DNA of 64,000 nucleotides from an uncultured delta proteobacterium (GTDB taxonomy: Bacteria > Desulfobacterota > Binatia > Binatales > Binataceae): the NCBI GenBank assembly GCA_963836955.1, contig CAWILO010000004.1, positions 152,916-216,915 on the forward strand, written 5' to 3'. Below, one piece after another: positions 1-64,000 of this stretch; positions within the stretch are counted from its first letter, which is position 1; the number at the start of each line of letters is the position of its first letter. The notes beneath the pieces were generated by a model that had not been told where the DNA came from, did no database searches, and saw nothing but the letters and a program-made list of their open reading frames with translations. The translations under genes and the position numbers were made by a program.

Positions 1-758
1 ATGAACCCGTCGCTGGTCGGGAACGCGCCCCACACTCCGCGTAGAAACTGATGCCCGCGGCCGGCGCGCTCGGGCTCGACGCCGGTGATAGACGTGTAAT
101 TGATCTCCATCCCCTGCATCGCGATCATCGTGCCGTAGATCGACGCGTCGACTTTCTGCCCCTTGCCGGTGCGCTCGCGCGCGAACAGCGCCGCCAGCAC
201 TCCACTGGCCAGGCTGAGCGCTCCCGAATGATCGGCGATGAACATCCCTGCGGCCAGCGGCGGATCGGCCGGCATGCCCGTCTTTGCCATCACGCCGCTT
301 GCCGCTTGCGCCAGAGTGTCGCGGCTGGGACGCGTCACCCACGGCCCCTTCGGCCCCCACGAACTGCCCTGCGCGTACACGATCCGCGGATTTATTTTGC
401 GCACCTCGTCGTAGCCAAGTCCGAGCCGGTCCAGCACGCCGGGCCGATAATTGGTGACGAGCACGTCGTACGATTTCACCATCCGGCGCACCATTTCGAT
501 CGCGTCGGGCTTCTTCAAATCGGCAGTGATGCTCCGTTTACCGCGATTCATCGCAATAAAGTAATGCGACACCGTCGCGTTCTTGACGTCCGGCCCGCCA
601 ATCAGCGCGGTCAACATCCAGCGGCTCAAGTCGCCGGTCTCCTTGTTCTCGACCTTGACGACGTCGGCTCCCATGTCGGCCAAAATCAGCGACGCGAATG
701 GCCCCTGGATTTCCTGCGCGATCTCGACGACCTTGATTCCTTCGAGCGGCTTGCTCAT
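1..758 (-). CDS. CoA-transferase family III (CaiB/BaiF-like), C-terminal end runs off window
   Basis: Minus-strand translation from ATG at 758-756 reads MSKPLEGIKVVEIAQEIQGPFASLILADMGADVVKVE..., a typical family III CoA-transferase N-terminus. The listed + ORF 51..773 is its antisense shadow. Confidence 0.8.
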   Translation of the reverse strand, partial: MSKPLEGIKVVEIAQEIQGPFASLILADMGADVVKVENKETGDLSRWMLTALIGGPDVKNATVSHYFIAMNRGKRSITADLKKPDAIEMVRRMVKSYDVLVTNYRPGVLDRLGLGYDEVRKINPRIVYAQGSSWGPKGPWVTRPSRDTLAQAASGVMAKTGMPADPPLAAGMFIADHSGALSLASGVLAALFARERTGKGQKVDASIYGTMIAMQGMEINYTSITGVEPERAGRGHQFLRGVWGAFPTSDGF

Positions 759-895
759 CGTGGTTTCCCCTAAACGGTCGTTCAGGAACTCGGATGCGCG
801 GGCATTATCCCGCCGTTCGCCGCAAAATCTCAAGCGTCGATGCCCGCGCGTTTCGCCATTGGCCGGCGTCCGCGACGCTTGTACGCTCATCGGCG

Positions 896-1684
896 ATGGA
901 ACCGAGCATCTACAAATACCCCGACGTCTTTCGTCGCGCGCACATGGAGCGCCCCGGCGAAATTGCGGCCGAGGTGGTGTTTCTGCAACAGGTCTGGAAG
1001 CGCCATCGCAAGAGTCCGACGCGCCGCATCCTCGACATCGCATGCGGCGACTCGCCTCACGGCCGTTTGTTGGTGGGCAACGACAATGGATTCGAGGTCG
1101 TGGGAATCGATCGTTCGCGCACAATGATCGCGGCGGGCCGCCGCAAGACGGGCGGACTCGCGAATCTTCGCTTCTACCGGCGGCCCATCGAAAAGTTCAC
1201 ACTCCCCGAGCCGAGCTTCGACGCCGCAATCTTCATGTCGGAAACATTTCCGGTGATCGTCGAGAACGCCGAACTGCTCTCGCATCTCAAATCTGTCGGG
1301 CGCGCGCTCAAGCGCGGCGGCTTGTACTGCGTCGATATCGACCGTCAGGATCCGATTCCTCGCGTGGCGAATCGAACGATTTGGCGGGAGCGCGAGGCGC
1401 GCGCGGCCGGCGTCGCGCTCGACATCCGCGAGTTCCATCGTCCGGTCGCATGGCACTCGCCGCTGCATTCGATCTACGAACTCGAATGCACTATCAATTT
1501 CCCCGACGGCGCAGTCACGACTCGCGATTTGATCCCAGTGCGCTACACGATTCCCTCGACCTTGGAACTTGCGGCGCTCGCGTCAGGGATGTTCAAAATG
1601 GTCGCCGCCTACAGCGACCTCTCGTTCACCAAGCCGCTCGACAAATGCCGCTACCGCTGGACCGGAGTGCTGCGCCGCGTGTGA
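896..1684 (+). CDS. class I SAM-dependent methyltransferase
   Basis: ORF 794..1684 contains the motif I-like LDIACGDSPHG. An internal Met (MEPSIYKYP...) is the more plausible start. Start is uncertain. Confidence 0.6.
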   Translation: MEPSIYKYPDVFRRAHMERPGEIAAEVVFLQQVWKRHRKSPTRRILDIACGDSPHGRLLVGNDNGFEVVGIDRSRTMIAAGRRKTGGLANLRFYRRPIEKFTLPEPSFDAAIFMSETFPVIVENAELLSHLKSVGRALKRGGLYCVDIDRQDPIPRVANRTIWREREARAAGVALDIREFHRPVAWHSPLHSIYELECTINFPDGAVTTRDLIPVRYTIPSTLELAALASGMFKMVAAYSDLSFTKPLDKCRYRWTGVLRRV

Positions 1685-1686
1685 GT

Positions 1687-2316
1687 TCAGGAATTCAGGT
1701 GATCGATCAGATCGAGCGCTTCGGCGTGCCAGCCGCCATCGAAGCGCAGAATCTGGATTGATCCCAGCTCGACGATCGGCTCCTCATGCGTGAGCTTTCG
1801 CACGATGGCGCGAATCACGCCGCGATGCGCAACCAGAACCGCGTCGTCGTCGCTCGGCGTCCACAGCGCAAGCGTGCGTTCCAGGCCGCGCTCGACGCGA
1901 TCGGCGAAGGCGGCGCGGCTCTCACCCGCCGGATAGGTGTAGCTCGGCGCGAGTCGATCGGCGTTCCATCGCGCGAACTCGTCGGGATAGCGCTCGCGAA
2001 TCTCATCCGCGGTGAGGCCTTCGAACAATCCGAAATGAACTTCGGCGAATTCGTCTATCGTGACGAGCGGCGCTGAGTCGCCCGCGACAATTCGCGCGCC
2101 TTCGGACGCACGAACGAGCGGACTCGAAAAAGCTCGCGCGAAACTCTTGTCTCCGCGGTGCGTCTCGATCGCGCCGCGCGCCAGGCGCATCTGCGAGCGT
2201 CCCGAATCCGACAGCGCCACGTCGGTTCGGCCATGATACCGGATGCTCGACTCGCCCTCGGTCTCGCCATGCCGAACCAGGAACAATCGCGACCCGTTGC
2301 GTTGCGGCGCGGTCAT
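1687..2316 (-). CDS. histidine phosphatase family protein (phosphoglycerate mutase-like, CobC-like)
   Basis: N-terminal LVRHGETE (RHG catalytic motif). 209 aa. Start abuts the stop of the upstream DUF1015 gene. Confidence 0.75.
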   Translation of the reverse strand: MTAPQRNGSRLFLVRHGETEGESSIRYHGRTDVALSDSGRSQMRLARGAIETHRGDKSFARAFSSPLVRASEGARIVAGDSAPLVTIDEFAEVHFGLFEGLTADEIRERYPDEFARWNADRLAPSYTYPAGESRAAFADRVERGLERTLALWTPSDDDAVLVAHRGVIRAIVRKLTHEEPIVELGSIQILRFDGGWHAEALDLIDHLNS

Positions 2317-3609
2317 CTAATCGTCGAACAGCGGATTCATGACGAGGCCGGTCAGCAGCTTGGGATGAAAGTAAGTCGATTTCTCGGGCATTGTCGCGCC
2401 CGCGTCGCTCACGCGCTCGACATCCTGAATCGACGGCGGATTCATCAGGAAGGCACCATCGGCGCGTCCCTGCGCAACGGCGCCGAGCGCACCGCCGATC
2501 TCGATCGTGTATTCGATATTTCCGCCTTTGCGAATTTCATCTGCGCTCAACCCGAAAATTCGATCGAATACCAGCGCGTGCAGAACCGACACGTCCAGCC
2601 GCCGAACCTCTGACGGCGCGTCGGGCATCGCAGTCTTCATTGCAGTACGGCTGCGCAGCTTCAATATCAGATAGTTGGGACTTCCCTTGAGCGTCACGCC
2701 GATTGCGCCAGTGCCCGAGCTGTTCAGGCGCGCGCGAAATTCGTCGCGATGCGAGATTTCCTCGACGTTGAACACCTCGCGCGCGCGATCCGTGAACGTC
2801 GCGATCGCGCTCGCGGGCAGCGACTTCACCACCCGATGTGTCGGCAATATCACCAGTCCCGGATCGTCGCACGCCACCAGCGTCATCATCGTGTAGTCGT
2901 AGGGCTCTGGCTCGCTCGACGCGTTTTCGTGGCGGCGCGCTCGTCGATAGTTGAGCGCGGTTTCGTAGCGATGATGTCCGTCGGCAATCAGGATGCGCGG
3001 CGATTCCAGCTCGCGCCGAACGATCGCGATTTCGTCGGCAGCCTCGATTGTCCGCAGTTCGTTGCGGATTCCGAGATCATCAACGAGATCGATCAACGGC
3101 TCGCGCGCAGCGACCTTCTCGCGCAATCGCTCGAGCTCAGGATGCGCACCCGAGTACAGCCCGAAGATCGAGCTCGTATTCACCTGCAGCGCGGTAAGCA
3201 GGCGCAGGCGGTCCTCCTTCGCGGCGGGAAAAGTTTTCTCGTGCGGCACGATGCGGCCGCGATCGAATTCCTCGAGCCGGACTCGCGCGATAAATCCCGT
3301 GCGATGCAGCAGGCGTCCTTCGACGTCGAAGGTTTGCGTGTACTGAAAAATCGCAGGACGTTCCGACCGCTCGACGACGCCCGCCGCGAGCCATTCCGCG
3401 AGCGTTTTTTCCGCCGCGCTGTAGCGATCCGACTCGCGCGCGAGCTCGAGCCTCACGACGTTGTATGGACTCCGCTCGTACAATTGATTCTGACGCGCGG
3501 CCCCGATCAAATCGTAAGGGGGCGCTACCACTTGCGACGGTTCGCCGGCAATTTTGCGGCTGTACATCAGCGCGCGAAATGGCTCGATCCGTTTAGTGAG
3601 CCCGCTCAT
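2317..3609 (-). CDS. DUF1015 domain protein (conserved hypothetical)
   Basis: 430-aa ORF with the MSGLTKRIEPFRAL... start expected for DUF1015. The ORF track's N-terminal extension is rejected. ATGA overlap with tsaC stop. Confidence 0.65.
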   Translation of the reverse strand: MSGLTKRIEPFRALMYSRKIAGEPSQVVAPPYDLIGAARQNQLYERSPYNVVRLELARESDRYSAAEKTLAEWLAAGVVERSERPAIFQYTQTFDVEGRLLHRTGFIARVRLEEFDRGRIVPHEKTFPAAKEDRLRLLTALQVNTSSIFGLYSGAHPELERLREKVAAREPLIDLVDDLGIRNELRTIEAADEIAIVRRELESPRILIADGHHRYETALNYRRARRHENASSEPEPYDYTMMTLVACDDPGLVILPTHRVVKSLPASAIATFTDRAREVFNVEEISHRDEFRARLNSSGTGAIGVTLKGSPNYLILKLRSRTAMKTAMPDAPSEVRRLDVSVLHALVFDRIFGLSADEIRKGGNIEYTIEIGGALGAVAQGRADGAFLMNPPSIQDVERVSDAGATMPEKSTYFHPKLLTGLVMNPLFDD

Positions 3610-4211
3610 TTCAATGCGTCTCCCGCCAGCGCCGCCGCGATCTGATCTTCTGAAATCGCTCCCAGTCTCACTATTTTCCACCCGCTTCCGCCGACTGCGA
3701 CGACCGTGCTCGGCGCCGATGCGGCCAATTTTCCACCTTCAAGGTAAACTTTAACTTTTTCGCCCAGCGCCGCGCGCGCCTGTTCAACCGTACTTGCTGG
3801 CGCCGCTCCGCTCAGGTTCGCGCTGGTCGCGGTGATCGGTCTGCCGATTCCCGCGCTGAGCGCGCGTGCGACGGGATTCGGCGACACCCGAACGCCGACA
3901 CCGTCGGGTCCAGCCAACTCGGGTGCGATGTCGTCGCGCGCCGGCAAAACGATCGTCAGCGGTCCGGGCCAGAACGCGTCGGCGAGACGACGAGCGTCGA
4001 TCGGTATTTCGCGCGCGACCGAAAACGCCATCGCGGCGTCCGCCGCGATCAAGCCGACCGGTCGCTCCGGCTCTCGCTTCTTCACTCGAAACAGGCGCCG
4101 GAGTGCCACAGCTGAAAACGCGTCGGCGCCGATCGCATAGAACGTCTCCGTCGGATAAACGACCAACTCGCCGGCTTTCAGCGCCGATATTCCGTCTTCG
4201 AGGCGAAACAT
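3606..4211 (-). CDS. tsaC: L-threonylcarbamoyladenylate synthase (YrdC/TsaC domain)
   Basis: 201 aa. LVVYPTETFYAIGADA and GPLTIVLP motifs are typical of YrdC/Sua5. Confidence 0.8.
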   Translation of the reverse strand: MFRLEDGISALKAGELVVYPTETFYAIGADAFSAVALRRLFRVKKREPERPVGLIAADAAMAFSVAREIPIDARRLADAFWPGPLTIVLPARDDIAPELAGPDGVGVRVSPNPVARALSAGIGRPITATSANLSGAAPASTVEQARAALGEKVKVYLEGGKLAASAPSTVVAVGGSGWKIVRLGAISEDQIAAALAGDALK

Positions 4212-4224
4212 TGCGACTCCCGCG

Positions 4225-5532
4225 CTATCCGAGTGCGCGCCGTGCGATGTCGCGCCGGAACTGACGACCTTCGAACTCGATCATCTCCGCCGCTTGATAA
4301 GCCGCATCGACCGCCGTAGCGAGCTCCGGCGCCATCGATGTCACAGTCAGCACGCGGCCGCCGTCGGTCACCAGCTGTCCGTCGCGCATCGCGGTGCCCG
4401 CATGAAAAACTTTCACGCGAATCTTGCCCATCGCCCATTTGATCTTGATGTCCGACGGGACGTTGCCTTCGAGCCGGTCCAGCCCGCGGATCGCAATTCC
4501 TTTTTTGTACTCGCCGGGATAGCCACCCGACGCAAGCACGACCGCGACCGCGCTGCGCGCCGAGAGCCTGACGGCAGCATCCGCAACCTTGCCTTCGGCG
4601 GCGGCGAGCAGGTTCTCGGCGAGGTCGCTGTCGAGGCGCATCATCAGCGCCTCGCATTCAGGATCACCGAAGCGGACGTTGAACTCGAGCACGTTGATTC
4701 GTTCGCCGTCGATCATCAATCCCACGAACAGCAGCCCGCGAAACGGAATCCCACGCGCGTTCATCGCCGCCAGCGTAGGAGCGACCACCTCGCGCATCAC
4801 TCGCGCTTCGAGCTCGGGCCCGAATTGCGGCACCGGCGAATACGCGCCCATCCCGCCGGTGTTGGGGCCGCGATCGCCGTCGAAGATCGCCTTGTGATCC
4901 TGGAAGGTGCCGAGCGGGATCGCGTTTTCGCCGTCGCACAGCGCGAAGAATGAGACTTCCCAGCCGGTCAGGAATTCCTCGACGATCACGCGATTGCCTG
5001 CCGCTCCAAAGCGCTTGCGTTCCATCGCGTCCGCGACTGTTTCCAGAGCCGTCTTCGCGTCGTGGCAGATCACGACGCCTTTTCCAAGCGCGAGTCCGTC
5101 CGCCTTAACGACCATCGATCCCTTGCGCGATTTCACGTAGCGCATCGCGGAGGCCGCGTCGTCGAATGCCTCGAAGTCGGCGGTTGGCACGCCGCCCTCG
5201 CGCATGATTGCCTTCGCGAACGACTTGCTGGTTTCGAGTTGGGCAGCGGCCGCGGTAGGCCCGAAGATTTTCAGCCCGGCGCGTGTGAAATGATCGACGA
5301 TTCCGGTGGCAAGTATGTCCTCGGGACCGACGATCGTGAGATCGACGGACTTTGATTTCGCGAACTCAGCCAGCGCCGCGGTATCGGTTGGCGCGATCGG
5401 TACGGGCTCCGCGATCTGATCGATTCCCGGGTTTCCGCTCGCGCAGAAAATCTTCCACACGGTCTCGCTCTGATGGAGCCGCCAGACCAGCGCGTGCTCG
5501 CGGCCGCCCGTGCCTATGACAAGTACTTTCAT
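4225..5532 (-). CDS. purD: phosphoribosylamine--glycine ligase
   Basis: 435 aa. MKVLVIGTGGREHAL start and ATP-grasp core. Lies next to purH. Confidence 0.95.
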   Translation of the reverse strand: MKVLVIGTGGREHALVWRLHQSETVWKIFCASGNPGIDQIAEPVPIAPTDTAALAEFAKSKSVDLTIVGPEDILATGIVDHFTRAGLKIFGPTAAAAQLETSKSFAKAIMREGGVPTADFEAFDDAASAMRYVKSRKGSMVVKADGLALGKGVVICHDAKTALETVADAMERKRFGAAGNRVIVEEFLTGWEVSFFALCDGENAIPLGTFQDHKAIFDGDRGPNTGGMGAYSPVPQFGPELEARVMREVVAPTLAAMNARGIPFRGLLFVGLMIDGERINVLEFNVRFGDPECEALMMRLDSDLAENLLAAAEGKVADAAVRLSARSAVAVVLASGGYPGEYKKGIAIRGLDRLEGNVPSDIKIKWAMGKIRVKVFHAGTAMRDGQLVTDGGRVLTVTSMAPELATAVDAAYQAAEMIEFEGRQFRRDIARRALG

Positions 5533-5544
5533 CGGGCGACGCGC

Positions 5545-7119
5545 CTAATGCCTGAAATGGCGCACCCCCGTGAAGACCATCGCGAGCCCATACTTGTCGG
5601 CGGCGGCGATCACTTCGTCGTCGCGCACGGCGCCGCCGGGTTGCGCGATTGCTGTCGAGCCCGCCTCGGCCGCAAGCGTAGGACCGTCGGGAAATGGAAA
5701 CAACGCTTCGGACACGAGCACCGAACCCTCGAGCGAAACCTTGAGCCGGGCCGCTTTCTCGCGCGCTGCGTATACAGGATCGATCCGCGACGTCGCGCCG
5801 CCACCAACAGCGAGCGTGCGATCTTCGGCGACGAATGCGATCGCGTTGGACTTGATATGCTTGCAGACTTTGATCCCAAAGGTCATCGCGCGCAGTTCGG
5901 CGTCGGTGGGCTGCCGCTGAGTCACGACTTTTCCTTTGCGCGGATCTTCGATTGCCAGGTCGGGTGTCTGCACCAGTAATCCGCCGAGCACTTTCTTGAC
6001 GTCGAGTTCGTTGCGATCCACCGCCTTGGAATTGAAAGTCATCACGCGCCGATTTTTCTTCTTGCGCAGGAACGCAATCACGTCGTCCGGATACGCGGGA
6101 CCGATCAGCACCTCGGTGAATAGTTCATCGACCGCGCGCGCGAACGCCATATCCCACGGCCGGTTCGCGATTATGATACCGCCGAATGGCGAGTCGGGAT
6201 CGGTTGCGAACGCCTTGTCCCACGCGCCCTTGAGCGTATCCGCGACGCCTACGCCGCACGGCGTGTTGTGCTTCAGGATCGCCACCACCGCGCGGCGTTC
6301 GTCCTCGAACTCGAGCATCAGGTTCATCGCGGAGCTGATATCGACGACGTTGTTGAACGACAGCTCCTTGCCGTGAAGCTGATGCGCGATCTCGAGGAAG
6401 CGGCCGTACAGCGCGCCGGTCTGATGCGGATTTTCGCCGTAGCGCAGCGTCTGTTCTCGTCCGAGCGCAAGATTGAAGGTCTCACCGAGCGCGGATTCGT
6501 CGCCGTCTCCGGCGTGCGTGCCGAGGTAGTTCGAGATTGCCGCGTCATACGCAGTCACGCGTGCGAACGCCTTGCGCGCGAGACGCCATCGTGTGTCGGT
6601 GGTTAGAGCGCCCTGGTTTGCGTCGAGTTCCGCCGCGATCGCGTCGTAGTCCGCTGCGTCAACGACGACTGCGACGTCGCCATGATTTTTCGCCGCCGCG
6701 CGCACCATCGTGGGTCCGCCGATGTCGATATTTTCGATCGCTTCGTCGAGACTCACTCCTGACTTCGCAACGGTCTTTTCAAATGGATAAAAGTTCACGA
6801 CCACCAGGTCGATCGGCTCGATTCCATGCTCCTGCATCTGGCGCTGATGACTCGCGTCGCCGCGCCTGGCAAGGATTCCGCCGTGAATCTTTGGATGCAG
6901 CGTCTTCACGCGTCCGTCGAGCATCTCGGGCGAGCCGGTGAAGCTCTCGACCGACCTGACCTTGACGCCGGCCGCTTCCAGAGCCGCCATGGTGCCACCG
7001 GTCGACACGATCTCGACTCCGTGCCGTGCGAGCGCCTTGGCAAAATCCGCGACCCCCGCCTTGTCCGCGACGCCGATCAGCGCGCGCCTGATCGCGATCC
7101 TGTCGTTGCTCATCGCCAT
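5545..7119 (-). CDS. purH: bifunctional AICAR transformylase / IMP cyclohydrolase
   Basis: 524 aa. N-terminal MGS-like domain (ALISVSDK-like VADKAG) and AICARFT domain. Stop of alr abuts its start. Confidence 0.95.
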   Translation of the reverse strand: MAMSNDRIAIRRALIGVADKAGVADFAKALARHGVEIVSTGGTMAALEAAGVKVRSVESFTGSPEMLDGRVKTLHPKIHGGILARRGDASHQRQMQEHGIEPIDLVVVNFYPFEKTVAKSGVSLDEAIENIDIGGPTMVRAAAKNHGDVAVVVDAADYDAIAAELDANQGALTTDTRWRLARKAFARVTAYDAAISNYLGTHAGDGDESALGETFNLALGREQTLRYGENPHQTGALYGRFLEIAHQLHGKELSFNNVVDISSAMNLMLEFEDERRAVVAILKHNTPCGVGVADTLKGAWDKAFATDPDSPFGGIIIANRPWDMAFARAVDELFTEVLIGPAYPDDVIAFLRKKKNRRVMTFNSKAVDRNELDVKKVLGGLLVQTPDLAIEDPRKGKVVTQRQPTDAELRAMTFGIKVCKHIKSNAIAFVAEDRTLAVGGGATSRIDPVYAAREKAARLKVSLEGSVLVSEALFPFPDGPTLAAEAGSTAIAQPGGAVRDDEVIAAADKYGLAMVFTGVRHFRH

Positions 7120-8265
7120 CTAGCTCCGAACCACTCGCGGCACTCGTTTGCCGACCGTGCAAAGCATCTCGTACGAAATTGTCTGCGCCAGCCGCGCGAC
7201 GTCGTTCACGCTGATCACCTCGCCGCCCGATTCACCCCACAAGGTTACCTCATCGCCGACCGATGCGCTCGCTACGTCGCTAAGGTCGATCGTCGTCAAG
7301 TCCATCGAGACAGCGCCGACCACCGGTGCACGCATGCCGCGCACGATCACTTCGCCGCCGTGTTGCAGCCCTCGCCGATAACCGTCGGCGTAGCCAACCG
7401 GCAGCACGCCAATCAGGCTTTCGCGCGGCGCCACGAACGTATGCCCATATCCAACGCCGCTTCCGGCCGGTGCGCGCTTGATTTGCATCAGCCGGGTCTT
7501 AAACGTCATCACCGGACACAGCTCGACACGCTCGCGCACGGCGGCCACCGGAGGGAGGCCGTAGATCGCAAGCCCCGGCCGCGCGAGGTTGAAGTGCGAA
7601 TCATACCGCAGTACGAGCGCGGCAGAATTTGCGACGTGAATGACCGAGGGCCGCATGCCGGCCGCCTTCATCGTCTCGATCGCATTGTTGAAAACACGGA
7701 GCTGCGTGTCGGTGATCGGGCTCTTCGGATCGCCCGCGTTCGCGAGCAGCGTGCAAACGCCCTCCAGCCGGACCGCCGATGCGTGACGGACCGCCTCGAT
7801 GACGTCGGGAATATCGGCAGGCATCACGCCAAGCCGCGTCGCGCCGCTGTCGATCTTGATGTGAATCGGAAAATCGGTGCGGTGCGCCGATGCGGCCGCG
7901 CGATCGAGCAATCCGATCATCGCGGCCTCGAACACGAACGGAGTCAAGTCGAGCGCGACGATCTCAGCTGCCTGCTCGGCGAAGAAACCGGCCTGCAAGT
8001 ATATTCGCGTACGAACGCCCGCTTCGCGCAGCTCGCGCGCCTCGTCGAGCGTGGCGACCCCGAAATGACGGCATCCTTCGTCGATCAACGTGCGCGCAAC
8101 CGTTACTGCGCCATGCCCATAGGCGTCGGCCTTGACCACCACCATCAGCTCGCCGTGCGACGCCACGGCCCGCAGCGCGCGGAAGTTCGAGCGCAGCGCG
8201 CCAAGATCGATCTCGGCGACAGTAGGGCGTTGCGTTTCAATTCCCATCGAAGGCTGAATTTCCAT
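7120..8265 (-). CDS. alr: alanine racemase
   Basis: PLP-site region VVKADAYGHG and C-terminal racemase domain. Start is chosen at MEIQPS; the alternative MGIETQ start lies 18 nt downstream. The ORF track's longer N-terminal extension is unlikely. Confidence 0.85.
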   Translation of the reverse strand: MEIQPSMGIETQRPTVAEIDLGALRSNFRALRAVASHGELMVVVKADAYGHGAVTVARTLIDEGCRHFGVATLDEARELREAGVRTRIYLQAGFFAEQAAEIVALDLTPFVFEAAMIGLLDRAAASAHRTDFPIHIKIDSGATRLGVMPADIPDVIEAVRHASAVRLEGVCTLLANAGDPKSPITDTQLRVFNNAIETMKAAGMRPSVIHVANSAALVLRYDSHFNLARPGLAIYGLPPVAAVRERVELCPVMTFKTRLMQIKRAPAGSGVGYGHTFVAPRESLIGVLPVGYADGYRRGLQHGGEVIVRGMRAPVVGAVSMDLTTIDLSDVASASVGDEVTLWGESGGEVISVNDVARLAQTISYEMLCTVGKRVPRVVRS

Positions 8266-8364
8266 CTTAGCGCGCGAGGACGCAAGCCGCAGGCTTTTCT
8301 CCCTGTGGATGAGCCGGCCCAGGCCACTCCCCTCAACTTTGCTAGAATGCAATTATCGTCCCAC

Positions 8365-9351
8365 ATGAACACTGCGATCGTGACGGGCGCCAACGCCGGT
8401 TTGGGCTTCGAGTGTGCCCGGGCGCTCGCGGACACTAACGACTGGCACGTGGTCATTGCCTGTCGGAGTCCGGAAAAAGGGCGCGAGGCGGTCAAGCGGC
8501 TCTTCGCGCAAACCTGGTACAAAGGCATCGAAGCGATGACGCTCGATCTCGCCTCGCTCGAGTCGGTGCGAAACTTCGCGCGCGACTACGCCGCCGAACG
8601 CCGGCCTCCCCTGCGAGCCATCGTATGCAATGCGGCGACGCAAATCGTGACCGGCAGAACCTACACGGCGGACGGCTTCGAAACCACTTTCGCAGTCAAC
8701 CATCTGGCGCATTTCCTGTTGGTCAACCTGATGCTCGCGCAGATGACGCCGCCCGCGCGCATCGTCGTCGTGAGCAGCGGTACCCACGATCCGAAACAGA
8801 CGACGGGGATGCCCCCGCCGGTGTACAAATCGGCGAGATTGCTCGCGCTGCCTGACGAAGATCCCCAACCGCTCGATGACCCGCGCGGGACCGCGGGCCG
8901 GCGCGCATACACGACCTCGAAGCTGTGCAACGTCTTGTTCACCTACGAACTCGACCGCAGGTTGCGCGCCGAAAGGAGCGTTGGTACGAGCGGACAGTCG
9001 ATTACCGTCAATGCATTCGATCCCGGCCTGATGCCGGGGACCGGGCTTGCGCGCGACTACGGCAGGCTCGCGAGATTTGCATGGCGCTTCGTGTTGCCGA
9101 TCCTTCGTCCGTTCGTGCCCAACGTGAACAGCGTCGCGCGTTCAGGCAGATCGCTCGCGAACATGGTGATCGAACCGAGATTCGAGCGCATCTCGGGGAA
9201 ATATTTCCAGGGCACGCGCGACATACCGTCGTCAAAGGATTCGTACGATCCCGTCATGGCGTCGGGCTTATGGGAGGCGAGCGCCGCGATGGTCAAGCTG
9301 ACGCCGTCGGAGACGATTCTGAAGCTCAGATCAGCTCCCTCGGCAGCATAA
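8365..9351 (+). CDS. SDR family oxidoreductase, light-dependent protochlorophyllide reductase (LPOR)-like
   Basis: MNTAIVTGANAGLG Rossmann motif. WHVVIACR, LRAIVCNAA, VNHLAHFLLVNLML and YTTSKLCNVLFTYELDRR blocks match LPOR-type SDRs, including an LPOR-length insertion loop. This is the real part of the chimeric + ORF 6826..9351. Confidence 0.75.
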   Translation: MNTAIVTGANAGLGFECARALADTNDWHVVIACRSPEKGREAVKRLFAQTWYKGIEAMTLDLASLESVRNFARDYAAERRPPLRAIVCNAATQIVTGRTYTADGFETTFAVNHLAHFLLVNLMLAQMTPPARIVVVSSGTHDPKQTTGMPPPVYKSARLLALPDEDPQPLDDPRGTAGRRAYTTSKLCNVLFTYELDRRLRAERSVGTSGQSITVNAFDPGLMPGTGLARDYGRLARFAWRFVLPILRPFVPNVNSVARSGRSLANMVIEPRFERISGKYFQGTRDIPSSKDSYDPVMASGLWEASAAMVKLTPSETILKLRSAPSAA

Positions 9352-9571
9352 TTGGTATCGCGGAATACATATCTAATAGTATTTCTCAGTTGATTATACT
9401 TAACTCGCATTGACATTAGTAAATTACTAGCTCAAACTATAGAAAGTCAGTATCGATATAAGAGTCGAGTCCCGACTTGATCCAGCCCGACAGTGGCCCT
9501 TCCGCTCGCCTTTGACCACGTTCTGCTAGACCAACGCCCTTAGTACGATCGCAAGGCTTGAGGAAGCCCGC

Positions 9572-10054
9572 ATGGCACCACCTCGCCAGACTTTTCGCAC
9601 CAATCGCGATCGCATCACGACAAATGCAAGCGATGATTCCAGGTTTGCGGGCGTCGACTGGATGCGAATGATCAATCGAACGCCGGATCTGTCCGCCGGT
9701 GCGGATAAATTGAGCCTTCTCGTCGGATTGACCGCGGGCCTCGCGTATTCCACCTTTGCGAGCTTTGTCGCCAACGCGCTCACTCCCGTCAGCGGCTACC
9801 TCCTCGAAACTGCACCGTTCAGCCGTGCGGTATCCGGCCGCTACCAGGAAGTCTTCAGTCTCGACGGCGCCATCCCGACCGTGGTCGGGTCGCTGATCGT
9901 CTTCGTCCTCGTTTGGTGGATGATGCGAGTGATACTCGACAGTTGGCAGCGCGAAGATTGGGGGCGCATCGGTGCATTGGACCGCAGCTTATCAGACGGA
10001 CCGTTGCTCGTACCTGTGATAGGAGAGCCGATTGCCTCGGTATTGAATAAATAA
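9572..10054 (+). CDS. hypothetical membrane protein
   Basis: 160-aa ORF with two hydrophobic segments. It follows a 130-bp AT-rich segment. No recognisable family. Confidence 0.35.
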   Translation: MAPPRQTFRTNRDRITTNASDDSRFAGVDWMRMINRTPDLSAGADKLSLLVGLTAGLAYSTFASFVANALTPVSGYLLETAPFSRAVSGRYQEVFSLDGAIPTVVGSLIVFVLVWWMMRVILDSWQREDWGRIGALDRSLSDGPLLVPVIGEPIASVLNK

Positions 10055-10102
10055 ACTTGTCGCATCTCGAAATCTTCAGTTAACTAGTAGGAGTAATGAC
10101 TA

Positions 10103-10282
10103 ATGAATGGAACAACAGATAAAATTAAGGGGCGCGTCGAAGAAGCGGTTGGCGTATTGACTAATGATCGCAAGTTGAAAAATCGTGGGAAGATGGATCA
10201 GGCTGCCGGCAACGTCAAAGATGTTATCGGGAGCACAATCGACAAGGCGATTTCGGCTGTCAAAAAGAGCGACAAGCGGTAG
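10103..10282 (+). CDS. CsbD-family stress response protein (small ORF not in six-frame track)
   Basis: 59-aa ORF MNGTTDKIKGRVEEAVGVLTNDRKLKNRGKMDQAAGNVKDVIGSTIDKAISAVKKSDKR. Preceded by AGGAG 8 nt upstream. DKxKG...G.LT.D repeat pattern is typical of CsbD/YjbJ. Confidence 0.65.
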   Translation: MNGTTDKIKGRVEEAVGVLTNDRKLKNRGKMDQAAGNVKDVIGSTIDKAISAVKKSDKR

Positions 10283-10371
10283 TCTAGAAGCTCTTTCGGC
10301 GCACTGTTTTAGAGGGAGAACGCGGGAGCGTGGCGCAACCGAGCAGGCTATCGAGCACCGCAATCGGCCTG

Positions 10372-10950
10372 ATGGCGTTTCTGCCGTGGCTCGTCTTTGG
10401 CTTCGCTTCCGGCTTCAATCACTGGCGCGTCGCAGCCGGCGGCGGCTTGATTCTGTGCCTCATATGTCTCGCCGTGACGATACGCCGTGGCAGCTCGATC
10501 AAGCTGATGGACGCGACCACGCTCGCCTTCTTCGTGATCGTGTCAATCCTTACGATAGGCCTGCGCTCGACCGAGTTCCCTCGATATAACGCCGTGGTGG
10601 TCTGGTCGTGCTTCGCGATTGCCTCGTGGAGTCCGGTCGCGATCGGCCGTCCGTTCACCGTCGCGTATGCTCGCGAGAACGCGCCGCCTGAATTCTGGGA
10701 ACATCCGGTATTCCTGCGGCTCAACCTCGTGATGACTCTTTTCTGGTGCGGATTGATGACCGTCAACGTTGGCATCGCATCGATCGGCGTGATCGTCGGC
10801 GGAATCTTCGGCAGGGTGGTGCTGGGGTTCGCGGTCCCGATGGCGTTGCTGATGTCCGGCTTCGTTTTCAACAAGCGGTTCCCCGCCCGCTACCTGGCGC
10901 GTTCGGGATTCCAACCTCCTGCGCCCAGCCCGAAGGCTTCCACCGCTTAG
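10372..10950 (+). CDS. hypothetical integral membrane protein
   Basis: About 5 predicted TM segments. Start chosen at MAFLPWLVFG. No family assignment. Confidence 0.45.
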   Translation: MAFLPWLVFGFASGFNHWRVAAGGGLILCLICLAVTIRRGSSIKLMDATTLAFFVIVSILTIGLRSTEFPRYNAVVVWSCFAIASWSPVAIGRPFTVAYARENAPPEFWEHPVFLRLNLVMTLFWCGLMTVNVGIASIGVIVGGIFGRVVLGFAVPMALLMSGFVFNKRFPARYLARSGFQPPAPSPKASTA

Positions 10951-11113
10951 CTGTCACAAAAATTACTCCCCGCATTCGCGCACTTGGGGCGGCCGCGCAG
11001 GTGGACGTTGACCTGCGGTTGCGTGCACAATCGGAACCGCCAAAATGCGTGATGCTAGATCGGGATATGCGTCGAGTAACTGGAACAGTGACAAGTTGAG
11101 GCGTCGAAACTAG

Positions 11114-13372
11114 GTGTGGTCTTCCAGGAAGCTTATTGTCTCGCTCGCGACCGTGGTCCTTCTTTGCATCAGCACCGCCTTCGGCGCGCCTGCGCTAGAC
11201 GAGGCCGCACTCGAACGCAACTTCGACGCGCTCATTCAGCCGTCCGAAATGCGCGACTGGATGAAGCTGCTAGCCTCCCAGCCGAATCATGTAAGCTCGC
11301 CGCACGACAAGGCCAACGCCGACCAGATCCTCGCCTGGTTTAAGGACTGGGGCTGGGACGCGCACATCGAGACGTTCTGGGTGCTCTATCCTAAGCCCGT
11401 AAGCGAGACCTTGGAGTTAGTCGCTCCGCAAAAGTTTACCGCCACCTTGCAGGAGCCGCCGATCCCCGGCGATTCCAGCGCGACCGCCACCGATCCCGCG
11501 CTGCCCGCTTACGTCGCTTACCAGGGCGACGGCGACGTCACCGCCGGCCTCGTTTACGTCAATTATGGGATGCTCGACGACTACAAGATGCTCCAGCGCC
11601 TGGGCGTCAGCGTAAAGGGCAAGATCGTGATTGCGCGCTATGGTTCCGGATGGCGCGGGTTGAAGCCCAAGCTCGCCTACGATCACGGCGCGATCGGATG
11701 CCTCATCTATTCCGACCCTGCGCAGGACGGCTATTCGATCGATGAGACCTATCCTAACGGTCCTATGCGTCCACCGCACGGTGTGCAGCGCGGCTCGGTG
11801 CTCGATATGGGTCTCTATCCAGGCGATCCTCTAACGCCTGGCATAGGTGCCACCAAGGACGCCAAACGCCTGAACAGGTCCGACGCACCGACTATCATGA
11901 AGATTCCGACGCTTCCCATCTCGTATGCCGACGCGCAGGTCTTTCTCGCGGCGCTCGGAGGTCCTGTCGCACCACAAAATTGGCGCGGCGCGCTACCAAT
12001 CACCTACCATGTTGGACCCGGGCCTGCGCTGGTACATCTGGCGGTTAAGTCTGATTGGCAGCTACAGCCGATCTATGACGTCATCGCGATGCTGAAGGGC
12101 TCGACCTGGCCCGACCAGTGGGTTGTGCGCGGTAATCATCACGACGGCTGGGTCTTCGGCGCCACGGATCCGCTGTCGGGACAAGTTGCGCTGCTGGCGG
12201 AGGCCAAGGCTTTCGGCGGTCTCGCCAGGCAGGGATGGCAGCCCAAGCGCACGATCGTCTATACGAGTTGGGACGCCGAAGAGCCGATGCTCGTGGGTTC
12301 GACCGAATGGGCGGAGGAGCACGCGGCCGAACTCAAGAAGAAAGCAGTCCTATACATAAACTCCGACTCCAACGAACGGGGCTTTCTAGGTGTCGGTGGC
12401 AGCCACGACTTCCAGCATCTCGTGAACCAGGTTGCCGCCGACGTAATCGATCCTGAGTCCGGCGTTTCCATAGGTCAGCGTCTGCGCGCGAAAATGCGCA
12501 TAGCCGCCCTCGCACCCACTGCCAACGAGCACGCCAGGGCCGAAGCTAAGATCGCCGCAGATGCGGACAAGGACCTCCCCATCGAAGCGCTCGGGTCGGG
12601 CTCCGACTTTTCAACGTTTCTCGATCACTTAGGAGTGCCGGTGCTCGATGTCGGCTTCTACGAGGAGGGCCATTCCGGCGGCGTCTATCATTCTCGCTAT
12701 GACACCTTCGAGCATCACAGCCGCTTCGTCGATCCGGGTTTCGTGTATGACGCGATGCTGGCGAAAACGGTCGGCCGCATAGTGCTGCGCGTCGCCGACG
12801 CCGGCCTTCCCGTCCAAAACGCGAGTGCCTTCGCCAACGCGGTCTCGGACTATCTCGATCAGGTGAAGAAGCTCGCCGATGACGAGCGCGACGAGGCCGA
12901 GTCTCAAGCCAAACTATTGCACGACCGCGCGTTCCAGCTCGCCGCCGATCCTACCAAGTCGAGCGGCCTTCCCACCACGCTCGACCGCGTCCCGCACCTC
13001 GAGTTCGCGAGCCTTGAGGATGCCGTCGATCGTCTCAAGCGCAGCGCCAAGGCCTATGACGATGCGCTGGCGAAGAACGGCTCACACCTGTCCGGCTCTC
13101 AGATCGCGCAAGTGCAAGCACTTATATTGAACATCGATCAGACTCTGGCCCCCGAGAACGTCGGCCTGCCCGGACGGACCTGGTACAAGAATTTGATCTA
13201 CGCACCCGGCCGCTACACCGGCTACGAAGCCAAGACACTCCCCGGAGTTCGCGAAGCGATCGAGGATCGCCGATGGTCCGACGCCAACCGCTACGCCAAA
13301 CTAACCGCCGACGCGCTAAACGCCTACAGCGACCGCCTGAGCCAGGCCACAACCGTCCTCAACGGCAGCTAG
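11114..13372 (+). CDS. M28-family peptidase, glutamate carboxypeptidase II / transferrin-receptor-like, secreted
   Basis: 752 aa with GTG start and a signal peptide (LLCISTAFGAPA). It has a PA domain, the M28 zinc-site region (GNHHDGW..., SWDAEE) and a TFR-like dimerisation C-terminus. Confidence 0.85.
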   Translation: MWSSRKLIVSLATVVLLCISTAFGAPALDEAALERNFDALIQPSEMRDWMKLLASQPNHVSSPHDKANADQILAWFKDWGWDAHIETFWVLYPKPVSETLELVAPQKFTATLQEPPIPGDSSATATDPALPAYVAYQGDGDVTAGLVYVNYGMLDDYKMLQRLGVSVKGKIVIARYGSGWRGLKPKLAYDHGAIGCLIYSDPAQDGYSIDETYPNGPMRPPHGVQRGSVLDMGLYPGDPLTPGIGATKDAKRLNRSDAPTIMKIPTLPISYADAQVFLAALGGPVAPQNWRGALPITYHVGPGPALVHLAVKSDWQLQPIYDVIAMLKGSTWPDQWVVRGNHHDGWVFGATDPLSGQVALLAEAKAFGGLARQGWQPKRTIVYTSWDAEEPMLVGSTEWAEEHAAELKKKAVLYINSDSNERGFLGVGGSHDFQHLVNQVAADVIDPESGVSIGQRLRAKMRIAALAPTANEHARAEAKIAADADKDLPIEALGSGSDFSTFLDHLGVPVLDVGFYEEGHSGGVYHSRYDTFEHHSRFVDPGFVYDAMLAKTVGRIVLRVADAGLPVQNASAFANAVSDYLDQVKKLADDERDEAESQAKLLHDRAFQLAADPTKSSGLPTTLDRVPHLEFASLEDAVDRLKRSAKAYDDALAKNGSHLSGSQIAQVQALILNIDQTLAPENVGLPGRTWYKNLIYAPGRYTGYEAKTLPGVREAIEDRRWSDANRYAKLTADALNAYSDRLSQATTVLNGS

Positions 13373-13473
13373 CTCTTGCTATCGAACTTTGACGGCAAGT
13401 GACAAGAGTGCGCCTGTTAAGTGGGGTATCGGGGAAACTTAAGAGGGATTCTGATCTATCCGGGAGGAGAATC

Positions 13474-13737
13474 ATGCTGCGAAAAGTACGCAATACTCGT
13501 TGGATCGCAAGCGCATCGGGACTGCTCGTCATGGCCGCAGGGATTTCCGCATGCTCGATGTTCTCGGCGTCGAATGTACCAATCGATTGCGACGTCGTGA
13601 AAACGCAATTGCAGGCGGGGCAGACCGACGATCAGATCGCTTCTAACTTGAGTACCACGCCGGACAAGGTCGCCGCCTGCCACGGTCCGGCGACCGAGGG
13701 TAACAAAACTACGATCGTCCCTGAAAAGGGATACTGA
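13474..13737 (+). CDS. small putative lipoprotein
   Basis: GGGAGGAG RBS upstream of ATG. Signal with lipobox-like LVMAAGISAC. 87 aa. Confidence 0.4.
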   Translation: MLRKVRNTRWIASASGLLVMAAGISACSMFSASNVPIDCDVVKTQLQAGQTDDQIASNLSTTPDKVAACHGPATEGNKTTIVPEKGY

Positions 13738-13770
13738 TCGGCAACGGAATCACGACCGACCGGCACTTGC

Positions 13771-14226
13771 CTATTTGTGTTCGCCTTCGGGCAGGTTGAC
13801 GGTCGATTTGGATCCGTGGTCCAGGACAAAGAGAACAAGTATCGTCGCCGGCTTGCTCGTGCTCGCGTTCCTGCAGATCACGTGATGCTCGTATGGTTGC
13901 TCGACCCACGACTGACCGGCTCGATAAGTCTTTTTCGATTGCCCATCGAGCTGCGAGACCATTTCGCCATCCGTCACATACACAAACGTATAACCGGGAT
14001 GGATGTGCGGAGGATCGCCGACTCCCGGCGCATATTCGACAGTCATCAGCACGATGTCTTTAGGAGGCTTGCTGTCCGAAGTCTTCTGAAACAGGATCGT
14101 TTCCTTCTCTCCCTCCGGAGTAGCCTCCGACGCCGCAGTCTCCGCGTATCCAGCCACCGAGATTGCGAGGAGTAAAAGGCCCACGAGCACGAGATGAACG
14201 GACCTGATCAGCCGCGGAACGCGCAT
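13771..14226 (-). CDS. secreted cupin-domain protein
   Basis: Start at MRVPRLIRS with a signal peptide. Cupin core HIHPGYTFVYVTDGE. Stop of the upstream AraC gene is 1 nt away. Confidence 0.65.
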   Translation of the reverse strand: MRVPRLIRSVHLVLVGLLLLAISVAGYAETAASEATPEGEKETILFQKTSDSKPPKDIVLMTVEYAPGVGDPPHIHPGYTFVYVTDGEMVSQLDGQSKKTYRAGQSWVEQPYEHHVICRNASTSKPATILVLFVLDHGSKSTVNLPEGEHK

Positions 14227-14227
14227 A

Positions 14228-15202
14228 TCAACCCGCGACTGGTTCGAGCCGATCGGCGCGGGCAGCTTCACCCTCGCTATGCGATAGAGAAGCCGGGCTC
14301 CTGCCCCTGCTATATTGCCGCGGCGAACAGCCCATCACCCTCTTGAAGGCTGTGCTGAAGGCGCTTTCGGATTCGTAGCCGAGCGAGAGCGCAATCACGG
14401 AAATGGGATCCTTGGAATTCACCAGCCTGTCCCCGGCCAACAGCATTCTCCAGCGCGTCAGGTATTCCATGGGTGACGTGCCAACCGTCTCTTTGAATTT
14501 CAGGGCAAAGGTCGATCGCGACATGCCCGCCCGCGTCGCCAGCTCCTCTACTGTCCAGCGATGCGCCGGATCGTCATGCATTGAACTGATTGCCGCGCTC
14601 ATCTGTTTATCCGCCAGGGCGAAGAGCCACCCAACTCCTCCTCTCAACCCTTCCGCCAGATGCAGCCGCAGGGCCTGCACCAGCATCATGTAGGCTATCT
14701 GTTGTGCGACCAGAAAGCTGCCCGGCTGCCGCTCGCGCAGCTCCTCCATCATCCGCTCCAGCGACCAGCGCATCGCCGCCTTGTCCGATTCTTTCCGGAT
14801 ATGCACGATCGGCGGCAGCATCCCCAACAGGATGCCGGCATGCTTGCCGGTAAGAGCGAAGTGTCCGCCGACAATAAAGCAATCCCCGCCTCCATTGAAC
14901 GTGGCGACGCCACTATCTCGCCTGGCCGATAAAATCGTTTGGTAGTCGATAGGAGTCAGACTTAGATCGGTTGCAAGGCGAAATGGCGACCCACTCGCGA
15001 GGATAAAGCAGTCTCCCGCCTCCAGCCGTACCGCGTCGGGAACGCCCTCCACCGACAGCCAGCCCTGGCCAGAAACCAGCGCGTAGCATTTGATGCCTTC
15101 ATGCTGGGGGAACTGGACGGACAACTGCCCTCCCACATCAAAGCCACCCGACGAATAACTGCGCGGCTTCAGCAGCGACAGCACATCTGAAAGTGGATCC
15201 AT
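14228..15202 (-). CDS. AraC-family transcriptional regulator with N-terminal cupin-like sensor domain
   Basis: C-terminal double HTH (RWTVEELATRAGMSRSTFALKFKETVGTSPMEYLTRWR). 324 aa. Confidence 0.85.
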   Translation of the reverse strand: MDPLSDVLSLLKPRSYSSGGFDVGGQLSVQFPQHEGIKCYALVSGQGWLSVEGVPDAVRLEAGDCFILASGSPFRLATDLSLTPIDYQTILSARRDSGVATFNGGGDCFIVGGHFALTGKHAGILLGMLPPIVHIRKESDKAAMRWSLERMMEELRERQPGSFLVAQQIAYMMLVQALRLHLAEGLRGGVGWLFALADKQMSAAISSMHDDPAHRWTVEELATRAGMSRSTFALKFKETVGTSPMEYLTRWRMLLAGDRLVNSKDPISVIALSLGYESESAFSTAFKRVMGCSPRQYSRGRSPASLSHSEGEAARADRLEPVAG

Positions 15203-15216
15203 GGCTCTCTTTCCAA

Positions 15217-16200
15217 CTATGAGTTCACGTGCTCAGCGAGGGATGCAAGCCGCGCTATCAGCCCTACCGCATTGTCCCGGTAAATGCGCTCGCGATCCTT
15301 CTCGCTGAAAAACTCGCTCGATTCGAGCTGCTGATTGGTACCTAGGACTACCGAGTCAGGGGCCCAGGGCCAATCGCTCCCATAGACAATATGCGAAGTG
15401 TCGGAAATCTGTAGCAACGATGAGAGCGTGTGCTTCGATCCGGCTAAAGCTGTGTCGTAATACAGCCTGCGCAGGTAAGACATCGCGTCTCCTTTAATCG
15501 CAGGCTCTCGCGCGATTGCGCCGCCAACCCTCGTGATCCTTTCGGCCAAGATTGGCAGCGCGCCACCATTGTGCGGAACGATAATTCGAATGTCCGGGCA
15601 CCTCTCGAGCGTTCCGCTGAAAATCAGGTTCGTCACCGCACGCGTAGTATCGAATGGGAACTCGATCATCGGCCGCGCATAGCCCATTGCACAGTCCTTC
15701 CAGCAACTAGGCGAGGTGGGATGAATGAAGATCACCGTTTTGCGGCGATTCAGCTCATCGAAGATCGGATCGAACTTCTTATCACCTGGATAGGTGCCTC
15801 CAGCATTTGTCTTGAGTGCTATTCCGTCCGCGTGAAGGACATCGATCGCATAGGCTAGCTCTTCGAGCGATCCCTCAACGTCAGGCATCGGTAGTTCAGC
15901 GAAGAGTCCGAAACGTGTCGGAAATTTCGCGACGGTGTCAGCCCCCGACTCATTGACCCTCCGAGCAAGTCGTCTGCCGGCTGCGTCGTCGCCGTAATGC
16001 ACCCCCGGCGACGAAATCGATAGCACTCCGGTAGCGATTCCAAGCTTGTCGTAGGTCTCCAACGCTCTTTCAGGACTCCATTCCGGGTAACCTCGCATAC
16101 CGTCAGGATGGACAATCCCCGCTCCACGCAGTTCATCCGCGTAGCCGGGAGGCAGGTAGTGTGCATGTACATCAATCTTGCCAGTAAGGTCTGATTTCAT
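15217..16200 (-). CDS. amidohydrolase-2 family (ACMSD-like decarboxylase/hydratase)
   Basis: Start at MKSDLTGKIDVHAHYLPP (metal-binding HxH). Conserved HPTSP and DxD blocks. The ORF track's N-terminal extension is rejected. Confidence 0.8.
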   Translation of the reverse strand: MKSDLTGKIDVHAHYLPPGYADELRGAGIVHPDGMRGYPEWSPERALETYDKLGIATGVLSISSPGVHYGDDAAGRRLARRVNESGADTVAKFPTRFGLFAELPMPDVEGSLEELAYAIDVLHADGIALKTNAGGTYPGDKKFDPIFDELNRRKTVIFIHPTSPSCWKDCAMGYARPMIEFPFDTTRAVTNLIFSGTLERCPDIRIIVPHNGGALPILAERITRVGGAIAREPAIKGDAMSYLRRLYYDTALAGSKHTLSSLLQISDTSHIVYGSDWPWAPDSVVLGTNQQLESSEFFSEKDRERIYRDNAVGLIARLASLAEHVNS

Positions 16201-16220
16201 AGTCACTAATCCAATTAATC

Positions 16221-16286
16221 CAGTGGGGCGGGCCGCCGTGCCCAGTGGGGCGGGCCGCCGTGCCCAGTGGGGCGGGCCGCCGTGCC
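16221..16286. repeat. perfect 3 x 22-bp direct tandem repeat (CAGTGGGGCGGGCCGCCGTGCC) in divergent promoter region
   Basis: Read directly. Three identical head-to-tail copies lie between the amidohydrolase start (16200, -) and the epimerase start (16425, +). Confidence 0.9.
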
Positions 16287-16424
16287 CGCCGAATGTGCGA
16301 GCATCATCCCGGACGATCACGAAGATAATACGGACTCTACAGCATAGATTGTATTGCCTCCAGCGCTTATCTTGACAATAACGCGGCCGCACACGCGGTC
16401 ATGAAACGAAGTTAAGGAGAAATC

Positions 16425-17309
16425 GTGATGCGTGTCTTCGTCACTGGTGCCACAGGATTTATCGGCGCTGCCCTTGTCCACGAGCTAATCAACGCCGGCC
16501 ATCAGGTGCTCGGTCTTGCGCGCTCAGATGCGGGCGCCAAATCGCTGGTCGCCGCGGGCGCGCAAGTGCATCGCGGCGATCTTGATGACCTCGAAAGCCT
16601 GCGCAGTGGAGCAGCCATATCGGATGGCGTGATTCACCTCGCCTTCAATCACGACTTCTCGAAGTACGTCGAGAACTGTCAGGCAGACAGGCATGCTATC
16701 GAGGCGCTCGGCTCGGTGCTCGTTGGATCAGACCGGCCGCTGGTCGTTACCTCGGGCACCGCGGTGGCCTTCGTTCCGGGCCGCGTCGCAACCGAAGACG
16801 ATCCGCCCGTGCCCAGCTCGATGATGCCGCGCAGCGCTTCGGAAGAAGCTGCTACCGAGATGGTATCGCGGGGCGTGCGCGCGACGGCGATGCGCCTGCC
16901 GCAGGTCCACAACCGGCTCAAGCATGGCCTCATCACTCCCCTGATCGAGATAGCCCGCGCGAAGGGCGTCTCGGCGTACGTCGGCGACGGGCGCAACCGA
17001 TGGCCCGCGGCTCACTTGCTCGATACCGCGCGGCTATACCGGCTGGCGCTCGAAAAGGGCCTTGCAGGAGAACGCTTTAACGCGGTCGCCGAAGAAGGCG
17101 TGCCGCTGCGGGAAATCGCTGAAGCAGTAGGCCGGCGCATCAACGTGCCGGTCGTCTCAAAAACCCCCGAAGAGGCCTCCGAACATTTCGGCTGGCTCGC
17201 GTTCTTCGTGGGTAACGACGCTCCTGCCTCAAGCGCGAGAACGCAGGAACGCCTGGGATGGCGCCCAACGCAAACCGGCCTCATCGCCGACCTCGAGCAT
17301 CCAGAGTAA
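16425..17309 (+). CDS. NAD(P)-dependent epimerase/dehydratase family (atypical SDR, NmrA-like)
   Basis: RBS AAGGAGA upstream. VFVTGATGFIGAALV Rossmann motif. 294 aa. Confidence 0.8.
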   Translation: MMRVFVTGATGFIGAALVHELINAGHQVLGLARSDAGAKSLVAAGAQVHRGDLDDLESLRSGAAISDGVIHLAFNHDFSKYVENCQADRHAIEALGSVLVGSDRPLVVTSGTAVAFVPGRVATEDDPPVPSSMMPRSASEEAATEMVSRGVRATAMRLPQVHNRLKHGLITPLIEIARAKGVSAYVGDGRNRWPAAHLLDTARLYRLALEKGLAGERFNAVAEEGVPLREIAEAVGRRINVPVVSKTPEEASEHFGWLAFFVGNDAPASSARTQERLGWRPTQTGLIADLEHPE

Positions 17310-17401
17310 TTCGAAGGCCACAACAGATACGATACAAGGCCTGAACGGACAGCGACCCACGGCGACCGCGCAACGCTCCAGCGGTCGTTAAGAATCAGGC
17401 T

Positions 17402-17911
17402 TCACACACCTGCCCGCCGCCGGCTTGAGGCTTCTGTCTTATGCAAATAGCTCGTAAACCCATCGCCCGGCGGCGCGATCGAGTTTTGCATCATGATCAA
17501 ACTGATTTGCCCCCGATGGTATTCGCCATGAACTGTCACGTGCGTCAGCATTTCTTCCCGTGACATGCGGCCCGGCAAGCCATCGGTAAATGTAAAGTCG
17601 ATACGCTCGCCCAACCGTGCTTCATCCAGAAGCGATACATAGTTGATATACCACTGATCGTTGGTCTTGATCGCCGCCGACAATTCTTCCAGCGATGGCG
17701 CCTGGCCTGCGTTGGGCGAGGTGTATCCGTGCTCAGTTCCCGTCAAGTTCGCAGCGAAGATCCGGTCGACAGCATAAGTGTGGTTGAGGACTCTGACGGC
17801 GATCTCCTTTGCAGCAGAGGCATCGTCAAATTGTCGCATTGCCGTAAGAATCTCTTCGTTGGCCTTTGCCTTGTAGCTGAAGACCCGTTCTAGCGTGCTG
17901 ACTTGATCCAT
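17402..17911 (-). CDS. DinB/YfiT-like damage-inducible family protein
   Basis: HGEYHRGQ metal-binding motif near the C-terminus. 169 aa. Confidence 0.8.
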   Translation of the reverse strand: MDQVSTLERVFSYKAKANEEILTAMRQFDDASAAKEIAVRVLNHTYAVDRIFAANLTGTEHGYTSPNAGQAPSLEELSAAIKTNDQWYINYVSLLDEARLGERIDFTFTDGLPGRMSREEMLTHVTVHGEYHRGQISLIMMQNSIAPPGDGFTSYLHKTEASSRRRAGV

Positions 17912-17954
17912 CTTCTTTCTCCCGATTGAGATAATAGCGAACTCGCCCTCTTAG

Positions 17955-18105
17955 GAGGCTCTGCGTAACCGGCCCGGCCGTCTGTCTCCTCGCCTGTTAG
18001 GGCGAGAATGAAGGTGCGGGTCCTTGTGCAGCGCGCTCTTTTCCGCGCGATTCAGGATTCTGCCTCCGCTCTGAACACGCACGCCCGGGTTACCCAAAGC
18101 TCTGC
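17955..18105 (+). repeat. copy A of ~175-bp structured intergenic repeat (MITE/REP-like)
   Basis: About 85% identical to the reverse complement of 37936..38112. Shares the internal hairpin CTCGCC(C)TGTTAGGGCGAG and the GAAGGTG(C/A)GGGTCCTTGT block. Confidence 0.6.
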
Positions 18106-18123
18106 TCTAAGGGATCATTTCCA

Positions 18124-18906
18124 TCACACTGATTGCGAAGGCTTCCTCGCGGTCACGGTGCGCGCAGGAGGAAACGTCCAGAAACTGAGACCGGAGATTT
18201 CCACATCGATCATATCCGACTTGCGCAACTCGTCGGCGTAGAGGTCGGCGCCATGGAGGTCGGAAATCGCCACCTGGCCGCCTTGCTTGAGGGTGCGCAC
18301 GATTTCACGGATGGCTTCGCGGCGTCCTTCGCCGCTGGTAATGTTGTGGATGGCGAAGTGTGCGACGGTGGCGTCGAAACTGCCGTCGGCGAAGGGCATT
18401 TTGCGCATGTCGCCGTCATCAACGCTGACTCGCTGCGCGACTCCCTCCAGCGCGGCATTTCTTAGCGTGGCTTCACGCGAATTGTCCGACTGCTGCCACT
18501 GCGACCACAGATCGATGCCTACCGCGCGACCTCGCGGCACCAGCTTTGCCGCGGCGATGAGCAGGAGCCCGTGCCCACAACCGACATCGAGCACGGTTTC
18601 GTCTCCGCGGAGCTTCAAGCGCGCCAGGATACGGTCGCGTGCGTGGAGTTTACCGAAGCGACTGCTGGCGAACATGAGAGTCGCGAGGATCAAAAAGCAA
18701 AAGCCAGAAATTTGAAGCGTGTAAGCCAGGCCGAGGTGCCGGCTCGAAGTCCATACGAGAACGAAACCAATGATCGCTCCCGCGAGGCCGAGGACGAACA
18801 TCGCGTAAACGGCTGCACCCGCATCGAGACCATAGTCCGGCGCTTGTCTGCTCATGACCCTGCTACCTGCTTGTGTGGACATCGTCGTGACTTGCGTTTT
18901 CATCAT
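18124..18906 (-). CDS. membrane-anchored class I SAM-dependent methyltransferase
   Basis: Two N-terminal TM helices, then VLDVGCGHGLL motif I and a DxHG-containing fold. 260 aa. Confidence 0.7.
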   Translation of the reverse strand: MMKTQVTTMSTQAGSRVMSRQAPDYGLDAGAAVYAMFVLGLAGAIIGFVLVWTSSRHLGLAYTLQISGFCFLILATLMFASSRFGKLHARDRILARLKLRGDETVLDVGCGHGLLLIAAAKLVPRGRAVGIDLWSQWQQSDNSREATLRNAALEGVAQRVSVDDGDMRKMPFADGSFDATVAHFAIHNITSGEGRREAIREIVRTLKQGGQVAISDLHGADLYADELRKSDMIDVEISGLSFWTFPPARTVTARKPSQSV

Positions 18907-18962
18907 CGATAAAATACAAGTGATCGCTCACAATTGTAAACTCGCATTCCGAGGCTCGTGCG

Positions 18963-19589
18963 ATGGCGCAAAAACCGCAAACAAACCCCAGAAAATCCGC
19001 CTCTCAAGAGCGATCGCGTCTAACCGTCGATGCCCTTCTCGAAGCGACTGCTCGCATTCTGATGAAAGAAGGTTATGACCGGACGAGCACCAACCGGATC
19101 GCCGAGCTGGCCGGCGTCAGTATCGGCTCGCTCTACCAGTACTTCCCGAGCAAGGAGGCGCTGGTAGCGGCTGTTATTGACCGTCATACACAAGAAATTT
19201 CCGGGGTGACGCGCAAGGCCCTGCTCAAGGCGGCTGCGCTCCCGCTCGAGGCCGCGGCGCGCGAATTCGTTTCAGTTGCAATCGACGCTCACCGCGTCAA
19301 TCCCAAGCTGCATGGCGTCCTTGCGGAACAGATCCCGCGCGTCGGGCGGCTCGAAAACATCGAGGCAAATATCCGAGACGGTTATGCACTGGTCCGGGGC
19401 TATCTCGAGGCGCATCGCGATGAGATCGACGTCGCCGACCTCGATCTCGCGGCCTTCGTCCTGGTGACTGTCGTGGAGGCGCTGACCCACGCAGCAGTCC
19501 TGCGCCGCCCAGACATCCTCACCGGCGACAAAGCAAGACACTTTGTGGACGACGTAACCCGCCTGGTAGTCCGCTACCTGAAAGCCTAG
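18963..19589 (+). CDS. TetR/AcrR family transcriptional regulator
   Basis: N-terminal HTH (GYDRTSTNRIAELAGVSIGSLYQYFPSKEAL). Divergent from the methyltransferase gene. Confidence 0.85.
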   Translation: MAQKPQTNPRKSASQERSRLTVDALLEATARILMKEGYDRTSTNRIAELAGVSIGSLYQYFPSKEALVAAVIDRHTQEISGVTRKALLKAAALPLEAAAREFVSVAIDAHRVNPKLHGVLAEQIPRVGRLENIEANIRDGYALVRGYLEAHRDEIDVADLDLAAFVLVTVVEALTHAAVLRRPDILTGDKARHFVDDVTRLVVRYLKA

Positions 19590-19724
19590 GTCCCGCCAAC
19601 GCCCCTTCAGCAAAGGCCAACAATTCGCCCGCTCGCGCTGACCGTTTGTGTCCGCCATTTGTCGGTCGCCGTTGCTCTGGTAAACCCATTTCGACGATTG
19701 AGTTTTGAATAAAACGGAAATCGC

Positions 19725-20159
19725 TTGGCTCCCTTAAATCCGCCGATAAAGTTGCTCGAACGCACCCGCTGGAAAGATCGGGACACGTTCGCGAGTCTCA
19801 TCAAGGCCAATCTCGGCAAAATAAAAGCTCGCCAACTAATCATTTCTGCCGAGCACGTTCCGGGGTTGATCGACAAGATAGCAGATCACCTTGACGACAC
19901 TATGGAACCCGGAGCGGAGTTTCAGTTGGATGCATACCAACCACCGCGCGAAACAACGAAGAGGAAGCGCAAACCTTCATCTAGGGTCCCTAGGGGGACA
20001 GCAAAGTTATGGAAACAACTTGTTGCCAGCGAGGAACAAGCGCGCATTGAAATACGCGTTTTCACAAAAGGGAAGGCCTTCACACTCTTTTTCGAGCCGA
20101 TCAAAGCGGACGATGAACTCGAAAACGCGTTCTGGAAGGACGAGTTCGGAGACGGATGA
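19725..20159 (+). CDS. hypothetical protein (first gene of low-GC islet operon)
   Basis: 144-aa ORF in a ~50% GC stretch, tightly followed by the paralog array. No family recognised and no obvious SD. Confidence 0.4.
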   Translation: MAPLNPPIKLLERTRWKDRDTFASLIKANLGKIKARQLIISAEHVPGLIDKIADHLDDTMEPGAEFQLDAYQPPRETTKRKRKPSSRVPRGTAKLWKQLVASEEQARIEIRVFTKGKAFTLFFEPIKADDELENAFWKDEFGDG

Positions 20160-20170
20160 ATCGTAGGTCG

Positions 20171-20536
20171 ATGAATCTTAGCCACGCAGCCGCGCTCGCG
20201 CTTGTGGGCTGGTACTTGATGGTGCCGCCGATGGCGCATAAAGAAGACTGGCAACTAGGCGGTCCTCGTGGGCCGGAAAGAGCCCCGTTGAGCAAATGGT
20301 TTACCTACGATTGGTTTGACACCGCTGACGCATGTACGAAGGCGCGCGATTCGCTCATGGCGAGGGCGTCATCCAATGCCCTCAATGACTATCATCGATG
20401 GCTGGCTGGTCGTGCCCCATCGGACGACCTACTTGGCGAATGGGACAGTACATACAGCACCGTCCTTGCGCTCAATGACGCCTACGGCCGGTCGCTGCGC
20501 ATTGCGACCGACGATCCTAGGCTCAAGGGAAAGTAG
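20171..20536 (+). CDS. small secreted protein, paralog 1 of tandem array
   Basis: MNLSHAAALALVGWYLMVPP hydrophobic leader. C-terminal ...IATDDPRLKGK shared with paralogs 2 and 3. Stop TAG lies 1 nt before the next ATG (AAGTAGGATGAA junction, repeated at each gene boundary). Confidence 0.5.
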   Translation: MNLSHAAALALVGWYLMVPPMAHKEDWQLGGPRGPERAPLSKWFTYDWFDTADACTKARDSLMARASSNALNDYHRWLAGRAPSDDLLGEWDSTYSTVLALNDAYGRSLRIATDDPRLKGK

Positions 20537-20537
20537 G

Positions 20538-20909
20538 ATGAATCTCCGCCACGCCGCCGCGCTCGCGCTCGCAGGCTGGTATCTTGTCACTCCCCATGCT
20601 TTGCCGTCCTCACGTGAACCAAATCTCTCTTTACCGCTATCACAATGGTCGCGGTTCGGACCCGTGCCGTCGAAAAGTGATTGCGAAGCCAGACTTTCGG
20701 CGTCGATGCAAAAGAACGATGATCCGACGATTCGCGAGAAGCTCTTTAAGGAGCAGCTGCCAAGCGTACGTGCTGAATTGCGGAGTATGTCGCCGAACCA
20801 GAAAATGCCCGACAGTTACTACGACAAAGCATACTTTGATGATTTACATCGTTACTTAAAACTTTCGCAGTGCATCGCAAGCGACGATCCGCGCCTCAAG
20901 GAAAAGTAG
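20538..20909 (+). CDS. small secreted protein, paralog 2 of tandem array
   Basis: MNLRHAAALALAGWYLV leader. Two Cys (SKSDCEAR, SQCIASDDPRLKEK). The same junction sequence leads into paralog 3. Confidence 0.5.
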   Translation: MNLRHAAALALAGWYLVTPHALPSSREPNLSLPLSQWSRFGPVPSKSDCEARLSASMQKNDDPTIREKLFKEQLPSVRAELRSMSPNQKMPDSYYDKAYFDDLHRYLKLSQCIASDDPRLKEK

Positions 20910-20968
20910 GATGAACCTACGCGCTGCCGCGCTCGCGCTCGTGGGCTGGTATCTGATGTCGCCCCTAG

Positions 20969-22143
20969 GGAAGCTCTGCACAGGTCTTAACTGGGCCGCT
21001 ATTTGAGATGTAAGTGAGCACTTTCAGGAAGGAGAGGCGACAGTGCGGTAGGTTGTTGGCCGCTCGGAGCGGCCAGCCACATTGCTATTCTCGCCGGTCC
21101 GGGTCACAGGGAACACCTCGCTCCGGCCGGGAGCAGTTGGCGGCGCAGTTGGTAGAGATTAGCCAGTGCGAACATGGTCTGCGCCCGCGCCAGATTCTTG
21201 GCCAAGCCGCGATATCTCACTTTGGTGAAGCCCCACAACTGCTTGACCACGCGGAAGGCATGCTCGCCGCAGGCGCGAGTGCGCGAACGCGCCCGATTGA
21301 TCATGCGCCAGCGTTCGCTCAACGGCCGCCAGGCAGTGGGACGGCGATTGATTCGATAATGTATCCCCCAGCTTTCAAGGAACTCTCGGTCGTCTTCTTT
21401 CCAGTACGCCTGATCGCCGAACACCGCGCGCTCCTCTCCATGCAAAAGCTCCGGCAGCTGAGTGACATCGGCGACCGCGGCATCGGTCGCTTTTACGGTG
21501 TGAACGATACCGCGCCGGTCGGCGCCGATGTGCAACTTCATCCCGAAATGCCAGTTCTTGCCCTTGCGCGTCTGCTTCATCTCGGGGTCGCGCTTCGCGC
21601 TGGCGTTTTTGGTGGAACTGGGCGCCGCGATGATGGTCGCATCCACGATGGTCCCCGAGCGCAGCAAAAGGCCGCGCGCTTCGAGCAAGCCGCCAATCGC
21701 GTCGAAGATTGCACTGGTCAAACCGTGCTGCTCCAGCAGATGGCGAAAGCGCAGGATGGTCGTCTCATCCGGCACCACGTCGTCGCCCAACTCCACTCGC
21801 GCGAAGCGCCGCATCGACTCGCTGTCGTAGATCGCGTCTTCCGCCTGCGGGTCGGAGAGATTGAACCATTGCTGCAGAAAGTAGATGCGCAGCATCTTCT
21901 CAAGCCCCAGCGGCTGGCGGCCGTTGCCGGCTTTGGGATAATGAGGCTCGATCAGCCTAAGCAGCCGCGCCCACGAGATTACCGCATCCATCTCGGCCAG
22001 AAACCGCTCGCGCCGGGTGACCTTGCCCTTCGCGCTCCAGGCCATCGAAGCAAACGTCCGCTGACTACCCATCACCACACCTCCCCATCCACCGATTCGA
22101 CCTTTCCTTTCTACACGAATCGACAAACTTGTGCAGAGCTTCC
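20969..22143 (-). mobile_element. IS5-family (IS5 subgroup) insertion sequence, 1175 bp, apparently intact
   Basis: Imperfect terminal inverted repeats GGAAGCTCTGCACAGG (left) and GGAAGCTCTGCACAAG (right, revcomp). Flanked by 4-bp direct duplication CTAG (20965-20968 and 22144-22147). Single transposase gene inside. Confidence 0.85.
21104..22072 (-). CDS. IS5-family DDE transposase (InsH-like)
   Basis: 322 aa from MGSQRTFASMAWSAKGKVTRRERFLAEMDAVISW... The blocks EPHYPKAGNGRQP, HLLEQHGL, DATIIAAPSSTKN, RDPEMKQTRKGKNWHFGMKLHIG and LANLY are near-identical to E. coli IS5 InsH. Confidence 0.9.
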   Translation of the reverse strand: MGSQRTFASMAWSAKGKVTRRERFLAEMDAVISWARLLRLIEPHYPKAGNGRQPLGLEKMLRIYFLQQWFNLSDPQAEDAIYDSESMRRFARVELGDDVVPDETTILRFRHLLEQHGLTSAIFDAIGGLLEARGLLLRSGTIVDATIIAAPSSTKNASAKRDPEMKQTRKGKNWHFGMKLHIGADRRGIVHTVKATDAAVADVTQLPELLHGEERAVFGDQAYWKEDDREFLESWGIHYRINRRPTAWRPLSERWRMINRARSRTRACGEHAFRVVKQLWGFTKVRYRGLAKNLARAQTMFALANLYQLRRQLLPAGARCSL

Positions 22144-22390
22144 CTAGTTGATCACAATGCGAACAAAATAGTCTACGAAGCGCCGCTAACATATTGGGAA
22201 CACGAGGGGAGTTTCGATACAGCGACCGAATGCGAGCGCAAGCGGAAGGATGATGTTCGCGTGATGAGTAACCTCAGAACGAATAGCACGGATCGCAGTC
22301 CAGGCTCTGACCTCGGCCTCAACTCGGCTCTGGCGGCTAAATGCGTCGCGTCTGACGATCCCCGGCTGAAGGAAAAATAACTACAAAGCT

Positions 22391-23152
22391 ATGGCGAAGT
22401 TCGAAGAACGATTCGGTCTTGTGGTTGGAGTGGATGAAGCGCGGGAGCGCTTCGTGAATCGCGCCCACTACGTGATCTTTACGAAGTTTGTCCTCACAGA
22501 TCAGCACTCCAGATACGTTGACGCCGTAACGTTTGGTCTGGGCAGACCCGTACAGTTCGATGCGTCACTCAGAGAAATCGTCGGGCGAGATTTTCACGAC
22601 AATCTGAAGGCAATCGAGTACGTTCGTCGGGCAGCAAACAATAAAGCCGCCCTTGATCAGATCGTCGCTCAGATTCTGCGGGAATCAGAAGTCGATCTAG
22701 GTGTTCGGTGGGAAGACGGGGTGTTCGTAAAAGCGGGAGCGCCTCTGCTCGACGACAAGCTGGTAAGAGATGTGCTCGGATGGGCGCGCGAGAAAGAATA
22801 TGAAATCGTGCTCGCCCCCTTTGAGAAGGGTCTGCGGCACTTCCTTGAATCCACAAAACGTCCTGAAGTTCTTTCAGATGTTGTTACCGATATGTACGAA
22901 GCGCTTGAAGCCGTCGCGAAAATCGTCACAGAGCGAAATGACGATCTGTCCAGCAACCGTGAGCGATTCATCAAGGCCGTTCGCGCGCCCGACGCGTACA
23001 AAAAAATCCTGAAAGAATACATCGATTACGGATGCGAGTTTCGTCATGCTGCCGACGCTGCGGGACAAAAGCCCGCGCTCTCACCTGAAGAAGTTGAATC
23101 GTTCATCTATCTGACTGGCGTTTTTGTGCGCTTTGCGATGAGGACGCGCTGA
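22391..23152 (+). CDS. hypothetical protein (last gene of low-GC islet)
   Basis: 253-aa ORF starting 10 nt after the paralog 3 stop. Low-GC codon usage. No family confidently recognised. Confidence 0.5.
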   Translation: MAKFEERFGLVVGVDEARERFVNRAHYVIFTKFVLTDQHSRYVDAVTFGLGRPVQFDASLREIVGRDFHDNLKAIEYVRRAANNKAALDQIVAQILRESEVDLGVRWEDGVFVKAGAPLLDDKLVRDVLGWAREKEYEIVLAPFEKGLRHFLESTKRPEVLSDVVTDMYEALEAVAKIVTERNDDLSSNRERFIKAVRAPDAYKKILKEYIDYGCEFRHAADAAGQKPALSPEEVESFIYLTGVFVRFAMRTR

Positions 23153-23322
23153 AGTTCTGTTCCCTCTCCAGGGCTGCCGCTGTTTGCGACCAACATTTCG
23201 GGCGCGGCGTCAAAGCCGCACGCGCAGAGGGAGTTGCACCTGATCGGAGACGATTCGCTGCCACCATGTTCGATGGGTGTCCTGACGACACTGCGGCCGT
23301 GAACAGCGTGTGTCCGCGTTTT

Positions 23323-23351
23323 TTGACACCTCGCGGGCTCGGTTGTATAGT
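23323..23351 (+). promoter_or_regulatory. near-consensus sigma70 promoter (TTGACA-17 bp-TATAGT) for thiamine operon
   Basis: Read directly. TTGACA at 23323-23328, 17-nt spacer, TATAGT at 23346-23351. Sits immediately upstream of the TPP riboswitch. Confidence 0.55.
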
Positions 23352-23354
23352 CGG

Positions 23355-23450
23355 ATCAGGCTGGGGGTGTGCTTTATACGCACTGAGAGCTCCCTCGGGA
23401 GAACCCCTCGAACCTGATCCGGGTAATGCCGGCGTAGGGAAGCCAACGGC
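23355..23450 (+). promoter_or_regulatory. TPP (thiamine pyrophosphate) riboswitch / THI element
   Basis: GGCUGGGGGUG...CUGAGAG...ACCC..GAACCUGAUCCGGGUAAUGCCGGCGUAGGGAAG matches the THI-box consensus. It is followed by the hairpin CCGCTTCCCC-ACACCA-GGGAAGCGG overlapping the thiS RBS region. Confidence 0.85.
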
Positions 23451-23506
23451 GCAACGTTCGCGGCTGCGCCTGGGCCGCTTCCCCACACCAGGGAAGCGGC
23501 TCAATA

Positions 23507-23725
23507 ATGCCCGACTCCATCGCAACCTCAATCACTCTCAACGGCGACCCGTACCCGCTCCACGCCGACACTCCCCTGACCGCCCTGCTGGAGCGCCTCA
23601 ACATGCGCCGCGGCCGCGTGGCGGTCGAAATCAACCGCGAGATCGTGCCCAAGGCCAGTTACGATGCGACCATCGTAAGGGCGGGCGACCAGGTCGAAAT
23701 AATCAACTTCGTCGGCGGCGGATGA
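23507..23725 (+). CDS. thiS: sulfur carrier protein ThiS
   Basis: 72 aa ending in GG. Sits between the TPP riboswitch and thiG. Confidence 0.85.
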   Translation: MPDSIATSITLNGDPYPLHADTPLTALLERLNMRRGRVAVEINREIVPKASYDATIVRAGDQVEIINFVGGG

Positions 23726-23767
23726 TTCTTTTAGCGCCGCTGCCGCGGGAATGGACACCGAAAAAAA

Positions 23768-24544
23768 ATGCAAGACACTCCTTTTGAATTGGGCGGAAAG
23801 AAATTCAAGTCGCGGCTGATCGTCGGCACCGGCAAGTACCGCGACTTCGCCGAAACCAGGGCCGCGGTCGAAGAAAGCGGCGCCGAAATCGTGACCGTCG
23901 CGGTGCGCCGCGTGAATATCACCGATCGCGGCAAGGAAAATCTGCTCGACTACCTCGACCCCAGGCGCTACCAGATTCTCCCCAACACCGCCGGATGCTT
24001 CACCGCCGAGGAGGCGATTCGCACCTGCCGCCTCGCGCGCGAGGTCGGCGTCGGCGATCTCGTGAAGCTCGAGGTCATCGGCGACAAGCAGACTCTGTTC
24101 CCCGATGTCGCCGCGACCCTCGAAGCGGCGCGCGTGCTGGTCAAGGAAGGTTTCAAGGTGATGCCGTATATCACCGACGATCCCGTTACTTGTCTCCGGC
24201 TCCAGGAGCTGGGATGCGTAGCCGTGATGCCGCTGGCGGCGCCGATCGGCTCCGGCCTCGGAATCCGCAATCCATTCAACCTCGCGATCATCATCGAGCA
24301 GGCGAAAGTACCGGTGATCGTCGATGCGGGCGTCGGCACCGCCTCAGACGCCGCCGAGGCGATGGAGCTGGGATGCGACGGCGTTCTGATGAACACCGCG
24401 ATCGCTGGCGCGAAGGATCCAATCGCGATGGCGCGAGCGATGAAGCTCGCGGTCGAAGCCGGCCGGCTCGCATATCGCGCCGGCCGAATCGAGCGCAAGC
24501 TCTACGCCACCGCGTCGAGCCCGCTCACGGGCTTGATCGGGTAG
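23768..24544 (+). CDS. thiG: thiazole synthase
   Basis: 258 aa. [24 protein letters not shown] start and conserved ThiG barrel blocks ([14 protein letters not shown]). Confidence 0.95.
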
Positions 24545-24552
24545 GGCGCGCC

Positions 24553-25230
24553 TTGTCGTCGCGCCCACGCGTCAGCTTCCGCCTCTACCTGATAACCGAT
24601 CGCCACGTCGTGAAGAACGGCAACCTCGTCTCCGCTTGCGAGGCGGCGCTGTCAGCCGCGCCGCCCGGAACCGTCGCGTTGCAGCTCCGCGAAAAAGACT
24701 TACCCGCGCGCGAACTCTACGAGCTGGCGCTCCGCCTTCGTGATACTTGCACGCGCACCGGCGCGCCGCTGATCGTGAACGAACGCGTCGACGTCGCAAT
24801 CGCAGCAGGCGCCGACGGCGTTCATCTTCCGTTCAACTCGATTGGCGTCAGCATGGCGCGCAAGCTGCTCGGCCCCGACAGACTTGTCGGAGTGTCGAGC
24901 CACTCGCCGCCCGACGTCGCGGGTCAATCGCGCGAGGGCGCCGACTTCGCCGTATTCGGTCCGATCTTCGATCCGCTGTCGAAGCCCGCCACCGGGCCCG
25001 CGTGGGGTCCAAGCGGACTCAGCGCAGCGTGCGCCGCGGGCGCGATTCCAGTCTTCGCGCTCGGCGGAATCACGGCGGATCGCACGCGCGACATGTTCGC
25101 GTCTCCCGAGCTGGCTGCGCGACCCGCAGGAGTCGCGTCGATCGGCGCGATCTTTGCCGCCGACTCGCCCGCTCTCGCTACTGCTGCGATGCTGTCGGCG
25201 CTGAACGCGTCGCGGACTCGGCAGCAATGA
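24553..25230 (+). CDS. thiE: thiamine-phosphate synthase
   Basis: TTG start giving LSSRPRVSFRLYLITDR, the typical ThiE N-terminus. The upstream part of ORF 23995..25230 overlaps thiG and is rejected. Confidence 0.8.
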   Translation: MSSRPRVSFRLYLITDRHVVKNGNLVSACEAALSAAPPGTVALQLREKDLPARELYELALRLRDTCTRTGAPLIVNERVDVAIAAGADGVHLPFNSIGVSMARKLLGPDRLVGVSSHSPPDVAGQSREGADFAVFGPIFDPLSKPATGPAWGPSGLSAACAAGAIPVFALGGITADRTRDMFASPELAARPAGVASIGAIFAADSPALATAAMLSALNASRTRQQ

Positions 25231-26089
25231 CCGACTGCGCGGCGTCGAGAAGAGTCTCCGGACGCGGCAGCTCCCGATAATAGGGTGACGTAAAAGTCCA
25301 TCGCACGACGCCATCGCGATCGAGCCCAAAAAACGCGGGAATCGCGTTGTCGGGCTCTCCATTGCGATGGTGCTGTACGAGACCGAGCGGCCCCAGGATC
25401 GATTCGTTGTTGTCGCTCAGCAGCGGGATCTTCGTGCGGAGAAATCCAGCGAGCATCTTCGATCGTTCGACCGGATCCGCGCTGATCGCGATGATATCAA
25501 CACCAGCTCGGCGAAAATCGTCCGCATGCGCGGTCAGCTCGGCAAGCTCGAACCGCGAGAATGGGTCGAAGTCCCCGCGATATATGAAAACCAAAGTTGC
25601 TCGAGCGTCGGATGGCACCGGTCCGCGATGGATCGAGTCGTTTTGATCGGTGAGCGCGAAGCTCGGGAAGCGTTGTCCCACCGCGAGCTTCAAAGTGAAC
25701 GGTGGATTCCGCGTCACGCGCATCGTGTAGCTGACGAATCGCCCGCCGCCTGCTCCTACGACGATGCATGCCAGGAATGCGAACAAGCCGAACCCGAGTT
25801 TGGCGTGGGGTGACGCGAGTCCGAGTGCGAGTCGCAATCCCGCGATCGAAAGCAAGATTGCGGCGGCCGCGATCGCGAACGCGGGCCACGGAATTCGTTC
25901 GTGGATACCCATCCACGGCACCGACCAGAACGACACCAGTACGTATTCGTAGAGTCCGAAGCCGGATGCTATCAGGATGACGGCGCCGATTGCCCGGATT
26001 GGTTGAAAGGGCGGGGTAACCCAGGGCTCGTCGTAAACCTCCAGCGCGACCTCGTCCGGGCGCGGCTCCTCCGGTTCCGATGTGGCCAT
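25178..26089 (-). CDS. membrane-anchored redoxin/AhpC-TSA-like domain protein
   Basis: N-terminal TM helices and a C-terminal thioredoxin-like fold (TLVFIYRGDFDPFSRFELAEL). The peroxidatic Cys position reads Ser, so it may be non-catalytic. Confidence 0.55.
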   Translation of the reverse strand: MATSEPEEPRPDEVALEVYDEPWVTPPFQPIRAIGAVILIASGFGLYEYVLVSFWSVPWMGIHERIPWPAFAIAAAAILLSIAGLRLALGLASPHAKLGFGLFAFLACIVVGAGGGRFVSYTMRVTRNPPFTLKLAVGQRFPSFALTDQNDSIHRGPVPSDARATLVFIYRGDFDPFSRFELAELTAHADDFRRAGVDIIAISADPVERSKMLAGFLRTKIPLLSDNNESILGPLGLVQHHRNGEPDNAIPAFFGLDRDGVVRWTFTSPYYRELPRPETLLDAAQSVIAAESATRSAPTASQQ

Positions 26090-26724
26090 CAGTTGAGCAT
26101 CTTCACTTTCAACTCGTCGAAGGAAAGGAGGTCGACTCCCTCCTGCTGCAATTTTTCATTGAAGGTTGGTGATTCTTCTCCGACAACAGCGACAGCGTCC
26201 CTGACCAAATGGAGTTTCGGGCCGACGCCGGTGAGCGCACTGATCTCGCGCTCGACGCATGCCTCGGTGTACACGCCGTACATCACGATGTGCTCGAACG
26301 GTCGGAGTACGAGCCGCAGGATGGCGCTAAGGTGTTCGTTGTTGGCGAGCTTCTCGAACTGCTGGCGGCGAAAGATGATTTCTCCGTCATGCTCGAGGAC
26401 CTTCTTAATCTCGTCAGGAGTGTATTCGCGACTTTCCAGAGTCAGCGGATTGAGCGGTTTGGTTTCGTCGATTTTTTCCTGGCCGGGGGTGCCGGCCATG
26501 CAATGATCGGGGTACGGTCCGCCCCAACTCTTCAACTGCGGATCGCCCGGAACGTGGCAATCGACCGAGCAGACTATGCGCACCTTCTGATCGCGGGCGA
26601 GATCGGTAATTGCCTTCCACACCGGCACGATCTTCTCCGCGCCCTCGATGTGGAATTTGCCGTCGTGCAGGATGAAGTCGCGCTGCGTGTTGATGTCGTA
26701 GAAGATTGTGGTTTCGGCTTTCAT
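26089..26724 (-). CDS. isochorismatase-family cysteine hydrolase
   Basis: 211 aa. Conserved RIVCSVDCH... and the Cys-containing catalytic region. ATGA overlap with the downstream gene. Confidence 0.8.
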   Translation of the reverse strand: MKAETTIFYDINTQRDFILHDGKFHIEGAEKIVPVWKAITDLARDQKVRIVCSVDCHVPGDPQLKSWGGPYPDHCMAGTPGQEKIDETKPLNPLTLESREYTPDEIKKVLEHDGEIIFRRQQFEKLANNEHLSAILRLVLRPFEHIVMYGVYTEACVEREISALTGVGPKLHLVRDAVAVVGEESPTFNEKLQQEGVDLLSFDELKVKMLN

Positions 26725-26731
26725 AGTTTCA

Positions 26732-27646
26732 TCAGAAGTGTTCCGGCTCGTGTTGGCGGCGATTGTCGCATTCGAGCTGCAAGGTCAGGTGGTGGATATC
26801 GAACTTGGTCTGCAGCAGATGGCACATGTCGGCGAGCACTCGATCGCGATCCGCGTCCGCCGCGACTACCGCATGCGCGGAAAGCGCGATCTGCCGGGTG
26901 GTCAAGCACCAGACGTGCAGGTCGTGAACTTCCTGGGTGCCGCTAACGGCCAGCAGGTCGGTGCGCATTTCGTCGAGATCAATGTGTCGCGGCACCGATT
27001 CCATCAGGATGTCCACGCCCTCGCGCACCAGGCCCCATGAACCGTACAGCACCAGCCCTCCGATCAATATGCTCACGGCGGCGTCGGCCTGCATCCATCC
27101 GGTGAAATAATTCAGCGCCCCGGAAGCGAGCACGCCGATCGAACCAACTAGATCGGAAACCACGTGCACGAACACCGAGCGGACCGCCATTCCTTGCTTG
27201 TGACTGTGCGAGTCGGTCGAGGTCATCCACGCGGAAAAGGTGTTGACGCAGATTCCGACAATCGCGATAGCCATCACGGGCAGCCCTGAAACCGGCCGCG
27301 GATGTCGCAACCGTTCGGCAGCTTCGATCCAGATGAAGACCACCAGCACCCACAGAAACAGGCCGTTGAGCAACGCGCCCAGGATTTCCGCGCGAAGGTA
27401 GCCATAGGTTTTCCCCGAGGATGCGGGCCGCGTCGATACCCACAGGGTCAGCATCCCGAGGCACAAAGCCGCGATGTCGGTGAGCATGTGGACTGCGTCG
27501 GACAGCAGCGCCAGGCTGCCAGTGAGGTAGCCTCCGACCAGCTCGGTCAGGAGATAAACCGAGGTGACGCCGAGGACGATAAGGAGGCGGCGCTGATCCG
27601 AACCCGCGGTTGCATGGGGTTCGTGATTGTCCATCGAGGTCCGCAT
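26732..27646 (-). CDS. cation diffusion facilitator family transporter (CzcD-like)
   Basis: Six TM helices. HxxxD motifs (SDAVHMLTD, HVVSDLVGS). C-terminal cytoplasmic domain. Confidence 0.9.
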   Translation of the reverse strand: MRTSMDNHEPHATAGSDQRRLLIVLGVTSVYLLTELVGGYLTGSLALLSDAVHMLTDIAALCLGMLTLWVSTRPASSGKTYGYLRAEILGALLNGLFLWVLVVFIWIEAAERLRHPRPVSGLPVMAIAIVGICVNTFSAWMTSTDSHSHKQGMAVRSVFVHVVSDLVGSIGVLASGALNYFTGWMQADAAVSILIGGLVLYGSWGLVREGVDILMESVPRHIDLDEMRTDLLAVSGTQEVHDLHVWCLTTRQIALSAHAVVAADADRDRVLADMCHLLQTKFDIHHLTLQLECDNRRQHEPEHF

Positions 27647-27649
27647 TGC

Positions 27650-28171
27650 TTAATCATAGTGTATTAGCGAGAAGCAGTTGACCGGCGCGAGGCGCTCGCG
27701 GCCCTTGAGCGCGTCGAGCTCGACCACGAACGCGCATCCGATCACGTTGCCACCGATCTTTTTGACCAGCTGCAGCGCGGCGGCCGCGGTCCCCCCGGTC
27801 GCGAGCAGATCGTCAACCAGCAGCACGCGACCTTTGCCGGCAAGCGCGTCCTGATGCATCTGCAAGGACGCGCTGCCGTATTCGAGATCGTACGCCTGAT
27901 CCACATATTGGTAAGGGAGCTTGCCGGGTTTGCGTGCAATCGCAAGTCCCACGCCCAACCGATACGCGACGGGAGCGCCGACGATGAAGCCGCGCGACTC
28001 GATTCCGACCACGGCATCAACTTTACCGAGGTAAGGCTGCGCCAACTGATCGACCACCGCGGCGAAACCGCGCGCGTCGGCAATCAGAGGCGTGAAGTCT
28101 CTGAACATTATTCCGGGCTTGGGGAAGTCGGGAACGTTACGAATAAGTTTTTTGATTTCTTCGGCAGTCAT
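27650..28171 (-). CDS. apt: adenine phosphoribosyltransferase
   Basis: Start at MTAEEIKKLIRNVPDFPKPGIMFRD. PRPP-binding motif VLLVDDLLATGGT. Confidence 0.9.
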   Translation of the reverse strand: MTAEEIKKLIRNVPDFPKPGIMFRDFTPLIADARGFAAVVDQLAQPYLGKVDAVVGIESRGFIVGAPVAYRLGVGLAIARKPGKLPYQYVDQAYDLEYGSASLQMHQDALAGKGRVLLVDDLLATGGTAAAALQLVKKIGGNVIGCAFVVELDALKGRERLAPVNCFSLIHYD

Positions 28172-28228
28172 CCTTGAATTCCATCGCACCGGCGTCTCAT
28201 GCAGTCTCGCGTGCGGTGGTCAAAGATA

Positions 28229-28981
28229 CTAGCTGCCGCCAGCCGCGGCAAAGCTGATTCCATCCGACTGCGTCGGTTCAGGCAGGTAGGCAAGCGGGTC
28301 TTGCGCCAGGTTGTCGCGGCGTACTTCGAAGTGAAGATTCGCGCCAGTGGTACGTCCGGAGCGTCCGATCGCGCCGATCTGACGGCCGCGCTCGACTCGA
28401 TCGCCTTCGTTGACCAGGTTGCGCTCGTTATGGCCGTAAACCGTCACGTAACCATCGTCATGACGAATGATCACGGTGTTGCCATAGCCGTGAAGCGTGC
28501 CCGAAAAAATGACGACACCGCTATCGGCCGCGAGAACGGGAGTGCCGACTGGGGCCGAGATATCGACACCGTCGTGCATCGCGCCGTTGCGAATCCCAAA
28601 TCCAGACGAAACCACTCCTTGCGACACCGGCCACAGGAACTGGCGAGACGACCGCTCGCCGAGGTACCGATGCACTCCGCTCGACGCAGTTCCGATTGAT
28701 ACGGCGCGATACGAACCGGGAATCGTCAGCGTCTGGCCGACGCGCAGCTCGCGTGGATCGCTGAGCCCGTTCGCCGTCATCAGGCGTCCTACGCTGACTC
28801 CGTATTCGTTCGCGATGTGGTAAACGGTCTCGCCTGCAACGACGACGTGCGTGACGGGGCGTTGCGAAATGGCGGGAGAGTAGGTCGCAGGCGGCGAGCT
28901 GTCGCCGCATCCTGCAAGCGCGATCAACCCTGCGAGCGCGACTACCACGCTCGCGCGGGAAATCCAACGCGTCCCTGTCAT
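28229..28981 (-). CDS. LysM-domain M23 family metallopeptidase lipoprotein (NlpD-like)
   Basis: Lipobox LIALAGC. LysM (YHIANEYGVSVGRLMTANGL). M23 motifs HDGVDI and GNTVIIRHDDGYVTVYGH. Confidence 0.85.
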   Translation of the reverse strand: MTGTRWISRASVVVALAGLIALAGCGDSSPPATYSPAISQRPVTHVVVAGETVYHIANEYGVSVGRLMTANGLSDPRELRVGQTLTIPGSYRAVSIGTASSGVHRYLGERSSRQFLWPVSQGVVSSGFGIRNGAMHDGVDISAPVGTPVLAADSGVVIFSGTLHGYGNTVIIRHDDGYVTVYGHNERNLVNEGDRVERGRQIGAIGRSGRTTGANLHFEVRRDNLAQDPLAYLPEPTQSDGISFAAAGGS

Positions 28982-29042
28982 CCACTCCTCACGTCGTCCT
29001 GTCCCCACCGCCCCACATCCGGGCCGCGCGAAAGTCTGCGCG

Positions 29043-29702
29043 CTAATCCTGGAAGCCGTGCTTGCCCGTCATCTTCACAAATCGACACTCACCGAAATAT
29101 TCTTCGCTCCAGTGGCCGGTCTTGCGGCTGATACGCACGAGGGTCTGGAGTTCGTCTTCGCCAATCGGTGCAATCAGCCGCCCATTCGGCGTCAACTGAT
29201 TCAGCAGCGGGAGAGCAATTCCGGGCATCGCCGCCGTCACCATCACGACGTCGAAGAGCGCCTCTTCCGGCCATCCATCCGACCCGTCGGCGCATCGAAG
29301 ATAGACGTTGTTGAAGCCCATCGAGTTGAGAATTACGCGGGCGCGATCGTGAAGATGCGGGTTGAGCTCGACCGAATAAACAGTGCGCGCGAGTCGCGAC
29401 AGCACCGCGGTCTGATAGCCCGAGCCGGTGCCGACTTCGAGAACTTTCTCGGTGCCGGTGAGTTCGGCGACCTCGCTCATCAAAGCGACCATGTACGGTT
29501 GCGAAATGGTCTGCGAGTCGCCGATGGGCAGCGGGCCGTCGTCGTAGGCGTGCTCGTGAAGCTCGGCGGGGAGGAATCGATGACGGGCGACCGTGCGCAT
29601 CGCGGCCAGCACGCGCGGATCTTTTATTCCGCGGCGTTCGAGTTGCTCGAGCACCATCCGCTCGCGCGCACTTTCGAGGTCGTTCGCCATCGCCATGGCC
29701 AT
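29043..29702 (-). CDS. pcm: protein-L-isoaspartate O-methyltransferase
   Basis: VLEVGTGSGYQTAVL motif I. Classic pcm/nlpD neighbourhood. Start chosen at MAMAND. Confidence 0.85.
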   Translation of the reverse strand: MAMAMANDLESARERMVLEQLERRGIKDPRVLAAMRTVARHRFLPAELHEHAYDDGPLPIGDSQTISQPYMVALMSEVAELTGTEKVLEVGTGSGYQTAVLSRLARTVYSVELNPHLHDRARVILNSMGFNNVYLRCADGSDGWPEEALFDVVMVTAAMPGIALPLLNQLTPNGRLIAPIGEDELQTLVRISRKTGHWSEEYFGECRFVKMTGKHGFQD

Positions 29703-29784
29703 TATACAGATACGCCGGCCAACGAATAAGGTATCAGAGGCAGCGGGCTGAGGGGGCAACTTTTAGGTTCGGAGAAACAGCAGA

Positions 29785-30540
29785 ATGCCGTTTTTCGATT
29801 CGGCAGGAATCAGGATTAACTACGAGGACGTCGGCTCCGGCGAGCCCGTGATTTTGGTACACGGCTTTGCCTCCACGGCGGAGCACAACTGGGGCGGCAC
29901 CGGTTGGATTTCGGCGCTGTCGGCGAAATATCGGGTGATTGCGCCCGACGTTCGCGGGCATGGACTCAGCGACAAGCCGCAAATGCCCGAAGCGTACGGC
30001 TACGCAGGCATGGGTGCGGACGTTACGCGCCTGATGGACCATCTTGGGCTAGAGCGCGCGCTTCTGATGGGTTACTCGATGGGTTCGAGCATCGCGATCG
30101 AGCTGATGCTGTCCCATCCTGAACGTTTTCGGACGATCGTCTTGGGCGGAATCGCTTACGACGACGGCCTGGAGGACAAGGCGGATCGCGATGCGATTGC
30201 GGAAGCTTACCGTGCCGACGATCCCGCTACGATAAAAAGTACGGTGGCGAAAGCGTACAGGCGATTCGCCGAGTCGATGCCCAACGACTTGAAGGCGCTG
30301 GCAGCGCTGATCGACGCCGAGCGATCGTTGTTCGAAGCAGACAAGCTCGCGGCGGTGCGGATGCCGGTGCTGATCGTCGTCGGAACCGACGACGAGGCGA
30401 TCGGCGATCCCAAACCGCTGGCGACGATGATTCCGAGTGCACGGCTGGTGATGCTCGAAGGTCGCGACCATATGACAGCGCCAGCAGATCAGCGATTCAA
30501 GGATGTGGTGCTCGAGTTCTTCGACGGCGCGTCGCGCTAA
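29785..30540 (+). CDS. alpha/beta hydrolase
   Basis: HGFAS oxyanion region and GYSMGS nucleophile elbow. 251 aa. Confidence 0.8.
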   Translation: MPFFDSAGIRINYEDVGSGEPVILVHGFASTAEHNWGGTGWISALSAKYRVIAPDVRGHGLSDKPQMPEAYGYAGMGADVTRLMDHLGLERALLMGYSMGSSIAIELMLSHPERFRTIVLGGIAYDDGLEDKADRDAIAEAYRADDPATIKSTVAKAYRRFAESMPNDLKALAALIDAERSLFEADKLAAVRMPVLIVVGTDDEAIGDPKPLATMIPSARLVMLEGRDHMTAPADQRFKDVVLEFFDGASR

Positions 30541-30600
30541 GCCCGTGATCGCGGCGTTTACCGGACTACGTGCAGCCTGAGCCGCGCATTACGCGGCTCG

Positions 30601-31647
30601 CTACTGGGCCTCCGCCGCACCGGAGAGCGCGGCGCTGATACGCTGGCCGAAGTCGGCCGGCGTTCCGGGCCGATAGATTACCTGCATCATCTCGGCCAGT
30701 TTCAGAATTCCGCGATTGCCTTTCAATACATCGCCGATTTCTTCGAGGTAGGCGGAAAGTCCGGTGGACGAATGGTCCGCCGCAAACTCCAGCGGCGCGC
30801 GCTGCGTAATGAACATCAGTCGTTTGAGATCTTCGGCAGCTTGGGGATGGAGCGTACAGAGCTCCTGATACCTTTGTGGATCTCGAAAGTAATTCCAGAT
30901 GTTTTTATCGGGAATCCCGAACTGGAGATTAGCGGTGAAGGCCATGTCGAGGCATGGAATGCCGCGCGCTGCACAGACCCCGGCGACTTTTGTGGGCGGA
31001 TCGTCGATCGCGACTGCGGGCGTATTGCTATGCGCCGCGTCGGCGGAGTTGCTGCCGTAGCGCGCGCGAAAGTCCTGGAAGCTGAGCGGGACTTTGCTGA
31101 GATGATAGAGGATGCAAATGCCGTCGTCGGCGAGGACGTTTTGCGCGACGTCGTCGATCATCCGCTCGGCGCTTCCCGGACTCTCGCAGTGATACAAAAC
31201 GTGCGAGGCAAAGACGATTTGAAACTCGCGGGCGCGGGCCGGCGAGTTTCGCGATCCCCGCAGTTCGAGCAAGTGCCCTGCGAAGGAGTCGCCGGCGTGG
31301 GTAGAAAAATCGACGAGCTTGAGCGTGCCTGCTGATTGCGCCGCCGCTAGAGTCGCGAGCGCCTCACCAGTGCGTTCGTCAGCGTACGCGGCGCTGTAGT
31401 CCGTTGCGCGAATCCTGAAGCCTGCGTCGAACTTCACGCCGGTCAGATATTTGACCAGGGTGTCGCACGGACCGCATCCGATGTCGGCGATTAGGATGGG
31501 ATCGTTTCCTGTAAGCACGACCTGATCGTCGTCGAGACGATTCAAAAACGCCGAATTGATGCGCGCGGTTTTTTCTTTTTCGTCAGTGGCCGCCTTGAAC
31601 GCCGGATAGATCTCTTCGTAGCGGTATTGGTCGATCGTAATGCTCAT
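30601..31647 (-). CDS. SAM-dependent methyltransferase-like protein
   Basis: Start at MSITIDQYRYEE. ILIADIGCGPCD motif I. The ORF track extends it across tRNA-Pro, which is rejected. Confidence 0.6.
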   Translation of the reverse strand: MSITIDQYRYEEIYPAFKAATDEKEKTARINSAFLNRLDDDQVVLTGNDPILIADIGCGPCDTLVKYLTGVKFDAGFRIRATDYSAAYADERTGEALATLAAAQSAGTLKLVDFSTHAGDSFAGHLLELRGSRNSPARAREFQIVFASHVLYHCESPGSAERMIDDVAQNVLADDGICILYHLSKVPLSFQDFRARYGSNSADAAHSNTPAVAIDDPPTKVAGVCAARGIPCLDMAFTANLQFGIPDKNIWNYFRDPQRYQELCTLHPQAAEDLKRLMFITQRAPLEFAADHSSTGLSAYLEEIGDVLKGNRGILKLAEMMQVIYRPGTPADFGQRISAALSGAAEAQ

Positions 31648-31670
31648 TTTTACCGTCGCGTAGTCTGAGT

Positions 31671-31747
31671 TGGTCGGGGTGGCCGGATTTGAACCGGCGA
31701 CCACTCGCACCCCAAGCGAGTGCGCTACCAGTCTGCGCCACACCCCG
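31671..31747 (-). tRNA. tRNA-Pro (anticodon GGG)
   Basis: Minus-strand sequence CGGGGTGTGGCGCAGACTGGTAGCGCACTCGCTTGGGGTGCGAGTGGTCGCCGGTTCAAATCCGGCCACCCCGACCA. It has a 7-bp acceptor stem and an anticodon loop UUGGGGU (G37 typical of Pro). GTTCAAATCC T-loop and encoded CCA. Confidence 0.85.
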
Positions 31748-31832
31748 ACGCGACGAACATTATATATTCGCTTCCGGCAAGACCACACCTGCCGCCCAAG
31801 CGGCGACTAAATGCTCGCCCGGCCTTTCCTGA

Positions 31833-32576
31833 TCAAGGCTTTTTCTTCGGCGCGACGCGCGGACGCCATTGCACGAATGCTCGCATATCGACCTGGAAGG
31901 TCCACGCGCTTTTCGACTGGTTGATCAGGTGCACGATCTCGTCGCATATCGCCGCCGGCGGAACGAAATGCGACGGATCGACGTCGGGCATCGACTCGCG
32001 CACCCGCGCACTGTCCACCGCGCCGTCGACGTCGATCGTCGCGGCGTGCACGCCGAGATGCATGAATTCGTAGGCGACGGACTCCGCGATCGCGCGCTGC
32101 GCCAGCTTCGACGCGTTGTAGGCGGAATATTGCGCGGGGCCGCTGCGCGACTCCGATCCCAGCACGAAAATCACGCTGCCCGACTTGCGCTCGGCCATCT
32201 TGCCGATCACGGCTTGCGTGCAGAAAAACGGTCCGTAGGCATTCACCTTGAGCTGGAAGTCGAAATCTTCCTCGGTGATTTCGGTGAAGCGTTTGCGCAG
32301 ATACGCGCCGGCGTTGTTGATCAACACGGAGATCGGCCCCAGCTCGCGCTCGACGGTCTCGACCGCGGCGACGACCTGATCGCGGCGCGCGACGTCGGTC
32401 GGCGTGACGACGGCCTTGCCACCCTGCGCGCGAATCAACTCGGCGGTTTCGTCGAGCTGCGACTTGGTGCGGGCGATCAACCCGACCGCGTACCCTTCTT
32501 TTGCCATTCGAAGCGCGATGTCGCGGCCGATGCCGCGGCCAGCGCCGGTTACCAATGCGACTTTTGCTTCCGACAT
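31833..32576 (-). CDS. SDR family oxidoreductase
   Basis: Start at MSEAKVALVTGAGRGIG. YxxxK active site (YNASK). Confidence 0.8.
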   Translation of the reverse strand: MSEAKVALVTGAGRGIGRDIALRMAKEGYAVGLIARTKSQLDETAELIRAQGGKAVVTPTDVARRDQVVAAVETVERELGPISVLINNAGAYLRKRFTEITEEDFDFQLKVNAYGPFFCTQAVIGKMAERKSGSVIFVLGSESRSGPAQYSAYNASKLAQRAIAESVAYEFMHLGVHAATIDVDGAVDSARVRESMPDVDPSHFVPPAAICDEIVHLINQSKSAWTFQVDMRAFVQWRPRVAPKKKP

Positions 32577-32679
32577 AGCGCGGAATCTTAGCCGCTGGCG
32601 GCGAGCGTGCAAACCTCTAATAAGGGCGCACTATTGATTTCACCTTGGCGCTTCTCGGATCTGGTGGTAGATTTGGACC

Positions 32680-33303
32680 ATGAGGTCGTCGCGATTCATC
32701 GTCGCAGTGTTCGCGGCCCTGGCGATGAGCGTCTTTCTGAATGCGCGCAGCGTGTTTGCGCAGGACGCGATCGACTCCGGCTCCGGCACGGACGCCGATT
32801 GGGAGCGCACCGGCCCGTCCATCGATGAAGATGCGGCTGCGGCCGACAAGGTTCTCGAGATCCCGCAGGTTTCGTGCCCCAAAGACGGCGGATCCGCCGC
32901 GTGCGATAGCACCGACGAGGATGGCAACGAAGGCAGCCAGGCAATAAACGCACCGTCGCCGGGCGCGCCGCCAACCCTAGACGACGACACCGCTAACGCA
33001 TCCGAGCCCAACCAGGATTGGGGCACGCTCGACGATTACCAGAACGAGCCGGCGTACGGGATTCCGTACGGCATGTCTCCCTACGGGATGACGGTGGCGG
33101 TGGGAACGATGAACGGGAACATCGCGCCAATTCCGTCGTCAGCTTACGCGCCGATGAGCAGCCCGCTGACTCAGGCCGCGCGCCCCCCGTTGAACGCCGG
33201 CCCCTGGATGACTCATCCCTCGATGTCCGCGTTCAGCCATCCGGCGGGCAATCCGATGATGGGGATGTCGATGGCGCATCCGGCGTTCGGATTTCATCAC
33301 TAA
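32680..33303 (+). CDS. secreted acidic low-complexity protein with Met/His-rich C-terminus
   Basis: Signal peptide FAALAMSVFLNARSVFAQ. A D/E-rich centre. C-terminal MSPYGM...HPAGNPMMGMSMAHPAFGFHH. Confidence 0.5.
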   Translation: MRSSRFIVAVFAALAMSVFLNARSVFAQDAIDSGSGTDADWERTGPSIDEDAAAADKVLEIPQVSCPKDGGSAACDSTDEDGNEGSQAINAPSPGAPPTLDDDTANASEPNQDWGTLDDYQNEPAYGIPYGMSPYGMTVAVGTMNGNIAPIPSSAYAPMSSPLTQAARPPLNAGPWMTHPSMSAFSHPAGNPMMGMSMAHPAFGFHH

Positions 33304-33399
33304 TCAGGCTTCGCGCGCCGTTTCGTTTCCGCTCAGTTCGCGCGCTATTATCGGGGCCCGATCGCACGCCTGTCGGCGCCGATCGGACGGGGATTTGCG

Positions 33400-34170
33400 A
33401 TGCTGATAACGGTTGACGTTGGCAACAGCCATACCGTGATTGGAATCTACGAAGGCGAGCGCCTGCGCAATCACTGGCGCATCTCGACCATTCCCGATCG
33501 CACCACAGACGAGCATGGCGCTCTTTTCAACACGCTCCTGTCGGCGGCGGGTCTTGAGGGGAACATGAAGCCGGAGGGCGTCGCGATCGCGTGCGTCGTT
33601 CCGCCGCTCAACCAGGTGATGGAGCAGCTGGCCGAGCGCTATTTCCATTGCGCACCACTGATGGTGGGTCCGGGAATTAAAACCGGCATGCCGATCCTCT
33701 ACGAGAATCCCAAGGAGGTCGGTGCCGACCGGATCGTCAATGCGGTCGCCGCTTACGAGCGCTACGCGTGCGCGACTATCGTCGTCGATTTCGGCACCGC
33801 GACCACGTTCGACTACGTGACCGGCAAGGGCGAGTATGCCGGCGGCGCGATAGCTCCCGGGCTGGGAGTCTCGATGAACGCATTGATCGAGCACGCCGCC
33901 AAGCTTTATCGCGTCGAGCTGGTTCGCCCGCGCGAGGCTGTCGGCCGCACCACGATCGGCTCGATTCAGTCGGGTCTGATCTTCGGCTACACCGCGCTGG
34001 TGGACGGGCTGGTCGCGCGCATCCTGAAGGAGCGCGGGGAAAAAGCGCGCATCATCGCGACCGGCGGTCTGGCCGACCTGATCGCGCCCGAGAGTGAGAC
34101 GATTGAAGAAGTCGATGAGTTTTTGACACTGAAGGGGTTAAGGCTGATATTTGAGCGCAACCGGCGCTAG
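33400..34170 (+). CDS. coaX: type III pantothenate kinase
   Basis: MLITVDVGNSHTVIGI and DFGTATTFD motifs. Confidence 0.9.
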   Translation: MLITVDVGNSHTVIGIYEGERLRNHWRISTIPDRTTDEHGALFNTLLSAAGLEGNMKPEGVAIACVVPPLNQVMEQLAERYFHCAPLMVGPGIKTGMPILYENPKEVGADRIVNAVAAYERYACATIVVDFGTATTFDYVTGKGEYAGGAIAPGLGVSMNALIEHAAKLYRVELVRPREAVGRTTIGSIQSGLIFGYTALVDGLVARILKERGEKARIIATGGLADLIAPESETIEEVDEFLTLKGLRLIFERNRR

Positions 34171-34173
34171 GTT

Positions 34174-35064
34174 TTGAGGGATTTGATGAGCAAGCAGGGT
34201 CGAGTCGTGACCGATTCGATGATCGGTCTCAAGATGCCGGATTACTCGCGGATCTCGCCGCGCGTCGCGACCGTGCTTGGTCAAAATCCAAGTCCGTTTA
34301 CGGGACCAGGCACCAACACCTACATCGTGGGCACCTCGAAGCGGCCGATCCTTCTCGACACGGGTCAGGGCGTTGCGATTTATGCCGACCTGCTCGAGGC
34401 CGGGCTCAAGGAACTCTCCGGCAGCACCGAACTCGAGCGAATCGTTCTGACGCATGCGCACGTCGATCACTTGGGAGGCGTGCGCCAGGTCACTGAAAGA
34501 TTCGGCGAGATGGAAGTGCTGAAGATGCCATGGGAGGGTCACGACGCGCCCGCCGGCGAGATTTCAGCAATCGGTCACGACGCCGTCGTCCATACAGAAG
34601 GCGCCACGCTGCGCGCGGTTTTTACTCCTGGCCATGCACCGGATCACCTATGCTACTATCTCGAAGAAGAGCGCGCAGTGTTCACGGGGGACGTCGTGCT
34701 GGGGGCAGGGACTACAGTCATTCCTGACGATACTGGCGACCTGGGCGAGTACATGGATTCGCTTAGGCGCTTGCTCGCGCTCGATCTCGAGACGATCTAT
34801 CCAGCGCACGGCCCGGTCATCCGCAACCCCAAAGAGAAGATCGGCGAATACATTGCTCATCGCGAACTGCGCGAGTGCCAGGTGCTCGAGGCGCTCTCTG
34901 ACGGTGCGGGACCGCTGGAAGCGATGGCGATCGTGAAGAAGATTTACGTGGACGTTCCTGAGTATCTGCATCCTGCCGCTGCAAGCTCGGTCCGCTCTCA
35001 CTTGCGAAAGCTCGAGCGAGAGGGCCGCGTGGTGGAGCATGAAAAGCGCTGGAGTGTTAACTAG
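34174..35064 (+). CDS. MBL-fold metallo-hydrolase
   Basis: THAHVDHLGG motif and downstream His/Asp ligands. 296 aa. Confidence 0.85.
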   Translation: MRDLMSKQGRVVTDSMIGLKMPDYSRISPRVATVLGQNPSPFTGPGTNTYIVGTSKRPILLDTGQGVAIYADLLEAGLKELSGSTELERIVLTHAHVDHLGGVRQVTERFGEMEVLKMPWEGHDAPAGEISAIGHDAVVHTEGATLRAVFTPGHAPDHLCYYLEEERAVFTGDVVLGAGTTVIPDDTGDLGEYMDSLRRLLALDLETIYPAHGPVIRNPKEKIGEYIAHRELRECQVLEALSDGAGPLEAMAIVKKIYVDVPEYLHPAAASSVRSHLRKLEREGRVVEHEKRWSVN

Positions 35065-35917
35065 CAAGGCGTGGGAGGATCGCGTTTTTGGCGCATCGCT
35101 CGCCGCGATGCTGCTGGTCCTGTCCTGTAGCGCGCTCGCGCTTGCGCAGTCTGCCGAAACCGCGGCGTCCGAGACCTGGAAGACAGCGGCCGCATCCGCA
35201 GCCGCGTCCGCTTCGAGCACGCGATCCGGCGCTGTCGTGCCCGTCGCGGAGGCCGCGCCTGTCACTGTTCCGGCGAACATGGTTCCGACTCCGCACGACA
35301 TGGACGCCTCTCAGCCAGGCGCCGCCGAGATTCAGCCACCCAATCCTGCCGATGCCTCGCAACAGCAGCCTCCCGGCACTGCCCCCGACGCGCAGCCGTC
35401 CGCGGACGGCAGCGAGGTCGCGCGTTATCAGGCGGAGCAGAGCGGGATGCCTCCTGAGCAGCTCAAGAGCCTCCAGCAGTTCGACAGCGAGGGCGAGCTT
35501 TCGACGCCCTTTGGAATGCAATTGCGCGAGGCGCGGCGCACGCTCAAGTCCGGCGAAGAGGCTGACGGCCTGCTGATCACGGCTGTCGAAAAAGGCAGTC
35601 CTGCCGCCAATGTGGGCCTGCACCCCTACACTCACGGTGTGCATGACGCGCTTACTGCGGCCGCGATGGTGGGTGCGGTCTTTTCCGGCGGGTTGGCAGT
35701 GGTGGTGATTCCGGCGATCGACTACATGCAGGTCGGCGAGAGCTACGACATGATCATCGGCGTCGACGGCTCGCGCGTAACCAACTTTCTCGACTACCAG
35801 GACCGCATGCGCGACCTCCAGCCGGGCGAGGTCATCTATCTAAGCGTCGTGCGCAACGGCAAGCGCATCCAGGTGACGATGCCAGTGCCGGCCAACGTCC
35901 TGCAAGCCACCAACTGA
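35039..35917 (+). CDS. secreted PDZ-domain protein
   Basis: Signal peptide. An Ala/Pro/Gln-rich linker. A C-terminal PDZ-like block (GLLITAVEKGSPAANVGL...IIGVDGSRV). Start overlaps the MBL gene end by 26 nt. Confidence 0.55.
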   Translation: MKSAGVLTSKAWEDRVFGASLAAMLLVLSCSALALAQSAETAASETWKTAAASAAASASSTRSGAVVPVAEAAPVTVPANMVPTPHDMDASQPGAAEIQPPNPADASQQQPPGTAPDAQPSADGSEVARYQAEQSGMPPEQLKSLQQFDSEGELSTPFGMQLREARRTLKSGEEADGLLITAVEKGSPAANVGLHPYTHGVHDALTAAAMVGAVFSGGLAVVVIPAIDYMQVGESYDMIIGVDGSRVTNFLDYQDRMRDLQPGEVIYLSVVRNGKRIQVTMPVPANVLQATN

Positions 35918-36233
35918 TCCATTCCTATTCCTCGCCCATTAGTTCACGGGATCGGTTAGGTGAGGGTTCTGCGGCATCCACCGCGATTTTCTCCTTTACG
36001 CGCTCGCCGACTTTCTCTATAAGTTGATTCGTCCGTCGAGGAAGACACTTCCCGGCGAGACGGTGTTGAGAGGACATTTGGTTTCGTTGTCTGCTCGCGC
36101 CTGGATCCGACAAGGACCGGGACTCCGAGTGATTCGAGCGCTCGTTCATTCGAGGATGCTCTGATGCGGGGTTGCCGGTAAGCGGCAGCCCCGATTTTTT
36201 TGGTGCGAGCAACTGAAGCGAGTGAGTGAGAAA

Positions 36234-37073
36234 ATGACGCAAGAAAAAGTTCGCGTGCCCGATCTCGCGCGCATGAAGGCCGCGCGGCAGCCAATCACGA
36301 TGCTGACCGCGTACGATTTCCCCTTCGCGAGGATCTTCGACATCTCCGGCGTCGACGTGCTCCTGGTCGGCGATAGTCTCGCGATGGCGGTGCGCGGCGA
36401 GGACAACACCCTAGCCGTCACAATCGACGAGGTCATCTACCACACCCGGATGGTCGCGCGGGCGCGCCGCCGTGCGATCCTCGTCGCCGATATGCCGTTC
36501 CTGTCGTACCAGGTGAGTCCCGAAGACGCGCTGCGCAACGCCGGCCGTCTCGTCAAGGAAGGCGGCGCCGAAGCGGTGAAGCTCGAAGGCGGCGTCGCGA
36601 TCGCAGACACAGTCGCGAGAATCTCGGCTGTCGATATTCCCGTGATGGGACACATCGGCTTGACGCCACAGTCGATTCATCGAATGGGCGGGCATCGCGT
36701 GCAAGGCCGAAAATCCGGCCGCGCCGCCGGATGCCGTGAGCGCCTGCTCGAAGATGCTGTCGCACTCGAAGCCGCAGGCGCATTCGCAATCGTCGTCGAG
36801 GGCGTGCCGCCGTCGTTGGCGCACGAGATAACTTCGCGTGTCGCGATTCCGACTATCGGCATCGGCGCCGGCCCCGGATGCGACGGGCAAGTGCTCGTGA
36901 TGCACGACATGCTCGGCCTCAACGAGTCGTTCGCGCCGCGCTTCGCGAAGCCGTTCGCGCATCTGTGGAGCGAGGCCGCGGCGGCAGCCACAGCCTACGT
37001 GCGCGAAGTGAAAGAGTGCGCGTTTCCCGCGCCGGAACACTGTTACGCCGAATCCGGGAGGGCCTCGCGATGA
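36234..37073 (+). CDS. panB: 3-methyl-2-oxobutanoate hydroxymethyltransferase
   Basis: ITMLTAYDF and LLVGDSLAM motifs. ATG at 36234 is preceded by the GAGTGAG SD. The GTG at 36222 is a less likely start. Confidence 0.9.
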   Translation: MTQEKVRVPDLARMKAARQPITMLTAYDFPFARIFDISGVDVLLVGDSLAMAVRGEDNTLAVTIDEVIYHTRMVARARRRAILVADMPFLSYQVSPEDALRNAGRLVKEGGAEAVKLEGGVAIADTVARISAVDIPVMGHIGLTPQSIHRMGGHRVQGRKSGRAAGCRERLLEDAVALEAAGAFAIVVEGVPPSLAHEITSRVAIPTIGIGAGPGCDGQVLVMHDMLGLNESFAPRFAKPFAHLWSEAAAAATAYVREVKECAFPAPEHCYAESGRASR

Positions 37074-37915
37074 TCGTAATTACCTCGCCGGACGAGATGA
37101 CTCGCTACTCCGAGTGCGCTCGCCTGAGCCGCGAGCGAATCGCGCTGGTGCCCACGATGGGCTATCTGCACGACGGACATCTGACGCTGATGCGCGAAGG
37201 CCGGCGTCAATCGTCAACCTTAGTAGCGTCCATCTTCGTCAATCCCACCCAGTTCGGCCCCGGCGAGGACTTCGCGAGCTATCCGCGCAACTTCGAGCGC
37301 GACTGCGCGATGCTCGAGACGGTGTCGGTGGACGTGGTCTTCGCGCCCGAGCCGACTGCGATGTACTCGCCCGACGCGCAGAGCTGGGTCGACGCCGGCG
37401 ACATCACGAGCGGACTCTGCGGAGCGCATCGCCCGGGACATTTCCGCGGCGTCACGACGGTCGTCGCCAAGCTGTTCAATATCGTCAAACCGCATCTGGC
37501 GGTTTTCGGCGAGAAGGATTTTCAGCAGTTGCGCGCGATCCAGAAGATGGTCCGTGATCTGAACTTCGACGTTGAAATTATGCCGGTGCCGATCGTGCGC
37601 GAGAAAGACGGTCTCGCGATGAGTTCGCGCAACGCTTACCTGTCGCCAACGGAGCGTGAAGACGCACTCGCGCTGAGCCTCGCAATCCGCGCGGCCCGCG
37701 AGAAACATCGCGCGGACCCATGCTGCGCCGAAGAAATAGTGTTCGCCGCAAGCCGAGTGCTCAAGCGGATGAAAGGCATCGAGATCGAATACGTAGAAGC
37801 GGTGGACGCCGAAACGCTAGCGCGTCATCCGTCGCTCGACCGCCCAATCCTGATCGCAATCGCAGCCCGCGTCGGCAAGACGCGACTTATCGATAATGTA
37901 GTGCTCAACCCGTAG
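37070..37915 (+). CDS. panC: pantoate--beta-alanine ligase
   Basis: VPTMGYLHDGHLTLM HIGH-type motif. Start overlaps the panB stop (ATGA). Confidence 0.9.
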   Translation: MIVITSPDEMTRYSECARLSRERIALVPTMGYLHDGHLTLMREGRRQSSTLVASIFVNPTQFGPGEDFASYPRNFERDCAMLETVSVDVVFAPEPTAMYSPDAQSWVDAGDITSGLCGAHRPGHFRGVTTVVAKLFNIVKPHLAVFGEKDFQQLRAIQKMVRDLNFDVEIMPVPIVREKDGLAMSSRNAYLSPTEREDALALSLAIRAAREKHRADPCCAEEIVFAASRVLKRMKGIEIEYVEAVDAETLARHPSLDRPILIAIAARVGKTRLIDNVVLNP

Positions 37916-37935
37916 CCGAGACGTCCGATCCTAGC

Positions 37936-38112
37936 CTCTCCCTGATAGAGAGTTTTGCGTAACATCCGCGCAGGCGTTCGGAGCAGAGGCAGAATCCTAA
38001 ATCTCGCGCAGAATAGCGCGCTGTACAAGGACCCTCACCTTCATCCTCGCCCTAACAGGGCGAGGAGACAGACAGCCGAGCCGATTACGCAAAACGCTCC
38101 TGATAGAGAGAA
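37936..38112 (-). repeat. copy B of ~175-bp structured intergenic repeat (inverted relative to copy A)
   Basis: Ends carry TGATAGAGAG direct flanks and the 10-bp inverted repeat TTTTGCGTAA / TTACGCAAAA. Internal perfect hairpin CTCGCCC-TAACA-GGGCGAG. About 85% identical to copy A over ~150 bp. Confidence 0.6.
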
Positions 38113-38124
38113 GCCAGGAAAGAG

Positions 38125-38439
38125 CTAGGTCATCAGCAGAATCAAGAGGCCGCCGGTCACTATGAAGCCGCCGCCGAGCAGGATTCTGTCGTCGGGGACC
38201 TGCTTGAAGATAATCAGCGAAATCGTCTGCGACACTACGAAGAAGATCGCGATGTAGATTCCCATCAGGCGATTGAAATCGACGCCGCTTTGGTTGACCA
38301 GGATTCCGTAAGCGAACAGCGCGAACGCACCGGCTGCGAGCGAGTATCCGTAGCTGTGAAGTCCTATCCGGACGAGCGCATCGCCGCCGACCTCGAGCAG
38401 CGCGGCCAGCACCAGCACGGCGAGCGTCTTTAAGATCAA
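38125..38439 (-). CDS. small 4-TM membrane protein (SMR/EamA-like, ArnE/ArnF-like)
   Basis: 104 aa with four hydrophobic helices. Size and topology resemble the small multidrug resistance fold. Confidence 0.45.
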   Translation of the reverse strand: MILKTLAVLVLAALLEVGGDALVRIGLHSYGYSLAAGAFALFAYGILVNQSGVDFNRLMGIYIAIFFVVSQTISLIIFKQVPDDRILLGGGFIVTGGLLILLMT

Positions 38440-38458
38440 CGGCGGAGTCGCTTACGAC

Positions 38459-39790
38459 CTAATAGTAATCGACCGGATCGATCTGCCGCTTTGCGCCCCA
38501 GTAGAAGAGCATGTTCTCGGTCAGCCCCTGCCAGGTGAACTTACCCGGCGGCATCAGCAGCCGCTTGAACATCGACTTCAGCGAGTAGAACTCCTTCGTG
38601 CAACGCCACACGCCTTCCTCGACTTCCTGCGGCGACATATTCTTGGGCACGAACATGCAGCGGAAGTTGTTGGTATAGAGGTCGGCGTCGGGGATTATCA
38701 CGCGGCCCTCGTTCTCGAGTTGCGTGCGCATCGGCGTGCCGACGCGCGGCGTCACCGTGTTGAAGAAAGCCTCAGGCGCCTTGACCTCGTGCAGGAACTT
38801 CAGGGTGTCGTCGAAAATGCCCGGATGATCCTCTTCCAGCCCGAACAGGAAGTTGAGCGAGTAGTAAATCCCATATTTTTCGAGCTTCTTGAGCAGCTTC
38901 TTGTACTGCCCCGCGTGATTCTGAATCTTGTTCATCGACAGAAGGCTTTCCTGGCTGATCGATTCCACTCCGATATTGACGTGGAAAATTCCCGCCTTCG
39001 CCGCCAGCTCCAGCAAATCGTCGTCGTGATTCGAGTTGATCGTCCAGAGGCACGAGAAGCGGATGTTGAGCGGCTCCAGCGCCTTGAACAGCTCACGCGC
39101 AAACTTGTGCTTGCCGGTGATCTGATCGTCGATGAATTGAAAGCGCCTGAAGCCGGTAATCTTGACGACCTGTTTTATCTCCTCGACGATGTCCTCGATC
39201 GGGCGCGTCCGATACGCGCCGTCATAGAAGACCGGGATCTCGCAGAAGGAGCATCGATAAGGGCATCCGCGGCTCGCCTGCACCGGCACCGCCTTGAACA
39301 GGTAGCGATTGAGCTTGAGCAGCTCGTGGCGAGGGCGCGGCAGGTTCTTCAGGTCGTGCATCTTGTCGGCTTTGTAGATTTGCTTGAGCTTGCCGTCGCG
39401 CCAGTCCTGCAGCAGTTCGGGCCACACCAGGTCAGCCTCGCCCTGCACGACCGCATCGCAATGATGGAGAGCTTCTTCGGTCTGCAGCGTCGCATGGAAT
39501 CCGCCGAACACAACCGGGATACCGCGCTTGCGGAACTCGTCGCCGAGCTGGTACGCGCGCAGCGACGCGCCAATGGTGGTCGTCATGCCGACCAGGTCCC
39601 ATCCGCCGTCGAAATTGATTTCCTCGAGGCGCTCGTCACATAGCGTTACGTCGTAATCGTCCGGCGTCAGTCCTGCCATCAATGGAATCATCAGACCCAT
39701 GATCAGCCGCCAGCGCGTTTTATGCGGTGTGCCGTCGAGATGGACGGTGGTGGGTTGCACCAACAGGATACGTGGCTTCTTACCGTTCAT
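38459..39790 (-). CDS. B12-binding domain radical SAM protein (class B)
   Basis: N-terminal cobalamin-binding Rossmann-like region (ILLVQP...). Radical SAM cluster motif SRGCPYRCSFCE. 443 aa. Confidence 0.85.
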   Translation of the reverse strand: MNGKKPRILLVQPTTVHLDGTPHKTRWRLIMGLMIPLMAGLTPDDYDVTLCDERLEEINFDGGWDLVGMTTTIGASLRAYQLGDEFRKRGIPVVFGGFHATLQTEEALHHCDAVVQGEADLVWPELLQDWRDGKLKQIYKADKMHDLKNLPRPRHELLKLNRYLFKAVPVQASRGCPYRCSFCEIPVFYDGAYRTRPIEDIVEEIKQVVKITGFRRFQFIDDQITGKHKFARELFKALEPLNIRFSCLWTINSNHDDDLLELAAKAGIFHVNIGVESISQESLLSMNKIQNHAGQYKKLLKKLEKYGIYYSLNFLFGLEEDHPGIFDDTLKFLHEVKAPEAFFNTVTPRVGTPMRTQLENEGRVIIPDADLYTNNFRCMFVPKNMSPQEVEEGVWRCTKEFYSLKSMFKRLLMPPGKFTWQGLTENMLFYWGAKRQIDPVDYY

Positions 39791-39822
39791 ACTTCCTCCG
39801 CCTGCAGGCCTCGGTTCCCTTC

Positions 39823-41040
39823 CTACAGGCTTTCAGGTTCCATGGACGATTGGGTCCGGCCGGTAATCCAGATCAGGAGCAGCGCAAACACATAAGTACC
39901 GAACGCCGTCCCCCAAGCGAAGTACTCTAGCCGATTAATTAGAGCTAATACCACGAGTAAGTATGCGAAATCGCGGCCACTCCATCGATCGACCTTGTCC
40001 AGCCATGCGGCAGCCTGCGCGCCTTTCATTTTGAACGCCCGCCATGTGGCGTATGCACACATTGTGAATCCGCCGAGCAGGACAGGAATCAGGTACAGGT
40101 AGGCGCGGCTGTGATCGACCCGGTAGCATCCAACCAGCAGGCCGACGAACACTGCGGCGTGGACGATATTGTCAGTGAGCACGTCGAGCGCCCCACCGAA
40201 ATCGCTCTCGATCATTTTGAGCCGCGCGAGTTCGCCGTCGACGCCGTCGATCGTGATCGAGGTCAAAAAGAAAATCGCCGCGAACAGGCGCATCCAGTAG
40301 TTAGGCACAGCGAACATCCAGGCGCACGCCAGCCCGAATATCGTGTTGGCGACCGTGACCATGTTGGGTGTGACCCCGGTATGTGTGGCGAGCCAGTAGC
40401 TGATTCGCCACGAAATCCGCCGGTCGACCCATCGCGCCATCGGCGCATCTTTGTGCGCTGATTCCTCGCGAATTGTCTTCGCCAGCCGCAGTTCCGCTTC
40501 CTCGCGATCCTCGGGCCGTCCGTTCAGCGCGAAGGGCAGCAGGCTGGCGGAGGGCGCCGCAACGGTGGTCGAAATTCCCCCACGCTTGAGAATCTCGCCG
40601 ACGGGTCCGGTCGCGATTTCACCGCCACGGTCGCGATCGGTGCTGACGACCCGGTGTACTGACTGCGGGTTAGACGCGTGCGCGTCGAGGACCCGCGCCA
40701 GCTGCGATTTCGCGAATACCAGGTTCCCGGAGAAGGACACGCAAGGCGACGACGGGTCGATGCCTATTTCCTGCGCATTCCGATGATTCAGAATCTCACT
40801 GAACGATTCGACCATCGAAACCGTGTCGTAATTTTTGAACCGGCCCATCGCGCGAGCGACGTCCGGATATTGCTCGCGCGGCGCAGCCACGACAAACCGT
40901 TTGATCCCGGCGCGCTCGCAATTAATCATCAGCCGCTCTAACAGCGGGCGGCCGAAGACCGCATTATCCGCGCGGTCAGGTGCAGCGATTAGAGCAGTTT
41001 CAATCACCAACGTCTTCGTTAAACCTAGTCTTCCCCCCAA
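39823..41040 (-). CDS. fusion protein: N-terminal nucleotidyltransferase-like domain + C-terminal CDP-alcohol phosphatidyltransferase
   Basis: C-terminal half has a perfect CDP-OH transferase signature DGELAR-x8-G-x3-D-x3-D (DGELARLKMIESDFGGALDVLTD) in a multi-TM region. The N-terminal ~200 aa is a soluble NTP-transferase-like fold lacking a clean GxGxR motif. Confidence 0.75.
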   Translation of the reverse strand: MGGRLGLTKTLVIETALIAAPDRADNAVFGRPLLERLMINCERAGIKRFVVAAPREQYPDVARAMGRFKNYDTVSMVESFSEILNHRNAQEIGIDPSSPCVSFSGNLVFAKSQLARVLDAHASNPQSVHRVVSTDRDRGGEIATGPVGEILKRGGISTTVAAPSASLLPFALNGRPEDREEAELRLAKTIREESAHKDAPMARWVDRRISWRISYWLATHTGVTPNMVTVANTIFGLACAWMFAVPNYWMRLFAAIFFLTSITIDGVDGELARLKMIESDFGGALDVLTDNIVHAAVFVGLLVGCYRVDHSRAYLYLIPVLLGGFTMCAYATWRAFKMKGAQAAAWLDKVDRWSGRDFAYLLVVLALINRLEYFAWGTAFGTYVFALLLIWITGRTQSSMEPESL

Positions 41041-41285
41041 GCTCTCGTAGTCGGCGCCACGGTAACACAGCGGTAACGCCGATGGAAGTAGCCCTGCTAC
41101 TAGCTTCCAGCTCTAATTATGAGTTCGGCTTTCATCTGATGCCAGCCCTTGTCGAGTGGATCGTAAGGCGGAAAATCGGGTTCTCCAAGGTACATTGCCA
41201 AACAGCTCGCGCTATTTCCAATCGCCCACCTTAGTTGCAGCCGAAACTAGAGGATACCTATCGCGGCTGGTAAACTGACCATTTC

Positions 41286-42026
41286 ATGGGCACCATTACC
41301 GCCTTGCTATTCGATTTCGGCGGCACGCTCGACGGGCCGGCGCATTGGCTCGACCGTTTCCTCTTGAGCTACCGCGCTGCCGGGGTCGAAATATCACGCG
41401 CCGAACTCGACCCGGCGTTCGATCATGCGACCCGTATCGGCTACGGCGCGACGCGGGTCGTGGCGCGGTTCGGGATGACGGACCTGGTGCGATTCCTCGT
41501 CGGCCATCAATTCGAATATCTCCAAAAAAGCGGGCCGGAGGCGCTCCGCAAGGTACTCGAGGATTCCGGCGCCGCCGGACGCCATCGCTTCGTCGAAGAC
41601 GTGACAAAATCGTTCGTCCGTGAGACATCGGCTGGCCTGGCGCATAGCCGCGACGTCATCGGCTCTCTCAAGAGCCGCTTCAAGCTGGGAATCGTTTCGA
41701 ACTTTTATGGAAATCTGGACCGGATCCTCGAAGAGGCGAGGCTGGATCGATTCTTCGCGGCAGTTGCTGATTCATCGCGCGTCGGAATCTTCAAACCCGA
41801 GCTGGGCATCTTCGCAGCCGCTTTAAGAAAACTTAATTGTGCACCCGAATCGGCTGCGATGATTGGAGACTCTCTCGCGAAGGATTGCGTGCCCGCACAT
41901 GAGCTCGGGATGCGGACCGTTTGGCTGCGCACCGAGTCGCAACGCGGCGACGATGCTTCCGGGGCGCACGCCGCCGCCGATATCACGATCCGAACGATCG
42001 ACGAAGTTGCGCAAATTCAATGGTGA
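41286..42026 (+). CDS. HAD-superfamily hydrolase (subfamily IA-like phosphatase)
   Basis: LLFDFGGTL motif I at the N-terminus and downstream HAD motifs (GIVSN, GD). 246 aa. Confidence 0.8.
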   Translation: MGTITALLFDFGGTLDGPAHWLDRFLLSYRAAGVEISRAELDPAFDHATRIGYGATRVVARFGMTDLVRFLVGHQFEYLQKSGPEALRKVLEDSGAAGRHRFVEDVTKSFVRETSAGLAHSRDVIGSLKSRFKLGIVSNFYGNLDRILEEARLDRFFAAVADSSRVGIFKPELGIFAAALRKLNCAPESAAMIGDSLAKDCVPAHELGMRTVWLRTESQRGDDASGAHAAADITIRTIDEVAQIQW

Positions 42027-42751
42027 CGAGATTGCAAGGAGCAATTATTGCCGCGGGCCGTGGCGACCGGCTGCGCGTCTCGACGCGCGACGACATTCCC
42101 AAGCCGCTCGTCATGCTCGGCGGTGAGGCGATGCTCTCGCGGCAGGCGCGCGCACTGATCGACGCGGGCGCGTCGTCAGTTGTCGCGGTGATCAACTCCG
42201 AGACGGCGCGCGTCGCGAGTGAGAACCAAATTGCGCTCGAGGTTCCGTCGTCGGTCCGGCTCGTGGTTCGCGACACCGCCAACTCGATGGAAACGATGCT
42301 GGCGCTTGGTGACGAGTTAGCATCAGGATGGTTTATAGCGTCGACGGTCGACGCTGTAATTCCACAGGCGGAATTGGCGCGTTTTGTTAATGAGTCGCGA
42401 CGGAAAATCGAGGATTGTGGCGACAAAAAACTAGTCGGTGTGCTGGCTGTCACAAAATGGCGCGGTGAAGCCAAGCCGCTTTTCGCCGATGTAACAGAGA
42501 ACGGGTTGATCCTGCGCCTCGGCAACCGTCAGACTTCTATGGTGACGGCAGGACTCTATTTCCTGTCGACCCGAATTTTCGACTTCGCCGCCGACGCGCG
42601 CCGCGCGGGACTCGATGCGCTCCGACGCTTTCTTGGACTGATTATCGAACGCGGGATGCGGCTGGATGCGATCGAGGTCGAAGGATCAATTGATGTGGAT
42701 GAGGCGGAGGACCTCGACGCCGCGCGCCTCGCAACACGGAAGATGCCATGA
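42019..42751 (+). CDS. sugar/alcohol-phosphate nucleotidyltransferase (NTP_transferase fold)
   Basis: MVTRLQGAIIAAGRGDRLR...PKPL matches the G-x-G-x-R-L nucleotide-binding signature. Start overlaps the HAD stop by 8 nt. Confidence 0.7.
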
Positions 42752-43569
42752 GCTATAGAGCTTTGGGAATTTATCGGGAACCCGAGTTTTCACCGGGCAA
42801 GGTCGAGGCTGACGCCGCGATTCTCGACGCCACCTTGTCTGAACTCAAGCGCGAGGGTGTCGAGATCCAGACGATCGATGCGGTCAGTTTCGCAGTGGCT
42901 CTGCCCGTTCGCGCCGATCTCGTGCTGCCGATGTGCCAAGGGCCGCGCGCGCTCAAGCGGCTGGCTGAAATCGAGCAGGCGGGGGCTATAGCGATGAACT
43001 CCGCGCTCTCGATTCGCAATTGCTACCGCGATTTGCTCGCGCCCGGTCTCGAGCGCGCCGGAGTGCCCACACCGCCGGGCGTGCTGGTCGCGACAGACGT
43101 GCCGCTCGATACGCGCAAGCTTGCCGCGCTGGATTTATCGGCGGGTGTGTTCGTCAAGCGCGGCGACTTGCACGCACTCGCGCCTGAAGACGTTCAGCGG
43201 GCGGCCGATCGTGCGGAGATCGAGTCGATCCTCGCCGATTTCGCGCGCCGCGGAATCCGCTTCGCCTACATGCAGCAGGAAGTCGTTGGACGGGTCGTGA
43301 AATTTTACGGCGTCAGCGGCGGTACGCATTTCAGCGTGCATCCGGAGGACGAGGAAGTCGCCGAAGCCGCTGTGCGCGCGCTGTCGGAGGCGGCAACCGC
43401 TGCGGCCGGTGCGCTCGGCCTCGAGGCGTGGGGCGGAGACGCGGTCTTGAGTGGCGATCGTTTTGCGATTATCGATTTTAACGACTGGCCCAGTTACAGC
43501 CGGGTGCGCGGACCTGCCGCGCGTGCGATCGCACGCCGCGCGATGAGTCTGCTTGGCCGCCCGCGCTAG
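42748..43569 (+). CDS. ATP-grasp domain protein
   Basis: C-terminal GGDAVLSGDRFAIIDFNDWP resembles the ATP-grasp Mg/ATP site (E/D-x-N). 273 aa. Translationally coupled to neighbours. Confidence 0.55.
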   Translation: MSYRALGIYREPEFSPGKVEADAAILDATLSELKREGVEIQTIDAVSFAVALPVRADLVLPMCQGPRALKRLAEIEQAGAIAMNSALSIRNCYRDLLAPGLERAGVPTPPGVLVATDVPLDTRKLAALDLSAGVFVKRGDLHALAPEDVQRAADRAEIESILADFARRGIRFAYMQQEVVGRVVKFYGVSGGTHFSVHPEDEEVAEAAVRALSEAATAAAGALGLEAWGGDAVLSGDRFAIIDFNDWPSYSRVRGPAARAIARRAMSLLGRPR

Positions 43570-44977
43570 AATCGCGCCGGAAATTCAAATAAGGATTCGG
43601 ACCGCCAATCAATTGAAGACAACTACCAACGGAAAACTTCCGGCAATCAGGACCGCCGTTCCTGGACCCAAGTCGAAGGAGATCTTCGACCTCGAACAAA
43701 AATATATCGCCCCGGGCCGTCAGCGAATCTCGCTGCTCGCCGGCCTCGCGTTCGATCACGGCGAAGGCGCGACTCTTACCGACGCCGACGGCAACACTTA
43801 CGTAGATTTTTTCGCGGGCGTCGCAGTCGCAAGCCTCGGTCATGCGCATCCTGGCATGGCGCAGGCGCTGTCGAACCAGGCGTCGCGGCTGATGGTCGGC
43901 ACCTTCGCCACCAAAGAGCGCGCGGCCGCGTTCAAGGCGCTGGCTGAAGTCGCGCCCGCCGGCCTGACTCGGGCACATCTATATAGCGGCGGTGCGGAGG
44001 CAGTCGAAGCTGCCTTGCGGCTCGCGCGCTCTGCTACTGGAAAGCATGAGGCCGTGAGCTTCTGGGGCGGCTTCCACGGCAAGACCGGTGGCGTTCTAGG
44101 ACTGATCGGCGACGAATCGAAGCAAGGCTACGGACCGTTGCAGGGCGGACAGTACACAGTTCCATACGCGGACTGCTACCGATGCCCGTTCAAGTTGAAG
44201 TATCCCGACTGCGGGCTGTACTGCGTCGATTTCGCGCGCCAGCAAATCAAGATGAGCTCCAGCGGCGCGCTCGCTGCGATTGTCGCCGAGCCGATGCAAG
44301 GCACGGCCGGCAACGTGATCCCGCCCGACGACTGGCTGCCCGCGGTTAAATCCGTCGCCAAGGATTTCGGCGCGATGCTGATAGCCGACGAAATGATCAC
44401 CGGCTTCGGACGGACCGGAAAATGGTGGGGCGTCGAGCATAGCGGCGTCCGTCCCGATATCGTCACCGTCGGCAAGGGGATGGGCTCCGGATTTCCTGTT
44501 TCGGGGGTGCTGCTAAGCGACGAACTGGGCAAAGCGGAGCCGTTCTCGAAGCCGAGTGCGTCGTCGTCGAGCTACGGCGGAAATCCGCTGGCGGCGGTGG
44601 CGGTGGCGGAAACGATCGGCGCGATTCAGCGACAGCACCTGGTCGAAAACTCGCGCAAGGTCGGCGCAAGGATGCTGTCGAAGCTGACTCAGCTCAAAGA
44701 AAAATACGAGTTTATCGGCGACGTCCGCGGCAAAGGGTTGCTGATTGGCGTCGAGCTCGTACGCGATCTCGAAACCAAGGAACTGCTCGGCAAGAAAGTC
44801 ACCGAGCTGATCTTCGCCGAATGCCTCAAGCGCGGACTCGTCATCATGGGCTACTTCCCCAAGATTCGAATCAACCCCGCGCTGGTTATCACCGAAGCGC
44901 AGGCCGAGGCCGGCGTCGAGATAATGGACGAAGTGTTCGCGCATGTCCGCGACCACGTTGACTGGCAGCACGCGTAA
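43553..44977 (+). CDS. class III pyridoxal-phosphate-dependent aminotransferase
   Basis: Fold I AT-III blocks (YSGGAEAVEAALRLAR, ADEMITGFGRTGKWWG, VTVGKGMGSGFP with PLP-Lys). Start uncertain: TTG at 43553 or later. Confidence 0.85.
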   Translation: MAARARIAPEIQIRIRTANQLKTTTNGKLPAIRTAVPGPKSKEIFDLEQKYIAPGRQRISLLAGLAFDHGEGATLTDADGNTYVDFFAGVAVASLGHAHPGMAQALSNQASRLMVGTFATKERAAAFKALAEVAPAGLTRAHLYSGGAEAVEAALRLARSATGKHEAVSFWGGFHGKTGGVLGLIGDESKQGYGPLQGGQYTVPYADCYRCPFKLKYPDCGLYCVDFARQQIKMSSSGALAAIVAEPMQGTAGNVIPPDDWLPAVKSVAKDFGAMLIADEMITGFGRTGKWWGVEHSGVRPDIVTVGKGMGSGFPVSGVLLSDELGKAEPFSKPSASSSSYGGNPLAAVAVAETIGAIQRQHLVENSRKVGARMLSKLTQLKEKYEFIGDVRGKGLLIGVELVRDLETKELLGKKVTELIFAECLKRGLVIMGYFPKIRINPALVITEAQAEAGVEIMDEVFAHVRDHVDWQHA

Positions 44978-44992
44978 GCGAAATCTTTTTCG

Positions 44993-45469
44993 ATGGCCAA
45001 CCCGAACGGCAACGCGGCGCTGTTCTTCGATTTGGGCGGTACCCTCGTCAAACTCAACGACGAGCGCGAGATTCCGCTCGACGCAAACGGCAACATTGTA
45101 GTCGAACTGCTTCCGGGCGTGACGGAAAAGCTTCGCCCCCTGCATAACCATCTGATGTTCGTCGTGACCAACCAGGCGGGGATCACGCGCGGACGGCTGA
45201 CGGCGGAAAAAGTCGAGGCGGCTCTTCGGCAGCTCGACCATCAGCTCGGCGACATCCTCACCGCGTGGCAAGTCTGCCCGCATACCGACGACGACAAATG
45301 CGAATGCCGCAAACCCAAGGGCGGAATGATCGCAGAGCTAGCCGACCAGTACGGAGTGGACCTGGCATCGTCAACGATGGTCGGCGATCAGGAAGTCGAC
45401 AGGCTCGCAGGCGAAGCTGCAGGCGTCGCGAAGTTCGTCGCAGCCGAGGACTTCTTCGGCTGGAAGTAG
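44993..45469 (+). CDS. HAD-IIIA phosphatase, GmhB / histidinol-phosphatase-like
   Basis: FFDLGGTL motif I. Zinc-finger-like CPHTDDDKCECRKPK insert characteristic of GmhB-type D,D-heptose bisphosphate phosphatases. Confidence 0.75.
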   Translation: MANPNGNAALFFDLGGTLVKLNDEREIPLDANGNIVVELLPGVTEKLRPLHNHLMFVVTNQAGITRGRLTAEKVEAALRQLDHQLGDILTAWQVCPHTDDDKCECRKPKGGMIAELADQYGVDLASSTMVGDQEVDRLAGEAAGVAKFVAAEDFFGWK

Positions 45470-45480
45470 GGGACGGGTAG

Positions 45481-45690
45481 ATCACACTTAATGTGAAACC
45501 CGCGGTGGGTTTCACACTTCCTTGGGCAGGGGTGACCCCTGCACCCAATGACAAAAGAAAAGATGCGGGACTTCGTCCCTGTTAGAACTTTTTTGGGGCG
45601 GAGGCTTGGGTGAGGATCCGAAACTTACCTCGCCCGTTATTTTCACGAGAGAGGCGGCCGACCGCATCGCGGTCGGTAGGTGAGGGTTCC
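45481..45690 (+). other. cluster of strong hairpins / structured RNA candidate between gmhB-like and LLM genes
   Basis: Perfect 10-bp stem TGTGAAACCC-GCGG-GGGTTTCACA. Then GCAGGGG-TGA-CCCCTGC and GGGAC-TTC-GTCCC followed by a T6 tract. Then GGGTGAGG..CCTCGCCC..GGTGAGGG, which offers alternative pairings. Confidence 0.4.
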
Positions 45691-45806
45691 GAGGCTCCAG
45701 ATGCAAGTGTGCAACGTGCGTCGTCTTTTCGTTTCGTCCTTCCTTTGTCTGTCGTCTTTTTTTTGTGTCATTCTGAGCGCAGCGAATGAGCGAGGAGAAA
45801 ACAAAA

Positions 45807-46658
45807 ATGAAAATCGGATTGCTTACCCCCTTCACTGGCAAAAATGCGCATCCCGGAGAATTTGCTCGAGTCGCCGAGTCTCTCGGCTTCGAATCCATTT
45901 GGGTGCCCGAGCATCCCGCGATGCCCGCCAATCCCAAGCAGCAGTTTCCCACCGGCGGTCCGATTCCGCCCGCGTACTTCACGATGGCCGATCAGATGAT
46001 CGCGCTCGCGATGGCCGCCGCCACTACCAAGAATCTCAAACTCGCCACCGGCATCTGCCTCGTCCCGGAGCATGAGCCGCTCACTCTCGCCAAACAGTTC
46101 GCGACTCTGGACGCATACTCGGGCGGCCGTGTGCTGTTCGGGATTGGCGCGGGATGGTTGCGCGAGGAGAGCGATCTGTTCGGCGTCGATTTTCCCCATC
46201 GATGGACCGAGACTGCCGAGATAGTCTCCGCGATGCGCAAGCTGTGGACCGAGGACCAGGCATCGTTCGAGGGCAAGTACGTAAAGTTCCCGCCAGTGAA
46301 ATCGCTGCCGAAACCCGCGCAGAAATCGGGACCGCCCGTGCTGATCGGCAGCCTCGACAAGAACGCGCTCAAGCGCGTGGCGAAGTGGGCCGACGGATGG
46401 TGTCCTATCGCACTCAACGCCTCGCAGTTGAAGACGCGGGTCGATGAGCTCAAGCGCGAGTGCCAGGCGGTCGGCAGGAACTTCTCGGAATTGGACATCA
46501 CGATCATGGGCGGAATCCGCGGCGATCGCGCAACTGTGCAGGCCGGGCTCAAGGAATTTGCGGAAGCAGGAGCGGGTCGATTCGTCGCAGGGCTGGGAGA
46601 TCTAACGTTCGAGAGCTCAGAGGGAACGCTGAAGAAGATCGCCGCGCTGTACGTTTAG
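45807..46658 (+). CDS. LLM-class (luciferase-like) flavin/F420-dependent oxidoreductase
   Basis: GAGGAG SD 9 nt upstream of ATG (MKIGLLTPF...). Conserved TIM-barrel LLM blocks (ESIWVPEH, LGIGAGW). Confidence 0.8.
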   Translation: MKIGLLTPFTGKNAHPGEFARVAESLGFESIWVPEHPAMPANPKQQFPTGGPIPPAYFTMADQMIALAMAAATTKNLKLATGICLVPEHEPLTLAKQFATLDAYSGGRVLFGIGAGWLREESDLFGVDFPHRWTETAEIVSAMRKLWTEDQASFEGKYVKFPPVKSLPKPAQKSGPPVLIGSLDKNALKRVAKWADGWCPIALNASQLKTRVDELKRECQAVGRNFSELDITIMGGIRGDRATVQAGLKEFAEAGAGRFVAGLGDLTFESSEGTLKKIAALYV

Positions 46659-46665
46659 GGGAAAT

Positions 46666-46728
46666 CACCTCTCCCCTCGGGAGAGGTCGCGCCTCCGGCG
46701 CGGCCCCTCCCGATTGGAGAGGTGAAGA
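46666..46728. terminator. bidirectional hairpin cluster between convergent genes
   Basis: ACCTCTCC-CCTCG-GGAGAGGT, then CGCGCC-TCC-GGCGCG, with an outer CACCTCTCC...GGAGAGGTG repeat. GC-rich with no clear U-tract. Confidence 0.35.
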
Positions 46729-46733
46729 GTTTC

Positions 46734-46973
46734 TCAAATTTCGTCGCGCAGGATTCTTGTCGCTATTACCAGTGCGGTCGCCCCTGCCGTGGACATCAGA
46801 ATCGCGCCGATGAAGTTATGCGCTTGTACACCTAACACCGCGAAGATCATTCCTCCGATCACTCCGCCGAGCAGGCCGAGCACTATGTCCGCCATCATGC
46901 CGTAGCCGTTGCCGTTGAGGATTTTGCCTGCCAGCCATCCCGAGATAAGTCCGATTAGAATCCATGCGAACAT
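46734..46973 (-). CDS. GlsB/YeaQ/YmgE family stress response membrane protein
   Basis: Start at MFAWILIGLISGWLAGKI. Glycine-zipper-rich 80-aa membrane protein. The ORF track's N-terminal extension is rejected. Confidence 0.7.
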   Translation of the reverse strand: MFAWILIGLISGWLAGKILNGNGYGMMADIVLGLLGGVIGGMIFAVLGVQAHNFIGAILMSTAGATALVIATRILRDEI

Positions 46974-47198
46974 GATTTCGCCTGCCTCCCTGATGTTTCG
47001 GCCGCTAAGCCGGAAAATCCGGCGTCGCTGCCTTAATTGGGCAGAGAGCAAGAGCGTTGCCATCGGGGATTAGAGCGAATCTGCTGATCAATTCCTTCGA
47101 AACGCGGCGTAGTCGATGCCGTGTTTCGACTGCACCGCCGCGTTGCGGCTGCGGCGGGTTGCTCGCGCTGTTGGTTTAGCTGAAACTCATCGGCGCGG

Positions 47199-48230
47199 AT
47201 GGCTGGTCGAACGAAACTACGAGGCACTATTTCCGGGTTTGGCGAGGTTGCTGCCCGGGCCCATCTGCCCGGATGGCGCACGCGCGACGGCGTTGCCATC
47301 GGCGCTATCCACGATCCTGTTTCTGAGCGGCGTCACGAAGCTATTCGGTTGATCAAGAATGTTCGCGTCTATGACGACCTCGAGTTGATGCTTGACGGTG
47401 AGGCTCCCGATTTTGTGGATGTAGCGAGTCCGCCGGGGTTCCATCATGAGGCCGCACGCCTGGCGCTTGAAGCGGGCGCGCACGTCTTGGTCGAGAAGCC
47501 GCTCGCGCTTTCGCTTGGCGAGTTCGATAGGCTTGCAGGCTTGGCCGCCGAGAAACGACGGGTCTTGATGTGCGTGCACAATTGGAAGTACGCACCGGCG
47601 TACGCGGCTACGCGCAAGGCGATCGAGGCCGGCAGGCTCGGCCCAATTCGCTTCATGTCGATCGACCGGTTGCGGACAGAGCCTGCGGGCGCTGGAGGAA
47701 GCGGTGGCAAGTGGCGCGCATCAGCGGCGTCGGGTGGCGGGATTCTGATCGATCACGGATGGCACGTTTTCTACCTGATGAACTGGCTGCTTGGAGGTGA
47801 TTCGCCGGTGTCGATATCGGCACGGCTCGAGTCGCCGGCCGGCGTCGACGTCGACGACGTGGCCGAGGTGCGAATCAGGTTCGCGAACGGATCGCTCTCT
47901 CGGGCACATCTTTCGTGGCGGGCGCCGGTGCGCAGAACTTCGGCGCTCATCTATGGAGAGCGGGCGTGTATCGAAATTGAAGGTGATCGGATGACGATTA
48001 CGGATCGCGCCGGGAAGGTTGAGGACCTGTCGCTCGCGGATGCAGCCGACGATTCATACCATTCGACATGGTTCGCCGGCGTTGCGGAAGAGTTCGAGCG
48101 AGCGGTCACCGAAGGAACCGATTCGCCCGTTGCAAGGCGCAATCTGGCCGAGGCGCGGGTCGCGCTCATGCTAATCGACGCAGCACGGAAATCGTCTATC
48201 AACAACGGCGTAGAGATATATCTCCCGTAA
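47199..48230 (+). CDS. Gfo/Idh/MocA family oxidoreductase
   Basis: N-terminal Rossmann fold (GFGEVA), EKPLA motif and C-terminal alpha/beta domain. Confidence 0.8.
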   Translation: MAGRTKLRGTISGFGEVAARAHLPGWRTRDGVAIGAIHDPVSERRHEAIRLIKNVRVYDDLELMLDGEAPDFVDVASPPGFHHEAARLALEAGAHVLVEKPLALSLGEFDRLAGLAAEKRRVLMCVHNWKYAPAYAATRKAIEAGRLGPIRFMSIDRLRTEPAGAGGSGGKWRASAASGGGILIDHGWHVFYLMNWLLGGDSPVSISARLESPAGVDVDDVAEVRIRFANGSLSRAHLSWRAPVRRTSALIYGERACIEIEGDRMTITDRAGKVEDLSLADAADDSYHSTWFAGVAEEFERAVTEGTDSPVARRNLAEARVALMLIDAARKSSINNGVEIYLP

Positions 48231-48439
48231 AATCAAATAGTTAGGCTCAAATTCAGACCTTTGCCGGTTTTAGATCGCGCTGACCGCCTGACCGCTCGGA
48301 CGGTCGCTCTTGACTTTCGGGATTGTGACGGTAAAGTTTCCATTGACCGAAAGGTTAGCCGCAATATTGAGACAAGAAGATGATGGCGGCTCGGATTATC
48401 GAACGATAGCTTACGGTCGCTACGATATCGGTTTTTCTC

Positions 48440-49150
48440 GTGGCTACGACTGACGACAGGAGAAGGGCGGGGAATCAGCCCCCGACTATGGGCGCATCGC
48501 AGATCAAAGTGGGGACATCGGAGCCGGGCAGCCAGTCGCAGGATTCGCGAGACGAGATCCTGAAGGCCGCCATGCAGCTATTTGCCAATCGCGGGTTTCA
48601 TGAGACTTCGATGTCGGAAGTGGCGCGCGAGGCGCGAGTCAGCAAGGCGCTGATTTTCTGGCATTTCAAGACCAAGGAAGACCTGTTCGTCGCCGTGCTG
48701 AACCGGCTGCTGGAGCCGTACTTTATCGATTTTACCGAAGAAGCGGCGGCGATGGACGAGCGCGCGCAGATCGAGAAGCTGGTCGAGTCTTACCTGTCGT
48801 TCGTGCGCGACAACGCCAGCTCGGTGCGATTTTTCCTCGCGCAGATGCTGCACGACCAGAAGCTGTCCGAGAGTCTCAACGAGCAGGTGCTCAGGCTGTA
48901 CAGCGGATATCGCGCGATGCTGGTCGAGCTGATCAAGAGCGCGCAGGAGAAGGGAATCTGTGCGCGGCGGTCGGCACCGGAATCGGCGGCGGCGTTTCTG
49001 CTGTCGGCGCTTAATGGATTGCTGATCGAGTATTTGTTCATGGGTGCCAACGCGATCGACCCGGAAGGGGCGGTAGCAATGGTAGGGGAATGGCTGTTCG
49101 GCCCGTCGGTCTCATCTTCATCGTCGGAAGGCGGCGCGCCAGCCGCCTGA
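48440..49150 (+). CDS. TetR/AcrR family transcriptional regulator
   Basis: HTH block FANRGFHETSMSEVAREARVSKALIFWHFKTKEDL. Directly upstream of hpnH. Confidence 0.8.
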   Translation: MATTDDRRRAGNQPPTMGASQIKVGTSEPGSQSQDSRDEILKAAMQLFANRGFHETSMSEVAREARVSKALIFWHFKTKEDLFVAVLNRLLEPYFIDFTEEAAAMDERAQIEKLVESYLSFVRDNASSVRFFLAQMLHDQKLSESLNEQVLRLYSGYRAMLVELIKSAQEKGICARRSAPESAAAFLLSALNGLLIEYLFMGANAIDPEGAVAMVGEWLFGPSVSSSSSEGGAPAA

Positions 49151-49184
49151 TTTTCTTCAACATATCCAGGAGAACGCACCAGTT

Positions 49185-50189
49185 ATGCGCATTCCATTGA
49201 GACAAATGATCGATCTCGGCCGCTACATGCGCGCGAAGAAACGAGCGGGCGAGAAATACTTTCCACTAGTGCTGATGCTCGAGCCGCTGCACGCGTGCAA
49301 CCTCGCGTGTATCGGATGCGGGCGAATCGTCGAGTACAAGGACACCATCCGCGACATGATGCCGCTTGACGAGGCGCTGCATTCGGCGGAGGAAGCAGGC
49401 GCGCCGATCGTGTCGATCTGCGGCGGCGAGCCGCTGATGTACAAGCATATCGCGGCACTGACGCGCGGGCTGATCGAGGATCAGAAACGTCACGTGATGA
49501 TCTGCACGAATGCGATCCTGCTCGAGCGATTCGTCAAGCAGGTTCCGCCGAGCACATATTTGAGCTTCAACCTGCACCTGGACGGTATGCGCGAGACCAA
49601 CGATCGCGTAACGGACAGGGTGGGGCATTTCGACATCGTCGTGAAGATGATCAAGATGCTGAAGGAAAAGGGCTACCGCGTGCAGACCAACACGACGGTG
49701 TTCCGCGAGACCAGCGGCCGGGAGCTCGAGGACATGGTCAAGTTTCTGACGAGCCTCGGCGTCGATGGGATGTTGCTGAGTCCCGGCTATCACTACCAGG
49801 TGCTGAACAACGACCAAGAGTATCTCAAGAAGGAAGAGATGCCGGCGAAGTTTATCAAGGTTCGCGACATGGCGAACGATTATAAAATCATCAACACGCC
49901 GATTTACCTGGACTACCTGGTCGGCAAGCGCGACATGCAATGCAGTCCGTGGACGACGGTGACGCGCAATCCGCAAGGATGGAAGGGGCCGTGCTACCTG
50001 ATAACGAACGGTCACTACAAGACGTTCGACGAGATGCATGCGGCGACCGACTGGGAATACTATCGAACCAAGCAGGATTTCCGCTGTCGCGACTGCAAGC
50101 TGCATTCGGGATTCGAAGGCACCGTGGCGCTCGAGTTCGGGAAGAATCTCAAGGACTCGTGGCGGATGGTGCGGCACTACGTTGCGTGA
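49185..50189 (+). CDS. hpnH: adenosyl-hopene transferase (hopanoid-associated radical SAM)
   Basis: CNLACIGCG radical SAM motif. Full-length similarity to the HpnH architecture (PLVLMLEPLHACN..., C-terminal CRDCKLHSGFE). Hopanoid gene neighbourhood. Confidence 0.85.
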   Translation: MRIPLRQMIDLGRYMRAKKRAGEKYFPLVLMLEPLHACNLACIGCGRIVEYKDTIRDMMPLDEALHSAEEAGAPIVSICGGEPLMYKHIAALTRGLIEDQKRHVMICTNAILLERFVKQVPPSTYLSFNLHLDGMRETNDRVTDRVGHFDIVVKMIKMLKEKGYRVQTNTTVFRETSGRELEDMVKFLTSLGVDGMLLSPGYHYQVLNNDQEYLKKEEMPAKFIKVRDMANDYKIINTPIYLDYLVGKRDMQCSPWTTVTRNPQGWKGPCYLITNGHYKTFDEMHAATDWEYYRTKQDFRCRDCKLHSGFEGTVALEFGKNLKDSWRMVRHYVA

Positions 50190-50238
50190 TGAATCGCAAG
50201 CGCGGTCGAAGCGGAGCGCGCTCGCGCGCGGCTAGCCC

Positions 50239-51180
50239 GTGACCCTTCCGATGTGGGACGAAGAGATTTCCCGAAAAGAGAAACGAGACGTGTTCGACTT
50301 GCACAGCTATTTGAAGGAGCGCGCGCAGTTAATCGAGCGCGCCCTCGCGCGCAGCGTCGAGGAACCCGCGGGCGCGGCGGCGCGCCTGCATGAGGCGATG
50401 CGCTACTCGCTGCTGGCAGGCGGCAAACGGCTGCGGCCAGTGCTCGTGCTCGCGTCGTGCGAGGCGGTCGGCGGGAAGATCGACGCGGCGATGGGTCTCG
50501 CGTGCGCGGTCGAGATGATTCACACCTACTCGCTGATTCACGACGACCTGCCGTGCATGGACGACGACGACATGCGCCGTGGACGCCCGACCAATCACAA
50601 AGTCTACGGCGAGGCGATCGCGACGCTTGCGGGTGACGCTCTCCTGACGGACGCATTCAAGGTGCTCGCGCTCTCGGCCGACCGGAGCGCGTCGCCATCG
50701 CTCGTGCTCGAGACTGTCGCGGAGCTTGCCACGGCGGCGGGATCCAGCGGGATGGTCGCGGGCCAGGTTATCGATCTGCTCGGCGAGGGCAAGTCGAAGA
50801 CGGTCGAGGAGCTCGAAGAACTGCACGGCAAGAAGACCGGCGCGCTGTTCCTGGCGTCGGTGCGCGGTGGTGCGCGGCTCGGCGGTGCGAGCGCGGCGCA
50901 AATCGAGTCGCTCGACGCTTACGCGCGTGCGCTCGGACTCGCGTTCCAGGTCGTCGATGACCTGCTCGACGTTCAAGGCACGACCGAGCAGATGGGCAAG
51001 CGCACACACAAGGACTTCGATCGCGGCAAAGCGACGTATCCCGCGATATTGGGAGTCGAGCGCTCGATGGATTTGGCGCGCGAGCTGGAAACGCGGGCGC
51101 ATCGCGCAATCGTGGGCTTAGGCGATCGCGCAGAACCGCTGCGGCATATCGCGACCTTCGTCGTGGAGCGCAAGCTGTGA
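50239..51180 (+). CDS. polyprenyl diphosphate synthase (FPP/GGPP synthase family)
   Basis: First and second Asp-rich motifs (IHDDLPCMDDDDMRRG and FQVVDDLLD). Confidence 0.9.
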   Translation: MTLPMWDEEISRKEKRDVFDLHSYLKERAQLIERALARSVEEPAGAAARLHEAMRYSLLAGGKRLRPVLVLASCEAVGGKIDAAMGLACAVEMIHTYSLIHDDLPCMDDDDMRRGRPTNHKVYGEAIATLAGDALLTDAFKVLALSADRSASPSLVLETVAELATAAGSSGMVAGQVIDLLGEGKSKTVEELEELHGKKTGALFLASVRGGARLGGASAAQIESLDAYARALGLAFQVVDDLLDVQGTTEQMGKRTHKDFDRGKATYPAILGVERSMDLARELETRAHRAIVGLGDRAEPLRHIATFVVERKL

Positions 51181-52244
51181 GCGCGGCCGAAGCTGCGGTG
51201 AGAGTTGCCGCGCCACATTCGCGCCAGGCCGTGCTGGTCGAACCGGGACGCCTCGAGCTGCGCGAATACGTCGCGCCGCATTCGGGACCGGGCGAGTTGC
51301 TGATTCAAATTCGGTGCGCGCTCAGTTGCGGCACCGATCTGAAGACGTTTCGGCGCGGACATCCGCTGTGGAAGCTTCCTGTAGCCTTCGGGCACGAGTT
51401 TTCCGGCGTGGTGGCGGAAGCCGGCGATGGTGTGACGGCGTTCAAAGTCGGCGACGAGATCATGGCGGCGCCGACCGCGCCATGCGGAATCTGTTTCTTC
51501 TGCCAGCATGGGCAGGAAAATCTTTGCGACGATGCGGTCGGGCGCATGGTGCTCGGTGCGTATGCGGACATGCTGCTCCTGCCGGCCCATGTCGTCGCGC
51601 GCAACACGTTTATCAAGCCTGCGGATTTGCCATTTGAAGAAGCCGCGCTGCTCGAGCCGCTCTCGTGCGTGGTTCACGCGAACGAAATGGCGCGTCCGCA
51701 AAAAAACGAGACCGTGGTGATCATCGGTGCCGGCGCGTTCGGCTTGTTGCACATGCTCGTACTGAAGGCCGCGGGCGTGCGCGAGGTCGTAGTCATCGGA
51801 CGCGGCGCCGAGCGCTTGAAATGGGCGGCCGAGATGGGCGCGGACAAGGTCGTTGACGCGCGCAACGCCGACGCTGCCGCGGAAATCGCACGGCTCAACA
51901 GCGGCTTCGGTCCAGACCTGGTGATCGAGTGCACGGGACAGGTCGAAGGCTGGCAGGATGCGGTGGCGCGAGTACGGCGTGGCGGACGCGTGGTTTTTTT
52001 CGGCGGATGTCCGCAAGGAACCGCGCTGAATGTCGATACGCGGCTGATGCATTACGACAATCTCACGTTGATGGCGCCGTTTCATTTTCGGCCGCGCGAC
52101 GTGCGGCGCGCCTATGAATTGTTGACGACGCGCGCATTGAATCCGGGGGCAATAGTCAACGCGCGAATGCCGCTCAGCGATTTGTCCAAAGTATTTGCGA
52201 TGCTCGAGCGCGGCGTGGTTTTGAAATGCGCCATTATTCCTTAG
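51177..52244 (+). CDS. zinc-dependent medium-chain alcohol dehydrogenase
   Basis: GHEFSGVV catalytic zinc region and structural-zinc Cys cluster CGICFFCQHGQENLC. GAGAFGLL Rossmann motif. Confidence 0.85.
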   Translation: MSAAEAAVRVAAPHSRQAVLVEPGRLELREYVAPHSGPGELLIQIRCALSCGTDLKTFRRGHPLWKLPVAFGHEFSGVVAEAGDGVTAFKVGDEIMAAPTAPCGICFFCQHGQENLCDDAVGRMVLGAYADMLLLPAHVVARNTFIKPADLPFEEAALLEPLSCVVHANEMARPQKNETVVIIGAGAFGLLHMLVLKAAGVREVVVIGRGAERLKWAAEMGADKVVDARNADAAAEIARLNSGFGPDLVIECTGQVEGWQDAVARVRRGGRVVFFGGCPQGTALNVDTRLMHYDNLTLMAPFHFRPRDVRRAYELLTTRALNPGAIVNARMPLSDLSKVFAMLERGVVLKCAIIP

Positions 52245-52309
52245 TCAGGTTGCGGCGAAGTTGTGGCGGTTCCCGCGGGATGCGGGCTGAGTCGAGACAG
52301 GGGTGAAAT

Positions 52310-54268
52310 ATGAGCCAGGCGATTGATATTGGAAACACGGCGATGGCGATGTCGCCGCATGACGAGTTCGTCGCGAAAGTTGACTACACAATCGAACTTG
52401 CACAGCGTTCGATGCTCGCGCTGCAGAAGCCCGAGGGCTACTGGCATGCGCCGCTCGAAGCGAACGCCGAGATGAACGCCGAGTTCATTATCTTCAACCA
52501 TTTCATGGACACGGTTGACGTCGAGCTCGAAGCGCGGCTGAAGAAGCATCTGCTCGACATTCAGAGCTCGGATGGGAGCTGGGCGCTTTACAAAGGTGGC
52601 GAAGGGTATCTTTCGCTTACAATCGAAGCGTACTTCGCGCTGAAACTCACAGGCATGCGTGCGGGTGATGAGCCGATGGCGGCGGCGCGTCGGTGGATCC
52701 TGTCGAAGGGCGGCATCGTGAATTGCGGTACGCTCGCGCGCTTTTACCTGGCGGCGATGGGACAGATTACGTGGGACGCGACTGCGGCGCTGCCGGTCGA
52801 GCTCTCACTTTTCCCGAACTGGTTCCAATTTAACATTTACGAGCTCAGTTCATGGGCGCGCGGAACGTTGATGGGATTGATGATGCTGCAGGCGGCGCGT
52901 CCCGAGAAAAAAATCGACTACCAGCGCGGAGTGCTCGAGCTGTTTATAGAGCCGCCGCACTTTACGAAGTTCAAACAGCCGCGCGGCAAGAAGACGCTGT
53001 CGCTTCGCAATGCGCTCAACTTCGCGGACAAGGCACTGCGCTTCTACGATCGGCACAAAATAAAATCTTTGCGCGCACGTGCGCTGCGTCATACCGAAAA
53101 CTGGCTGCTCGAGCATCAAGAAGCCAACGGTTCGTGGGGCGGTATCGAGCCGTGCTACCTGCTGAGCGCGATGGCTCTGAAAGCCAACGGCTACCGTAAC
53201 GACCATCCGGTGCTGAAGAAGGCGCTCGAGGCGTCGCACGAGTTGATCTGGCATTTCAACGACTACGACATGTACATGCCGTGCGTGTCGGTCAACTGGG
53301 ACACGGCGCTCGCCGGGCGCGCGCTGCTGGACTCGGGGATGCCGGGCGACCATCCGGCGGTCAAGCAGACCTCGCAGTGGCTTATCGATCATCAGATCTT
53401 CAAGAAGGGCGATTGGTCGATCAAACGGCCTGACCTCGAACCGGGTGGATGGGCATTCGAGTTTTACAACGATTGGTATCCCGATGTGGACGACTCGGCG
53501 GTGATCCTTTCAGTTTTGGCCGATTCGACTGTAGACGATGCCGCGGCTCGGGAACGGGCGATTCGGGTTGGCGCGAATTGGGTGATGGGAATGCAGTCGA
53601 GCGACGGCGGCTTCGCGGCGTTCGACACCGACAACAATTCGAGCTGGCTAAATCATCTGCCGCTGGCGGACGTCGAGGCGGTGACCGATCCGTCATGTCC
53701 CGATCTCACGGGGCATGTGCTCGAGATGATGGCGTCGGTCGGCTATCGGGCCGACCATCCGGTGGCGAAGCGCGCGATTGACTGGCTCAAGAAAAATCAA
53801 TCGGCGGCTGGCGGATGGTGGGGACGGTGGGGCATCAACTATATCTACGGCACGCACTGCGTGCTGGCGGGTCTGCGTGCGATCGGCGTCGATATGAACG
53901 AGCCGTGGATCAAGCGGTCGGTCAAGTGGCTCAAGTCGAAGCAGAATCCGGACGGCGGCTGGGGCGAGAGCCCGCTTTCGGACAAAGATCCTGCGTGGCA
54001 CGGACGCGGAGTCACCACCGCGTCACAGACGGCGTGGGCGCTGATCGGGTTGGTCGCGGGCGAGTCGGAAATCAGCGAATCCGCAATGCGCGGCGCGCAA
54101 TGGCTCTCAGAGCGGCAGAACGAAGAGGGCACGTGGGACGAGCTGGAATCGACCGGCAGCGGATTTCCGAACCATTTCTATCTTCGCTACTACATGTACG
54201 CGCATTACTTTCCGCTGATGGCGCTCGGGCGATTCCGAAAGCGGTTGGCGGAGACGGCACTGCATTGA
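52310..54268 (+). CDS. shc: squalene-hopene cyclase
   Basis: 652 aa. Multiple QW repeats, DVDDSAV (DxDD-type) catalytic motif and GGWG motifs. Confidence 0.95.
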   Translation: MSQAIDIGNTAMAMSPHDEFVAKVDYTIELAQRSMLALQKPEGYWHAPLEANAEMNAEFIIFNHFMDTVDVELEARLKKHLLDIQSSDGSWALYKGGEGYLSLTIEAYFALKLTGMRAGDEPMAAARRWILSKGGIVNCGTLARFYLAAMGQITWDATAALPVELSLFPNWFQFNIYELSSWARGTLMGLMMLQAARPEKKIDYQRGVLELFIEPPHFTKFKQPRGKKTLSLRNALNFADKALRFYDRHKIKSLRARALRHTENWLLEHQEANGSWGGIEPCYLLSAMALKANGYRNDHPVLKKALEASHELIWHFNDYDMYMPCVSVNWDTALAGRALLDSGMPGDHPAVKQTSQWLIDHQIFKKGDWSIKRPDLEPGGWAFEFYNDWYPDVDDSAVILSVLADSTVDDAAARERAIRVGANWVMGMQSSDGGFAAFDTDNNSSWLNHLPLADVEAVTDPSCPDLTGHVLEMMASVGYRADHPVAKRAIDWLKKNQSAAGGWWGRWGINYIYGTHCVLAGLRAIGVDMNEPWIKRSVKWLKSKQNPDGGWGESPLSDKDPAWHGRGVTTASQTAWALIGLVAGESEISESAMRGAQWLSERQNEEGTWDELESTGSGFPNHFYLRYYMYAHYFPLMALGRFRKRLAETALH

Positions 54269-54278
54269 GCAGGTCGCT

Positions 54279-55448
54279 ATGAAAGCGATTTCAATTCTCG
54301 GCTCGACCGGATCGGTCGGCGTTACGACACTGGACGTGGTCGGGCGATTCAGCGATCGATTTCGCGTCGTCGCGATGGCCGCGGGACGCAACCTCGATCT
54401 GCTGACGGAGCAGGTCAAGCGCTTTCAGCCCGAACTCGTCTCGGTGGCGACACCCGAACTCGCACGCGAGCTTGCGACGCGCGTCGGTTCGCAGCGTGTC
54501 ACGATTGTGCATGGACTCGAAGGCGCGATCGCCGTCGCGACGCACCCCGAGGCGAAGCTGGTGATGTCGGCGCTGGTCGGTGCGATGGGATTGCAGCCGA
54601 CGCTGGCCGCAATCAAGGCCGGCAAGGACATCGCGTTCGCAAACAAGGAAGTGCTGGTCATCGCGGGCGAGCTGATTACCGCGGCGGTGCGCGAAAATCG
54701 CGTGCGGCTGCTGCCGGTCGACAGCGAGCACAACGCGGTTTTCCAATGCCTGGAAGGGCGCGGGCGCGAGTCGTTGAAGCGGATCATTCTGACGGCGTCG
54801 GGCGGCCCGTTTCGCGAGCTGCCGGCCGACAGTTTCGAATCGATAACTGTCGAGCAAGCGCTGAAGCATCCGACCTGGGTGATGGGCAGCAAGATTACGA
54901 TCGACTCGGCGACGCTGATGAACAAGGGCCTCGAGGTGATCGAGGCGCGCTGGCTGTTCGACCTCAAGGCCGCCGAAGTATCGGTGGTGATTCATCCGCA
55001 GAGCGTCATTCACTCGATGGTCGAGATGATCGACGGCTCGGTGATTGCAGAGATGGCGATTCCCGACATGGCGATTCCGGTGGCCTACGCGCTGGCATAT
55101 CCGGAACGGTTGCCGATGACGCATCTGAAGCCGTTGTCGCTCGCGGAAAATTCGCGGCTGACGTTTGAGGAACCCGACTTGAGGCGCTTCCCGTGTCTGC
55201 GGCTGGCGTTCGACGCGCTGGCGGCGGGGAACACGATGACCGCGTGCCTCAACGCCGCCAACGAGGAACTAGTGGCGGGGTTTCTGGCGGGGCGCGTGCG
55301 TTTCATGGATATCCCGCGTCATATCGAGACGGTGATGAATCGACATCACAATTCGCCGGCGCGGACGATCGAAGATTTGCTGGAGACCGACGGATGGGCG
55401 CGAGCCGCTGCGCGCGAACTTATCGGAGCGCGGCCGGTCGCAGCCTGA
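54279..55448 (+). CDS. dxr: 1-deoxy-D-xylulose 5-phosphate reductoisomerase
   Basis: ILGSTGSVG N-terminal NADPH motif. The LPVDSEHNA and ANKE blocks. Confidence 0.95.
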   Translation: MKAISILGSTGSVGVTTLDVVGRFSDRFRVVAMAAGRNLDLLTEQVKRFQPELVSVATPELARELATRVGSQRVTIVHGLEGAIAVATHPEAKLVMSALVGAMGLQPTLAAIKAGKDIAFANKEVLVIAGELITAAVRENRVRLLPVDSEHNAVFQCLEGRGRESLKRIILTASGGPFRELPADSFESITVEQALKHPTWVMGSKITIDSATLMNKGLEVIEARWLFDLKAAEVSVVIHPQSVIHSMVEMIDGSVIAEMAIPDMAIPVAYALAYPERLPMTHLKPLSLAENSRLTFEEPDLRRFPCLRLAFDALAAGNTMTACLNAANEELVAGFLAGRVRFMDIPRHIETVMNRHHNSPARTIEDLLETDGWARAAARELIGARPVAA

Positions 55449-55452
55449 GACG

Positions 55453-56379
55453 ATGGCAAGCGCGCGGGCCAACGTGCAAAGCGGGGGAACGTCGTACGCG
55501 GCGAGTGCGGCGCGCGACGCGTCGACGCCGGCGGGAACGTTCGACGTCGCGAGCGCGTACGAATTCTGCTCGCGCCTGGCGAAATCGCACTACGAAAATT
55601 TCACGGTCGCGTCGTGGCTGATGCCGCGCGCGATGCGTCCGCCTATGTACGCGATTTACGCGTACGCGCGGATGGCCGACGATTTTGCCGATGAGCATCA
55701 CGACCGCGGGATGCTCGACGAGTGGGAGCGCGAGCTCGACCTGGCGTACGCCGGCACGCCGCGCCATCCGGTGTTTATCGCGCTCGCGGACACGGTGCGG
55801 CGATTTGAAATTCCGCGCGAGCCTTTCAAGGACCTGCTGACCGCCTTTCGATCCGACGTTGATTTCAAAGGCTTCGACACGATCGACGATCTGCTCGGTT
55901 ACTCGCGCTACTCGGCGAATCCAGTCGGCCGGCTGGTGCTTTACCTGTTCGGCTATCGCGACGCCGAGCGGCAGCATCTGTCGGACCTGGTTTGCAGCGG
56001 ATTGCAGCTCGCCAACTTCTGGCAGGACGTGGCGGTCGACCTCGACAAGGGACGAATTTATTTTCCGCGCCGCGACATGGAAAGATTCGGAGTGACGCCG
56101 GCGGACCTGGCGGCGCATACGTGCTCGCGCGAGTTCACGGATTTGATGCGTCATGAAGTGGGCGTCGCGCGCGCGATGCTGGTGGAGGGAGGGGAATTGC
56201 ACAAGCTGGTGGACAAGCGCCTGCGACGCGACATCGTGATGTTCGCGGGCGGTGGGCTGGCGATTCTACGCGCGATCGAGCGCGTCAAATACGACGTGTT
56301 CCGGATGCGTCCGGAACTTGCGAAACTCGACTACCTGAAACTCGGATGGAGTGCGATTTGTGGCCGGCTTGAAGCTTGA
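55453..56379 (+). CDS. hpnC: squalene synthase HpnC (squalene/phytoene synthase family)
   Basis: ENFTVASWL..., YAYARMADDFADE (first Asp-rich motif) and WQDVAVDLDKGRIYFP (second motif). First of the hpnC/D/E triplet. Confidence 0.85.
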   Translation: MASARANVQSGGTSYAASAARDASTPAGTFDVASAYEFCSRLAKSHYENFTVASWLMPRAMRPPMYAIYAYARMADDFADEHHDRGMLDEWERELDLAYAGTPRHPVFIALADTVRRFEIPREPFKDLLTAFRSDVDFKGFDTIDDLLGYSRYSANPVGRLVLYLFGYRDAERQHLSDLVCSGLQLANFWQDVAVDLDKGRIYFPRRDMERFGVTPADLAAHTCSREFTDLMRHEVGVARAMLVEGGELHKLVDKRLRRDIVMFAGGGLAILRAIERVKYDVFRMRPELAKLDYLKLGWSAICGRLEA

Positions 56380-57283
56380 CGGCAACGACGCCGGCGTCGA
56401 GGAAGTCGCGGGCCGCGAGGACGTGTCGCTCGCCGCCGACTACGAACGCTGCGCGCAAATCACACGGCGCTCGCGCTCCAGTTTTTACTACGCGTTCATT
56501 CTGCTGCCGCCCGAGCGGCGCCGGGCGCTCCACGCAGTTTACGCCTTCTGCCGTTTCATCGACGACATCGCCGACGACGAGGCGATTCGCGAGCCCGCGC
56601 TGTTGCTTCGACGGTGGCGCGAGGAACTTGATCGCGTCTATGAGGGCGCGCCGACCCGCGCACTTTCCCGTGCGCTCGCCGACAGCGCGCGACGATTCAA
56701 GATTCCGCGGGAGTTGTTCGAGGAAATTATCAACGGCGTCGAGATGGATCTTTCGCGCAAGCGCTACCAGAGCTGGGAAGAGCTGCAGCCGTACTGCTAT
56801 CGCGTCGCGTCGGCGTTAGGTCTTATCTGCATCGAGATTTTCGGCTATCGCAATTCGTCGGCGAAGATTTACGCGGAGAACCTCGGACTCGCACTTCAAT
56901 TGACGAATATTTTGCGCGACGTGCGCGAGGACGCCGAACGTGGACGGATTTATCTTCCGCTGGAGGAGCTCGCGCGCTTCAAGGTTGGCGAGGACGAGAT
57001 TCTCGGCGGCGTGTACTCGGCGAATTTCGTCAACCTGATGGACTTCGAAGCCAGGCGCGCGCAGGAGCTTTACGCGAATGCGCAGAACGCGCTCGCGCCG
57101 GAGGATCGCGCAACCCTGCTGACAGCAGAGGCGATGCGGCTCATCTACGCCGCGCTGCTCGGAAGAATTATCAAGTCGAACTATCGCGTGCTTGACCGCC
57201 GCCACAGCCTCTCCGCGCCGCACAAGCTCTACCTGGTCGGCCGCGCGTGGGCGGTGGGACGCCTCGGCGCGCTGCGCGGCTAG
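56351..57283 (+). CDS. hpnD: presqualene diphosphate synthase HpnD
   Basis: YERCAQITRRSRSSFYYAF, FCRFIDDIADD and LRDVREDAERGRIYLP motifs. Start uncertain (overlaps the hpnC end). Confidence 0.85.
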   Translation: MRFVAGLKLDGNDAGVEEVAGREDVSLAADYERCAQITRRSRSSFYYAFILLPPERRRALHAVYAFCRFIDDIADDEAIREPALLLRRWREELDRVYEGAPTRALSRALADSARRFKIPRELFEEIINGVEMDLSRKRYQSWEELQPYCYRVASALGLICIEIFGYRNSSAKIYAENLGLALQLTNILRDVREDAERGRIYLPLEELARFKVGEDEILGGVYSANFVNLMDFEARRAQELYANAQNALAPEDRATLLTAEAMRLIYAALLGRIIKSNYRVLDRRHSLSAPHKLYLVGRAWAVGRLGALRG

Positions 57284-57284
57284 A

Positions 57285-58649
57285 ATGGCATCGGCAAAAA
57301 AAGACGCGGTTGTAATCGGGGCCGGCTTCGCGGGACTCAGCGCCGGGGTCGCGCTCGCGGAGCATGGCGTTCGGGTCACGGTGCTCGAAGGAAAACCAGC
57401 GCCCGGCGGACGTGCGTATTCGTTCGCCGATCCCGAGACCGGCGATTTCGTCGACAACGGGCAACACGTGCTGATGGGTTGCTACGGCGAGACGCTCGAC
57501 TTCCTCAAACGGATCGGCGCGTACGACCAGTTGGTCTTTCACGAAGATTTGGAAATCGAGATGCTCGCGGGTCCCGGACAAAGCGCGATGCTGAAAACGG
57601 CGCGGCTGCCCGGGCCTCTACACATGACGGCAGCGTTGCTCGGCTACCGGCATTTGAGTGTCGCGGAGCGATTGAGCGTGATGCGCGGTGGGTTGCGCAT
57701 GCTCGCGATGCGACGATTCGGCGGCGGCGAGCTGAGTCGTCTAACCGTTGTGCAGTTGATGGATCGCCTCGGGCAATCGGAACACGCGCGCCGATGCTTC
57801 TGGTACCCGATGTCGATCGCGACGCTGAACGACGAGCCGAAATCGTCGTCGGCGCAACTACTGGCCGAGGTTCTCAAGCGGGCATTCTTTTCGCGCCGCC
57901 GCGACTCGGCTTTCGTTTATTCGCGCGTCGGCCTGAGTGACCTTTACTGCACCGGCGCGAGGCGATTGATCGAACGCGCAGGCGGAACGGTAATGCCGCA
58001 TTCGATCGTCGAAATGCTGGAGCCGGGCGCGCGAGGCGATGTCGCCAGTGTGCGGCTACGCACCGGGCGGCGAATCGAAGCGTCGGACTTCATCAGCGCG
58101 GTGCCGGCGCCGCAGTTGCTGCGCTTGTTGCCCGAGAGCGCGGTTGCGGATCCGTTTTTTTCGCGCCTGGCGGATCTTTCGAGCTCACCGATCATCTGCG
58201 TTCACGCCTGGCTCGATCGCGAAGTGACTAATTCACCGTTCATCGGCTTTATCGGCACTACTACTCAATGGCTATTCAACAAACGCCAGATATTTGCACA
58301 GCGCGGCGAAGCGCATCCGGGCTACCTGAGCTTCGTCATCAGCGGCGCGCGAAAGCTGGTCGATCTCAGCAACCAGGAAATTCTCGATATCGTGATTAAC
58401 GATCTGCACGCGATGATTCCTGCGTCGCGCGAGGCCAAAGTCGTGAAGTCGCTGGTGCTGAAGGAGAAAAACGCCACGATGGCGCCGGAGCTGCGTTCGC
58501 ACGAATTGCGTCCGACGGCGAAAACACCGATTGCAAATTTCTTTTTGGCCGGTGACTGGATCCAGACCGGTCTGCCTGCGACGATCGAGAGCGCCGTGAT
58601 TTCGGGACGGACCGCAGCCGCCGCGGTTCTCGCGCGGACGGCTGAATAG
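57285..58649 (+). CDS. hpnE: hydroxysqualene dehydroxylase HpnE (FAD amine-oxidase family)
   Basis: Start at MASAKKDAVVIGAGFAGLSAG (FAD dinucleotide motif). The ORF track's N-terminal extension overlaps hpnD and is rejected. Confidence 0.85.
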   Translation: MASAKKDAVVIGAGFAGLSAGVALAEHGVRVTVLEGKPAPGGRAYSFADPETGDFVDNGQHVLMGCYGETLDFLKRIGAYDQLVFHEDLEIEMLAGPGQSAMLKTARLPGPLHMTAALLGYRHLSVAERLSVMRGGLRMLAMRRFGGGELSRLTVVQLMDRLGQSEHARRCFWYPMSIATLNDEPKSSSAQLLAEVLKRAFFSRRRDSAFVYSRVGLSDLYCTGARRLIERAGGTVMPHSIVEMLEPGARGDVASVRLRTGRRIEASDFISAVPAPQLLRLLPESAVADPFFSRLADLSSSPIICVHAWLDREVTNSPFIGFIGTTTQWLFNKRQIFAQRGEAHPGYLSFVISGARKLVDLSNQEILDIVINDLHAMIPASREAKVVKSLVLKEKNATMAPELRSHELRPTAKTPIANFFLAGDWIQTGLPATIESAVISGRTAAAAVLARTAE

Positions 58650-58664
58650 CTACTTGCTAATCGA

Positions 58665-59669
58665 ATGAGTACCAAGTTAGCGCTGGTAACGGGCGGCAAC
58701 GGATTCGTAGGATGCCACGTCGTGCGCGCACTCATTGCCCGCGGCGATCGCGTGCGCGTGCTGGCACGTGAGAACGCCGACTTGAGCGCGTTGGTTGGAC
58801 TGTCGGTGGAGGTCGTGCGCGGCGATCTGCGGTATTTCGATTCGGTCGAGCGCGCGGTCAACGGATGCAACGAGGTTTATCACGTCGCCGCAGATTACCG
58901 TCTGTGGCTGACCGATCCGGCGCCGATGTATTCGACCAACGTCGACGGCACGCGGCACATTATTCGGGCCGCGGCCAACGCGGGTGTTTCGCGAATCGTT
59001 CATACGAGCACGGTGGGAGCGCTGGGGATTCCGCATCGCGGAGTGGGGCGCGAAGACACGCCGTCGTCGCTGGCCGAGATGACGGGCCACTACAAACGAT
59101 CGAAGTATATGGCCGAGCAGGCGGCGCTGGAGGCTGCGCGCGCGGGCGTGCCGGTCGTGATCGTGAATCCCTCGACGCCGATTGGCGCGCTCGATTTCAA
59201 GCCGACTCCGACGGGCAGGATTATCGTCGATTTCCTGAATCGGCGGATGCCGGCGTATGTGGAGACGGGGCTCAATATTGTCGATGTCGAAAGCGTCGCG
59301 CGCGGCCATCTGCAGGCGGCCGAGCGCGGACGAGTTGGCGAGAAATATATTCTTGGCGGCGAGAATCTAACGCTCAAGGAATTTCTCGGACGGCTCGCGA
59401 CGATTTCCGGACTGCCTGCGCCGAAGATGAGAATTCCGTACGCAGTGGCGCTCGGCTACGCACTCGGCGCTGAAGCGTTTGCGCGTACGGTCACGCGCAG
59501 GGCGCCGCGGGCCAGCCTGACCGAGGTGCGGATGGCGCGAAAGAAGATGTTCTTCGACTCGTCGAAGGCATGCGAAGAGTTAGGTTATTCGCCGGGGCCG
59601 ATCGACGGTGCGATAGCGGCGGCGATAGAATTTTTCCGATCCAAGGGAACGGCGAGGAGCGCCGCGTAG
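58665..59669 (+). CDS. hpnA: hopanoid-associated NAD-dependent sugar epimerase/dehydratase HpnA
   Basis: LVTGGNGFVGCHVVRAL Rossmann motif and YxxSK. Position immediately after hpnE. Confidence 0.8.
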   Translation: MSTKLALVTGGNGFVGCHVVRALIARGDRVRVLARENADLSALVGLSVEVVRGDLRYFDSVERAVNGCNEVYHVAADYRLWLTDPAPMYSTNVDGTRHIIRAAANAGVSRIVHTSTVGALGIPHRGVGREDTPSSLAEMTGHYKRSKYMAEQAALEAARAGVPVVIVNPSTPIGALDFKPTPTGRIIVDFLNRRMPAYVETGLNIVDVESVARGHLQAAERGRVGEKYILGGENLTLKEFLGRLATISGLPAPKMRIPYAVALGYALGAEAFARTVTRRAPRASLTEVRMARKKMFFDSSKACEELGYSPGPIDGAIAAAIEFFRSKGTARSAA

Positions 59670-59676
59670 GCCCGCG

Positions 59677-60576
59677 ATGCATCTGCTACTGTCCACGATC
59701 GCACTGCGACCGTACGTTTTTATCTTCCTCGCGAGTTTTCTGCTGATCGCGATCGTGAACTTCGGTCTGCGCACGACGATTCTATTCACGGTGTTGACCT
59801 ACGCCGTTTCGCTCGCGTGCGAATGGTCGTCGGTACGCAACGGATTCCCGTTCGGGCTGTATCATTATATTGACGCGACGCGCGGGCGCGAGATTTGGGT
59901 GTTCGGCGTTCCGTTCATGGATTCGCTGTCGTTCACGTTTCTGGCGTTTGCCAGCTACACGGTCGCGCTGCTGCTTAGCTCGCCGCTGTATCGGCGCGGT
60001 GCGGACTTTCGGATTCTCGACACTTGGGAAATTCGGCGCGCACCGCGAGTATGGCTGATGGCGGCGCTGTTCATGGTGATGGTGGACATGGTCGTCGATC
60101 CGCTGAGCGTGCTCGGCGACAGATGGTTCCTGGGCAGGATTTTCTGGTACGACCCGCCGGGGCCGCATTTTGGCGTGCCCATCAGCAACTACCTGGGATG
60201 GTATTTCGTCGCCGCGATCACGATTGCGATTTTCCAGTGGCTGGACGCGACGCTCAATCGCGGTGCGGCGAGACCGGCGGGCTCGGTTCCCGCGATCCCG
60301 TCGCGTGCGCTGCTCGGACCGGCGCTCTATGCGGGAATCGTGATCTTCGGAATCACAATGCTGTTCCGAATCAACGCGCCTCAAATTGGATGGGCCGCGG
60401 TGTTCATCTACCTGCCCTTCACGGTGCTGGCGATTCATATGATGACCCGCCGCGAATCGTACGGCGACGAAACAGCGATCGAGCGCCATCTCGCAGATTT
60501 TCCCTACGAGCGAGATCTCACTGTCTGGAAGCCAACGAGCGCGCATCCGCGAGAACCGCGCCGCGTCACCGCGTAG
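59677..60576 (+). CDS. integral membrane protein (DUF422/carotenoid-cluster-like) in hopanoid locus
   Basis: About 8 TM helices. No catalytic motif recognised. Confidence 0.5.
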   Translation: MHLLLSTIALRPYVFIFLASFLLIAIVNFGLRTTILFTVLTYAVSLACEWSSVRNGFPFGLYHYIDATRGREIWVFGVPFMDSLSFTFLAFASYTVALLLSSPLYRRGADFRILDTWEIRRAPRVWLMAALFMVMVDMVVDPLSVLGDRWFLGRIFWYDPPGPHFGVPISNYLGWYFVAAITIAIFQWLDATLNRGAARPAGSVPAIPSRALLGPALYAGIVIFGITMLFRINAPQIGWAAVFIYLPFTVLAIHMMTRRESYGDETAIERHLADFPYERDLTVWKPTSAHPREPRRVTA

Positions 60577-60652
60577 CGCCGCTTCCAAAATTTCGCTGAG
60601 TGTGGCAAGCGTCGGTTATCGAAATACGATGAAGCAGGCGAGGTGACCTGGC

Positions 60653-61450
60653 ATGCTACTCAAGGATAAAGTTGCGTTGATCACGGGCGCGGGTTCCGGA
60701 ATCGGGCGCGCGAGTGCGATTCGGTTCGCGAAAGAAGGCGCGAAGGTGATGGTCGCCGACATGCGCTCGGAGACGGCGAGCAATACTGCGGCGGAGATCG
60801 AGCACGCCGGCGGTGTCGCGAAGTCGGTGTCGGTGGACGTGCGCGTCGGCGCCGAAGTCGAGTTGATGGTCAACGAAACGATCCGCGCGTTCGGCCGCCT
60901 CGACATCCTGTTCAACAACGCCGGCGTGTTCGTGCCCAAGACCGCCGTCGATACGAGCGAGGAAGAATGGGACTGGGTCGTTGACGTGTGCCTGAAGGGA
61001 GTTTTCTTCGGCTGCAAGTATGCGATCCCGCAGATGATCAAGCAGGGCGGCGGCGTGATCATCAACACGGCCAGCGGCGCGGGAATCGAGGGCGTGCCGA
61101 ACCTGGGCGCCTACCAGGCCGCGAAGGGCGGCGTCGTGATCATGTCGAAGGGAATCGCGCTCGACTTCGCACGCTACAAGATTCGATGCGTGTCGATTTG
61201 CCCCGGCGTGATCGAAACGCCGATCGCCGAGAACTGCAACGTCGTTCCGGCCGGCGCGTCGCGCTTGGGTTGGGAGCGGACGGGTAGCATGCATCCGCTC
61301 GGGCGCAATGGGAAGCCGGAAGAGATCGGCGCGCTGGCGGCGTTCCTGGCGTCGGACGAGGCGGGATTCATCACAGGCGTCGCGGTGCCGATCGACGGGG
61401 GATTCAGCGCAGGCGCGTTCTTCCCAACGGGTCCCGAGCGCGCTTCGTAA
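60653..61450 (+). CDS. SDR family oxidoreductase
   Basis: ALITGAGSGIGRA, NNAG and YQAAK motifs. Confidence 0.85.
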   Translation: MLLKDKVALITGAGSGIGRASAIRFAKEGAKVMVADMRSETASNTAAEIEHAGGVAKSVSVDVRVGAEVELMVNETIRAFGRLDILFNNAGVFVPKTAVDTSEEEWDWVVDVCLKGVFFGCKYAIPQMIKQGGGVIINTASGAGIEGVPNLGAYQAAKGGVVIMSKGIALDFARYKIRCVSICPGVIETPIAENCNVVPAGASRLGWERTGSMHPLGRNGKPEEIGALAAFLASDEAGFITGVAVPIDGGFSAGAFFPTGPERAS

Positions 61451-62207
61451 CGGCAGGAACCTGGCCCTCGTGCGCGATTGCCGTGAGCGCGTCGGCGATC
61501 GCAGCGGTCGCGCGCGAGAGGTTTCGAATCATCCGCGGCAGCTTGAGCATCGTCGCCGGATTGCGCAGCAGGAAGGACGTCGCGGCGAGCGGCTTGACGT
61601 TGCCATCCTGGTCGGCCATCGCGGCGCCAACTATTTCATCGTCAACTTCGTCGAGCACGGCCCGAATCGCGACGAATGGGAGTCCGCGCACGGTGGCTTC
61701 TGCGGCTATCGCGGCGGTTTCCATGTCCACAGCAATAGCGCCGGTGATTTCCTTGGCGCGTCGTTTCTCGGCGCCGGTCGTGAGTACGCGATGCGACGTC
61801 AGGATCGCGCCTGTCGAATACGGGAGACCCGCGATTGCAAGCGAGCGGCCCACAGCGCGCAGCTGTGCGTCGCCGACGGCCGTCACCTGTTCATCAACGT
61901 GGCCATCGGCATGAATCGTCATCGTGCGATCGGAGAGCACGAGGTCGCCCGGCTTCAGCCCACTCGAAAGCGCGCCGACGACCCCAGTCCCAATCACCAG
62001 GTCGGCGCCGGGAATCAAGTCGAAAGCGCGCCGCGCGGTTTCGGTGGCGCGCTGGTGCCCGATTCCATGGCCAACAACCGCGAACTGTTTGCCCCCGATC
62101 TCCGCGCGGAAGCCATGCAAGCCATCGAGCGCGAGCGGCGTGCGACGAACCACGCGGCGCTTGAAGGGCGCGATCTCTCGCGCGAACGCATAGAAGAGAA
62201 GAATCAA
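61404..62207 (-). CDS. hpnG: hopanoid-associated phosphorylase HpnG (PNP/MTA nucleosidase family)
   Basis: PNP_UDP_1 fold (AVDMETAAIA). Hopanoid context. Convergent 47-nt overlap with the SDR gene. Confidence 0.75.
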   Translation of the reverse strand: MILLFYAFAREIAPFKRRVVRRTPLALDGLHGFRAEIGGKQFAVVGHGIGHQRATETARRAFDLIPGADLVIGTGVVGALSSGLKPGDLVLSDRTMTIHADGHVDEQVTAVGDAQLRAVGRSLAIAGLPYSTGAILTSHRVLTTGAEKRRAKEITGAIAVDMETAAIAAEATVRGLPFVAIRAVLDEVDDEIVGAAMADQDGNVKPLAATSFLLRNPATMLKLPRMIRNLSRATAAIADALTAIAHEGQVPAVTKRARDPLGRTRLR

Positions 62208-62311
62208 TCGCTTGCGCCCATTCTGATTTGTCAGCGACCCCGCTTGAGCGGACTCCCCGATGCTAGCAAAATTGGGCAGGTGTTTCTTTTCAGTGCTCGC
62301 GGTGGCGCAGT

Positions 62312-63172
62312 TTGAAGCGCTTGATCGTCAATGCCGACGACTTTGGGTTGTCGCCCGAGGTCAACGCCGGCATCATGCGCGCGCATCGCGACGGGATTCT
62401 GCGCAGTGCGAGCCTGATGGTCGCGGAGCCTGCAACGCAGGCTGCCGCCGAAATGTCGCGCGACATTCCCGCGCTCGACGTGGGCCTTCACGTAGTGGTC
62501 TGCCGGGGACGCAGTCTGCTCGACGCGTCGCGTCTCGGTGCCGCGGTGCGCGCGTCGGGCGAGTTCGTCGACAGCCCCGTCGCCGCGGGGATGCGGTATT
62601 TCTTCGACCGCTCGATGCGCGCCGCGATGACCGACGAACTGCGTGCGCAAGTCGAGCGCCATCTCGAGCTCGTCGGCTACCTCAACCATATCGACGGTCA
62701 TCTGAACTTCCACGTTCATCCGCTGTTCGCGGATATTCTCGTTGACCTCGCCGTCGAATACAAAGTGCCGTGCATCAGGCTGCCGCGCGAGCGCGTGATG
62801 ACGACGCTGCGCCTGCGCCGCGACCATGCGCCGCGCAAGCTCGTCGAGTCGATTGTCTTTCGCACGCTGTCGCGCCGGACCAGGCGGATGATGACCGCGC
62901 GCGGCCTCGCCTCAACGGACGCGCTGTTCGGGCTTCATCAGACCGGGCATCTGAGCGAGGACTACATCCTCGGCGTGCTCGATCGAATCCGCGATGGCAC
63001 CACCGAACTGTATTTCCATCCGGCGGCTGATATCGGCGCAGTCCCGCCCGCGCTCGCGGCGCAGCTGGAAGTCGAGATTCTCACCAGCCAGCGCGTGCGC
63101 GATGCGATCGGCCGAAATCAGATCGAGCTGATCACGTTTGCCGATATCGCGAAGGGCAAACTGGCCGCTTGA
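62312..63172 (+). CDS. hpnK: hopanoid biosynthesis-associated protein HpnK (YdjC-like carbohydrate deacetylase)
   Basis: TTG start. LIVNADDFGLSPEVN and HVDGHLNFHVHP metal-site motifs of the YdjC family. Confidence 0.8.
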   Translation: MKRLIVNADDFGLSPEVNAGIMRAHRDGILRSASLMVAEPATQAAAEMSRDIPALDVGLHVVVCRGRSLLDASRLGAAVRASGEFVDSPVAAGMRYFFDRSMRAAMTDELRAQVERHLELVGYLNHIDGHLNFHVHPLFADILVDLAVEYKVPCIRLPRERVMTTLRLRRDHAPRKLVESIVFRTLSRRTRRMMTARGLASTDALFGLHQTGHLSEDYILGVLDRIRDGTTELYFHPAADIGAVPPALAAQLEVEILTSQRVRDAIGRNQIELITFADIAKGKLAA

Positions 63173-63235
63173 TTCAACTTTGCATCTGGCGTTGCCTGTG
63201 AATCGACATAACTTCCCAACCAGGAGACCAGCTTC

Positions 63236-63751
63236 ATGGCGGAGGTAAAGATTCGGCCTGCGGTGCGCGACGACCTGCCGCGGCTGACGGAGATTTACAA
63301 CTACTACATCATCAACACGCCAATCACGTTCGACCTGGAACCGTTCGCGGTCGAGGGTCGCGCGCAGTGGTTCGATGCGCACGCGGGCACGGGGCGGCAT
63401 CGCATGTTCGTCGCTGAGGAGGCTGGCGAGGTCGTCGGCTATGCGTACGCGGGGGAGTTTCGCGACAGAGCGGCGTACGATACGAGCGTCGCGACGTCGA
63501 TCTACTGTGCTCACGATGCGAAGGGGCGCGGAATCGGTTCGATGCTGTATCGCGCGCTTTTCGACGCGTTGAAGAATGAGGACATCAATCGCCTTTTTGC
63601 CGGGATCACGATTCCCAACGACGCGTCGATCAAGCTCCATCGAAAGTTCGGCTTCACCGACGTCGGGGTCTTCACCGAATGCGGCCGCAAGTTCCAACGT
63701 TACTGGGACGTCGTGTGGATGGAACGTCCGCTCCGGCTCGCCGGCGAATAA
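63236..63751 (+). CDS. GNAT family N-acetyltransferase
   Basis: 171 aa. Acetyl-CoA motif A region (AKGRGIGSMLYRAL). Confidence 0.8.
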   Translation: MAEVKIRPAVRDDLPRLTEIYNYYIINTPITFDLEPFAVEGRAQWFDAHAGTGRHRMFVAEEAGEVVGYAYAGEFRDRAAYDTSVATSIYCAHDAKGRGIGSMLYRALFDALKNEDINRLFAGITIPNDASIKLHRKFGFTDVGVFTECGRKFQRYWDVVWMERPLRLAGE

Positions 63752-63850
63752 GTTGCTCGCGCATCGAGGCGGTTTGAACTAGGCTGGACAGGTGCGGGGC
63801 GCGCGCTCCGCACAATTTTTCACTCGACTGAATATAAGGAAGAGACCAGA

Positions 63851-64000
63851 TGCTCGATCAGGATGGAGCTCCGCTCGCTGATTCTTCGCAGGACTATCGG
63901 CTGCCGAAAAACGTCACGCCCAAGCGCTACGAAATTCGCCTGACGCCCGATCTCAAGGCGTTCACGTTTCAGGGCGATGTGAATGTCGCCGTCGTCGTAA
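63851..64000 (+). CDS. M1-family aminopeptidase N, N-terminal fragment (continues beyond window)
   Basis: The YRLPKNVTPKRYEIRLTPDLKAFTFQGDV pattern is typical of PepN N-termini. Confidence 0.55.

Follow-up and report, generated by a model that had tools for sequence, protein, structure and literature searches.

Two inverted copies of one repeat between genes of the window

The window (the whole 64-kb stretch of DNA that was analysed) carries two related sequences in opposite orientation, each placed between two genes. Copy A, on the minus strand, is located between the stop codon of a methyltransferase gene (18124, minus strand) and the start of a DinB-like gene (17911, minus strand). Copy B, on the plus strand, occupies the entire gap from the panC stop codon (37915) to the stop codon of a gene for a 104-aa membrane protein (38125, minus strand), these two genes forming a convergent pair around it. 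An earlier note on this DNA had described both copies as lying near gene 3′ ends; this description fits copy B but not copy A, which is not purely 3′-proximal, as the gene on one side turns its 3′ end towards it and the gene on the other side its 5′ end. When positions 17930-18130 (minus strand) were aligned with 37920-38130 (plus strand) using MAFFT, the mean column identity was 84% and the alignment was near-gapless over ~150-190 nt, in agreement with the ~85% identity over ~150 bp in opposite orientation noted before. A repeat search returned the inverted pair as 111 nt at 82%, the sole long inverted repeat of such kind in the window. In addition, the family covariance model applied to the 64 kb recovered copy B (E 1e-34) and copy A (E 5e-29) with the scores given below; no third copy scored above 17 bits in the window, the next hit being a palindromic hairpin of 16.6 bits on the opposite strand. 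The window sequence was also matched in the ENA soil assembly ERZ25039605 (contig_53799, 588 kb). The parts of both copies, together with a solitary palindrome elsewhere in the window, are as follows:

17942-18116, minus strand: copy A, long form of ~175 nt with more degenerate ends
17980-18070, minus strand: core of copy A, 91.5 bits
17989-18006, minus strand: hairpin 2 of copy A (CTCGCC/GGCGAG), one G fewer than in copy B
18008-18023, minus strand: C-rich box of copy A, GGACCCGCACCTTCAT on the minus strand
18031-18049, minus strand: hairpin 1 of copy A
37929-38119, plus strand: copy B, long form (terminal hairpin module, arm, core, arm, terminal hairpin module)
37936-37952, plus strand: left terminal hairpin module CTCTC-CCTGATA-GAGAG, then TTTTGCG; weakly terminator-like, inward-facing, -5.2 kcal/mol
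37953-37963, plus strand: left arm TTTTGCGTAAC, called a terminal inverted repeat in the earlier note
37982-38073, plus strand: 92-nt core of copy B, 107.8 bits
38005-38020, plus strand: hairpin 1 of copy B, CGCGC-AGAATA-GCGCG
38029-38044, plus strand: C-rich box GGACCCTCACCTTCAT of copy B, nearly invariant, at least 90% conserved in 31 pattern-independent copies
38045-38065, plus strand: hairpin 2 of copy B, CCTCGCCCT-AAC-AGGGCGAGG, a G:C variant of the family stem CCTCTCCCT/AGGGAGAGG
38084-38094, plus strand: right arm ATTACGCAAAA
38096-38114, minus strand: right terminal hairpin module GCTTCTCTCTATCAGGAGC, then GTTTTGCG on the minus strand; inward-facing
46668-46686, no strand assigned: solo hairpin-2-like palindrome CCTCTCCCCTCGGGAGAGG, ~10 nt past the open reading frame 45786-46658

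The 10-nt arms TTTTGCGTAA/TTACGCAAAA, the hairpin CTCGCCC-TAACA-GGGCGAG and the GCGCG stem were all found where the earlier note had put them. Its unit length of ~175 bp suits copy A, whose ends are degenerate as it had said, but falls short of copy B, which measures ~190 nt. Folding of copy B was far stronger than that of shuffled sequences (z -5.6 on the plus strand and -6.2 on the minus strand), and the z-scores of the element sequences overall ranged from -4.5 to -6.2. Relatives of copy B among the long forms of other loci comprised L040 (196 nt, 78%), L070 and L032. These analyses showed that the window copies are two long-form members of an interspersed mosaic repeat of Binataceae, and they are best seen as passive family members filling two intergenic spaces. 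Both are probably transcribed together with the adjacent genes, in which case they would form stable hairpins.

The conserved core and its optional ends

Alignment of 77 copies defined the conserved unit of the family as an asymmetric core of 92 nt with no terminal inverted repeats. In order, the core consists of the block CAGAATCyTGAATC, a GCGCGC hairpin (hairpin 1), the C-rich box, the CCTCTCCCT/AGGGAGAGG hairpin (hairpin 2) and AGACAGAA; in detail, it reads (AGCAGAGG)CAGAATCyTGAATC, GCGCGC-loop-GCGCGC, TGnAnnnn, GGACCCTCACCTTCAT, CCTCTCCCT-nnn-AGGGAGAGG and then either AGACAGAA or GGGAAGAAA. These blocks were kept at 90% or more in 31 further copies collected without the search pattern, and the two ends of the core, CAGAATC... 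and ...GGAGACAGAA, are not inverted repeats of each other. The loop of hairpin 1 varies across the family from 0 to ~35 nt in length, and in sequence as well. Both hairpins were 97.6% paired and displayed 10 double changes, compared to 0.7 in shuffles; a double change from T:A to G:C in hairpin 2 was present in four copies. Covariation support was limited to these two hairpins. A helix enclosing hairpin 1 was also predicted (UCCU/AGGA plus GAGG/CCUC on one strand, a longer G.U-containing stem on the other), and its columns never vary, the sole variable position, y (T in 50%, C in 30% and G in 18%), being independent of pairing.

Optional arms and extra hairpin modules extend the core to the long form of ~175-190 nt. 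Among 107 full copies, the arm TTTGCRTAAC was present on the left in 21 and GTTAYGCAAA on the right in 20, so that each is found in only ~20% of copies, and both were present in 7. With so few copies carrying both, the proposal that the arms are terminal inverted repeats marking the ends of the element was not upheld. Ten long-form copies from unrelated loci could be aligned across arms and terminal modules. In this alignment the TGATAGAGAG flanks, noted before on both sides of copy B, share columns with homologous small hairpins of other long forms at unrelated loci, each resembling a degenerate hairpin 2. Homology to the terminal hairpin modules of other copies makes the TGATAGAGAG flanks a piece of the element instead of a target-site duplication. 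In copy B, the end modules folded at -5.2 and -7.5 kcal/mol, no better than shuffles.

Several candidate functions of the core were tried and rejected. A CsrA-binding site was suggested by the ACAAGGA of the core, which agrees with the CsrA consensus ACARGGA, but the stretch varies in the 31 pattern-independent copies (ATAAGG, ATTCGG, AATCGG). As to coding potential, an ATG occurs in the loop of hairpin 1 and a GTG on the opposite strand, but these starts are unconserved and indels in the loop shift the frame. No fitting sigma-70 promoter was detected in the core by scanning, nor a sigma-54 or ECF-type promoter by eye, and no promoter can span hairpin 1 because the length of its loop is too variable.

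Distribution, mobility and a neighbouring nuclease gene

A 19-nt core pattern matched 79 loci in species-representative genomes, some counts being inflated since 7 of the 79 are the same prophage region; nearly all were in Candidatus Binatus/Binataceae MAGs, with at most 18 matches per MAG. A 25-nt pattern matched more than 120 metagenome stretches among the matches listed, as well as 3 viral contigs (IMG/VR), and a profile search detected 281 cores of at least 40 bits in the 208 loci collected. Nearly all sources were Candidatus Binatus/Binataceae genomes and soil and peat metagenomes, along with one Mu-like phage; searches of cultured phages and plasmids revealed no similarity to the repeat. 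The family thus extends far beyond the two copies of the window, and the mobile repeat, REP-like or MITE-like, that the earlier note had suspected proved right in kind: it is a multicopy, lineage-specific intergenic family with insertion polymorphism. We found no paper on repeats of Binatota. The family is previously undescribed, of the known REP/BIME, RIME and NIME kind, and the first to be defined for Binatota, a widespread uncultured soil phylum. Such repeats also matter for annotation, as they give rise to spurious ORFs, misassemblies and false "sRNA" calls.

Flank-anchored comparisons revealed many orthologous sites, some filled and some empty. Between loci L077 and L061 the indel was the core itself, with a CAGAA-like motif at its bounds that is present once in the empty site. 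In L012, L035 and L016, compared to L063 and L042, the core was inserted between a stop codon and the intrinsic terminator of the same gene, and between L024 and L028 the inserted unit included degenerate arms. At one phage site the element was found in opposite orientations. Orthologous filled pairs were 88% identical in the core, random non-orthologous copies 86% and the mostly coding flanks 86%, and the remaining intergenic DNA around orthologous copies could not be aligned. These comparisons showed that the repeat is polymorphic in position and held close to consensus. Since every copy stays near one consensus whatever its age, either purifying selection or ongoing gene conversion must act on it; where orthologous sites are old, a host function, and not gene conversion, could be what conserves the core.

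Two further types of element were considered. An integron attC-like site was ruled out, the copies being dispersed and in both orientations. An IS200/IS605-like single-strand transposon would suit the subterminal position of the hairpins and the presence of CAGAA at both boundaries, but it is made less likely by two hairpins that are unrelated in sequence and by no Y1 gene being seen in the loci inspected.

No DUF559 gene is present within the 64-kb window. Elsewhere, among 17 DUF559 genes of at least 62% identity, a core began -5 to 92 nt past the stop codon in 15 of the 16 scorable cases (in sense orientation in 13) and a core lay 9-92 nt upstream in 15 of the 17, two instances having no upstream core. 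Six DUF559 loci were retrieved by protein, independently of the repeat, and almost no other cores were present there. The gene was found in five unrelated contexts: a Mu-like prophage and the chromosomal contexts glyoxalase/hydrolase (L089, with three tandem cores upstream), pstA/tRNA synthetase (L207), 945-aa protein/membrane protein (L209) and PEPCK/FtsZ (L214). The viral contig L082 is a true Mu-like phage (Portal_Mu, Gp27, Mor, GH108 lysin), in which the DUF559 gene (118-130 aa; PF04480, E 4e-40) lies between a terminase-like gene and Gp27, opposite in direction to the phage genes and with two cores around it. Seven of the genome loci and a number of metagenome loci cover this same phage locus. 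The gene is present in L082, L061, L205 and others and missing from L077 (no core) and L083 (one long-form element), and the core upstream of it takes opposite orientations in different phages. Around DUF559 genes, the flanking-core orientations (-,+), (+,+), (+,-) and (-,-) were all found, and because of this variation a simple fixed-end transposon is a poor fit. In L209, an 85-nt direct target duplication brackets the whole 611-nt cassette, and L082 carries a comparable duplication of 175-196 nt. Inverted copies of a sister repeat lie on both sides of a paralogue (L058, 53% identical), and in this variant a GC hairpin is placed between the C-rich box and hairpin 2. The DUF559 protein matched PDB 3HRL (E 1.5e-25) and, weakly, PDB 3R3P, a 'mobile intron protein' (E 0.006) which we take to be the catalytic domain of the homing endonuclease I-Bth0305I. 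At the phage site, a nuclease related to homing endonucleases is therefore combined with presence or absence at a conserved position.

DUF559 genes that are less closely related have flanking repeats built on the same plan, in which a C-rich box precedes a hairpin of the CCTCTCCC/GGGAGAGG type. Such repeats were found beside the gene in Rokubacteria and another Binatia lineage, on both sides of it in Sphingomonas, as inverted doublets on both sides in Sinorhizobium, as inverted copies on both sides in Deinococcus, as upstream doublets in Azospirillum and Shinella, and as three copies within 500 nt in Neisseria gonorrhoeae. In E. coli K-12, the stop codon of ycjD is inside CACCCTCTCCC-TGAAAG-AGCGAGGGGG, and CCCCTCACCCTAACCCTCTCCCCAGAGGGGCGAGGGGAC follows 160 nt downstream; we assume that this repeat may be 'boxC'. 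Copies per genome numbered 16 (median) in E. coli, 21-26 in N. gonorrhoeae and 30 in one S. meliloti record. In three other Sinorhizobium strains, the best-matching copy was again the one adjoining a DUF559 gene. Given this recurrence and only tens of repeat copies per genome, adjacency by chance is unlikely. Our literature search returned no report linking DUF559 to repeats.

Candidate explanations and relation to known systems

According to gene contexts assigned with a crude home-made gene caller, 78 of 81 copies were intergenic, the orientation classes were about equal (co-oriented tandem 21, anti-oriented tandem 15, convergent 18, divergent 15), and gene 3′ ends were much nearer to the copies than 5′ ends, often at 0-35 nt and in either orientation. 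Single changes in the stems comprised 15 G.T and 13 C.A, so neither strand is favoured. Multi-copy arrangements included singlets, tandem arrays (L021, with a period of 115 nt) and head-to-head or tail-to-tail doublets. Rfam held no family matching the repeat, and nothing relevant was returned for copy B at E values up to 10; in the scan of the window only a TPP riboswitch and a tRNA exceeded the gathering threshold. No sigma-70-like promoter was detected in the window copies by scanning, and no proper intrinsic terminator was found: neither hairpin 1 nor hairpin 2 is followed by a T-run, the end modules of copy B do precede one yet fold like shuffles, and copy A contains no terminator-like site. 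Intergenic location, random orientation, site polymorphism and the lack of an Rfam match, promoter or wobble bias point to a REP/BIME-like repeat that acts as DNA and not to an RNA gene. The small structured RNA gene family that the earlier note had offered as an alternative accordingly found no support. A broader version, in which the hairpins and the C-rich, anti-Shine-Dalgarno-like segment are functional in sRNAs with their own signals or in a cis-acting UTR module, would agree with the very strong folding relative to shuffles (z -4.5 to -6.2), with compensatory changes in both hairpins, with a core sequence kept across species and with the many copies lying 0-35 nt from stop codons or between stop codon and terminator. 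We regard it as very unlikely in view of the Rfam and promoter results, of an orientation that is random to both neighbours and wobble counts that are equal on the two strands, and of end hairpins that are the only terminator-like parts, weak and folding no better than shuffles; moreover, the loop of hairpin 1 ranges from 0 to 35 nt in length, and it is DNA repeats that typically form tandem arrays and inverted doublets.

Among DNA-based explanations, a classical MITE would derive from an insertion sequence by internal deletion, would end in terminal inverted repeats, and would be moved by a DDE transposase encoded elsewhere that makes short target-site duplications. The perfect 10-nt inverted arms of copy B, the imperfect inverted ends of ~45 nt in the long form, arms that co-vary between copies (GCGTAA/TTACGC vs GCATAA/TTATGC), presence or absence at orthologous sites and a suitable size are what such an element would display. 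However, both arms occur in only 7 of 107 full copies, the best conserved part is the asymmetric interior and not the ends, and no variable target-site duplication was seen, the TGATAGAGAG flanks being homologous element modules. In the cleanest empty site the core alone is the indel, with a CAGAA-like direct motif at its bounds, and no transposase was noticed beside any copy when the neighbours at the inspected loci were looked through; we therefore give this explanation little credence. It is also unlikely, if less strikingly so, that the repeat is a host-serving module (an insulator, a weak bidirectional terminator, a stabiliser of mRNA 3′ ends or a protein-binding site) kept by selection, with an incidental DUF559 adjacency. 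Core positions are invariant at orthologous sites where coding DNA differs by ~14% between species, copy B is the sole sequence between two convergent genes and carries at each end a module of hairpin plus T-run that faces inward, and elements are much nearer gene 3′ ends than 5′ ends, all of which such a module would explain. Against it, the end hairpins are weak, like shuffles, and missing from most copies, divergent (promoter) regions are equally populated (15 of 69 classified copies), many orthologous sites lack the element, and the contexts and phyla in which the DUF559 association turns up are too numerous for an incidental adjacency.

The reading that we somewhat favour is that the window segments belong to an interspersed mosaic DNA repeat specific to Binataceae, with a DUF559 nuclease as its putative cognate enzyme. 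That a small DUF559 (Vsr-like, PD-(D/E)XK) endonuclease serves the repeat as RAYT serves REP is, taken by itself, a tentative proposal which we hold at slightly below an even chance; the association is observed, and the mechanism that follows is a model. Because a PD-(D/E)XK nuclease only cuts, nicking followed by repair copying would be the likeliest mode. The DUF559 nuclease would recognise the hairpin plus the C-rich box and nick there, repair after the nick would copy sequence from another copy of the repeat, this copying would keep all copies near one consensus, and the DUF559 cassette with its repeats might move into new repeat-bearing or nearby sites. Such a model would account for the homogeneity of the copies, the variable core number and orientation around the gene, the gene at several repeat-bearing sites, and the long flanking duplications. 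A PD-(D/E)XK nuclease alone cannot be the cause of insertion at formerly repeat-free sites.

The closest parallel in organisation is the REP/BIME/REPIN-RAYT system of E. coli, Pseudomonas and Stenotrophomonas, which likewise comprises short palindrome-based intergenic repeats in singlets, inverted doublets and mosaic clusters with other motifs, vertically persistent and yet variable between strains. In REP/RAYT, the enzyme gene is flanked by its own repeats and gene clades are matched by repeat variants (Nunvar 2010, PMC2817692); in Binataceae, too, one small enzyme gene lies amid its own repeats and gene clades have differing repeat variants. The gene flanked here, in contrast, encodes a DUF559 PD-(D/E)XK nuclease (PF04480) and not a Y1 (HUH) transposase, and the conserved unit is 92 nt long instead of 20-40 nt, with tens of copies per genome instead of hundreds. 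Tags of GTAG or CGTC define REP palindromes (Di Nocera 2013, PMC3733652), and neither tag is present at the Binataceae hairpins, which read AATC|GCGCGC...GCGCGC|TG (hairpin 1) and TTCAT|CCTCTCCCT...AGGGAGAGG|AGAC (hairpin 2). MITEs such as the Correia elements of Neisseria and enterobacterial ERIC/RU resemble our family in being 100-190 nt long, intergenic, strongly folding and polymorphic for presence or absence, in a co-transcription with neighbouring genes that is probable for our family, and in the imperfect inverted ends of the long form; they differ in that the Binataceae core is asymmetric and is the conserved part, its inverted ends are optional, short target-site duplications are missing, and we could identify no insertion sequence related to it.

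Rhizobial RIMEs/Sm-repeats, neisserial NIMEs and the E. coli ycjD repeat (names that are candidate identities) share with the Binataceae repeat the C-rich box (CCCTCACC-like) followed by the CCTCTCCC/GGGAGAGG-type hairpin, copy numbers in the tens per genome and, in the records examined, a flanked DUF559 gene. Unlike these, the Binataceae core has an extra CAGAATCyTGAATC block and GCGCGC hairpin, and each of these families is lineage-specific and cannot be aligned with the Binataceae core outside the short motifs. To our knowledge, the very common DUF559 domain has no assigned function, nor is a role known for E. coli YcjD or the Neisseria structure 3HRL, and we know of no propagating enzyme for several classic repeat families. 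It is possible, although on balance we doubt it, that DUF559 endonucleases are the cognate enzymes of a widespread bacterial repeat class with this C-rich box and hairpin, found in Binataceae, E. coli (ycjD), Sinorhizobium, Neisseria and Deinococcus, which would make them a second counterpart of REP/RAYT operating by nick-induced copying as opposed to HUH transposition. A true enzyme-substrate pair would give a function to both DUF559 and the orphan repeats, and the partnership, if confirmed, would be a new variant of the repeat-plus-enzyme theme that is directly testable in E. coli and Neisseria.

Free-standing homing endonucleases (I-Bth0305I, PDB 3R3P) offer another comparison. They have a related nuclease fold and a small gene, and the DUF559 gene resembles them in being inserted against the transcription of the phage structural module, at the same site and in some phage variants only. 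A classical homing endonuclease, however, is directed at one unique, conserved gene, which it splits, whereas the DUF559 gene has intact copies of a dispersed repeat on either side, and this in several chromosomal contexts.

Duplications around DUF559 cassettes and core arrays

Tandem or direct duplications of neighbouring sequence were found beside the core-DUF559-core cassette in both phage and chromosomal contexts. The Mu-like phage L082 (IMG/VR UViG_3300044824_000332) carries the cassette in the region 8300-10100, where parts of the two flanking genes are duplicated in tandem beside it, 175 nt from the 3′ end of Gp27 (82%) and 196 nt from the 5′ end of a terminase-like gene (98%); the chimeric ORF at 8687-9118 is the product of this duplication. 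At the chromosomal locus L209 (2783-3563), the cassette is bracketed by an 85-nt direct duplication, 94% identical, of the 3′-terminal part of a gene encoding a membrane protein, a target duplication of unusual length.

Core elements themselves were also found in tandem. Locus L021 holds about five degenerate core units with a period of 115 nt (650-1250, minus strand) downstream of an alpha/beta hydrolase gene, and an inverted core copy lies immediately upstream of the start of the same gene.

E. coli K-12 (NC_000913.3, 1351195-1351420) provides a further DUF559 context: the end of the uncharacterised DUF559 gene ycjD falls inside a CCCTCTCCC/GGGAGAGGG-type hairpin, and 160 nt downstream there is one copy of an E. 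coli repeat that numbers ∼16 per genome.

Other repeat families and features of the window

The intergenic segment at 45470-45790 of the window, 3′ of the ORF at 44993-45469, is made up of non-core repeat families common to many Binataceae loci. It includes a GTCATTCTGAGCGCAGCGAA-type unit and a three-hairpin unit of ∼100 nt, AATGTGAAACCCGCGGTGGGTTTCACA...GGGCAGGGGTGACCCCTGC...GCGGGACTTCGTCCC, with 81-90% matches in L053, L051, L047, L013, L067 and other loci; elsewhere, the core element is often followed by the reverse complement of this three-hairpin unit. An additional family, CCCCTTCCC-N4-GGGAAGGGG-TTAGGGGTTAGG, adjoins core elements in the loci L011, L052, L060, L065, L069 and L081 and shares with the core a 'box plus hairpin' design.

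Apart from the TPP riboswitch and the tRNA gene listed here, Rfam returned nothing in the window at the gathering threshold.

Further features of the window
20156-20951: three tandem direct repeats, period ∼370 nt
23353-23457, plus strand: TPP riboswitch (Rfam, 77.6 bits)
31674-31747, minus strand: tRNA gene (Rfam)
46668-46686: solo hairpin-2-like palindrome CCTCTCCCCTCGGGAGAGG, directly past an ORF end

The repeats at 20156-20951 coincide with small paralogous ORFs that share a signal-peptide-like N-terminus, MNLxHAAALALxGWYL.

Taxonomic labels of element-bearing contigs

Three element-bearing loci (L022, L045 and L009), all of them short contigs within MAGs, bear the labels Acidobacteriaceae, Acidiferrales and 'uncultured proteobacterium'. 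Because L045 is the Binataceae Mu-like prophage region, these labels likely reflect mis-binning.

What the first reader, a model, noticed from the sequence alone, without database searches (positions are those of the whole stretch)
19690..23160. Low-GC islet carrying a five-gene operon of unknown function
GC drops from ~65% to ~50% between the TetR gene (ends 19589) and the TPP riboswitch (23355). Inside are co-directional, tightly packed genes: a 144-aa hypothetical, three paralogous small secreted proteins (stop and start separated by 1 nt with the same AAGTAGGATGAA junction each time), and a 253-aa hypothetical 10 nt further on. None has a recognisable family. No integrase or tRNA borders the islet. 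The structure is that of a horizontally acquired cassette encoding a hypothetical-protein/secreted-protein-array/hypothetical-protein set, a layout seen in effector/immunity or surface-variation loci.
Basis: partly seen in the sequence, partly recalled or inferred. Interest (0 to 1): 0.7.

Follow-up and report, generated by a model that had tools for sequence, protein, structure and literature searches.

The report
IS-disrupted accessory gene cluster in Binatus
The low-GC stretch is a real, strain-specific patch of accessory genes in an uncultured soil bacterium (Candidatus Binatus), but it is a mosaic broken by a jumping gene, not an intact five-gene operon; it combines members of a very large unannotated family of small proteins with a probable RNA-cutting defence or toxin protein.

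Summary
It missed a 1,175-bp IS5-family insertion sequence (20969-22143, CTAG target duplication) that splits the third small paralog, so the "operon" is broken.

- **GC:** the drop is 61% to 53.5%, not 65% to 50%.
- **Extent:** among 60 related Binataceae genomes, none carries these genes upstream of thiS. In two relatives the M28-peptidase stop codon abuts the thiS promoter. The strain-specific segment is therefore about 10 kb (13373-23312) and also includes the TetR gene.
- **Small paralogs:** they belong to an unannotated family (about 4,900 clusters at 50% identity). Members have a signal-like N terminus, two conserved cysteines and a C-terminal DDPRLK motif. No structural relative was found.
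- **144-aa protein:** it has only 8 homologs.

Most likely this is a recombinational mosaic of mobile accessory modules, not one five-gene system. Functions remain inferred. Interest is moderate to low.

The parts
13373..23312 (.). Strain-specific variable segment between the M28 peptidase stop codon and the thiS promoter. It contains a small lipoprotein-like ORF and genes for a cupin, an AraC regulator, an amidohydrolase, an SDR/epimerase, a DinB protein, a methyltransferase and TetR, followed by the cassette.
   Evidence: blastn against 60 Binataceae thiG loci shows that in L013 and L021 window 13370 abuts window 23320, with a 44-62 bp gap. Other relatives carry 0.9-6.6 kb of different genes here. 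GC is 0.579.
18963..19589 (+). TetR-family regulator.
   Evidence: Pfam TetR_N and TetR_C_15. Absent from all 60 related thiG loci.
19725..20159 (+). ORF-A, a 144-aa hypothetical protein with a TTG start, from a rare family.
   Evidence: Only 8 homologs in 5.8 billion proteins. dN/dS is 0.23-0.35. DNA homology with L004 and L005 runs from 19651 to 20229. A family gene follows it in L004 and L005 but not in L006.
20171..20536 (+). Small-family paralog 1, 121 aa. An alternative ATG at 20156 overlaps the ORF-A stop codon.
   Evidence: Alignment. A3 HMM E = 1e-36.
20538..20909 (+). Small-family paralog 2, 123 aa, starting 1 nt after the paralog-1 stop codon.
20911..20968 (+). Small-family paralog 3, 5' fragment (19 codons), ending in the CTAG target site.
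   Evidence: Joining it to 22148-22380 gives an in-frame 96-aa protein that is 78% identical to the intact ortholog P0208 in L171.
20969..22143 (-). IS5-family insertion sequence. Its terminal inverted repeats (GGAAGCTCTGCACAGGT and ACTTGTGCAGAGCTTCC) are at 20969-20985 and 22127-22143. It is flanked by a 4-bp CTAG duplication at 20965-20968 and 22144-22147. It occurs once in the window.
   Evidence: Inverted repeat I1. The IR pattern matches only at these two places. The intact ortholog has a single CTAG at the site. The same junction appears in an independent short assembly, L001.
21104..22072 (-). IS5-family DDE transposase. It is about 322 aa from the first ATG inside the element. The mechanical 362-aa ORF starts outside the IS.
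   Evidence: NCBIfam NF033581 transpos_IS5_4, 331 bits against a cut-off of 140. Pfam DDE_Tnp_1 and DUF772.
22148..22380 (+). Small-family paralog 3, 3' fragment (77 codons plus stop).
   Evidence: A3 HMM hit.
22391..23152 (+). ORF-E, 253 aa: a helical N-terminal domain, a beta-hairpin and a HEPN-fold domain. Conserved residues are H150, E173-x3-K177, R218-H219 and R247.
23323..23457 (+). thiS promoter (TTGACA-17-TATAGT, 23323-23351) and TPP riboswitch (23353-23457). This is the conserved right flank.
   Evidence: Homology with relatives resumes at 23313-23320.

Best explanation
The interval is the right-hand part of a ~10-kb strain-specific segment. That segment sits in a hypervariable intergenic site (M28 peptidase gene | thiS promoter) of a Candidatus Binatus genome. 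The interval is a recombinational mosaic of small accessory modules, not one operon.

**Module 1.** ORF-A, a rare 144-aa protein, plus the start of a tandem array of three genes.
- The array genes belong to a very large unannotated family of ~100-125-aa proteins.
- Family members have a signal-peptide-like N terminus (M-x-x-R-H-AAALALVGWYLM-x-PP), two conserved cysteines, a variable helical centre and a C-terminal C-[IV]-A-[ST]-DDPRLK-EK.
- Neighbouring genes are joined by AAGGAAAAGTAGGATG, in which the last codons of one gene form the ribosome-binding site of the next. This implies translational coupling.

**Module 2.** The end of a family gene, 10 nt of spacer, and ORF-E. In Binataceae this pair moves as a unit.
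- ORF-E is a HEPN-fold protein. I infer it is an RNase-type abortive-infection or toxin effector of the AF0298/AbiV-like kind: the Arg is kept and followed by a polar residue, an E-x3-K motif is present, and there is an upstream conserved His.
- The small proteins are inferred to be exported, disulfide-stabilised envelope proteins. Their role is unknown. They may modulate or partner whatever gene they are coupled to.

**IS5 insertion.** An IS5-family element recently transposed into a CTAG in paralog 3. It inactivated that gene and uncoupled ORF-E from upstream transcription.

**Shown:** the anatomy, the IS, absence from relatives, other genomic contexts, family sizes, the predicted fold and purifying selection.

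**Inferred:** export of the small proteins, RNase or defence activity of ORF-E, any functional link between the two, and the recombination mechanism.
For: **Anatomy and IS**
-.

**Strain-specific segment at a hypervariable site**
-.
- The cassette has the lowest GC in the window: 0.535 against 0.610.

**Modules found in other contexts**
- ORF-A plus a family gene lies between ggt and a cyclase gene in L004 and L005.
- A family gene plus ORF-E (77-91% identical) lies inside integrase/HTH_17/terminase elements in L002, L003, L173 and L174. It lies after HNH and bc1 genes in L176 and L177, and is also present in L091.
- In all four of these contexts, homology to the window starts at 22327-22342, in the conserved 3' end of the family gene.

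**The ORF-E family is a solo gene**
- 80 metagenome loci show no recurrent neighbour. Only two of them carry a family gene: L091 upstream and L140 downstream.

**ORF-E has a HEPN fold**
- JGI labels one homolog UPF0332.
- E173-x3-K177, R218 followed by H219, and H150 are 91-100% conserved. This fits the variant-motif description for the AF0298 and AbiV families in PMC3710099.

**Size and features of the small family**
- 4,861 representatives at E <= 1e-3 and more than 4,353 hits in the word-based search.
- 56 of 64 aligned members have exactly two Cys, and the N terminus is hydrophobic.
- A divergent member in L002 carries a lipobox (LMSC), which supports export.

**All genes are under purifying selection**
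-.
Against: - No experimental data exist for any of these proteins.
- ORF-E lacks the canonical Rx4-6H motif and matches no HEPN, AbiV or PADLOC sequence model. It could be a non-catalytic HEPN.
- The AF2 model places part of the supposed signal peptide (WYLM) as a core beta-strand at pLDDT ~91. No canonical AXA cleavage site follows. Export is therefore not proven.
- All close ORF-E homologs (>=75% identical) have a family gene 10-12 nt upstream. That could reflect a real two-gene system rather than hitch-hiking.
- The left part of the 10-kb segment may have a different history from the cassette.
Confidence: 0.6

Rival explanations
1. This is a single horizontally acquired five-gene operon that encodes an effector/immunity or surface-variation system, laid out as hypothetical protein, secreted-protein array, hypothetical protein.
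For: - GC is low and the region is absent from relatives.
- The small genes are tandem paralogs with variable centres and conserved ends.
- The genes are tightly spaced.
- The family-gene/ORF-E pair recurs in Binataceae.
Against: - An IS5 element interrupts the array.
- The five genes never recur together in any locus examined.
- ORF-E is a solo gene in 78 of 80 loci.
- ORF-A occurs without a paralog in L006.
- No toxin domain, secretion-system gene or recombinase is present in the segment.
- PADLOC gives no hits.
Confidence: 0.1
2. The small-family gene plus ORF-E is a genuine two-gene conflict module (defence or toxin-antitoxin-like). It came from Binataceae prophages or integrative elements and is left here as a remnant. 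The small protein would act as the sensor, antitoxin or immunity partner of the HEPN effector.
For: - The pair has conserved 10-12-nt spacing in five distinct contexts. Two of these are integrase-bearing elements, one of which also carries a terminase.
- A family gene lies downstream of ORF-E in L175 and L140.
- Other family genes sit directly upstream of or next to FRG-domain and HNH proteins.
- A genuine phage, L008, carries a family gene.
- Prophage-encoded HEPN Abi proteins are known, for example HepS (PMC13043305, listed).
Against: - The partner small gene is only ~30-40% identical between contexts, while ORF-E is 77-91% identical.
- Most ORF-E relatives lack it.
- Most family genes have unrelated neighbours.
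- ORF-E has no relatives in 2.9 million viral contigs, and the family has only 4.
- There are no hits in the phage or plasmid databases.
- An exported protein is an unusual antitoxin for a cytoplasmic HEPN.
Confidence: 0.2
3. The small proteins are phage lysis or spanin-like proteins, or other phage morons, and the cassette is a decayed prophage lysis region.
For: - A family gene sits between the replication genes and the small terminase in phage contig L008.
- In L002 the family genes lie next to the terminase gene.
- The proteins have an N-terminal hydrophobic segment and a helical, Cys-containing body.
Against: - The family has thousands of clusters and sits mostly in non-phage chromosomal contexts, for example alr|thiS, efp and hisH.
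- Only 4 viral contigs carry it.
- No endolysin or holin is adjacent.
- No match was found in the BFVD library of viral structures.
- There are no phage genes in window 13-24 kb.
Confidence: 0.04
4. The ORFs are chance open frames or annotation artefacts in a non-coding AT-richer spacer.
For: - No known families match.
- ORF-A has a TTG start.
Against: - dN/dS is 0.14-0.35 for ORF-A, ORF-E and the paralogs.
- The proteins have hundreds to thousands of homologs.
- The AF2 models are confident.
Confidence: 0.01

Closest known systems
Stand-alone HEPN abortive-infection proteins (lactococcal AbiV; Gifsy-1 prophage HepS) and the AF0298/UPF0332 HEPN-T clade
   Different: ORF-E matches no sequence model (Pfam HEPN families, PADLOC AbiV and others). 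It has no Rx4-6H motif. It carries an extra ~115-residue N-terminal helical domain and a beta-hairpin. In Binataceae an exported-type small gene lies 10-12 nt upstream. Activity and trigger are untested.
HEPN/MNT (HepT/MntA) type II toxin-antitoxin modules
   Same: It is a compact two-gene arrangement with a HEPN protein as the downstream gene, and it is mobile and patchily distributed.
   Different: The upstream partner is not a nucleotidyltransferase. It is a small protein with a signal-like N terminus and two Cys residues. No MNT gene lies nearby. ORF-E is twice the size of HepT.
IS5 (IS5 group of the IS5 family, e.g. E. coli IS5/InsH)
   Same: It has a DDE transposase of about 320 aa (NF033581, 331 bits), ~17-bp terminal inverted repeats beginning GGAAG, and a 4-bp CTAG target duplication. 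That IS5 of E. coli also makes a 4-bp duplication with consensus YTAR is from my own knowledge.
   Different: It is a new element in an uncultured Binatia genome, and only one copy lies in this window. Activity is not tested.
Tandem immunity-gene arrays and polymorphic-toxin loci
   Same: The locus has tandem paralogous small genes with conserved ends and divergent centres, and their products are probably periplasmic.
   Different: There is no toxin, Rhs, CDI or T6SS gene in the segment. Most family members are single genes scattered beside unrelated genes. No immunity-family model matches.
Classical genomic island
   Same: It is absent from close relatives, has deviant GC and carries accessory cargo.
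   Different: It has no integrase, no flanking tRNA and no flanking direct repeats. It sits in a site that varies in every related species examined.

Membership tests
HEPN superfamily (ORF-E) | Four- to five-helix up-and-down HEPN bundle fold | tested here: met
HEPN superfamily (ORF-E) | Rx4-6H catalytic motif | tested here: not met
   R218 (47/47) is followed directly by H219 (46/47). There is no conserved His 5-7 residues after the Arg. PMC3710099 describes families (AbiV, AF0298) that keep the R and use another conserved His. H150 (44/47) is a candidate, but its spatial position was not checked.
HEPN superfamily (ORF-E) | Second conserved acidic residue in an Ex3[KR] motif | tested here: met
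   E173 (47/47) and K177 (43/47). The motif definition is from PMC3710099.
HEPN superfamily (ORF-E) | Match to a curated HEPN sequence model | tested here: not met
   No Pfam or NCBIfam HEPN model matched ORF-E or any of 47 family members at E <= 1. A profile search against PDB sequences found nothing relevant. One homolog carries the JGI label UPF0332.
AbiV and other catalogued anti-phage systems | Match to a PADLOC-DB model | tested here: not met
   No PADLOC hits at E <= 1 for any of the five proteins.
HEPN/MNT toxin-antitoxin | Adjacent minimal nucleotidyltransferase (MNT) partner gene | tested here: not met
   The upstream gene is a small-family member. No recurrent neighbour appears in 80 loci. 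No nucleotidyltransferase domain is present in the segment.
IS5 family insertion sequence | DDE transposase of the IS5 family | tested here: met
   NF033581, 331 bits against a cut-off of 140. Pfam DDE_Tnp_1 and DUF772.
IS5 family insertion sequence | Terminal inverted repeats and a short target-site duplication | tested here: met
   The 17-nt IRs match at 16 of 17 positions. CTAG lies on both sides, and the intact ortholog has a single CTAG.
Classical genomic island / integrative element | Integrase, tRNA or other att site, and flanking direct repeats | tested here: not met
   The nearest tRNA is at 31671. No integrase is among the segment's ORFs. No flanking direct repeats were found.
Classical genomic island / integrative element | Absent from close relatives, with deviant composition | tested here: met
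Effector/immunity (polymorphic toxin) locus | A toxin or effector domain and/or secretion-system genes next to the small immunity-like genes | tested here: not met
   Pfam, NCBIfam and PADLOC searches on all ORFs of 13.4-23.2 kb found none.
Sec- or lipoprotein-exported small proteins (paralogs) | Cleavable signal peptide or lipobox | tested here: inconclusive
   The N terminus has a positively charged n-region and a ~13-residue hydrophobic core. A divergent member has an LMSC lipobox. No AXA site follows, and AF2 builds WYLM into the sheet. No signal-peptide predictor was available.
Phage lysis cassette / spanins (paralogs) | Adjacency to holin and endolysin genes, and a phage context | tested here: not met
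   No such genes are in the window. There are 4 viral contigs among 2.9 million. The BFVD fold search found no hit.

The most novel reading that the evidence does not exclude
The 'GWYLM...DDPRLK' genes may be more than an unannotated family. Their first ~40 and last ~12 coding nucleotides are conserved at the DNA level far beyond what the protein requires. Mosaic breakpoints between genomes fall in these ends. The genes sit directly beside varied conflict-type genes, including HEPN, FRG and HNH proteins.

Two novel readings are not excluded:
- The conserved ends act as portable recombination and translational-coupling joints that shuffle cargo genes in Binatia.
- The small, probably exported protein is the common sensor or immunity subunit of a new class of two-gene defence modules with interchangeable effectors.
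Probability: 0.12. Interest if true: 0.7.

Novelty: new member of a known kind. Interest (0 to 1): 0.35.

Why it matters
For this window, the result corrects the picture. The region is an IS-disrupted mosaic in a hypervariable site, not a five-gene system. Its borders are 13.4-23.3 kb, not 19.7-23.2 kb.

Two by-products may be useful more widely:
- A sequence-orphan HEPN-fold family (more than 460 members) with a variant active-site signature. It is a reasonable candidate for defence-system screens.
- A very large, unannotated and apparently Binatia-centred family of small, probably exported proteins (about 4,900 clusters at 50% identity), with unusual nucleotide-level conservation of the gene ends.

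Neither changes current understanding unless the functional link or the recombination role is shown.

Tried and rejected
- **Sequence-family searches.** Pfam, NCBIfam, PADLOC and PHROGs gave nothing for the five proteins. Pfam scans of 47 ORF-E and 64 small-family members gave no consistent hit. Weak single hits (EcoR124_C E 0.13, STM4504/CBY_0614 E 0.063, phrog_9802 E 0.009) were judged non-significant.
- **PDB sequence profiles.** These searches found nothing relevant.
- **Viral contigs.** ORF-E had 0 relatives and the small family had 4 loci.
- **Phage and plasmid collections.** ORF-E had no match in the phage and plasmid collections. The small family was searched only against plasmids, with no match.
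- **Literature.** A search for the motifs DDPRLK and GWYLM found 0 papers.
- **Conserved partner of ORF-E.** None was found in 80 metagenome loci.
- **att-like direct repeats flanking the cassette.** None was found.
- **RNA structure at the conserved 5' ends of family genes.** None was found; z-scores were -0.5 to +2.4.
- **'Fused' two- and three-repeat family proteins.** P0136 was first considered evidence against a signal peptide. It is explained by a -1 frameshift of the AAGTAGGATGAA junction, so it is uninformative.
- **Source genome.** The genome itself was not retrieved. The best species representative has ThiG 98% identical.

Full report
**1. Observation.**
- TetR is at 18963-19589 (Pfam TetR_N and TetR_C_15).
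- The 144-aa ORF is at 19725-20159, with a TTG start.
- The small paralogs are at 20171-20536 and 20538-20909, and a third starts at 20911.
- The 253-aa ORF is at 22391-23152, 10 nt after a TAA.
- The TPP riboswitch is at 23353-23457.
- AAGTAGGATGAA occurs exactly twice, at 20531 and 20904, against 0 expected. The ORF-A/paralog-1 junction is different.

The arms at 20965-20985 and 22127-22147 are inverted repeats. They enclose a 1,175-bp element (20969-22143) with a minus-strand transposase. The transposase matches NCBIfam IS5-family model NF033581 (331 bits, cut-off 140) and Pfam DDE_Tnp_1 and DUF772. CTAG flanks the element on both sides.

Removing the element and one CTAG restores an in-frame 96-aa paralog. 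That protein is 78% identical to an intact ortholog (P0208, L171). The ortholog's DNA has a single CTAG at the site. A short independent assembly shows the same IS/gene junction (L001).

GC is 61.0% for the window, 56.1% for the finding interval, 53.5% for the cassette without the IS and 61.2% for the IS. No other 2.3-kb stretch of the window is as low as the cassette. The GC drop is real but smaller than claimed.

**2. Organism and synteny.** ThiG, just downstream, is 83-98% identical to that of about 60 MAGs labelled Candidatus Binatus or Binataceae (lineage).
- None of these loci has TetR, the methyltransferase, ORF-A, ORF-E or the transposase within 10 kb of thiG.
- blastn shows conserved synteny on both sides. 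In L013 and L021, window position 13370 (the M28 peptidase stop codon) lies 44-62 bp from window position 23320, which is just upstream of the thiS promoter TTGACA-17-TATAGT at 23323-23351.
- The strain-specific segment is therefore 13373 to about 23312 (9.9 kb). Besides the cassette it holds genes for a cupin, an AraC regulator, an amidohydrolase, an SDR/epimerase, a DinB protein, a methyltransferase and TetR.
- Other Binatus species carry 0.9-6.6 kb of different genes at the same site. It is a hypervariable spot.
- In three more distant species (L047, L050, L066), a single small-family gene sits immediately upstream of the riboswitch.
- There is no integrase, flanking tRNA or flanking direct repeat.

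**3. The small paralogs.** They share 30-47% protein identity. The consensus is MNLRHAAALALVGWYLMxPP ... PLSxW ... SFD(S/T)A..C ... C(I/V)A(S/T)DDPRLKEK.
- A profile search found more than 4,353 relatives among 8,000 scored candidates.
- An exhaustive hmmsearch of 1.84 billion 50%-identity representatives found 4,861 at E <= 1e-3 and 2,586 at E <= 1e-10.
- No Pfam, NCBIfam, PHROGs or PADLOC model matches them.
- Every named carrier seen here is a Binataceae MAG.
- 56 of 64 aligned members have exactly two Cys. The N terminus is a charged n-region plus a ~13-residue hydrophobic core.
- A divergent member in L002 has the same N terminus followed by a lipobox, LMSC. This supports export.
- The AF2 model (pLDDT 86) builds WYLM into a three-stranded sheet with the two other conserved segments, and no AXA site follows. 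Export therefore remains an inference.
- Apparent multi-repeat proteins such as P0136 are -1 frameshifts of the tandem junction. This shows that the 1-nt junction is common elsewhere.

**4. ORF-E.** It has more than 460 homologs (~45-91% identical among those listed). Some come from Thermodesulfobacteriota and Desulfobacteraceae MAGs. None has a Pfam domain, and one is labelled UPF0332 by JGI.
- AF2 (pLDDT 88) gives an N-terminal helical domain, a beta-hairpin and a C-terminal helical bundle.
- The canonical Rx4-6H motif is absent.
- The family does conserve R218 (100%) followed directly by H219 (98%), E173-x3-K177 (100% and 91%), H150 (94%) and R247 (100%).
- According to PMC3710099, the residue after the motif Arg is typically polar (N, D or H). 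Many HEPN families have an Ex3[KR] motif. AbiV- and AF0298-type families lack the motif His and instead use a conserved upstream His.
- ORF-E fits that variant pattern. I therefore infer a possibly active RNase-type HEPN, with moderate confidence.

**5. Linkage.**
- In 80 metagenome loci encoding ORF-E relatives there is no recurrent neighbour. Tyrosine recombinases occur near four of them.
- Only two of the 80 carry a small-family gene: L091 upstream and L140 downstream.
- All close homologs (>=75% identical) have a family gene 10-12 nt upstream:
  - the window itself;
  - L002 and L003, inside an element with an integrase, HTH_17 and a terminase, next to asnS;
  - L173 and L174, an integrase element;
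  - L176 and L177, ordered HNH, family gene, ORF-E after the bc1 genes;
  - L091.
- L175 (67% identical) has a family fragment downstream.
- The upstream partners are only ~30-40% identical to each other.
- Homology between these four contexts and the window begins at 22327-22342, in the conserved 3' end of the family gene, and ends at or near the ORF-E stop codon.
- ORF-A has just 8 homologs. In L004 and L005 it is followed by family genes, between ggt and a cyclase gene. In L006 it is not. Its shared DNA block with the window (19651-20229) ends in the conserved 5' end of paralog 1.
- Other family genes sit beside unrelated partners: a 194-aa protein, a 478-aa proline-rich protein, a 147-aa protein, a zinc ribbon plus an FRG-domain protein, tail-anchored proteins, and a genuine phage.
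- ORF-E has no relatives in viral contigs and the family has four. ORF-E has no match in the phage or plasmid collections, and the small family has none in the plasmid collection.

**6. Selection and an unexplained feature.** dN/dS is 0.23-0.35 for ORF-A, 0.14-0.20 for ORF-E and about 0.2 for the paralogs, including the reconstructed paralog 3. All are real genes, and the IS insertion is recent.

Across 13 non-redundant family genes (median protein identity 38%), I compared codons at positions where the amino acid is the same.
- Codon identity is 0.755 in the N-terminal block, against 0.29-0.35 expected from codon usage.
- It is 0.10-0.42 at conserved middle columns.
- The L-K-E-K codons at the 3' end (AAGGAAAAG, the ribosome-binding site of the next gene) are 0.82-0.89 identical.
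- No stable RNA structure explains the conservation at the 5' end.
- The corresponding DNA motif occurs only in family genes.

This fits recombination or gene conversion at the gene ends, or selection on the mRNA that encodes the signal peptide. I could not decide between them.

**7. Interpretation.** The best reading is a recombinational mosaic of accessory modules in a hypervariable intergenic site. The modules are ORF-A plus the family array, and a family gene plus a HEPN-fold solo effector. An IS5 insertion has recently damaged the array.

The five-gene effector/immunity operon is not supported as a unit. A genuine two-gene module of family gene plus HEPN remains a live rival (about 0.2).

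By kind, this is an ordinary accessory islet. It carries a new IS5 member, a sequence-orphan HEPN-fold family and members of a large unannotated small-protein family.

Noticed in passing
window 17981-18073 (minus orientation) and 37982-38075; L018 2404-2487, L022 9909-9990, L014 10792-10889: An intergenic repeat element of ~85-90 nt with two hairpins (GCGCGC..GCGCGC and CCTC(G/T)CCCT..AGGG(C/A)GAGG). The second stem shows a compensatory change between the window copies and the relatives. It recurs between thiS and thiG and after thiG in related genomes. The RNA fold is -39.3 kcal/mol (z -3.9). No Rfam family matches it. It could be REP/MITE-like or terminator/sRNA-like.
   Followed up: partly
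window 13373-23312 and the equivalent site in L011-L027: The spacer between the M28 peptidase gene and the thiS promoter is hypervariable among Candidatus Binatus species. It ranges from 44 bp to 6.6 kb with different gene sets. A ~250-280-aa gene ('IDGPGFVLMPNL...') recurs next to thiS in many relatives but is absent from the window.
   Followed up: partly
window 13399-13737: A 112-aa lipoprotein-like ORF lies downstream of the M28 peptidase gene here. Its ~75%-identical counterpart lies upstream of that gene in relatives (for example L021 6792-7158 and L013 4102-4450). This is either a local rearrangement or a paralog.
   Followed up: no
family genes in window 20171-20214, 20538-20581, 20911-20951 and in L002, L004, L171, L172, L176, L178, L180, L182: The first ~40 coding nucleotides of small-family genes are nearly identical at synonymous sites across genes that are only ~38% identical as proteins. 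Codon identity is 0.755 against 0.29-0.35 expected. No RNA structure explains this.
   Followed up: partly
L182 5001-6140 (also L181); L176 6836-8774: Small-family genes also sit directly upstream of a 253-aa FRG-domain protein (L182) and directly downstream of an HNH endonuclease (L176). This suggests a tendency to neighbour conflict-type genes. The sample is too small for statistics.
   Followed up: partly
L004 1310-1633 and L173 869-1333: Two otherwise unrelated proteins lie directly upstream of family genes and share a similar C-terminal tail-anchor segment (50% identity over 24 aa). It may be another recurrent partner.
   Followed up: no
L002 4206-16352: A prophage-like integrative element in a related metagenome contig lies next to a class II aminoacyl-tRNA synthetase gene (PF00152; asnS-like). 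It carries genes for an integrase, HTH_17, a split terminase and an MT-A70 methyltransferase. It also carries two family genes, a lipobox variant of the family, a zinc-ribbon protein and ORF-E at 91% identity.
   Followed up: partly

What the first reader, a model, noticed from the sequence alone, without database searches (positions are those of the whole stretch)
20171..22380. Tandem array of three paralogous small secreted proteins with conserved leader and Cys-containing C-terminal motif
The three ORFs start MNL(S/R)(H/-)AAALAL(V/A)GWYL(M/V), a short positively charged n-region plus hydrophobic h-region. They have divergent ~70-90 aa cores sharing a (A/L)PL(S/T)xW...F(D/G)(T/P)..(D/S/T)xC(T/E)(K/A/R)R block. 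All end with C(I/V)A(S/T)DDPRLK(E/G)K; paralog 1 has Ile in place of the second Cys. Conserved termini with rapidly diverging cores, in head-to-tail translationally coupled copies, suggests a diversifying family of periplasmic/secreted proteins. Examples would be immunity-like, adaptor or bacteriocin-like proteins. I do not recognise it as a described family.
Basis: seen in the sequence. Interest (0 to 1): 0.7.

Follow-up and report, generated by a model that had tools for sequence, protein, structure and literature searches.

The report
Unnamed small-protein family array, IS-disrupted

Summary
P1 (20171-20536) and P2 (20538-20909) are intact. P3 is split after codon 19 by a 1175-bp IS5-family element (20969-22143; perfect 14-bp inverted repeats, CTAG duplication). 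Removing the element restores a 96-aa ORF. A 99%-identical public contig lacks it.

The genes belong to a large family absent from Pfam, NCBIfam, PADLOC, PDB sequences and the searched literature. It has 4823 representatives at 50% identity. The motif-based genome scan returned almost only Binataceae MAGs, several loci per genome, with no conserved neighbour gene.

Only MxxRHAAALAL(V) precedes the domain. Export is likely but unproven: distant multi-domain relatives carry canonical signal peptides before WYLMxPP, and the cysteine pair is conserved. However, no signal-peptidase site follows the hydrophobic run.

No toxin, bacteriocin or modification context exists. Function is unknown; I favour extracytoplasmic binding modules. 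Unexplained: synonymous sites of the leader are conserved across genomes.

The parts
20171..20536 (+). Paralogue P1, 121 aa. An alternative ATG at 20156 overlaps the stop of the upstream 144-aa ORF (ATGA). It has the leader MNLSHAAALALVGWYLMVPP, PLSKW, the first Cys and the DDPRLKGK tail. The second conserved Cys is Arg in this assembly.
   Evidence: HMM E 3e-28. L081 has Cys at this position.
20538..20909 (+). Paralogue P2, 123 aa. It is the only copy with every family-invariant residue (His5, GWYL, PLSQW, both Cys, DDPRLKEK). It belongs to a long-insert subfamily with LVTPH in place of LMVPP.
   Evidence: HMM E 7e-30. Orthologues at 70-79% identity. dN/dS 0.29 against the L001 orthologue. 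AF2 pLDDT 85.9.
20911..20968 (+). P3, 5' fragment: codons 1-19 and the first base of codon 20 (MNLRAAALALVGWYLMSPL). His5 is missing. The last four bases are the left CTAG target-site duplication (20965-20968).
   Evidence: HMM E 2e-7.
20969..22143 (-). IS5-family insertion sequence, 1175 bp, with perfect 14-bp terminal inverted repeats GGAAGCTCTGCACA (20969-20982 and 22130-22143).
   Evidence: The element is absent from the 99%-identical contig L081.
21104..22072 (-). Transposase CDS of the IS. The first ATG inside the element gives about 322 aa. The 362-aa ORF listed from 22192 starts outside the IS.
   Evidence: NCBIfam NF033581 transpos_IS5_4, E 4.6e-99; Pfam DDE_Tnp_1 and DUF772.
22144..22147 (.). 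Right copy of the 4-bp CTAG target-site duplication.
22148..22380 (+). P3, 3' fragment. It begins with the last two bases of codon 20 and runs to the stop codon (VDHNANK...CVASDDPRLKEK*). Joined to the 5' fragment it gives an in-frame 96-aa protein.
   Evidence: HMM E 6e-17. An intact orthologue, P0112, is 84% identical and colinear across the insertion point. AF2 pLDDT 87.6.

Best explanation
The locus is a three-copy tandem array of a lineage-specific family of small two-cysteine alpha/beta domain proteins. The family is very large and undescribed, and in the motif-based genome scan it is almost confined to Binataceae. One copy was recently knocked out by an IS5-family insertion.

Shown:
- Each protein is a single compact domain. 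Its first strand (GWYLMxPP) and last strand (C-I/V-A-S/T-D-D, followed by PRLK) are the conserved termini. Together with PLSxW and the strand before the first Cys they form the conserved sheet.
- The variable 'core' is a helical hairpin of variable length packed on that sheet.
- A 12-13-residue, nearly invariant leader M-x-x-R-H-A-A-A-L-A-L-(V) precedes the domain. It is kept only at true N-termini.

Inferred:
- The proteins act outside the cytoplasm, in the periplasm or tethered to the inner membrane, with the two conserved Cys forming a disulfide.
- They serve as binding modules whose specificity lies in the variable helices, diversified by duplication.
- They are independent transcription units or short translationally coupled arrays. 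They are not parts of a toxin, bacteriocin or RiPP system.
For: Family:
- 479 hits, all 'hypothetical', with the named ones from Candidatus Binatus.
- 4823 representatives at 50% identity with E <= 1e-3, and 2619 with E <= 1e-10.
- 326 confirmed stretches in species-representative genomes. 79 of the best 80 loci carry Binataceae-type titles, several loci per genome.
- No Pfam or NCBIfam match for P1-P3, no Pfam match for distant members, and no PADLOC or PDB sequence match.

Real coding genes: dN/dS is 0.29 for P2 against its orthologue. Conserved core residues have saturated synonymous sites.

Fold:
- AF2 gives pLDDT 85.9 / pTM 0.72 for P2 and 87.6 / 0.75 for P3.
- Strands lie at 13/14-18, 37-43 and 84-87 (P3) or 111-114 (P2).
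- Residues 1-10 have pLDDT of about 50.

Domain boundary:
- Relatives with signal peptides (P0128, P0156, P0211) match the HMM only from position 7-15 onwards; 4 of 5 domain matches start at 13-15.
- Second domains of genuine two-domain fusions lack the leader. One such cluster has 13 members from several sources.

Export:
- Canonical signal peptides sit directly before WYLMxPP in those relatives.
- 161 of 179 single-domain members have exactly 2 Cys, and 8 have 4.

No system context: no conserved neighbour across 80 loci.

IS.
Against: Export of the single-domain form is not demonstrated.
- The hydrophobic run A6-V18 includes the strand that the model places in the fold.
- No (-3,-1) signal-peptidase site follows it in P1-P3, and only 59 of 185 members have one.
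- The best 19-residue Kyte-Doolittle mean is 1.0-1.3, below the usual 1.6 transmembrane threshold.
- SignalP or DeepTMHMM could not be run, and model coordinates could not be inspected to measure the Cys-Cys distance.

Neither the fold nor ordinary Sec targeting explains the near-invariance of the leader (His5 in 183 of 185) or its conserved synonymous sites.
Confidence: 0.5

Rival explanations
1. The single-domain proteins are cytoplasmic small proteins. The 13-residue leader is not an export signal. It could be an N-terminal interaction, degron or metal-ligand segment, with His5 and the two Cys as possible ligands.
For: - The AF2 models use GWYLM as a core strand.
- The leader alone is too short for a Sec signal.
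- No cleavage site follows the hydrophobic run, and 19-residue hydrophobicity is low.
- His5 is invariant in 183 of 185 members, which is unusual for a signal n-region.
Against: - The same domain follows canonical signal peptides in P0128, P0156 and P0211, and follows a TM segment plus Pro-rich linker in P0248.
- The n-region is positively charged and is followed by a 13-residue hydrophobic run with Kyte-Doolittle mean 1.6-2.0.
- Cys occurs almost always in pairs.
- The signal-peptide-bearing relatives have no His before the domain.
Confidence: 0.22
2. The invariant leader, the DDPRLKEK tail, or both, are recognition tags for a dedicated sorting, processing or secretion machine encoded elsewhere in Binataceae genomes. 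This would resemble dispersed PEP-CTERM proteins and their exosortase. The family members would be its substrates.
For: - The leader is extremely conserved across proteins that are under 40% identical elsewhere.
- The leader is retained only at true N-termini.
- The genes are dispersed with no local partner.
- G13 is invariant immediately before the domain, and an A-L-A motif lies three residues before W14. This is the same spacing as the AAA|GG-W and ALA|GSS-W cleavage sites of the signal-peptide-bearing relatives.
Against: - No candidate enzyme was identified.
- The tail motif DPRL is also present, in degenerate form, on internal domains of multi-domain proteins, so it behaves as part of the fold.
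- Part of the leader's invariance may be a by-product of nucleotide-level constraint.
Confidence: 0.13
3. The array is a set of orphan immunity or inhibitor genes, for example against periplasm-acting interbacterial toxins or hydrolases, or it encodes bacteriocin- or RiPP-like precursors.
For: - Tandem, rapidly diverging small paralogues with a probable periplasmic location resemble orphan immunity arrays.
- The block 19600-23200 has lower GC and carries an IS.
Against: - No toxin, Rhs, CDI, T6SS, ABC-exporter or modification gene is conserved next to any of 80 loci.
- About 70% of loci are singletons in ordinary chromosomal contexts.
- No hit in PADLOC, and only a non-significant PHROGs hit.
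- The proteins are folded 85-125-aa domains, not leader-plus-core peptides.
Confidence: 0.1
4. The conserved ends are primarily DNA- or RNA-level elements, such as recombination anchors for cassette exchange or gene conversion, or a shared regulatory RNA site. The protein conservation would be secondary.
For: - Leader codons have position-specific synonymous conservation (entropy 0.5-0.9 bit), whereas equally conserved core residues show 1.8-2.4 bit.
- Tandem and same-genome copies are slightly more alike at these sites: 0.20 and 0.25 against 0.31 between genomes.
Against: - Conservation starts exactly at the ATG and stops at the stop codon, with nothing in the flanks.
- No RNA structure exceeds shuffled controls and there is no covariation.
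- Arg, Leu and Pro codons still vary synonymously, including among the three window copies.
- The conserved residues map to structural elements of a confident fold.
- No recombinase or reverse transcriptase is nearby.
Confidence: 0.05

Closest known systems
Lineage-specific expanded families of small exported proteins (the generic kind, for example the Myxococcus paralogous families in TIGRFAMs or the Borrelia Mlp lipoproteins; cited from memory as an analogy only)
   Same: Many dispersed and tandem paralogues per genome. The N-terminal region is conserved, the body is divergent, the proteins are small, and there is no fixed operon partner.
   Different: There is no sequence, profile or fold relation to any of them. 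There is no lipobox. The conserved N-terminus is largely a strand of the mature fold plus an unusually short, nearly invariant leader.
Sec (SPase I) signal peptides
   Same: A positively charged n-region (MNLRH) is followed by a 13-residue hydrophobic run and then helix-breaking Pro-Pro.
   Different: There is no conserved -3/-1 cleavage motif after the run. The sequence is nearly invariant across thousands of proteins, whereas real signal peptides drift. The distal half of the run is a structural strand that, in relatives, lies after a separate canonical signal peptide.
Orphan immunity-gene arrays of polymorphic toxin systems (T6SS, CDI, Rhs)
   Same: Head-to-tail arrays of small, fast-diverging paralogues that may be periplasmic, with occasional IS insertions.
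   Different: No toxin or effector, VgrG, PAAR or CdiB context exists in any locus. Most family members are singletons. There are no matches to known immunity families.
IS5-family insertion sequences (for the interrupting element)
   Same: A DDE transposase matches NCBIfam transpos_IS5_4 at E 4.6e-99. The element is about 1.2 kb, has short perfect terminal inverted repeats and a 4-bp CTAG target duplication.
   Different: Nothing unusual. The element was not compared with ISfinder, so the exact IS name is unknown.

Membership tests
Unnamed WYLMxPP...PLSxW...C...C(I/V)ASDDPRL family (defined here by HMM/alignment A1) | A significant full-length match to the family profile. | tested here: met
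   P1 3e-28, P2 7e-30, P3 fragments 2e-7 and 6e-17. The profile finds 4823 representatives.
Unnamed WYLMxPP...PLSxW...C...C(I/V)ASDDPRL family (defined here by HMM/alignment A1) | The invariant residues: leader RHAAALAL, G-W-Y-L, P-L-x-x-W, two Cys, and D-D-P-R-L. | tested here: inconclusive
   P2 has all of them. P1 has Arg for the second Cys in the window but Cys in the 99%-identical L081. P3 lacks His5 and is IS-disrupted.
Sec/SPase I secreted protein | A charged n-region followed by a hydrophobic h-region of 7-15 residues. | tested here: met
   MNL(R/S)H, then AAALALVGWYLMV. The Kyte-Doolittle mean is 1.64-2.02.
Sec/SPase I secreted protein | A c-region with small residues at -3 and -1 and no Pro from -3 to +1. 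| tested here: not met
   No site lies 2-11 residues after the run in P1, P2 or P3. Only 59 of 185 family members have one under a permissive rule.
Sec/SPase I secreted protein | A positive call by a trained predictor (SignalP, DeepTMHMM or Phobius). | not testable with these tools
   No such predictor is available. The indirect evidence is canonical signal peptides in multi-domain relatives.
Toxin-immunity or bacteriocin locus | An adjacent toxin, effector, bacteriocin exporter or modification gene, or membership of a known immunity family. | tested here: not met
   No conserved neighbour in 80 loci. The flanking 144-aa and 253-aa ORFs have no significant family match (only weak sub-threshold hits for the 253-aa ORF). 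PADLOC, PHROGs and Pfam gave no significant hits.
RiPP precursor peptides | A conserved leader, a short variable core and a co-located maturation enzyme or transporter. | tested here: not met
   The proteins are confidently folded 85-125-aa domains. No co-located enzyme is present.
GutM / glucitol operon activator (the JGI name on homologue P0022) | A match to the Pfam GutM model. | tested here: not met
   No Pfam family at E <= 1 for P1-P3 or for distant members. The JGI label appears to be a spurious transfer.
IS5-family insertion sequence | A DDE transposase of the IS5 family. | tested here: met
   NF033581, E 4.6e-99, 331 bits against a cutoff of 140. PF01609, E 1.2e-22.
IS5-family insertion sequence | Terminal inverted repeats, a target-site duplication and a known empty site. 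| tested here: met
   The inverted repeats match 14/14, and the CTAG duplication is present. L081 lacks the element at exactly this point. The intact orthologue P0112 is colinear.

The most novel reading that the evidence does not exclude
The near-invariant 13-residue leader (M-x-x-R-H-A-A-A-L-A-L-V-G), conserved even at synonymous sites across dozens of Binataceae species, is the recognition element of a so far unknown lineage-specific system. That system could be a dedicated leader peptidase or sorting pathway acting at ALA|LVG-W or G|W, or a post-transcriptional regulator binding the first ~57 nt of every family mRNA. In either case thousands of small two-Cys proteins with a new fold would be its substrates or regulon.
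Probability: 0.15. Interest if true: 0.75.

Novelty: new variant of a known kind. Interest (0 to 1): 0.42.

Why it matters
Binataceae are abundant, uncultured soil and peat bacteria. This family has at least 4800 clusters at 50% identity and several copies per genome. It has no Pfam or NCBIfam model, no solved relative and no convincing fold match, so it is a sizeable piece of unannotated sequence space that merits a family definition.

The finding also shows why "conserved termini, variable core" need not mean signal plus tag. Here the termini pair in the fold.

The invariant short leader, with its constrained synonymous sites, is a concrete and testable oddity. It could point to a lineage-specific targeting or regulatory mechanism.

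In practical terms, public gene calls truncate or miss these genes. P2 is called as 67 aa, and P3 is not called at all.

Tried and rejected
- **Family libraries on P1-P3, the flanking ORFs and distant members.** Pfam, NCBIfam and PADLOC returned nothing for the family. PHROGs gave only one sub-threshold hit (E 0.027).
- **PDB sequence profile search.** Nothing.
- **Conserved-neighbour search over 80 loci.** Only local synteny groups and generic ADH and ABC families appeared.
- **Search of the window for sequences complementary to the leader or tail (sRNA idea).** Only chance GC-rich 11-12-mers.
- **Upstream k-mer enrichment.** Only generic AT-rich, promoter-like words.
- **dN/dS among the three paralogues.** dS is saturated.
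- **Extra homology searches with the signal-peptide-bearing relatives P0156 and P0128.** No informative hits.
- **Plasmid and phage collections, and a literature motif search.** No matches.
- **DGR, shufflon or integron-like cassette mechanisms.** Considered and rejected. No reverse transcriptase or recombinase is nearby, all copies face the same way, and conservation is confined to the coding sequence.
Full report
**1. What is in the sequence**

Between a TetR-type regulator gene (18963-19589) and the thiS-thiG-thiE operon lie five closely spaced + strand ORFs:
- an unassigned 144-aa ORF (19725-20159);
- three paralogues, P1-P3;
- an unassigned 253-aa ORF (22391-23152).

P1 is 20171-20536 (121 aa) and P2 is 20538-20909 (123 aa). 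Both junctions read TAG-G-ATG.

The third copy starts at 20911 but runs for only 19 codons (MNLRAAALALVGWYLMSPL). It is then interrupted by a 1175-bp element (20969-22143). The element has these features:
- Perfect 14-bp terminal inverted repeats, GGAAGCTCTGCACA. These are the only two occurrences in the window.
- A 4-bp CTAG direct duplication (20965-68 and 22144-47).
- A minus-strand DDE transposase matching NCBIfam transpos_IS5_4 at E 4.6e-99.

Deleting the element and one CTAG joins 20911-20968 to 22148-22380 in frame. The result is a 96-aa protein with all family motifs.

Three results show the insertion is recent:
- The rejoined ORF is intact.
- An 84%-identical intact orthologue (P0112) is colinear across the insertion point.
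- A public contig 99% identical to window 14676-28546 (L081, ENA ERZ25039605 contig_53799) lacks the element at exactly this position.

**2. Is it more than chance, and is it coding?**

A family HMM matches P1 and P2 at about 1e-28 to 1e-30. It matches the two P3 fragments at 2e-7 and 6e-17.

P2 against its orthologue in L001 gives dN 0.175 and dS 0.60, a ratio of 0.29. This indicates purifying selection on a real protein.

Details that differ from the finding:
- P1 carries Arg, not Ile, at the second conserved Cys. L081 has Cys there.
- P3 lacks the near-invariant His5.

**3. The family**

A search with P2 returned 479 homologues. All are 'hypothetical', and the named ones come from Candidatus Binatus.

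A 24-sequence profile scored against 1.84 billion representatives found 4823 proteins at E <= 1e-3 and 2619 at E <= 1e-10.

In species-representative genomes, 326 stretches were confirmed. Of the best 80 loci, 79 carry Binataceae-type titles: Binatus or Binataceae, plus bins labelled only uncultured (delta)proteobacterium that I take to be the same lineage. They come from 51 MAGs, with up to 7 copies seen in one genome. The scan used family-specific motifs, so it is biased towards this lineage.

The one contig labelled Acidiferrales (L030) is syntenic with Binataceae contigs. It is probably mis-binned.

About 70% of the loci hold a single copy. The rest hold 2-4 same-strand tandem copies, often 1-6 nt apart.

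No neighbouring gene is conserved beyond local synteny.

The following gave no significant family match:
- Pfam and NCBIfam for P1-P3 and the flanking ORFs, and Pfam for distant members.
- PADLOC and PHROGs; the best PHROGs hit was E 0.027 to an unknown-function family.
- The PDB sequence profile search.
- The plasmid and phage collections.
- A full-text search for the motifs.

**4. Anatomy of the protein**

Invariant or near-invariant features are:
- M-x-x-R-H-A-A-A-L-A-L-x-G-W-Y-L-(M)-x-P-(P);
- A-P-L-S-x-W;
- (F/Y)-D-(S/T)-A-x-x-C;
- C-(I/V)-A-(S/T)-D-D-P-R-L-K.

The stretch between the two Cys varies in sequence and in length, so whole proteins run from 85 to about 150 aa.

AlphaFold2 gives confident models for P2 (pLDDT 85.9, pTM 0.72) and for the IS-less P3 with a 69-sequence alignment (pLDDT 87.6, pTM 0.75). 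In both models:
- GWYLM (13/14-18) is a beta strand.
- The segment after PLSxW (37-43) is a strand leading into the helix that starts at the first Cys.
- C(I/V)AS is the last strand.
- Two to five helices lie between them.
- Residues 1-10 are low-confidence.

The simplest reading is that the conserved termini are the two ends of one sheet-forming scaffold, and the 'core' is a variable helical insert.

**5. Signal peptide or not?**

The three strongest points come from distant relatives.
- P0128, P0156 and P0211 are 2-3-domain proteins. Ordinary signal peptides (for example ...LFALNGSVALA|GSS-WYLIQP and ...PTLAAA|GG-WYLMRPP) directly precede the WYLMxPP strand. P0248 has a TM segment plus a Pro-rich linker instead.
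- These relatives match the HMM only from position 7-15 onwards; 4 of the 5 domain matches start at 13-15.
- In genuine two-domain fusions, the second domain starts at (L/V)GWYLM without MNLRHAAALA. One such cluster has 13 members from several sources, including an NCBI Binatus MAG.

Hence the domain begins at G13/W14, it can live outside the cytoplasm, and MxxRHAAALAL(V) is an N-terminus-specific leader.

Consistent with export, 161 of 179 single-domain members have exactly two Cys and 8 have four.

Three points weigh against a canonical cleaved Sec signal:
- The leader alone is too short.
- The hydrophobic run includes the structural strand.
- None of P1-P3, and only 59 of 185 members, has even a permissive -3/-1 site after it. 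The best 19-residue hydrophobicity is 1.0-1.3.

I therefore rate export as likely, about 65-70%, but unproven. The mode is open: uncleaved tether, unusual processing at ALA|LVG or G|W, or something else.

**6. An unexplained extra layer**

Across 95 full-length copies, leader codons are conserved at synonymous sites in a position-specific way:
- R4 is CGC in 65 of 79.
- H5 is CAC in 82 of 94.
- A7 is GCC in 70 of 82.
- A8 is GCG in 81 of 92.
- L9 is CTC in 81 of 89.
- G13 is GGC in 78 of 94.
- P19 is CCG in 76 of 87.

These positions have entropy of 0.5-0.9 bit. D88 (GAC), D89 (GAT) and L92 (CTC) in the tail show a similar effect. Equally conserved residues A32, P33, L34, S35 and P20 use codons freely, at 1.8-2.4 bit.

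Nucleotide conservation begins exactly at the ATG and ends at the stop codon.

Tests so far:
- It is not a stable RNA structure.
- It is only slightly stronger within genomes than between them: 0.20 for tandem copies, 0.25 within genomes, 0.31 between genomes. Within-genome gene conversion alone therefore does not explain it.
- Selection for an unstructured 5' coding region, a shared regulator-binding site, or recombination between paralogues all remain possible.

**7. What it most likely is and does**

*Shown:* a tandem array of a huge, lineage-centred, undescribed family of small two-Cys alpha/beta domain proteins, with one copy recently inactivated by an IS5-family element.

*Inferred:* extracytoplasmic binding modules with a conserved disulfide-stabilised scaffold and a variable helical specificity surface, diversified by duplication.

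The immunity, bacteriocin and RiPP readings lack any contextual support.

In this strain the array looks partly decayed:
- P1 has Cys changed to Arg.
- P3 has lost His5 and carries the IS.
- Only P2 is canonical.

**8. Novelty and score**

The family itself is not described in any library or paper I could search, and it has no detectable fold relative. The kind of thing, a lineage-specific expanded family of small and probably exported proteins, is familiar.

The invariant leader with constrained synonymous sites is the one truly odd feature.

Interest is moderate (0.42). The family is worth defining and the leader is worth a targeted test, but there is no mechanism yet.

Noticed in passing
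window 20171-20230 and equivalents in L001-L080: Synonymous sites of leader codons 4-13 and 19, and of tail codons 88-92, are conserved position-specifically across 52 genomes (0.5-0.9 bit). Equally conserved core residues show 1.8-2.4 bit. Conservation starts exactly at the ATG. No RNA structure or covariation explains it.
   Followed up: partly
window 22485-22940 (inside the 253-aa ORF 22391-23152): The 99%-identical contig L081 lacks these 456 bp. This is an in-frame 152-codon difference with ACGA microhomology at the junction. It is either a real deletion polymorphism or an assembly collapse. The ORF has no significant family match in Pfam, NCBIfam, PADLOC, PHROGs, PDB or plasmids (only weak sub-threshold hits).
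   Followed up: partly
L081 6255-6265 (equivalent to the empty IS site, window 20965/22147): The IS-free allele reads CCCCTGAGTTG instead of the expected CCCCTAGTTG. The one extra G frameshifts P3 exactly at the insertion point. This could be a consensus error from a mixed IS+/IS- population or a real lesion.
   Followed up: no
window 20497-20499 (P1 codon 109): The window has CGC (Arg) where L081 has TGC (Cys) at the family's near-invariant second Cys. This is a strain polymorphism or a sequencing error.
   Followed up: partly
window 19600-23200: The five co-directional ORFs (144 aa, P1-P3, 253 aa) form a lower-GC block, 0.52-0.58 against 0.61 for the window. The block sits between tetR and the thiS promoter and riboswitch. 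The 144-aa ORF stop overlaps an alternative P1 start (ATGA at 20156-20159). Neither flanking ORF has relatives in the other 80 loci.
   Followed up: partly
window 23323-23457: A near-consensus sigma-70-like promoter (TTGACA-17-TATAGT, 23323-23351) lies directly before a TPP riboswitch (RF00059, 77.6 bits, 23353-23457). Both are upstream of thiS-thiG-thiE.
   Followed up: yes
L081 5833-6204 (= window P2): The public gene call for P2 covers only its last 67 aa (P0012), although the full 123-aa ORF is intact and identical. P3 is not called at all. Members of this family are under-called in public annotation.
   Followed up: yes
protein P0032 (213 aa) and L035 6001-6609: Some 'two-domain' members are tandem genes fused by a 1-nt change in the A-rich junction. 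AAGGAAAAGTAGGATG becomes ...AAGGAAAGTAGGATG, which reads KESRM. Others (P0121, P0123, P0126, P0127) are genuine fusions whose second domain has lost the leader.
   Followed up: partly
L033 6865-6917: A stranded AAGGAAAAGTAG (KEK-stop) remnant sits directly before the ATG of a downstream copy, 52 nt after the real stop of the upstream gene. It looks like the scar of a deleted array member.
   Followed up: no
protein P0022 and locus L030: JGI names one homologue 'DNA-binding transcriptional regulator of glucitol operon'. This is not supported by Pfam. The single non-Binataceae locus (labelled Candidatus Acidiferrales) is syntenic with Binataceae contigs L008, L009, L014 and L021, which suggests a binning error.
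   Followed up: partly

Follow-up and report, generated by a model that had tools for sequence, protein, structure and literature searches.

The insertion sequence IS5 of Escherichia coli K-12 (IS5A; transposase InsH1) duplicates a 4-bp target upon insertion, for example CTAA or CTAG (PMC11677980). The element described here lies within the window, i.e. the whole 64-kb stretch of DNA that was analysed, and it shares with E. coli IS5 one long DDE transposase ORF and the DUF772 plus DDE_Tnp_1 architecture. Its transposase is 47% identical to InsH1 over 314 aa (E=2e-100), and its length is 1,175 bp, compared with 1,195 bp for IS5A. The ends of IS5A read GGAAGGTGCGAA(C/T)AAG; the E. coli IS5 end, GGAAGGTGCGAACAAG, agrees with the inverted repeat of the window element at 11 of 16 positions, and both start with GGAAG. 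The ORF starts 68 nt from one end in IS5A versus 71 nt here, and it stops 146 nt from the other end in IS5A versus 135 nt here. Both elements use a 4-bp YTAR-type target, which is duplicated, but the clade of the window element strongly prefers CTAG (25/37 copies), whereas for IS5 the target CTAA is often cited as well. When the element was compared with E. coli genomes by blastn, only 65% identity over 43% of its length was obtained, to other (non-canonical) IS5-family elements; a whole-element match to E. coli IS5 failed because the similarity at the DNA level is too low. Thus, the wording "strongly InsH-like" of the preliminary description, which was made from the raw sequence, is apt in that the transposase is a clear InsH1 homologue, but the element is not a close copy of IS5.

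Among annotated entries of the plasmid collection, the best matches were ISPa41 of Pseudomonas plasmids and an IS5-family element of Acidithiobacillus caldus, which were compared by transposase only and showed approximately 54% identity over 98-100% of the protein (E ~1e-90). In usual ISfinder practice, identity of about 54% denotes a different IS, and judging from this figure the window element would be a different IS from ISPa41. Much closer are unnamed copies of 1,175 bp in Binataceae or "delta proteobacterium" MAGs and in soil metagenomes (L001-L026 and L086), which have GGAA(G/C/T)CTCTGCACA ends and CTAG flanks, as here. Their transposases are 78-98% identical to that of the window, and their insertion sites differ from the window site. 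L086 apart, they show DNA identity of only 72-84% and are sister IS species or isoforms.

Structure of the element and its transposase

The element has the following parts (window coordinates).

20969..22143, minus strand: complete IS5-family (IS5-group) insertion sequence, 1,175 bp, transposase antisense to the host gene cluster
20969..20984, plus strand: terminal inverted repeat, transposase-distal end, GGAAGCTCTGCACAGG (sequence and repeat/pattern search)
22128..22143, minus strand: terminal inverted repeat, transposase-proximal end, with the minus-strand reading GGAAGCTCTGCACAAG
20965..20968, no strand: left CTAG copy of the 4-bp target-site duplication, at a position where orthologues carry just one CTAG
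22144..22147, no strand: right CTAG copy of the 4-bp target-site duplication; the right junction is also found in Logan contig L081
22072..21104, minus strand: transposase gene, 322 aa plus stop, DUF772 and DDE_Tnp_1 (Pfam, NCBIfam, identity to InsH1, alignment of 49 homologues)

The 16-bp inverted repeats read GGAAGCTCTGCACA(G/A)G, and the two ends agree at 15 of 16 positions. The left junction (20965-20984) is ...ATGTCGCCC-CTAG-GGAAGCTCTGCACAGG... and the right junction (22128-22147) is ...CTTGTGCAGAGCTTCC-CTAG-TTGATCAC.... A repeat finder returned the pair of IS ends as the longest inverted pair of the region (21 nt, 95%, with the palindromic CTAG included). The pattern GGAAGCTCTGCACARG, allowing at most 2 mismatches, has two sites in the 64 kb, both of them IS ends; in the shuffle control the mean number of matches was 0.09, and none of 100 shuffles contained two. 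By the same end-pattern search, there is no second copy of the element in the 64-kb window. The G+C content of the element (61.2%) is the same as the window mean (61.0%). The G/A mismatch between the two ends is also present in L086, a 98.6% identical copy, and is therefore native to the element rather than a sign of decay. The span 20969-22143 with its length of 1175 bp, its imperfect inverted repeats and its CTAG flanks had been given in the preliminary description, and every coordinate was confirmed when the sequence was read again.

The mechanically called ORF on the minus strand (22192..21104) comprises 362 aa, and its ATG falls outside the IS. The true start of the transposase is the ATG at 22072 (MGSQRTF...), which gives a protein of 322 aa, since nearly all close homologues have 322 aa, the alignment places this methionine on residue 1 of E. 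coli InsH1, and a GGAGG-like sequence is found about 9 nt upstream of the ATG. The reading frame has no internal stops, as had been claimed. The protein matches the Pfam families DUF772 (PF05598, 2.6e-21) and DDE_Tnp_1 (PF01609, 8.9e-23), and it scores 331.9 bits against the NCBIfam equivalog NF033581 (transpos_IS5_4; cut-off, 140 bits), covering profile positions 1-285 of 285. Residues D144, D220, E270 and K277, which are invariant across 49 homologues including E. coli InsH1, are all present, and the protein carries the R-x3-E-x6-K signature together with the D, D and E residues, reading RACGEHAFRVVK. Every one of the 49 family-invariant positions is kept. An exact-product look-up found no identical 322-aa or 362-aa transposase product elsewhere on record; the same look-up found none for the exact products of paralogue 1 and paralogue 2, the two genes upstream of the insertion.

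As in the IS5 group, the inverted repeats are short and begin with GG, the element falls in the range of about 1-1.5 kb with a single long ORF (1,175 bp, one 322-aa ORF), and a 4-bp duplication of a YTAR-type target is found, with CTAG on both flanks. The transposase profile matches, the DDE triad, the GGAAG... ends, the 4-bp CTAG flanks and the IS5-like architecture collectively support membership of the IS5 family, IS5 group, as proposed at first reading.

Disruption of a small gene at a CTAG site

The features on either side of the element are as follows.

20171-20536 and 20538-20909, plus strand: two intact tandem paralogues, 41-46% identical to restored paralogue 3
20911..20968, plus strand: 5' fragment of paralogue 3, codons 1-19, MNLRAAALALVGWYLMSPL; it now runs into the IS and stops after about 12 further codons
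22148..22380, plus strand: 3' fragment of paralogue 3, VDHNANK...ASDDPRLKEK plus stop (in-silico excision, orthologues)

It is very probable that the locus is explained by an IS5-group element that inserted at a CTAG of paralogue 3 and split the gene. The target would have been the CTAG over codons 19-20 of paralogue 3, a gene of 96 codons and the last in a tandem array of three paralogues that belong to an uncharacterised small-protein family of Binataceae, and the inserted element a single-ORF IS. Going by what is known for the family, the DDE transposase would have cut the 4-bp target in a staggered manner and attached the IS ends there, and repair would then have doubled the CTAG, leaving one copy on each side. 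This is an ordinary event and a textbook IS5-group insertion.

When the IS and one CTAG were removed in silico, the gene read MNLRAAALALVGWYLMSPL|VDHNANK...CVASDDPRLKEK*, a product of 96 aa in frame. The restoration of the frame (...MSPL|VDHNANK...) had been anticipated in the preliminary description, and it is borne out by orthologues that are collinear across the junction and have a single CTAG. Six intact orthologues (P0020, P0022, P0026, P0030, P0037 and P0059; 69-84% identical, 97-102 aa) could be aligned end to end with the restored product, and across the junction they read ...WYLMSPLVD... or near variants of it, WYL[ML].P[LI].D. In five orthologue loci the DNA reads GTCGCCGCTAGTCGATCA; the gene has a single CTAG in each of them, and this coincides with the insertion point. 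A metagenome scan for the left flank plus CTAG found one locus, which is an unoccupied orthologue, and no further occupied sites. Because members of this IS clade almost always lie between CTAGs, the flanking CTAG repeat alone is weak proof of a duplication; the duplication becomes convincing through the single CTAG in the orthologues.

The 5' fragment encodes the 19 N-terminal residues, including the family-invariant G-W-Y-L, and the 3' fragment lacks the native start. The split thus separates the conserved N-terminal GWYLM segment from the remainder and would have inactivated the gene; for annotation, paralogue 3 is to be marked as a fresh pseudogene. Read-through to the downstream gene of 253 aa is probably reduced by the 1.2-kb antisense insert. 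The plus-strand genes at 19725-23152 are tightly spaced and look like one operon.

Given that IS5 alters gene expression at bgl, glpFK and flhDC in E. coli, the insertion could also be regarded as a regulatory event, which altered expression of the 253-aa gene, rather than as a simple knock-out of paralogue 3. Activation by IS5 has been documented (PMC11677980); here the distance from the IS end to the downstream 253-aa ORF is 244 bp, and the tight, operon-like spacing of the genes would suit such an effect. However, a promoter-like site at the IS end was not found, and the sister lineage described below has deleted 456 bp in the same 253-aa gene, which suggests that the cluster is dispensable. 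A scan of 19.5-23.4 kb for promoter- and terminator-like sites gave no excess of matches over shuffles, a result that says nothing about polarity or outward promoters. We consider a regulatory event very improbable, and disruption of paralogue 3 is the reading that is followed here.

Paralogue 3 is a member of a large family of unannotated small proteins, whose confidently predicted fold has no PDB match. A profile built from the three paralogues has at least 4,592 homologues, all without annotation, and where organism names are given they are Candidatus Binatus or Binataceae. Family members are about 95-125 aa long, with invariant G-W-Y-L near the N-terminus, W37, C49, and D-P-R near the C-terminus. 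The AlphaFold model of the orthologue P0020 is confident (pLDDT 89, pTM 0.77), and in this model the signal-peptide-like GWYLM segment is predicted to form a beta strand. Searches of the paralogue family against Pfam, NCBIfam, PADLOC and PHROGs returned zero matches, and the PDB gave neither a sequence match nor a fold match (best Foldseek E-value, 3.1). Among the neighbours of the orthologues are an integrase and DUF6946.

Restored paralogue 3 lacks one codon, His5, after MNLR (20911-20925), where both paralogues and 6/6 orthologues have His. The sister genome also lacks this codon (an in-frame 3-bp loss), and the loss is therefore older than the insertion.

The region of the small genes has a lower G+C content (52-55%) and is flanked by a TetR gene and by a TPP riboswitch-thiS-thiG unit. 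Immediately ahead of thiS-thiG is the TPP riboswitch (23353-23457, plus strand; 77.6 bits), and a sigma-70-like promoter was matched at 23323-23351. A tRNA-Pro(GGG) gene is found at 31671-31747 on the minus strand.

An IS-free sister genome and the age of the insertion

The second contig with the ThiG protein of the window was used as the sister locus (L090; ENA ERZ25039605, 588,852 bp). It is collinear with window 16096-30543, with 99.0-99.6% nucleotide identity over 12.8 kb, and it has no IS at exactly this site; the alignment blocks abut there, with a 4-nt overlap at the target. Given that L090 is about 99% identical to the window yet free of the IS, the insertion is recent, and its age is at most, or about equal to, approximately 1% sequence divergence. 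The element would have arrived after, or close to, the split from the sister lineage. The description of the insertion as "recent and clean" was thus upheld by the empty site in a syntenic, 99%-identical genome. This is a dated insertion, absent from an approximately 99%-identical genome, in Binataceae, which is a little-studied soil lineage; its general importance is small, and the first reading, made from raw sequence, proved accurate.

The empty site of L090 (4834-4838) is CTGAG, compared with CTAG in the window (20965-20968), and reads CCCCTGAGTTG. The extra G shifts the frame of the sister paralogue 3, and it is the only difference in the target region within 190 nt on either side. There are about nine other indel events between L090 and the window in the 12.8 kb, two of which, single-base indels at window positions 19827 and 19996, break a 144-aa ORF of L090 that is intact in the window. 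Because single-base indels break ORFs elsewhere in L090, long-read consensus error is the simplest explanation of CTGAG; it could also be an artefact of a mixed population, an independent mutation or an excision footprint.

The last of these would reverse the order of events, in that the insertion would be older than the split and the sister would have lost the IS by imprecise excision, with CTGAG as the footprint. The position of the extra G, inside the target CTAG itself and alone within 190 nt on each side, speaks for this reading, as does the chance of an indel in the target tetranucleotide, which we estimate from the L090 indel count at about 0.3-0.4%; one precise IS5 excision has moreover been reported in E. 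coli (PMC11677980). However, CTGAG is CTAG plus one G, and simple end-joining, whether of CTAG...CTAG or of the terminal bases of the IS, could not produce it. A true footprint is therefore unlikely. In addition, the other single-base indels of L090 break ORFs that are intact in the window, as is typical of long-read consensus error, and if the population was mixed for the insertion, an artefact of the consensus would look identical. An insertion that predates the split is accordingly considered very improbable, and the recent insertion remains the preferred reading. Three of ten CTAG sites in the L090 comparison, the target included, have a difference within 3 nt, one being a G-run indel and one a plain SNP; CTAG-linked errors in the sister assembly are suggestive only.

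The source of the window is a contig of 304,795 bp from a metagenome-assembled genome, and IS elements are classic sites of misassembly, so that the IS might be a repeat placed at this locus by mistake during assembly. However, the sister genome is collinear on either side of the site, and a canonical CTAG is found at both junctions. The right junction is also reproduced base for base by an independent de Bruijn assembly of run ERR10755940, in which Logan contig L081 is identical to window 22118-23428. With this evidence, an assembly artefact is extremely improbable.

L090 also lacks the 456 bp of window 22485-22940, so that the 253-aa gene has lost 152 codons with its frame preserved. The sequence ACGA is found at both breakpoints, and the loss looks like a microhomology deletion. 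The accessory cluster has therefore been damaged in different ways in the window lineage and in L090, which suggests that this cluster of small genes is dispensable.

Relatives of the element and target preference

A scan of one genome per species yielded 553 relatives of the transposase. The closest of these have 86-93% protein identity and come from MAGs labelled Deltaproteobacteria, "uncultured delta proteobacterium" or Candidatus Binataceae. The ends could be located for 37 complete copies, most of which are 1,175 bp long with identical GGAAnCTCTGCACA ends. Their flanks are distributed as follows.

YTAR flank on both sides: 37/37 complete copies
CTAG flank on both sides: 25/37 complete copies
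Identical flank tetranucleotide on both sides: 29/37 complete copies

The YTAR target preference, which had been put forward from general knowledge of the IS5 subgroup, is thus found in every complete relative. CTAG itself is scarce in the window (49 observed versus about 227 expected from base composition). The flanking YTAR tetranucleotides are not identical in 8/37 copies (L002, L003, L007, L010, L015, L016, L050 and L058), for example TTAG/CTAG. Two of these eight belong to a set of 99.9-100% identical copies, which suggests recombination between copies or motif errors, rather than age, as the source of unequal flanks.

Single Binataceae-like MAGs hold five copies that are 99.9-100% identical, as well as other identical pairs, all of related IS lineages. 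Among related transposases, the protein is 93% identical where the DNA is only 84% identical, which indicates purifying selection on the transposase. Soil metagenomes contain many members of this CTAG-specific IS5 clade, and long-read MAGs carry them in several copies, which matters for assembly breaks and strain typing.

The nearest known copy, L086, is an independent one at another CTAG; 1,159 of 1,175 nt are the same (98.6%) and 16 nt differ, and both of its ends equal those of the window IS. In L086 (positions 2172-2243 and 1-1016 of the contig), a different gene, also of 322 aa, lies 49 bp upstream of the IS. At the contig end, a CTAG separates the IS end from an inverted repetition of itself, forming a perfect palindrome, which is either a second copy in the regenerated CTAG or a fold-back assembly artefact.

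Probable capacity for further transposition

The element holds every part that is needed for further transposition. In E. coli, two IS5 copies that carry point mutations are unable to transpose (PMC11677980), and an intact ORF alone is therefore no proof of activity. Logan contig L081 starts with 26 nt of the IS plus CTAG, that is 30 nt, which equals k-1 for the Logan k of 31. Such a break is expected where two or more different flanks follow the IS end and its CTAG, and it suggests that this is so in the source sample. The identical copies within single MAGs and the purifying selection on the transposase, both described above, likewise speak for activity. On balance, the window element appears probably to be active at present.

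A real insertion of a single copy that is now dead or dormant, owing to a missense change or to a transposase promoter that is too weak, is rather unlikely. The fate of the point-mutated E. coli copies shows how such a copy could arise; the window has one copy only in 64 kb, its identical product is not on record elsewhere, and 16 of 1,175 nt differ from the nearest known copy, all of which would agree with inactivity. Against this, D144, D220, E270 and K277 and all 49 family-invariant residues are kept, the two ends are the same as in L086, the independent copy with 98.6% identity, the age of the insertion is below about 1% divergence, and the contig break at k-1 of IS plus CTAG points to several flanks in the sample. 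An active element is thus the reading that we favour.

Antisense open reading frame

An ORF of 377 codons (window 21014-22147, plus strand) is antisense to the transposase gene and codon-aligned with it. The transposase uses none of the codons TTA, CTA and TCA, and this leaves the antisense frame without stops over the whole coding region. When judged by the codon usage of 10 window genes, each of which has at least one of the three codons, such an absence has a P of about 0.005-0.006. E. coli IS5 is without this stop-free antisense pattern. The antisense frame is probably a shadow ORF, since its translation is far less conserved than the sense product (51-71% versus 78-93% identity). The avoidance of antisense stops is nevertheless stronger than expected. 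The alternative to a shadow cast by GC-rich codons is that selection keeps the frame open, either as an overlapping gene or through avoidance of TA-containing, target-like motifs, and on the conservation figures this would be distinctly unlikely. The stop-free antisense frame is also present in 27/47 relatives, down to about 52% protein identity, and several copies are open antisense over the full 1,175 bp (391 codons).
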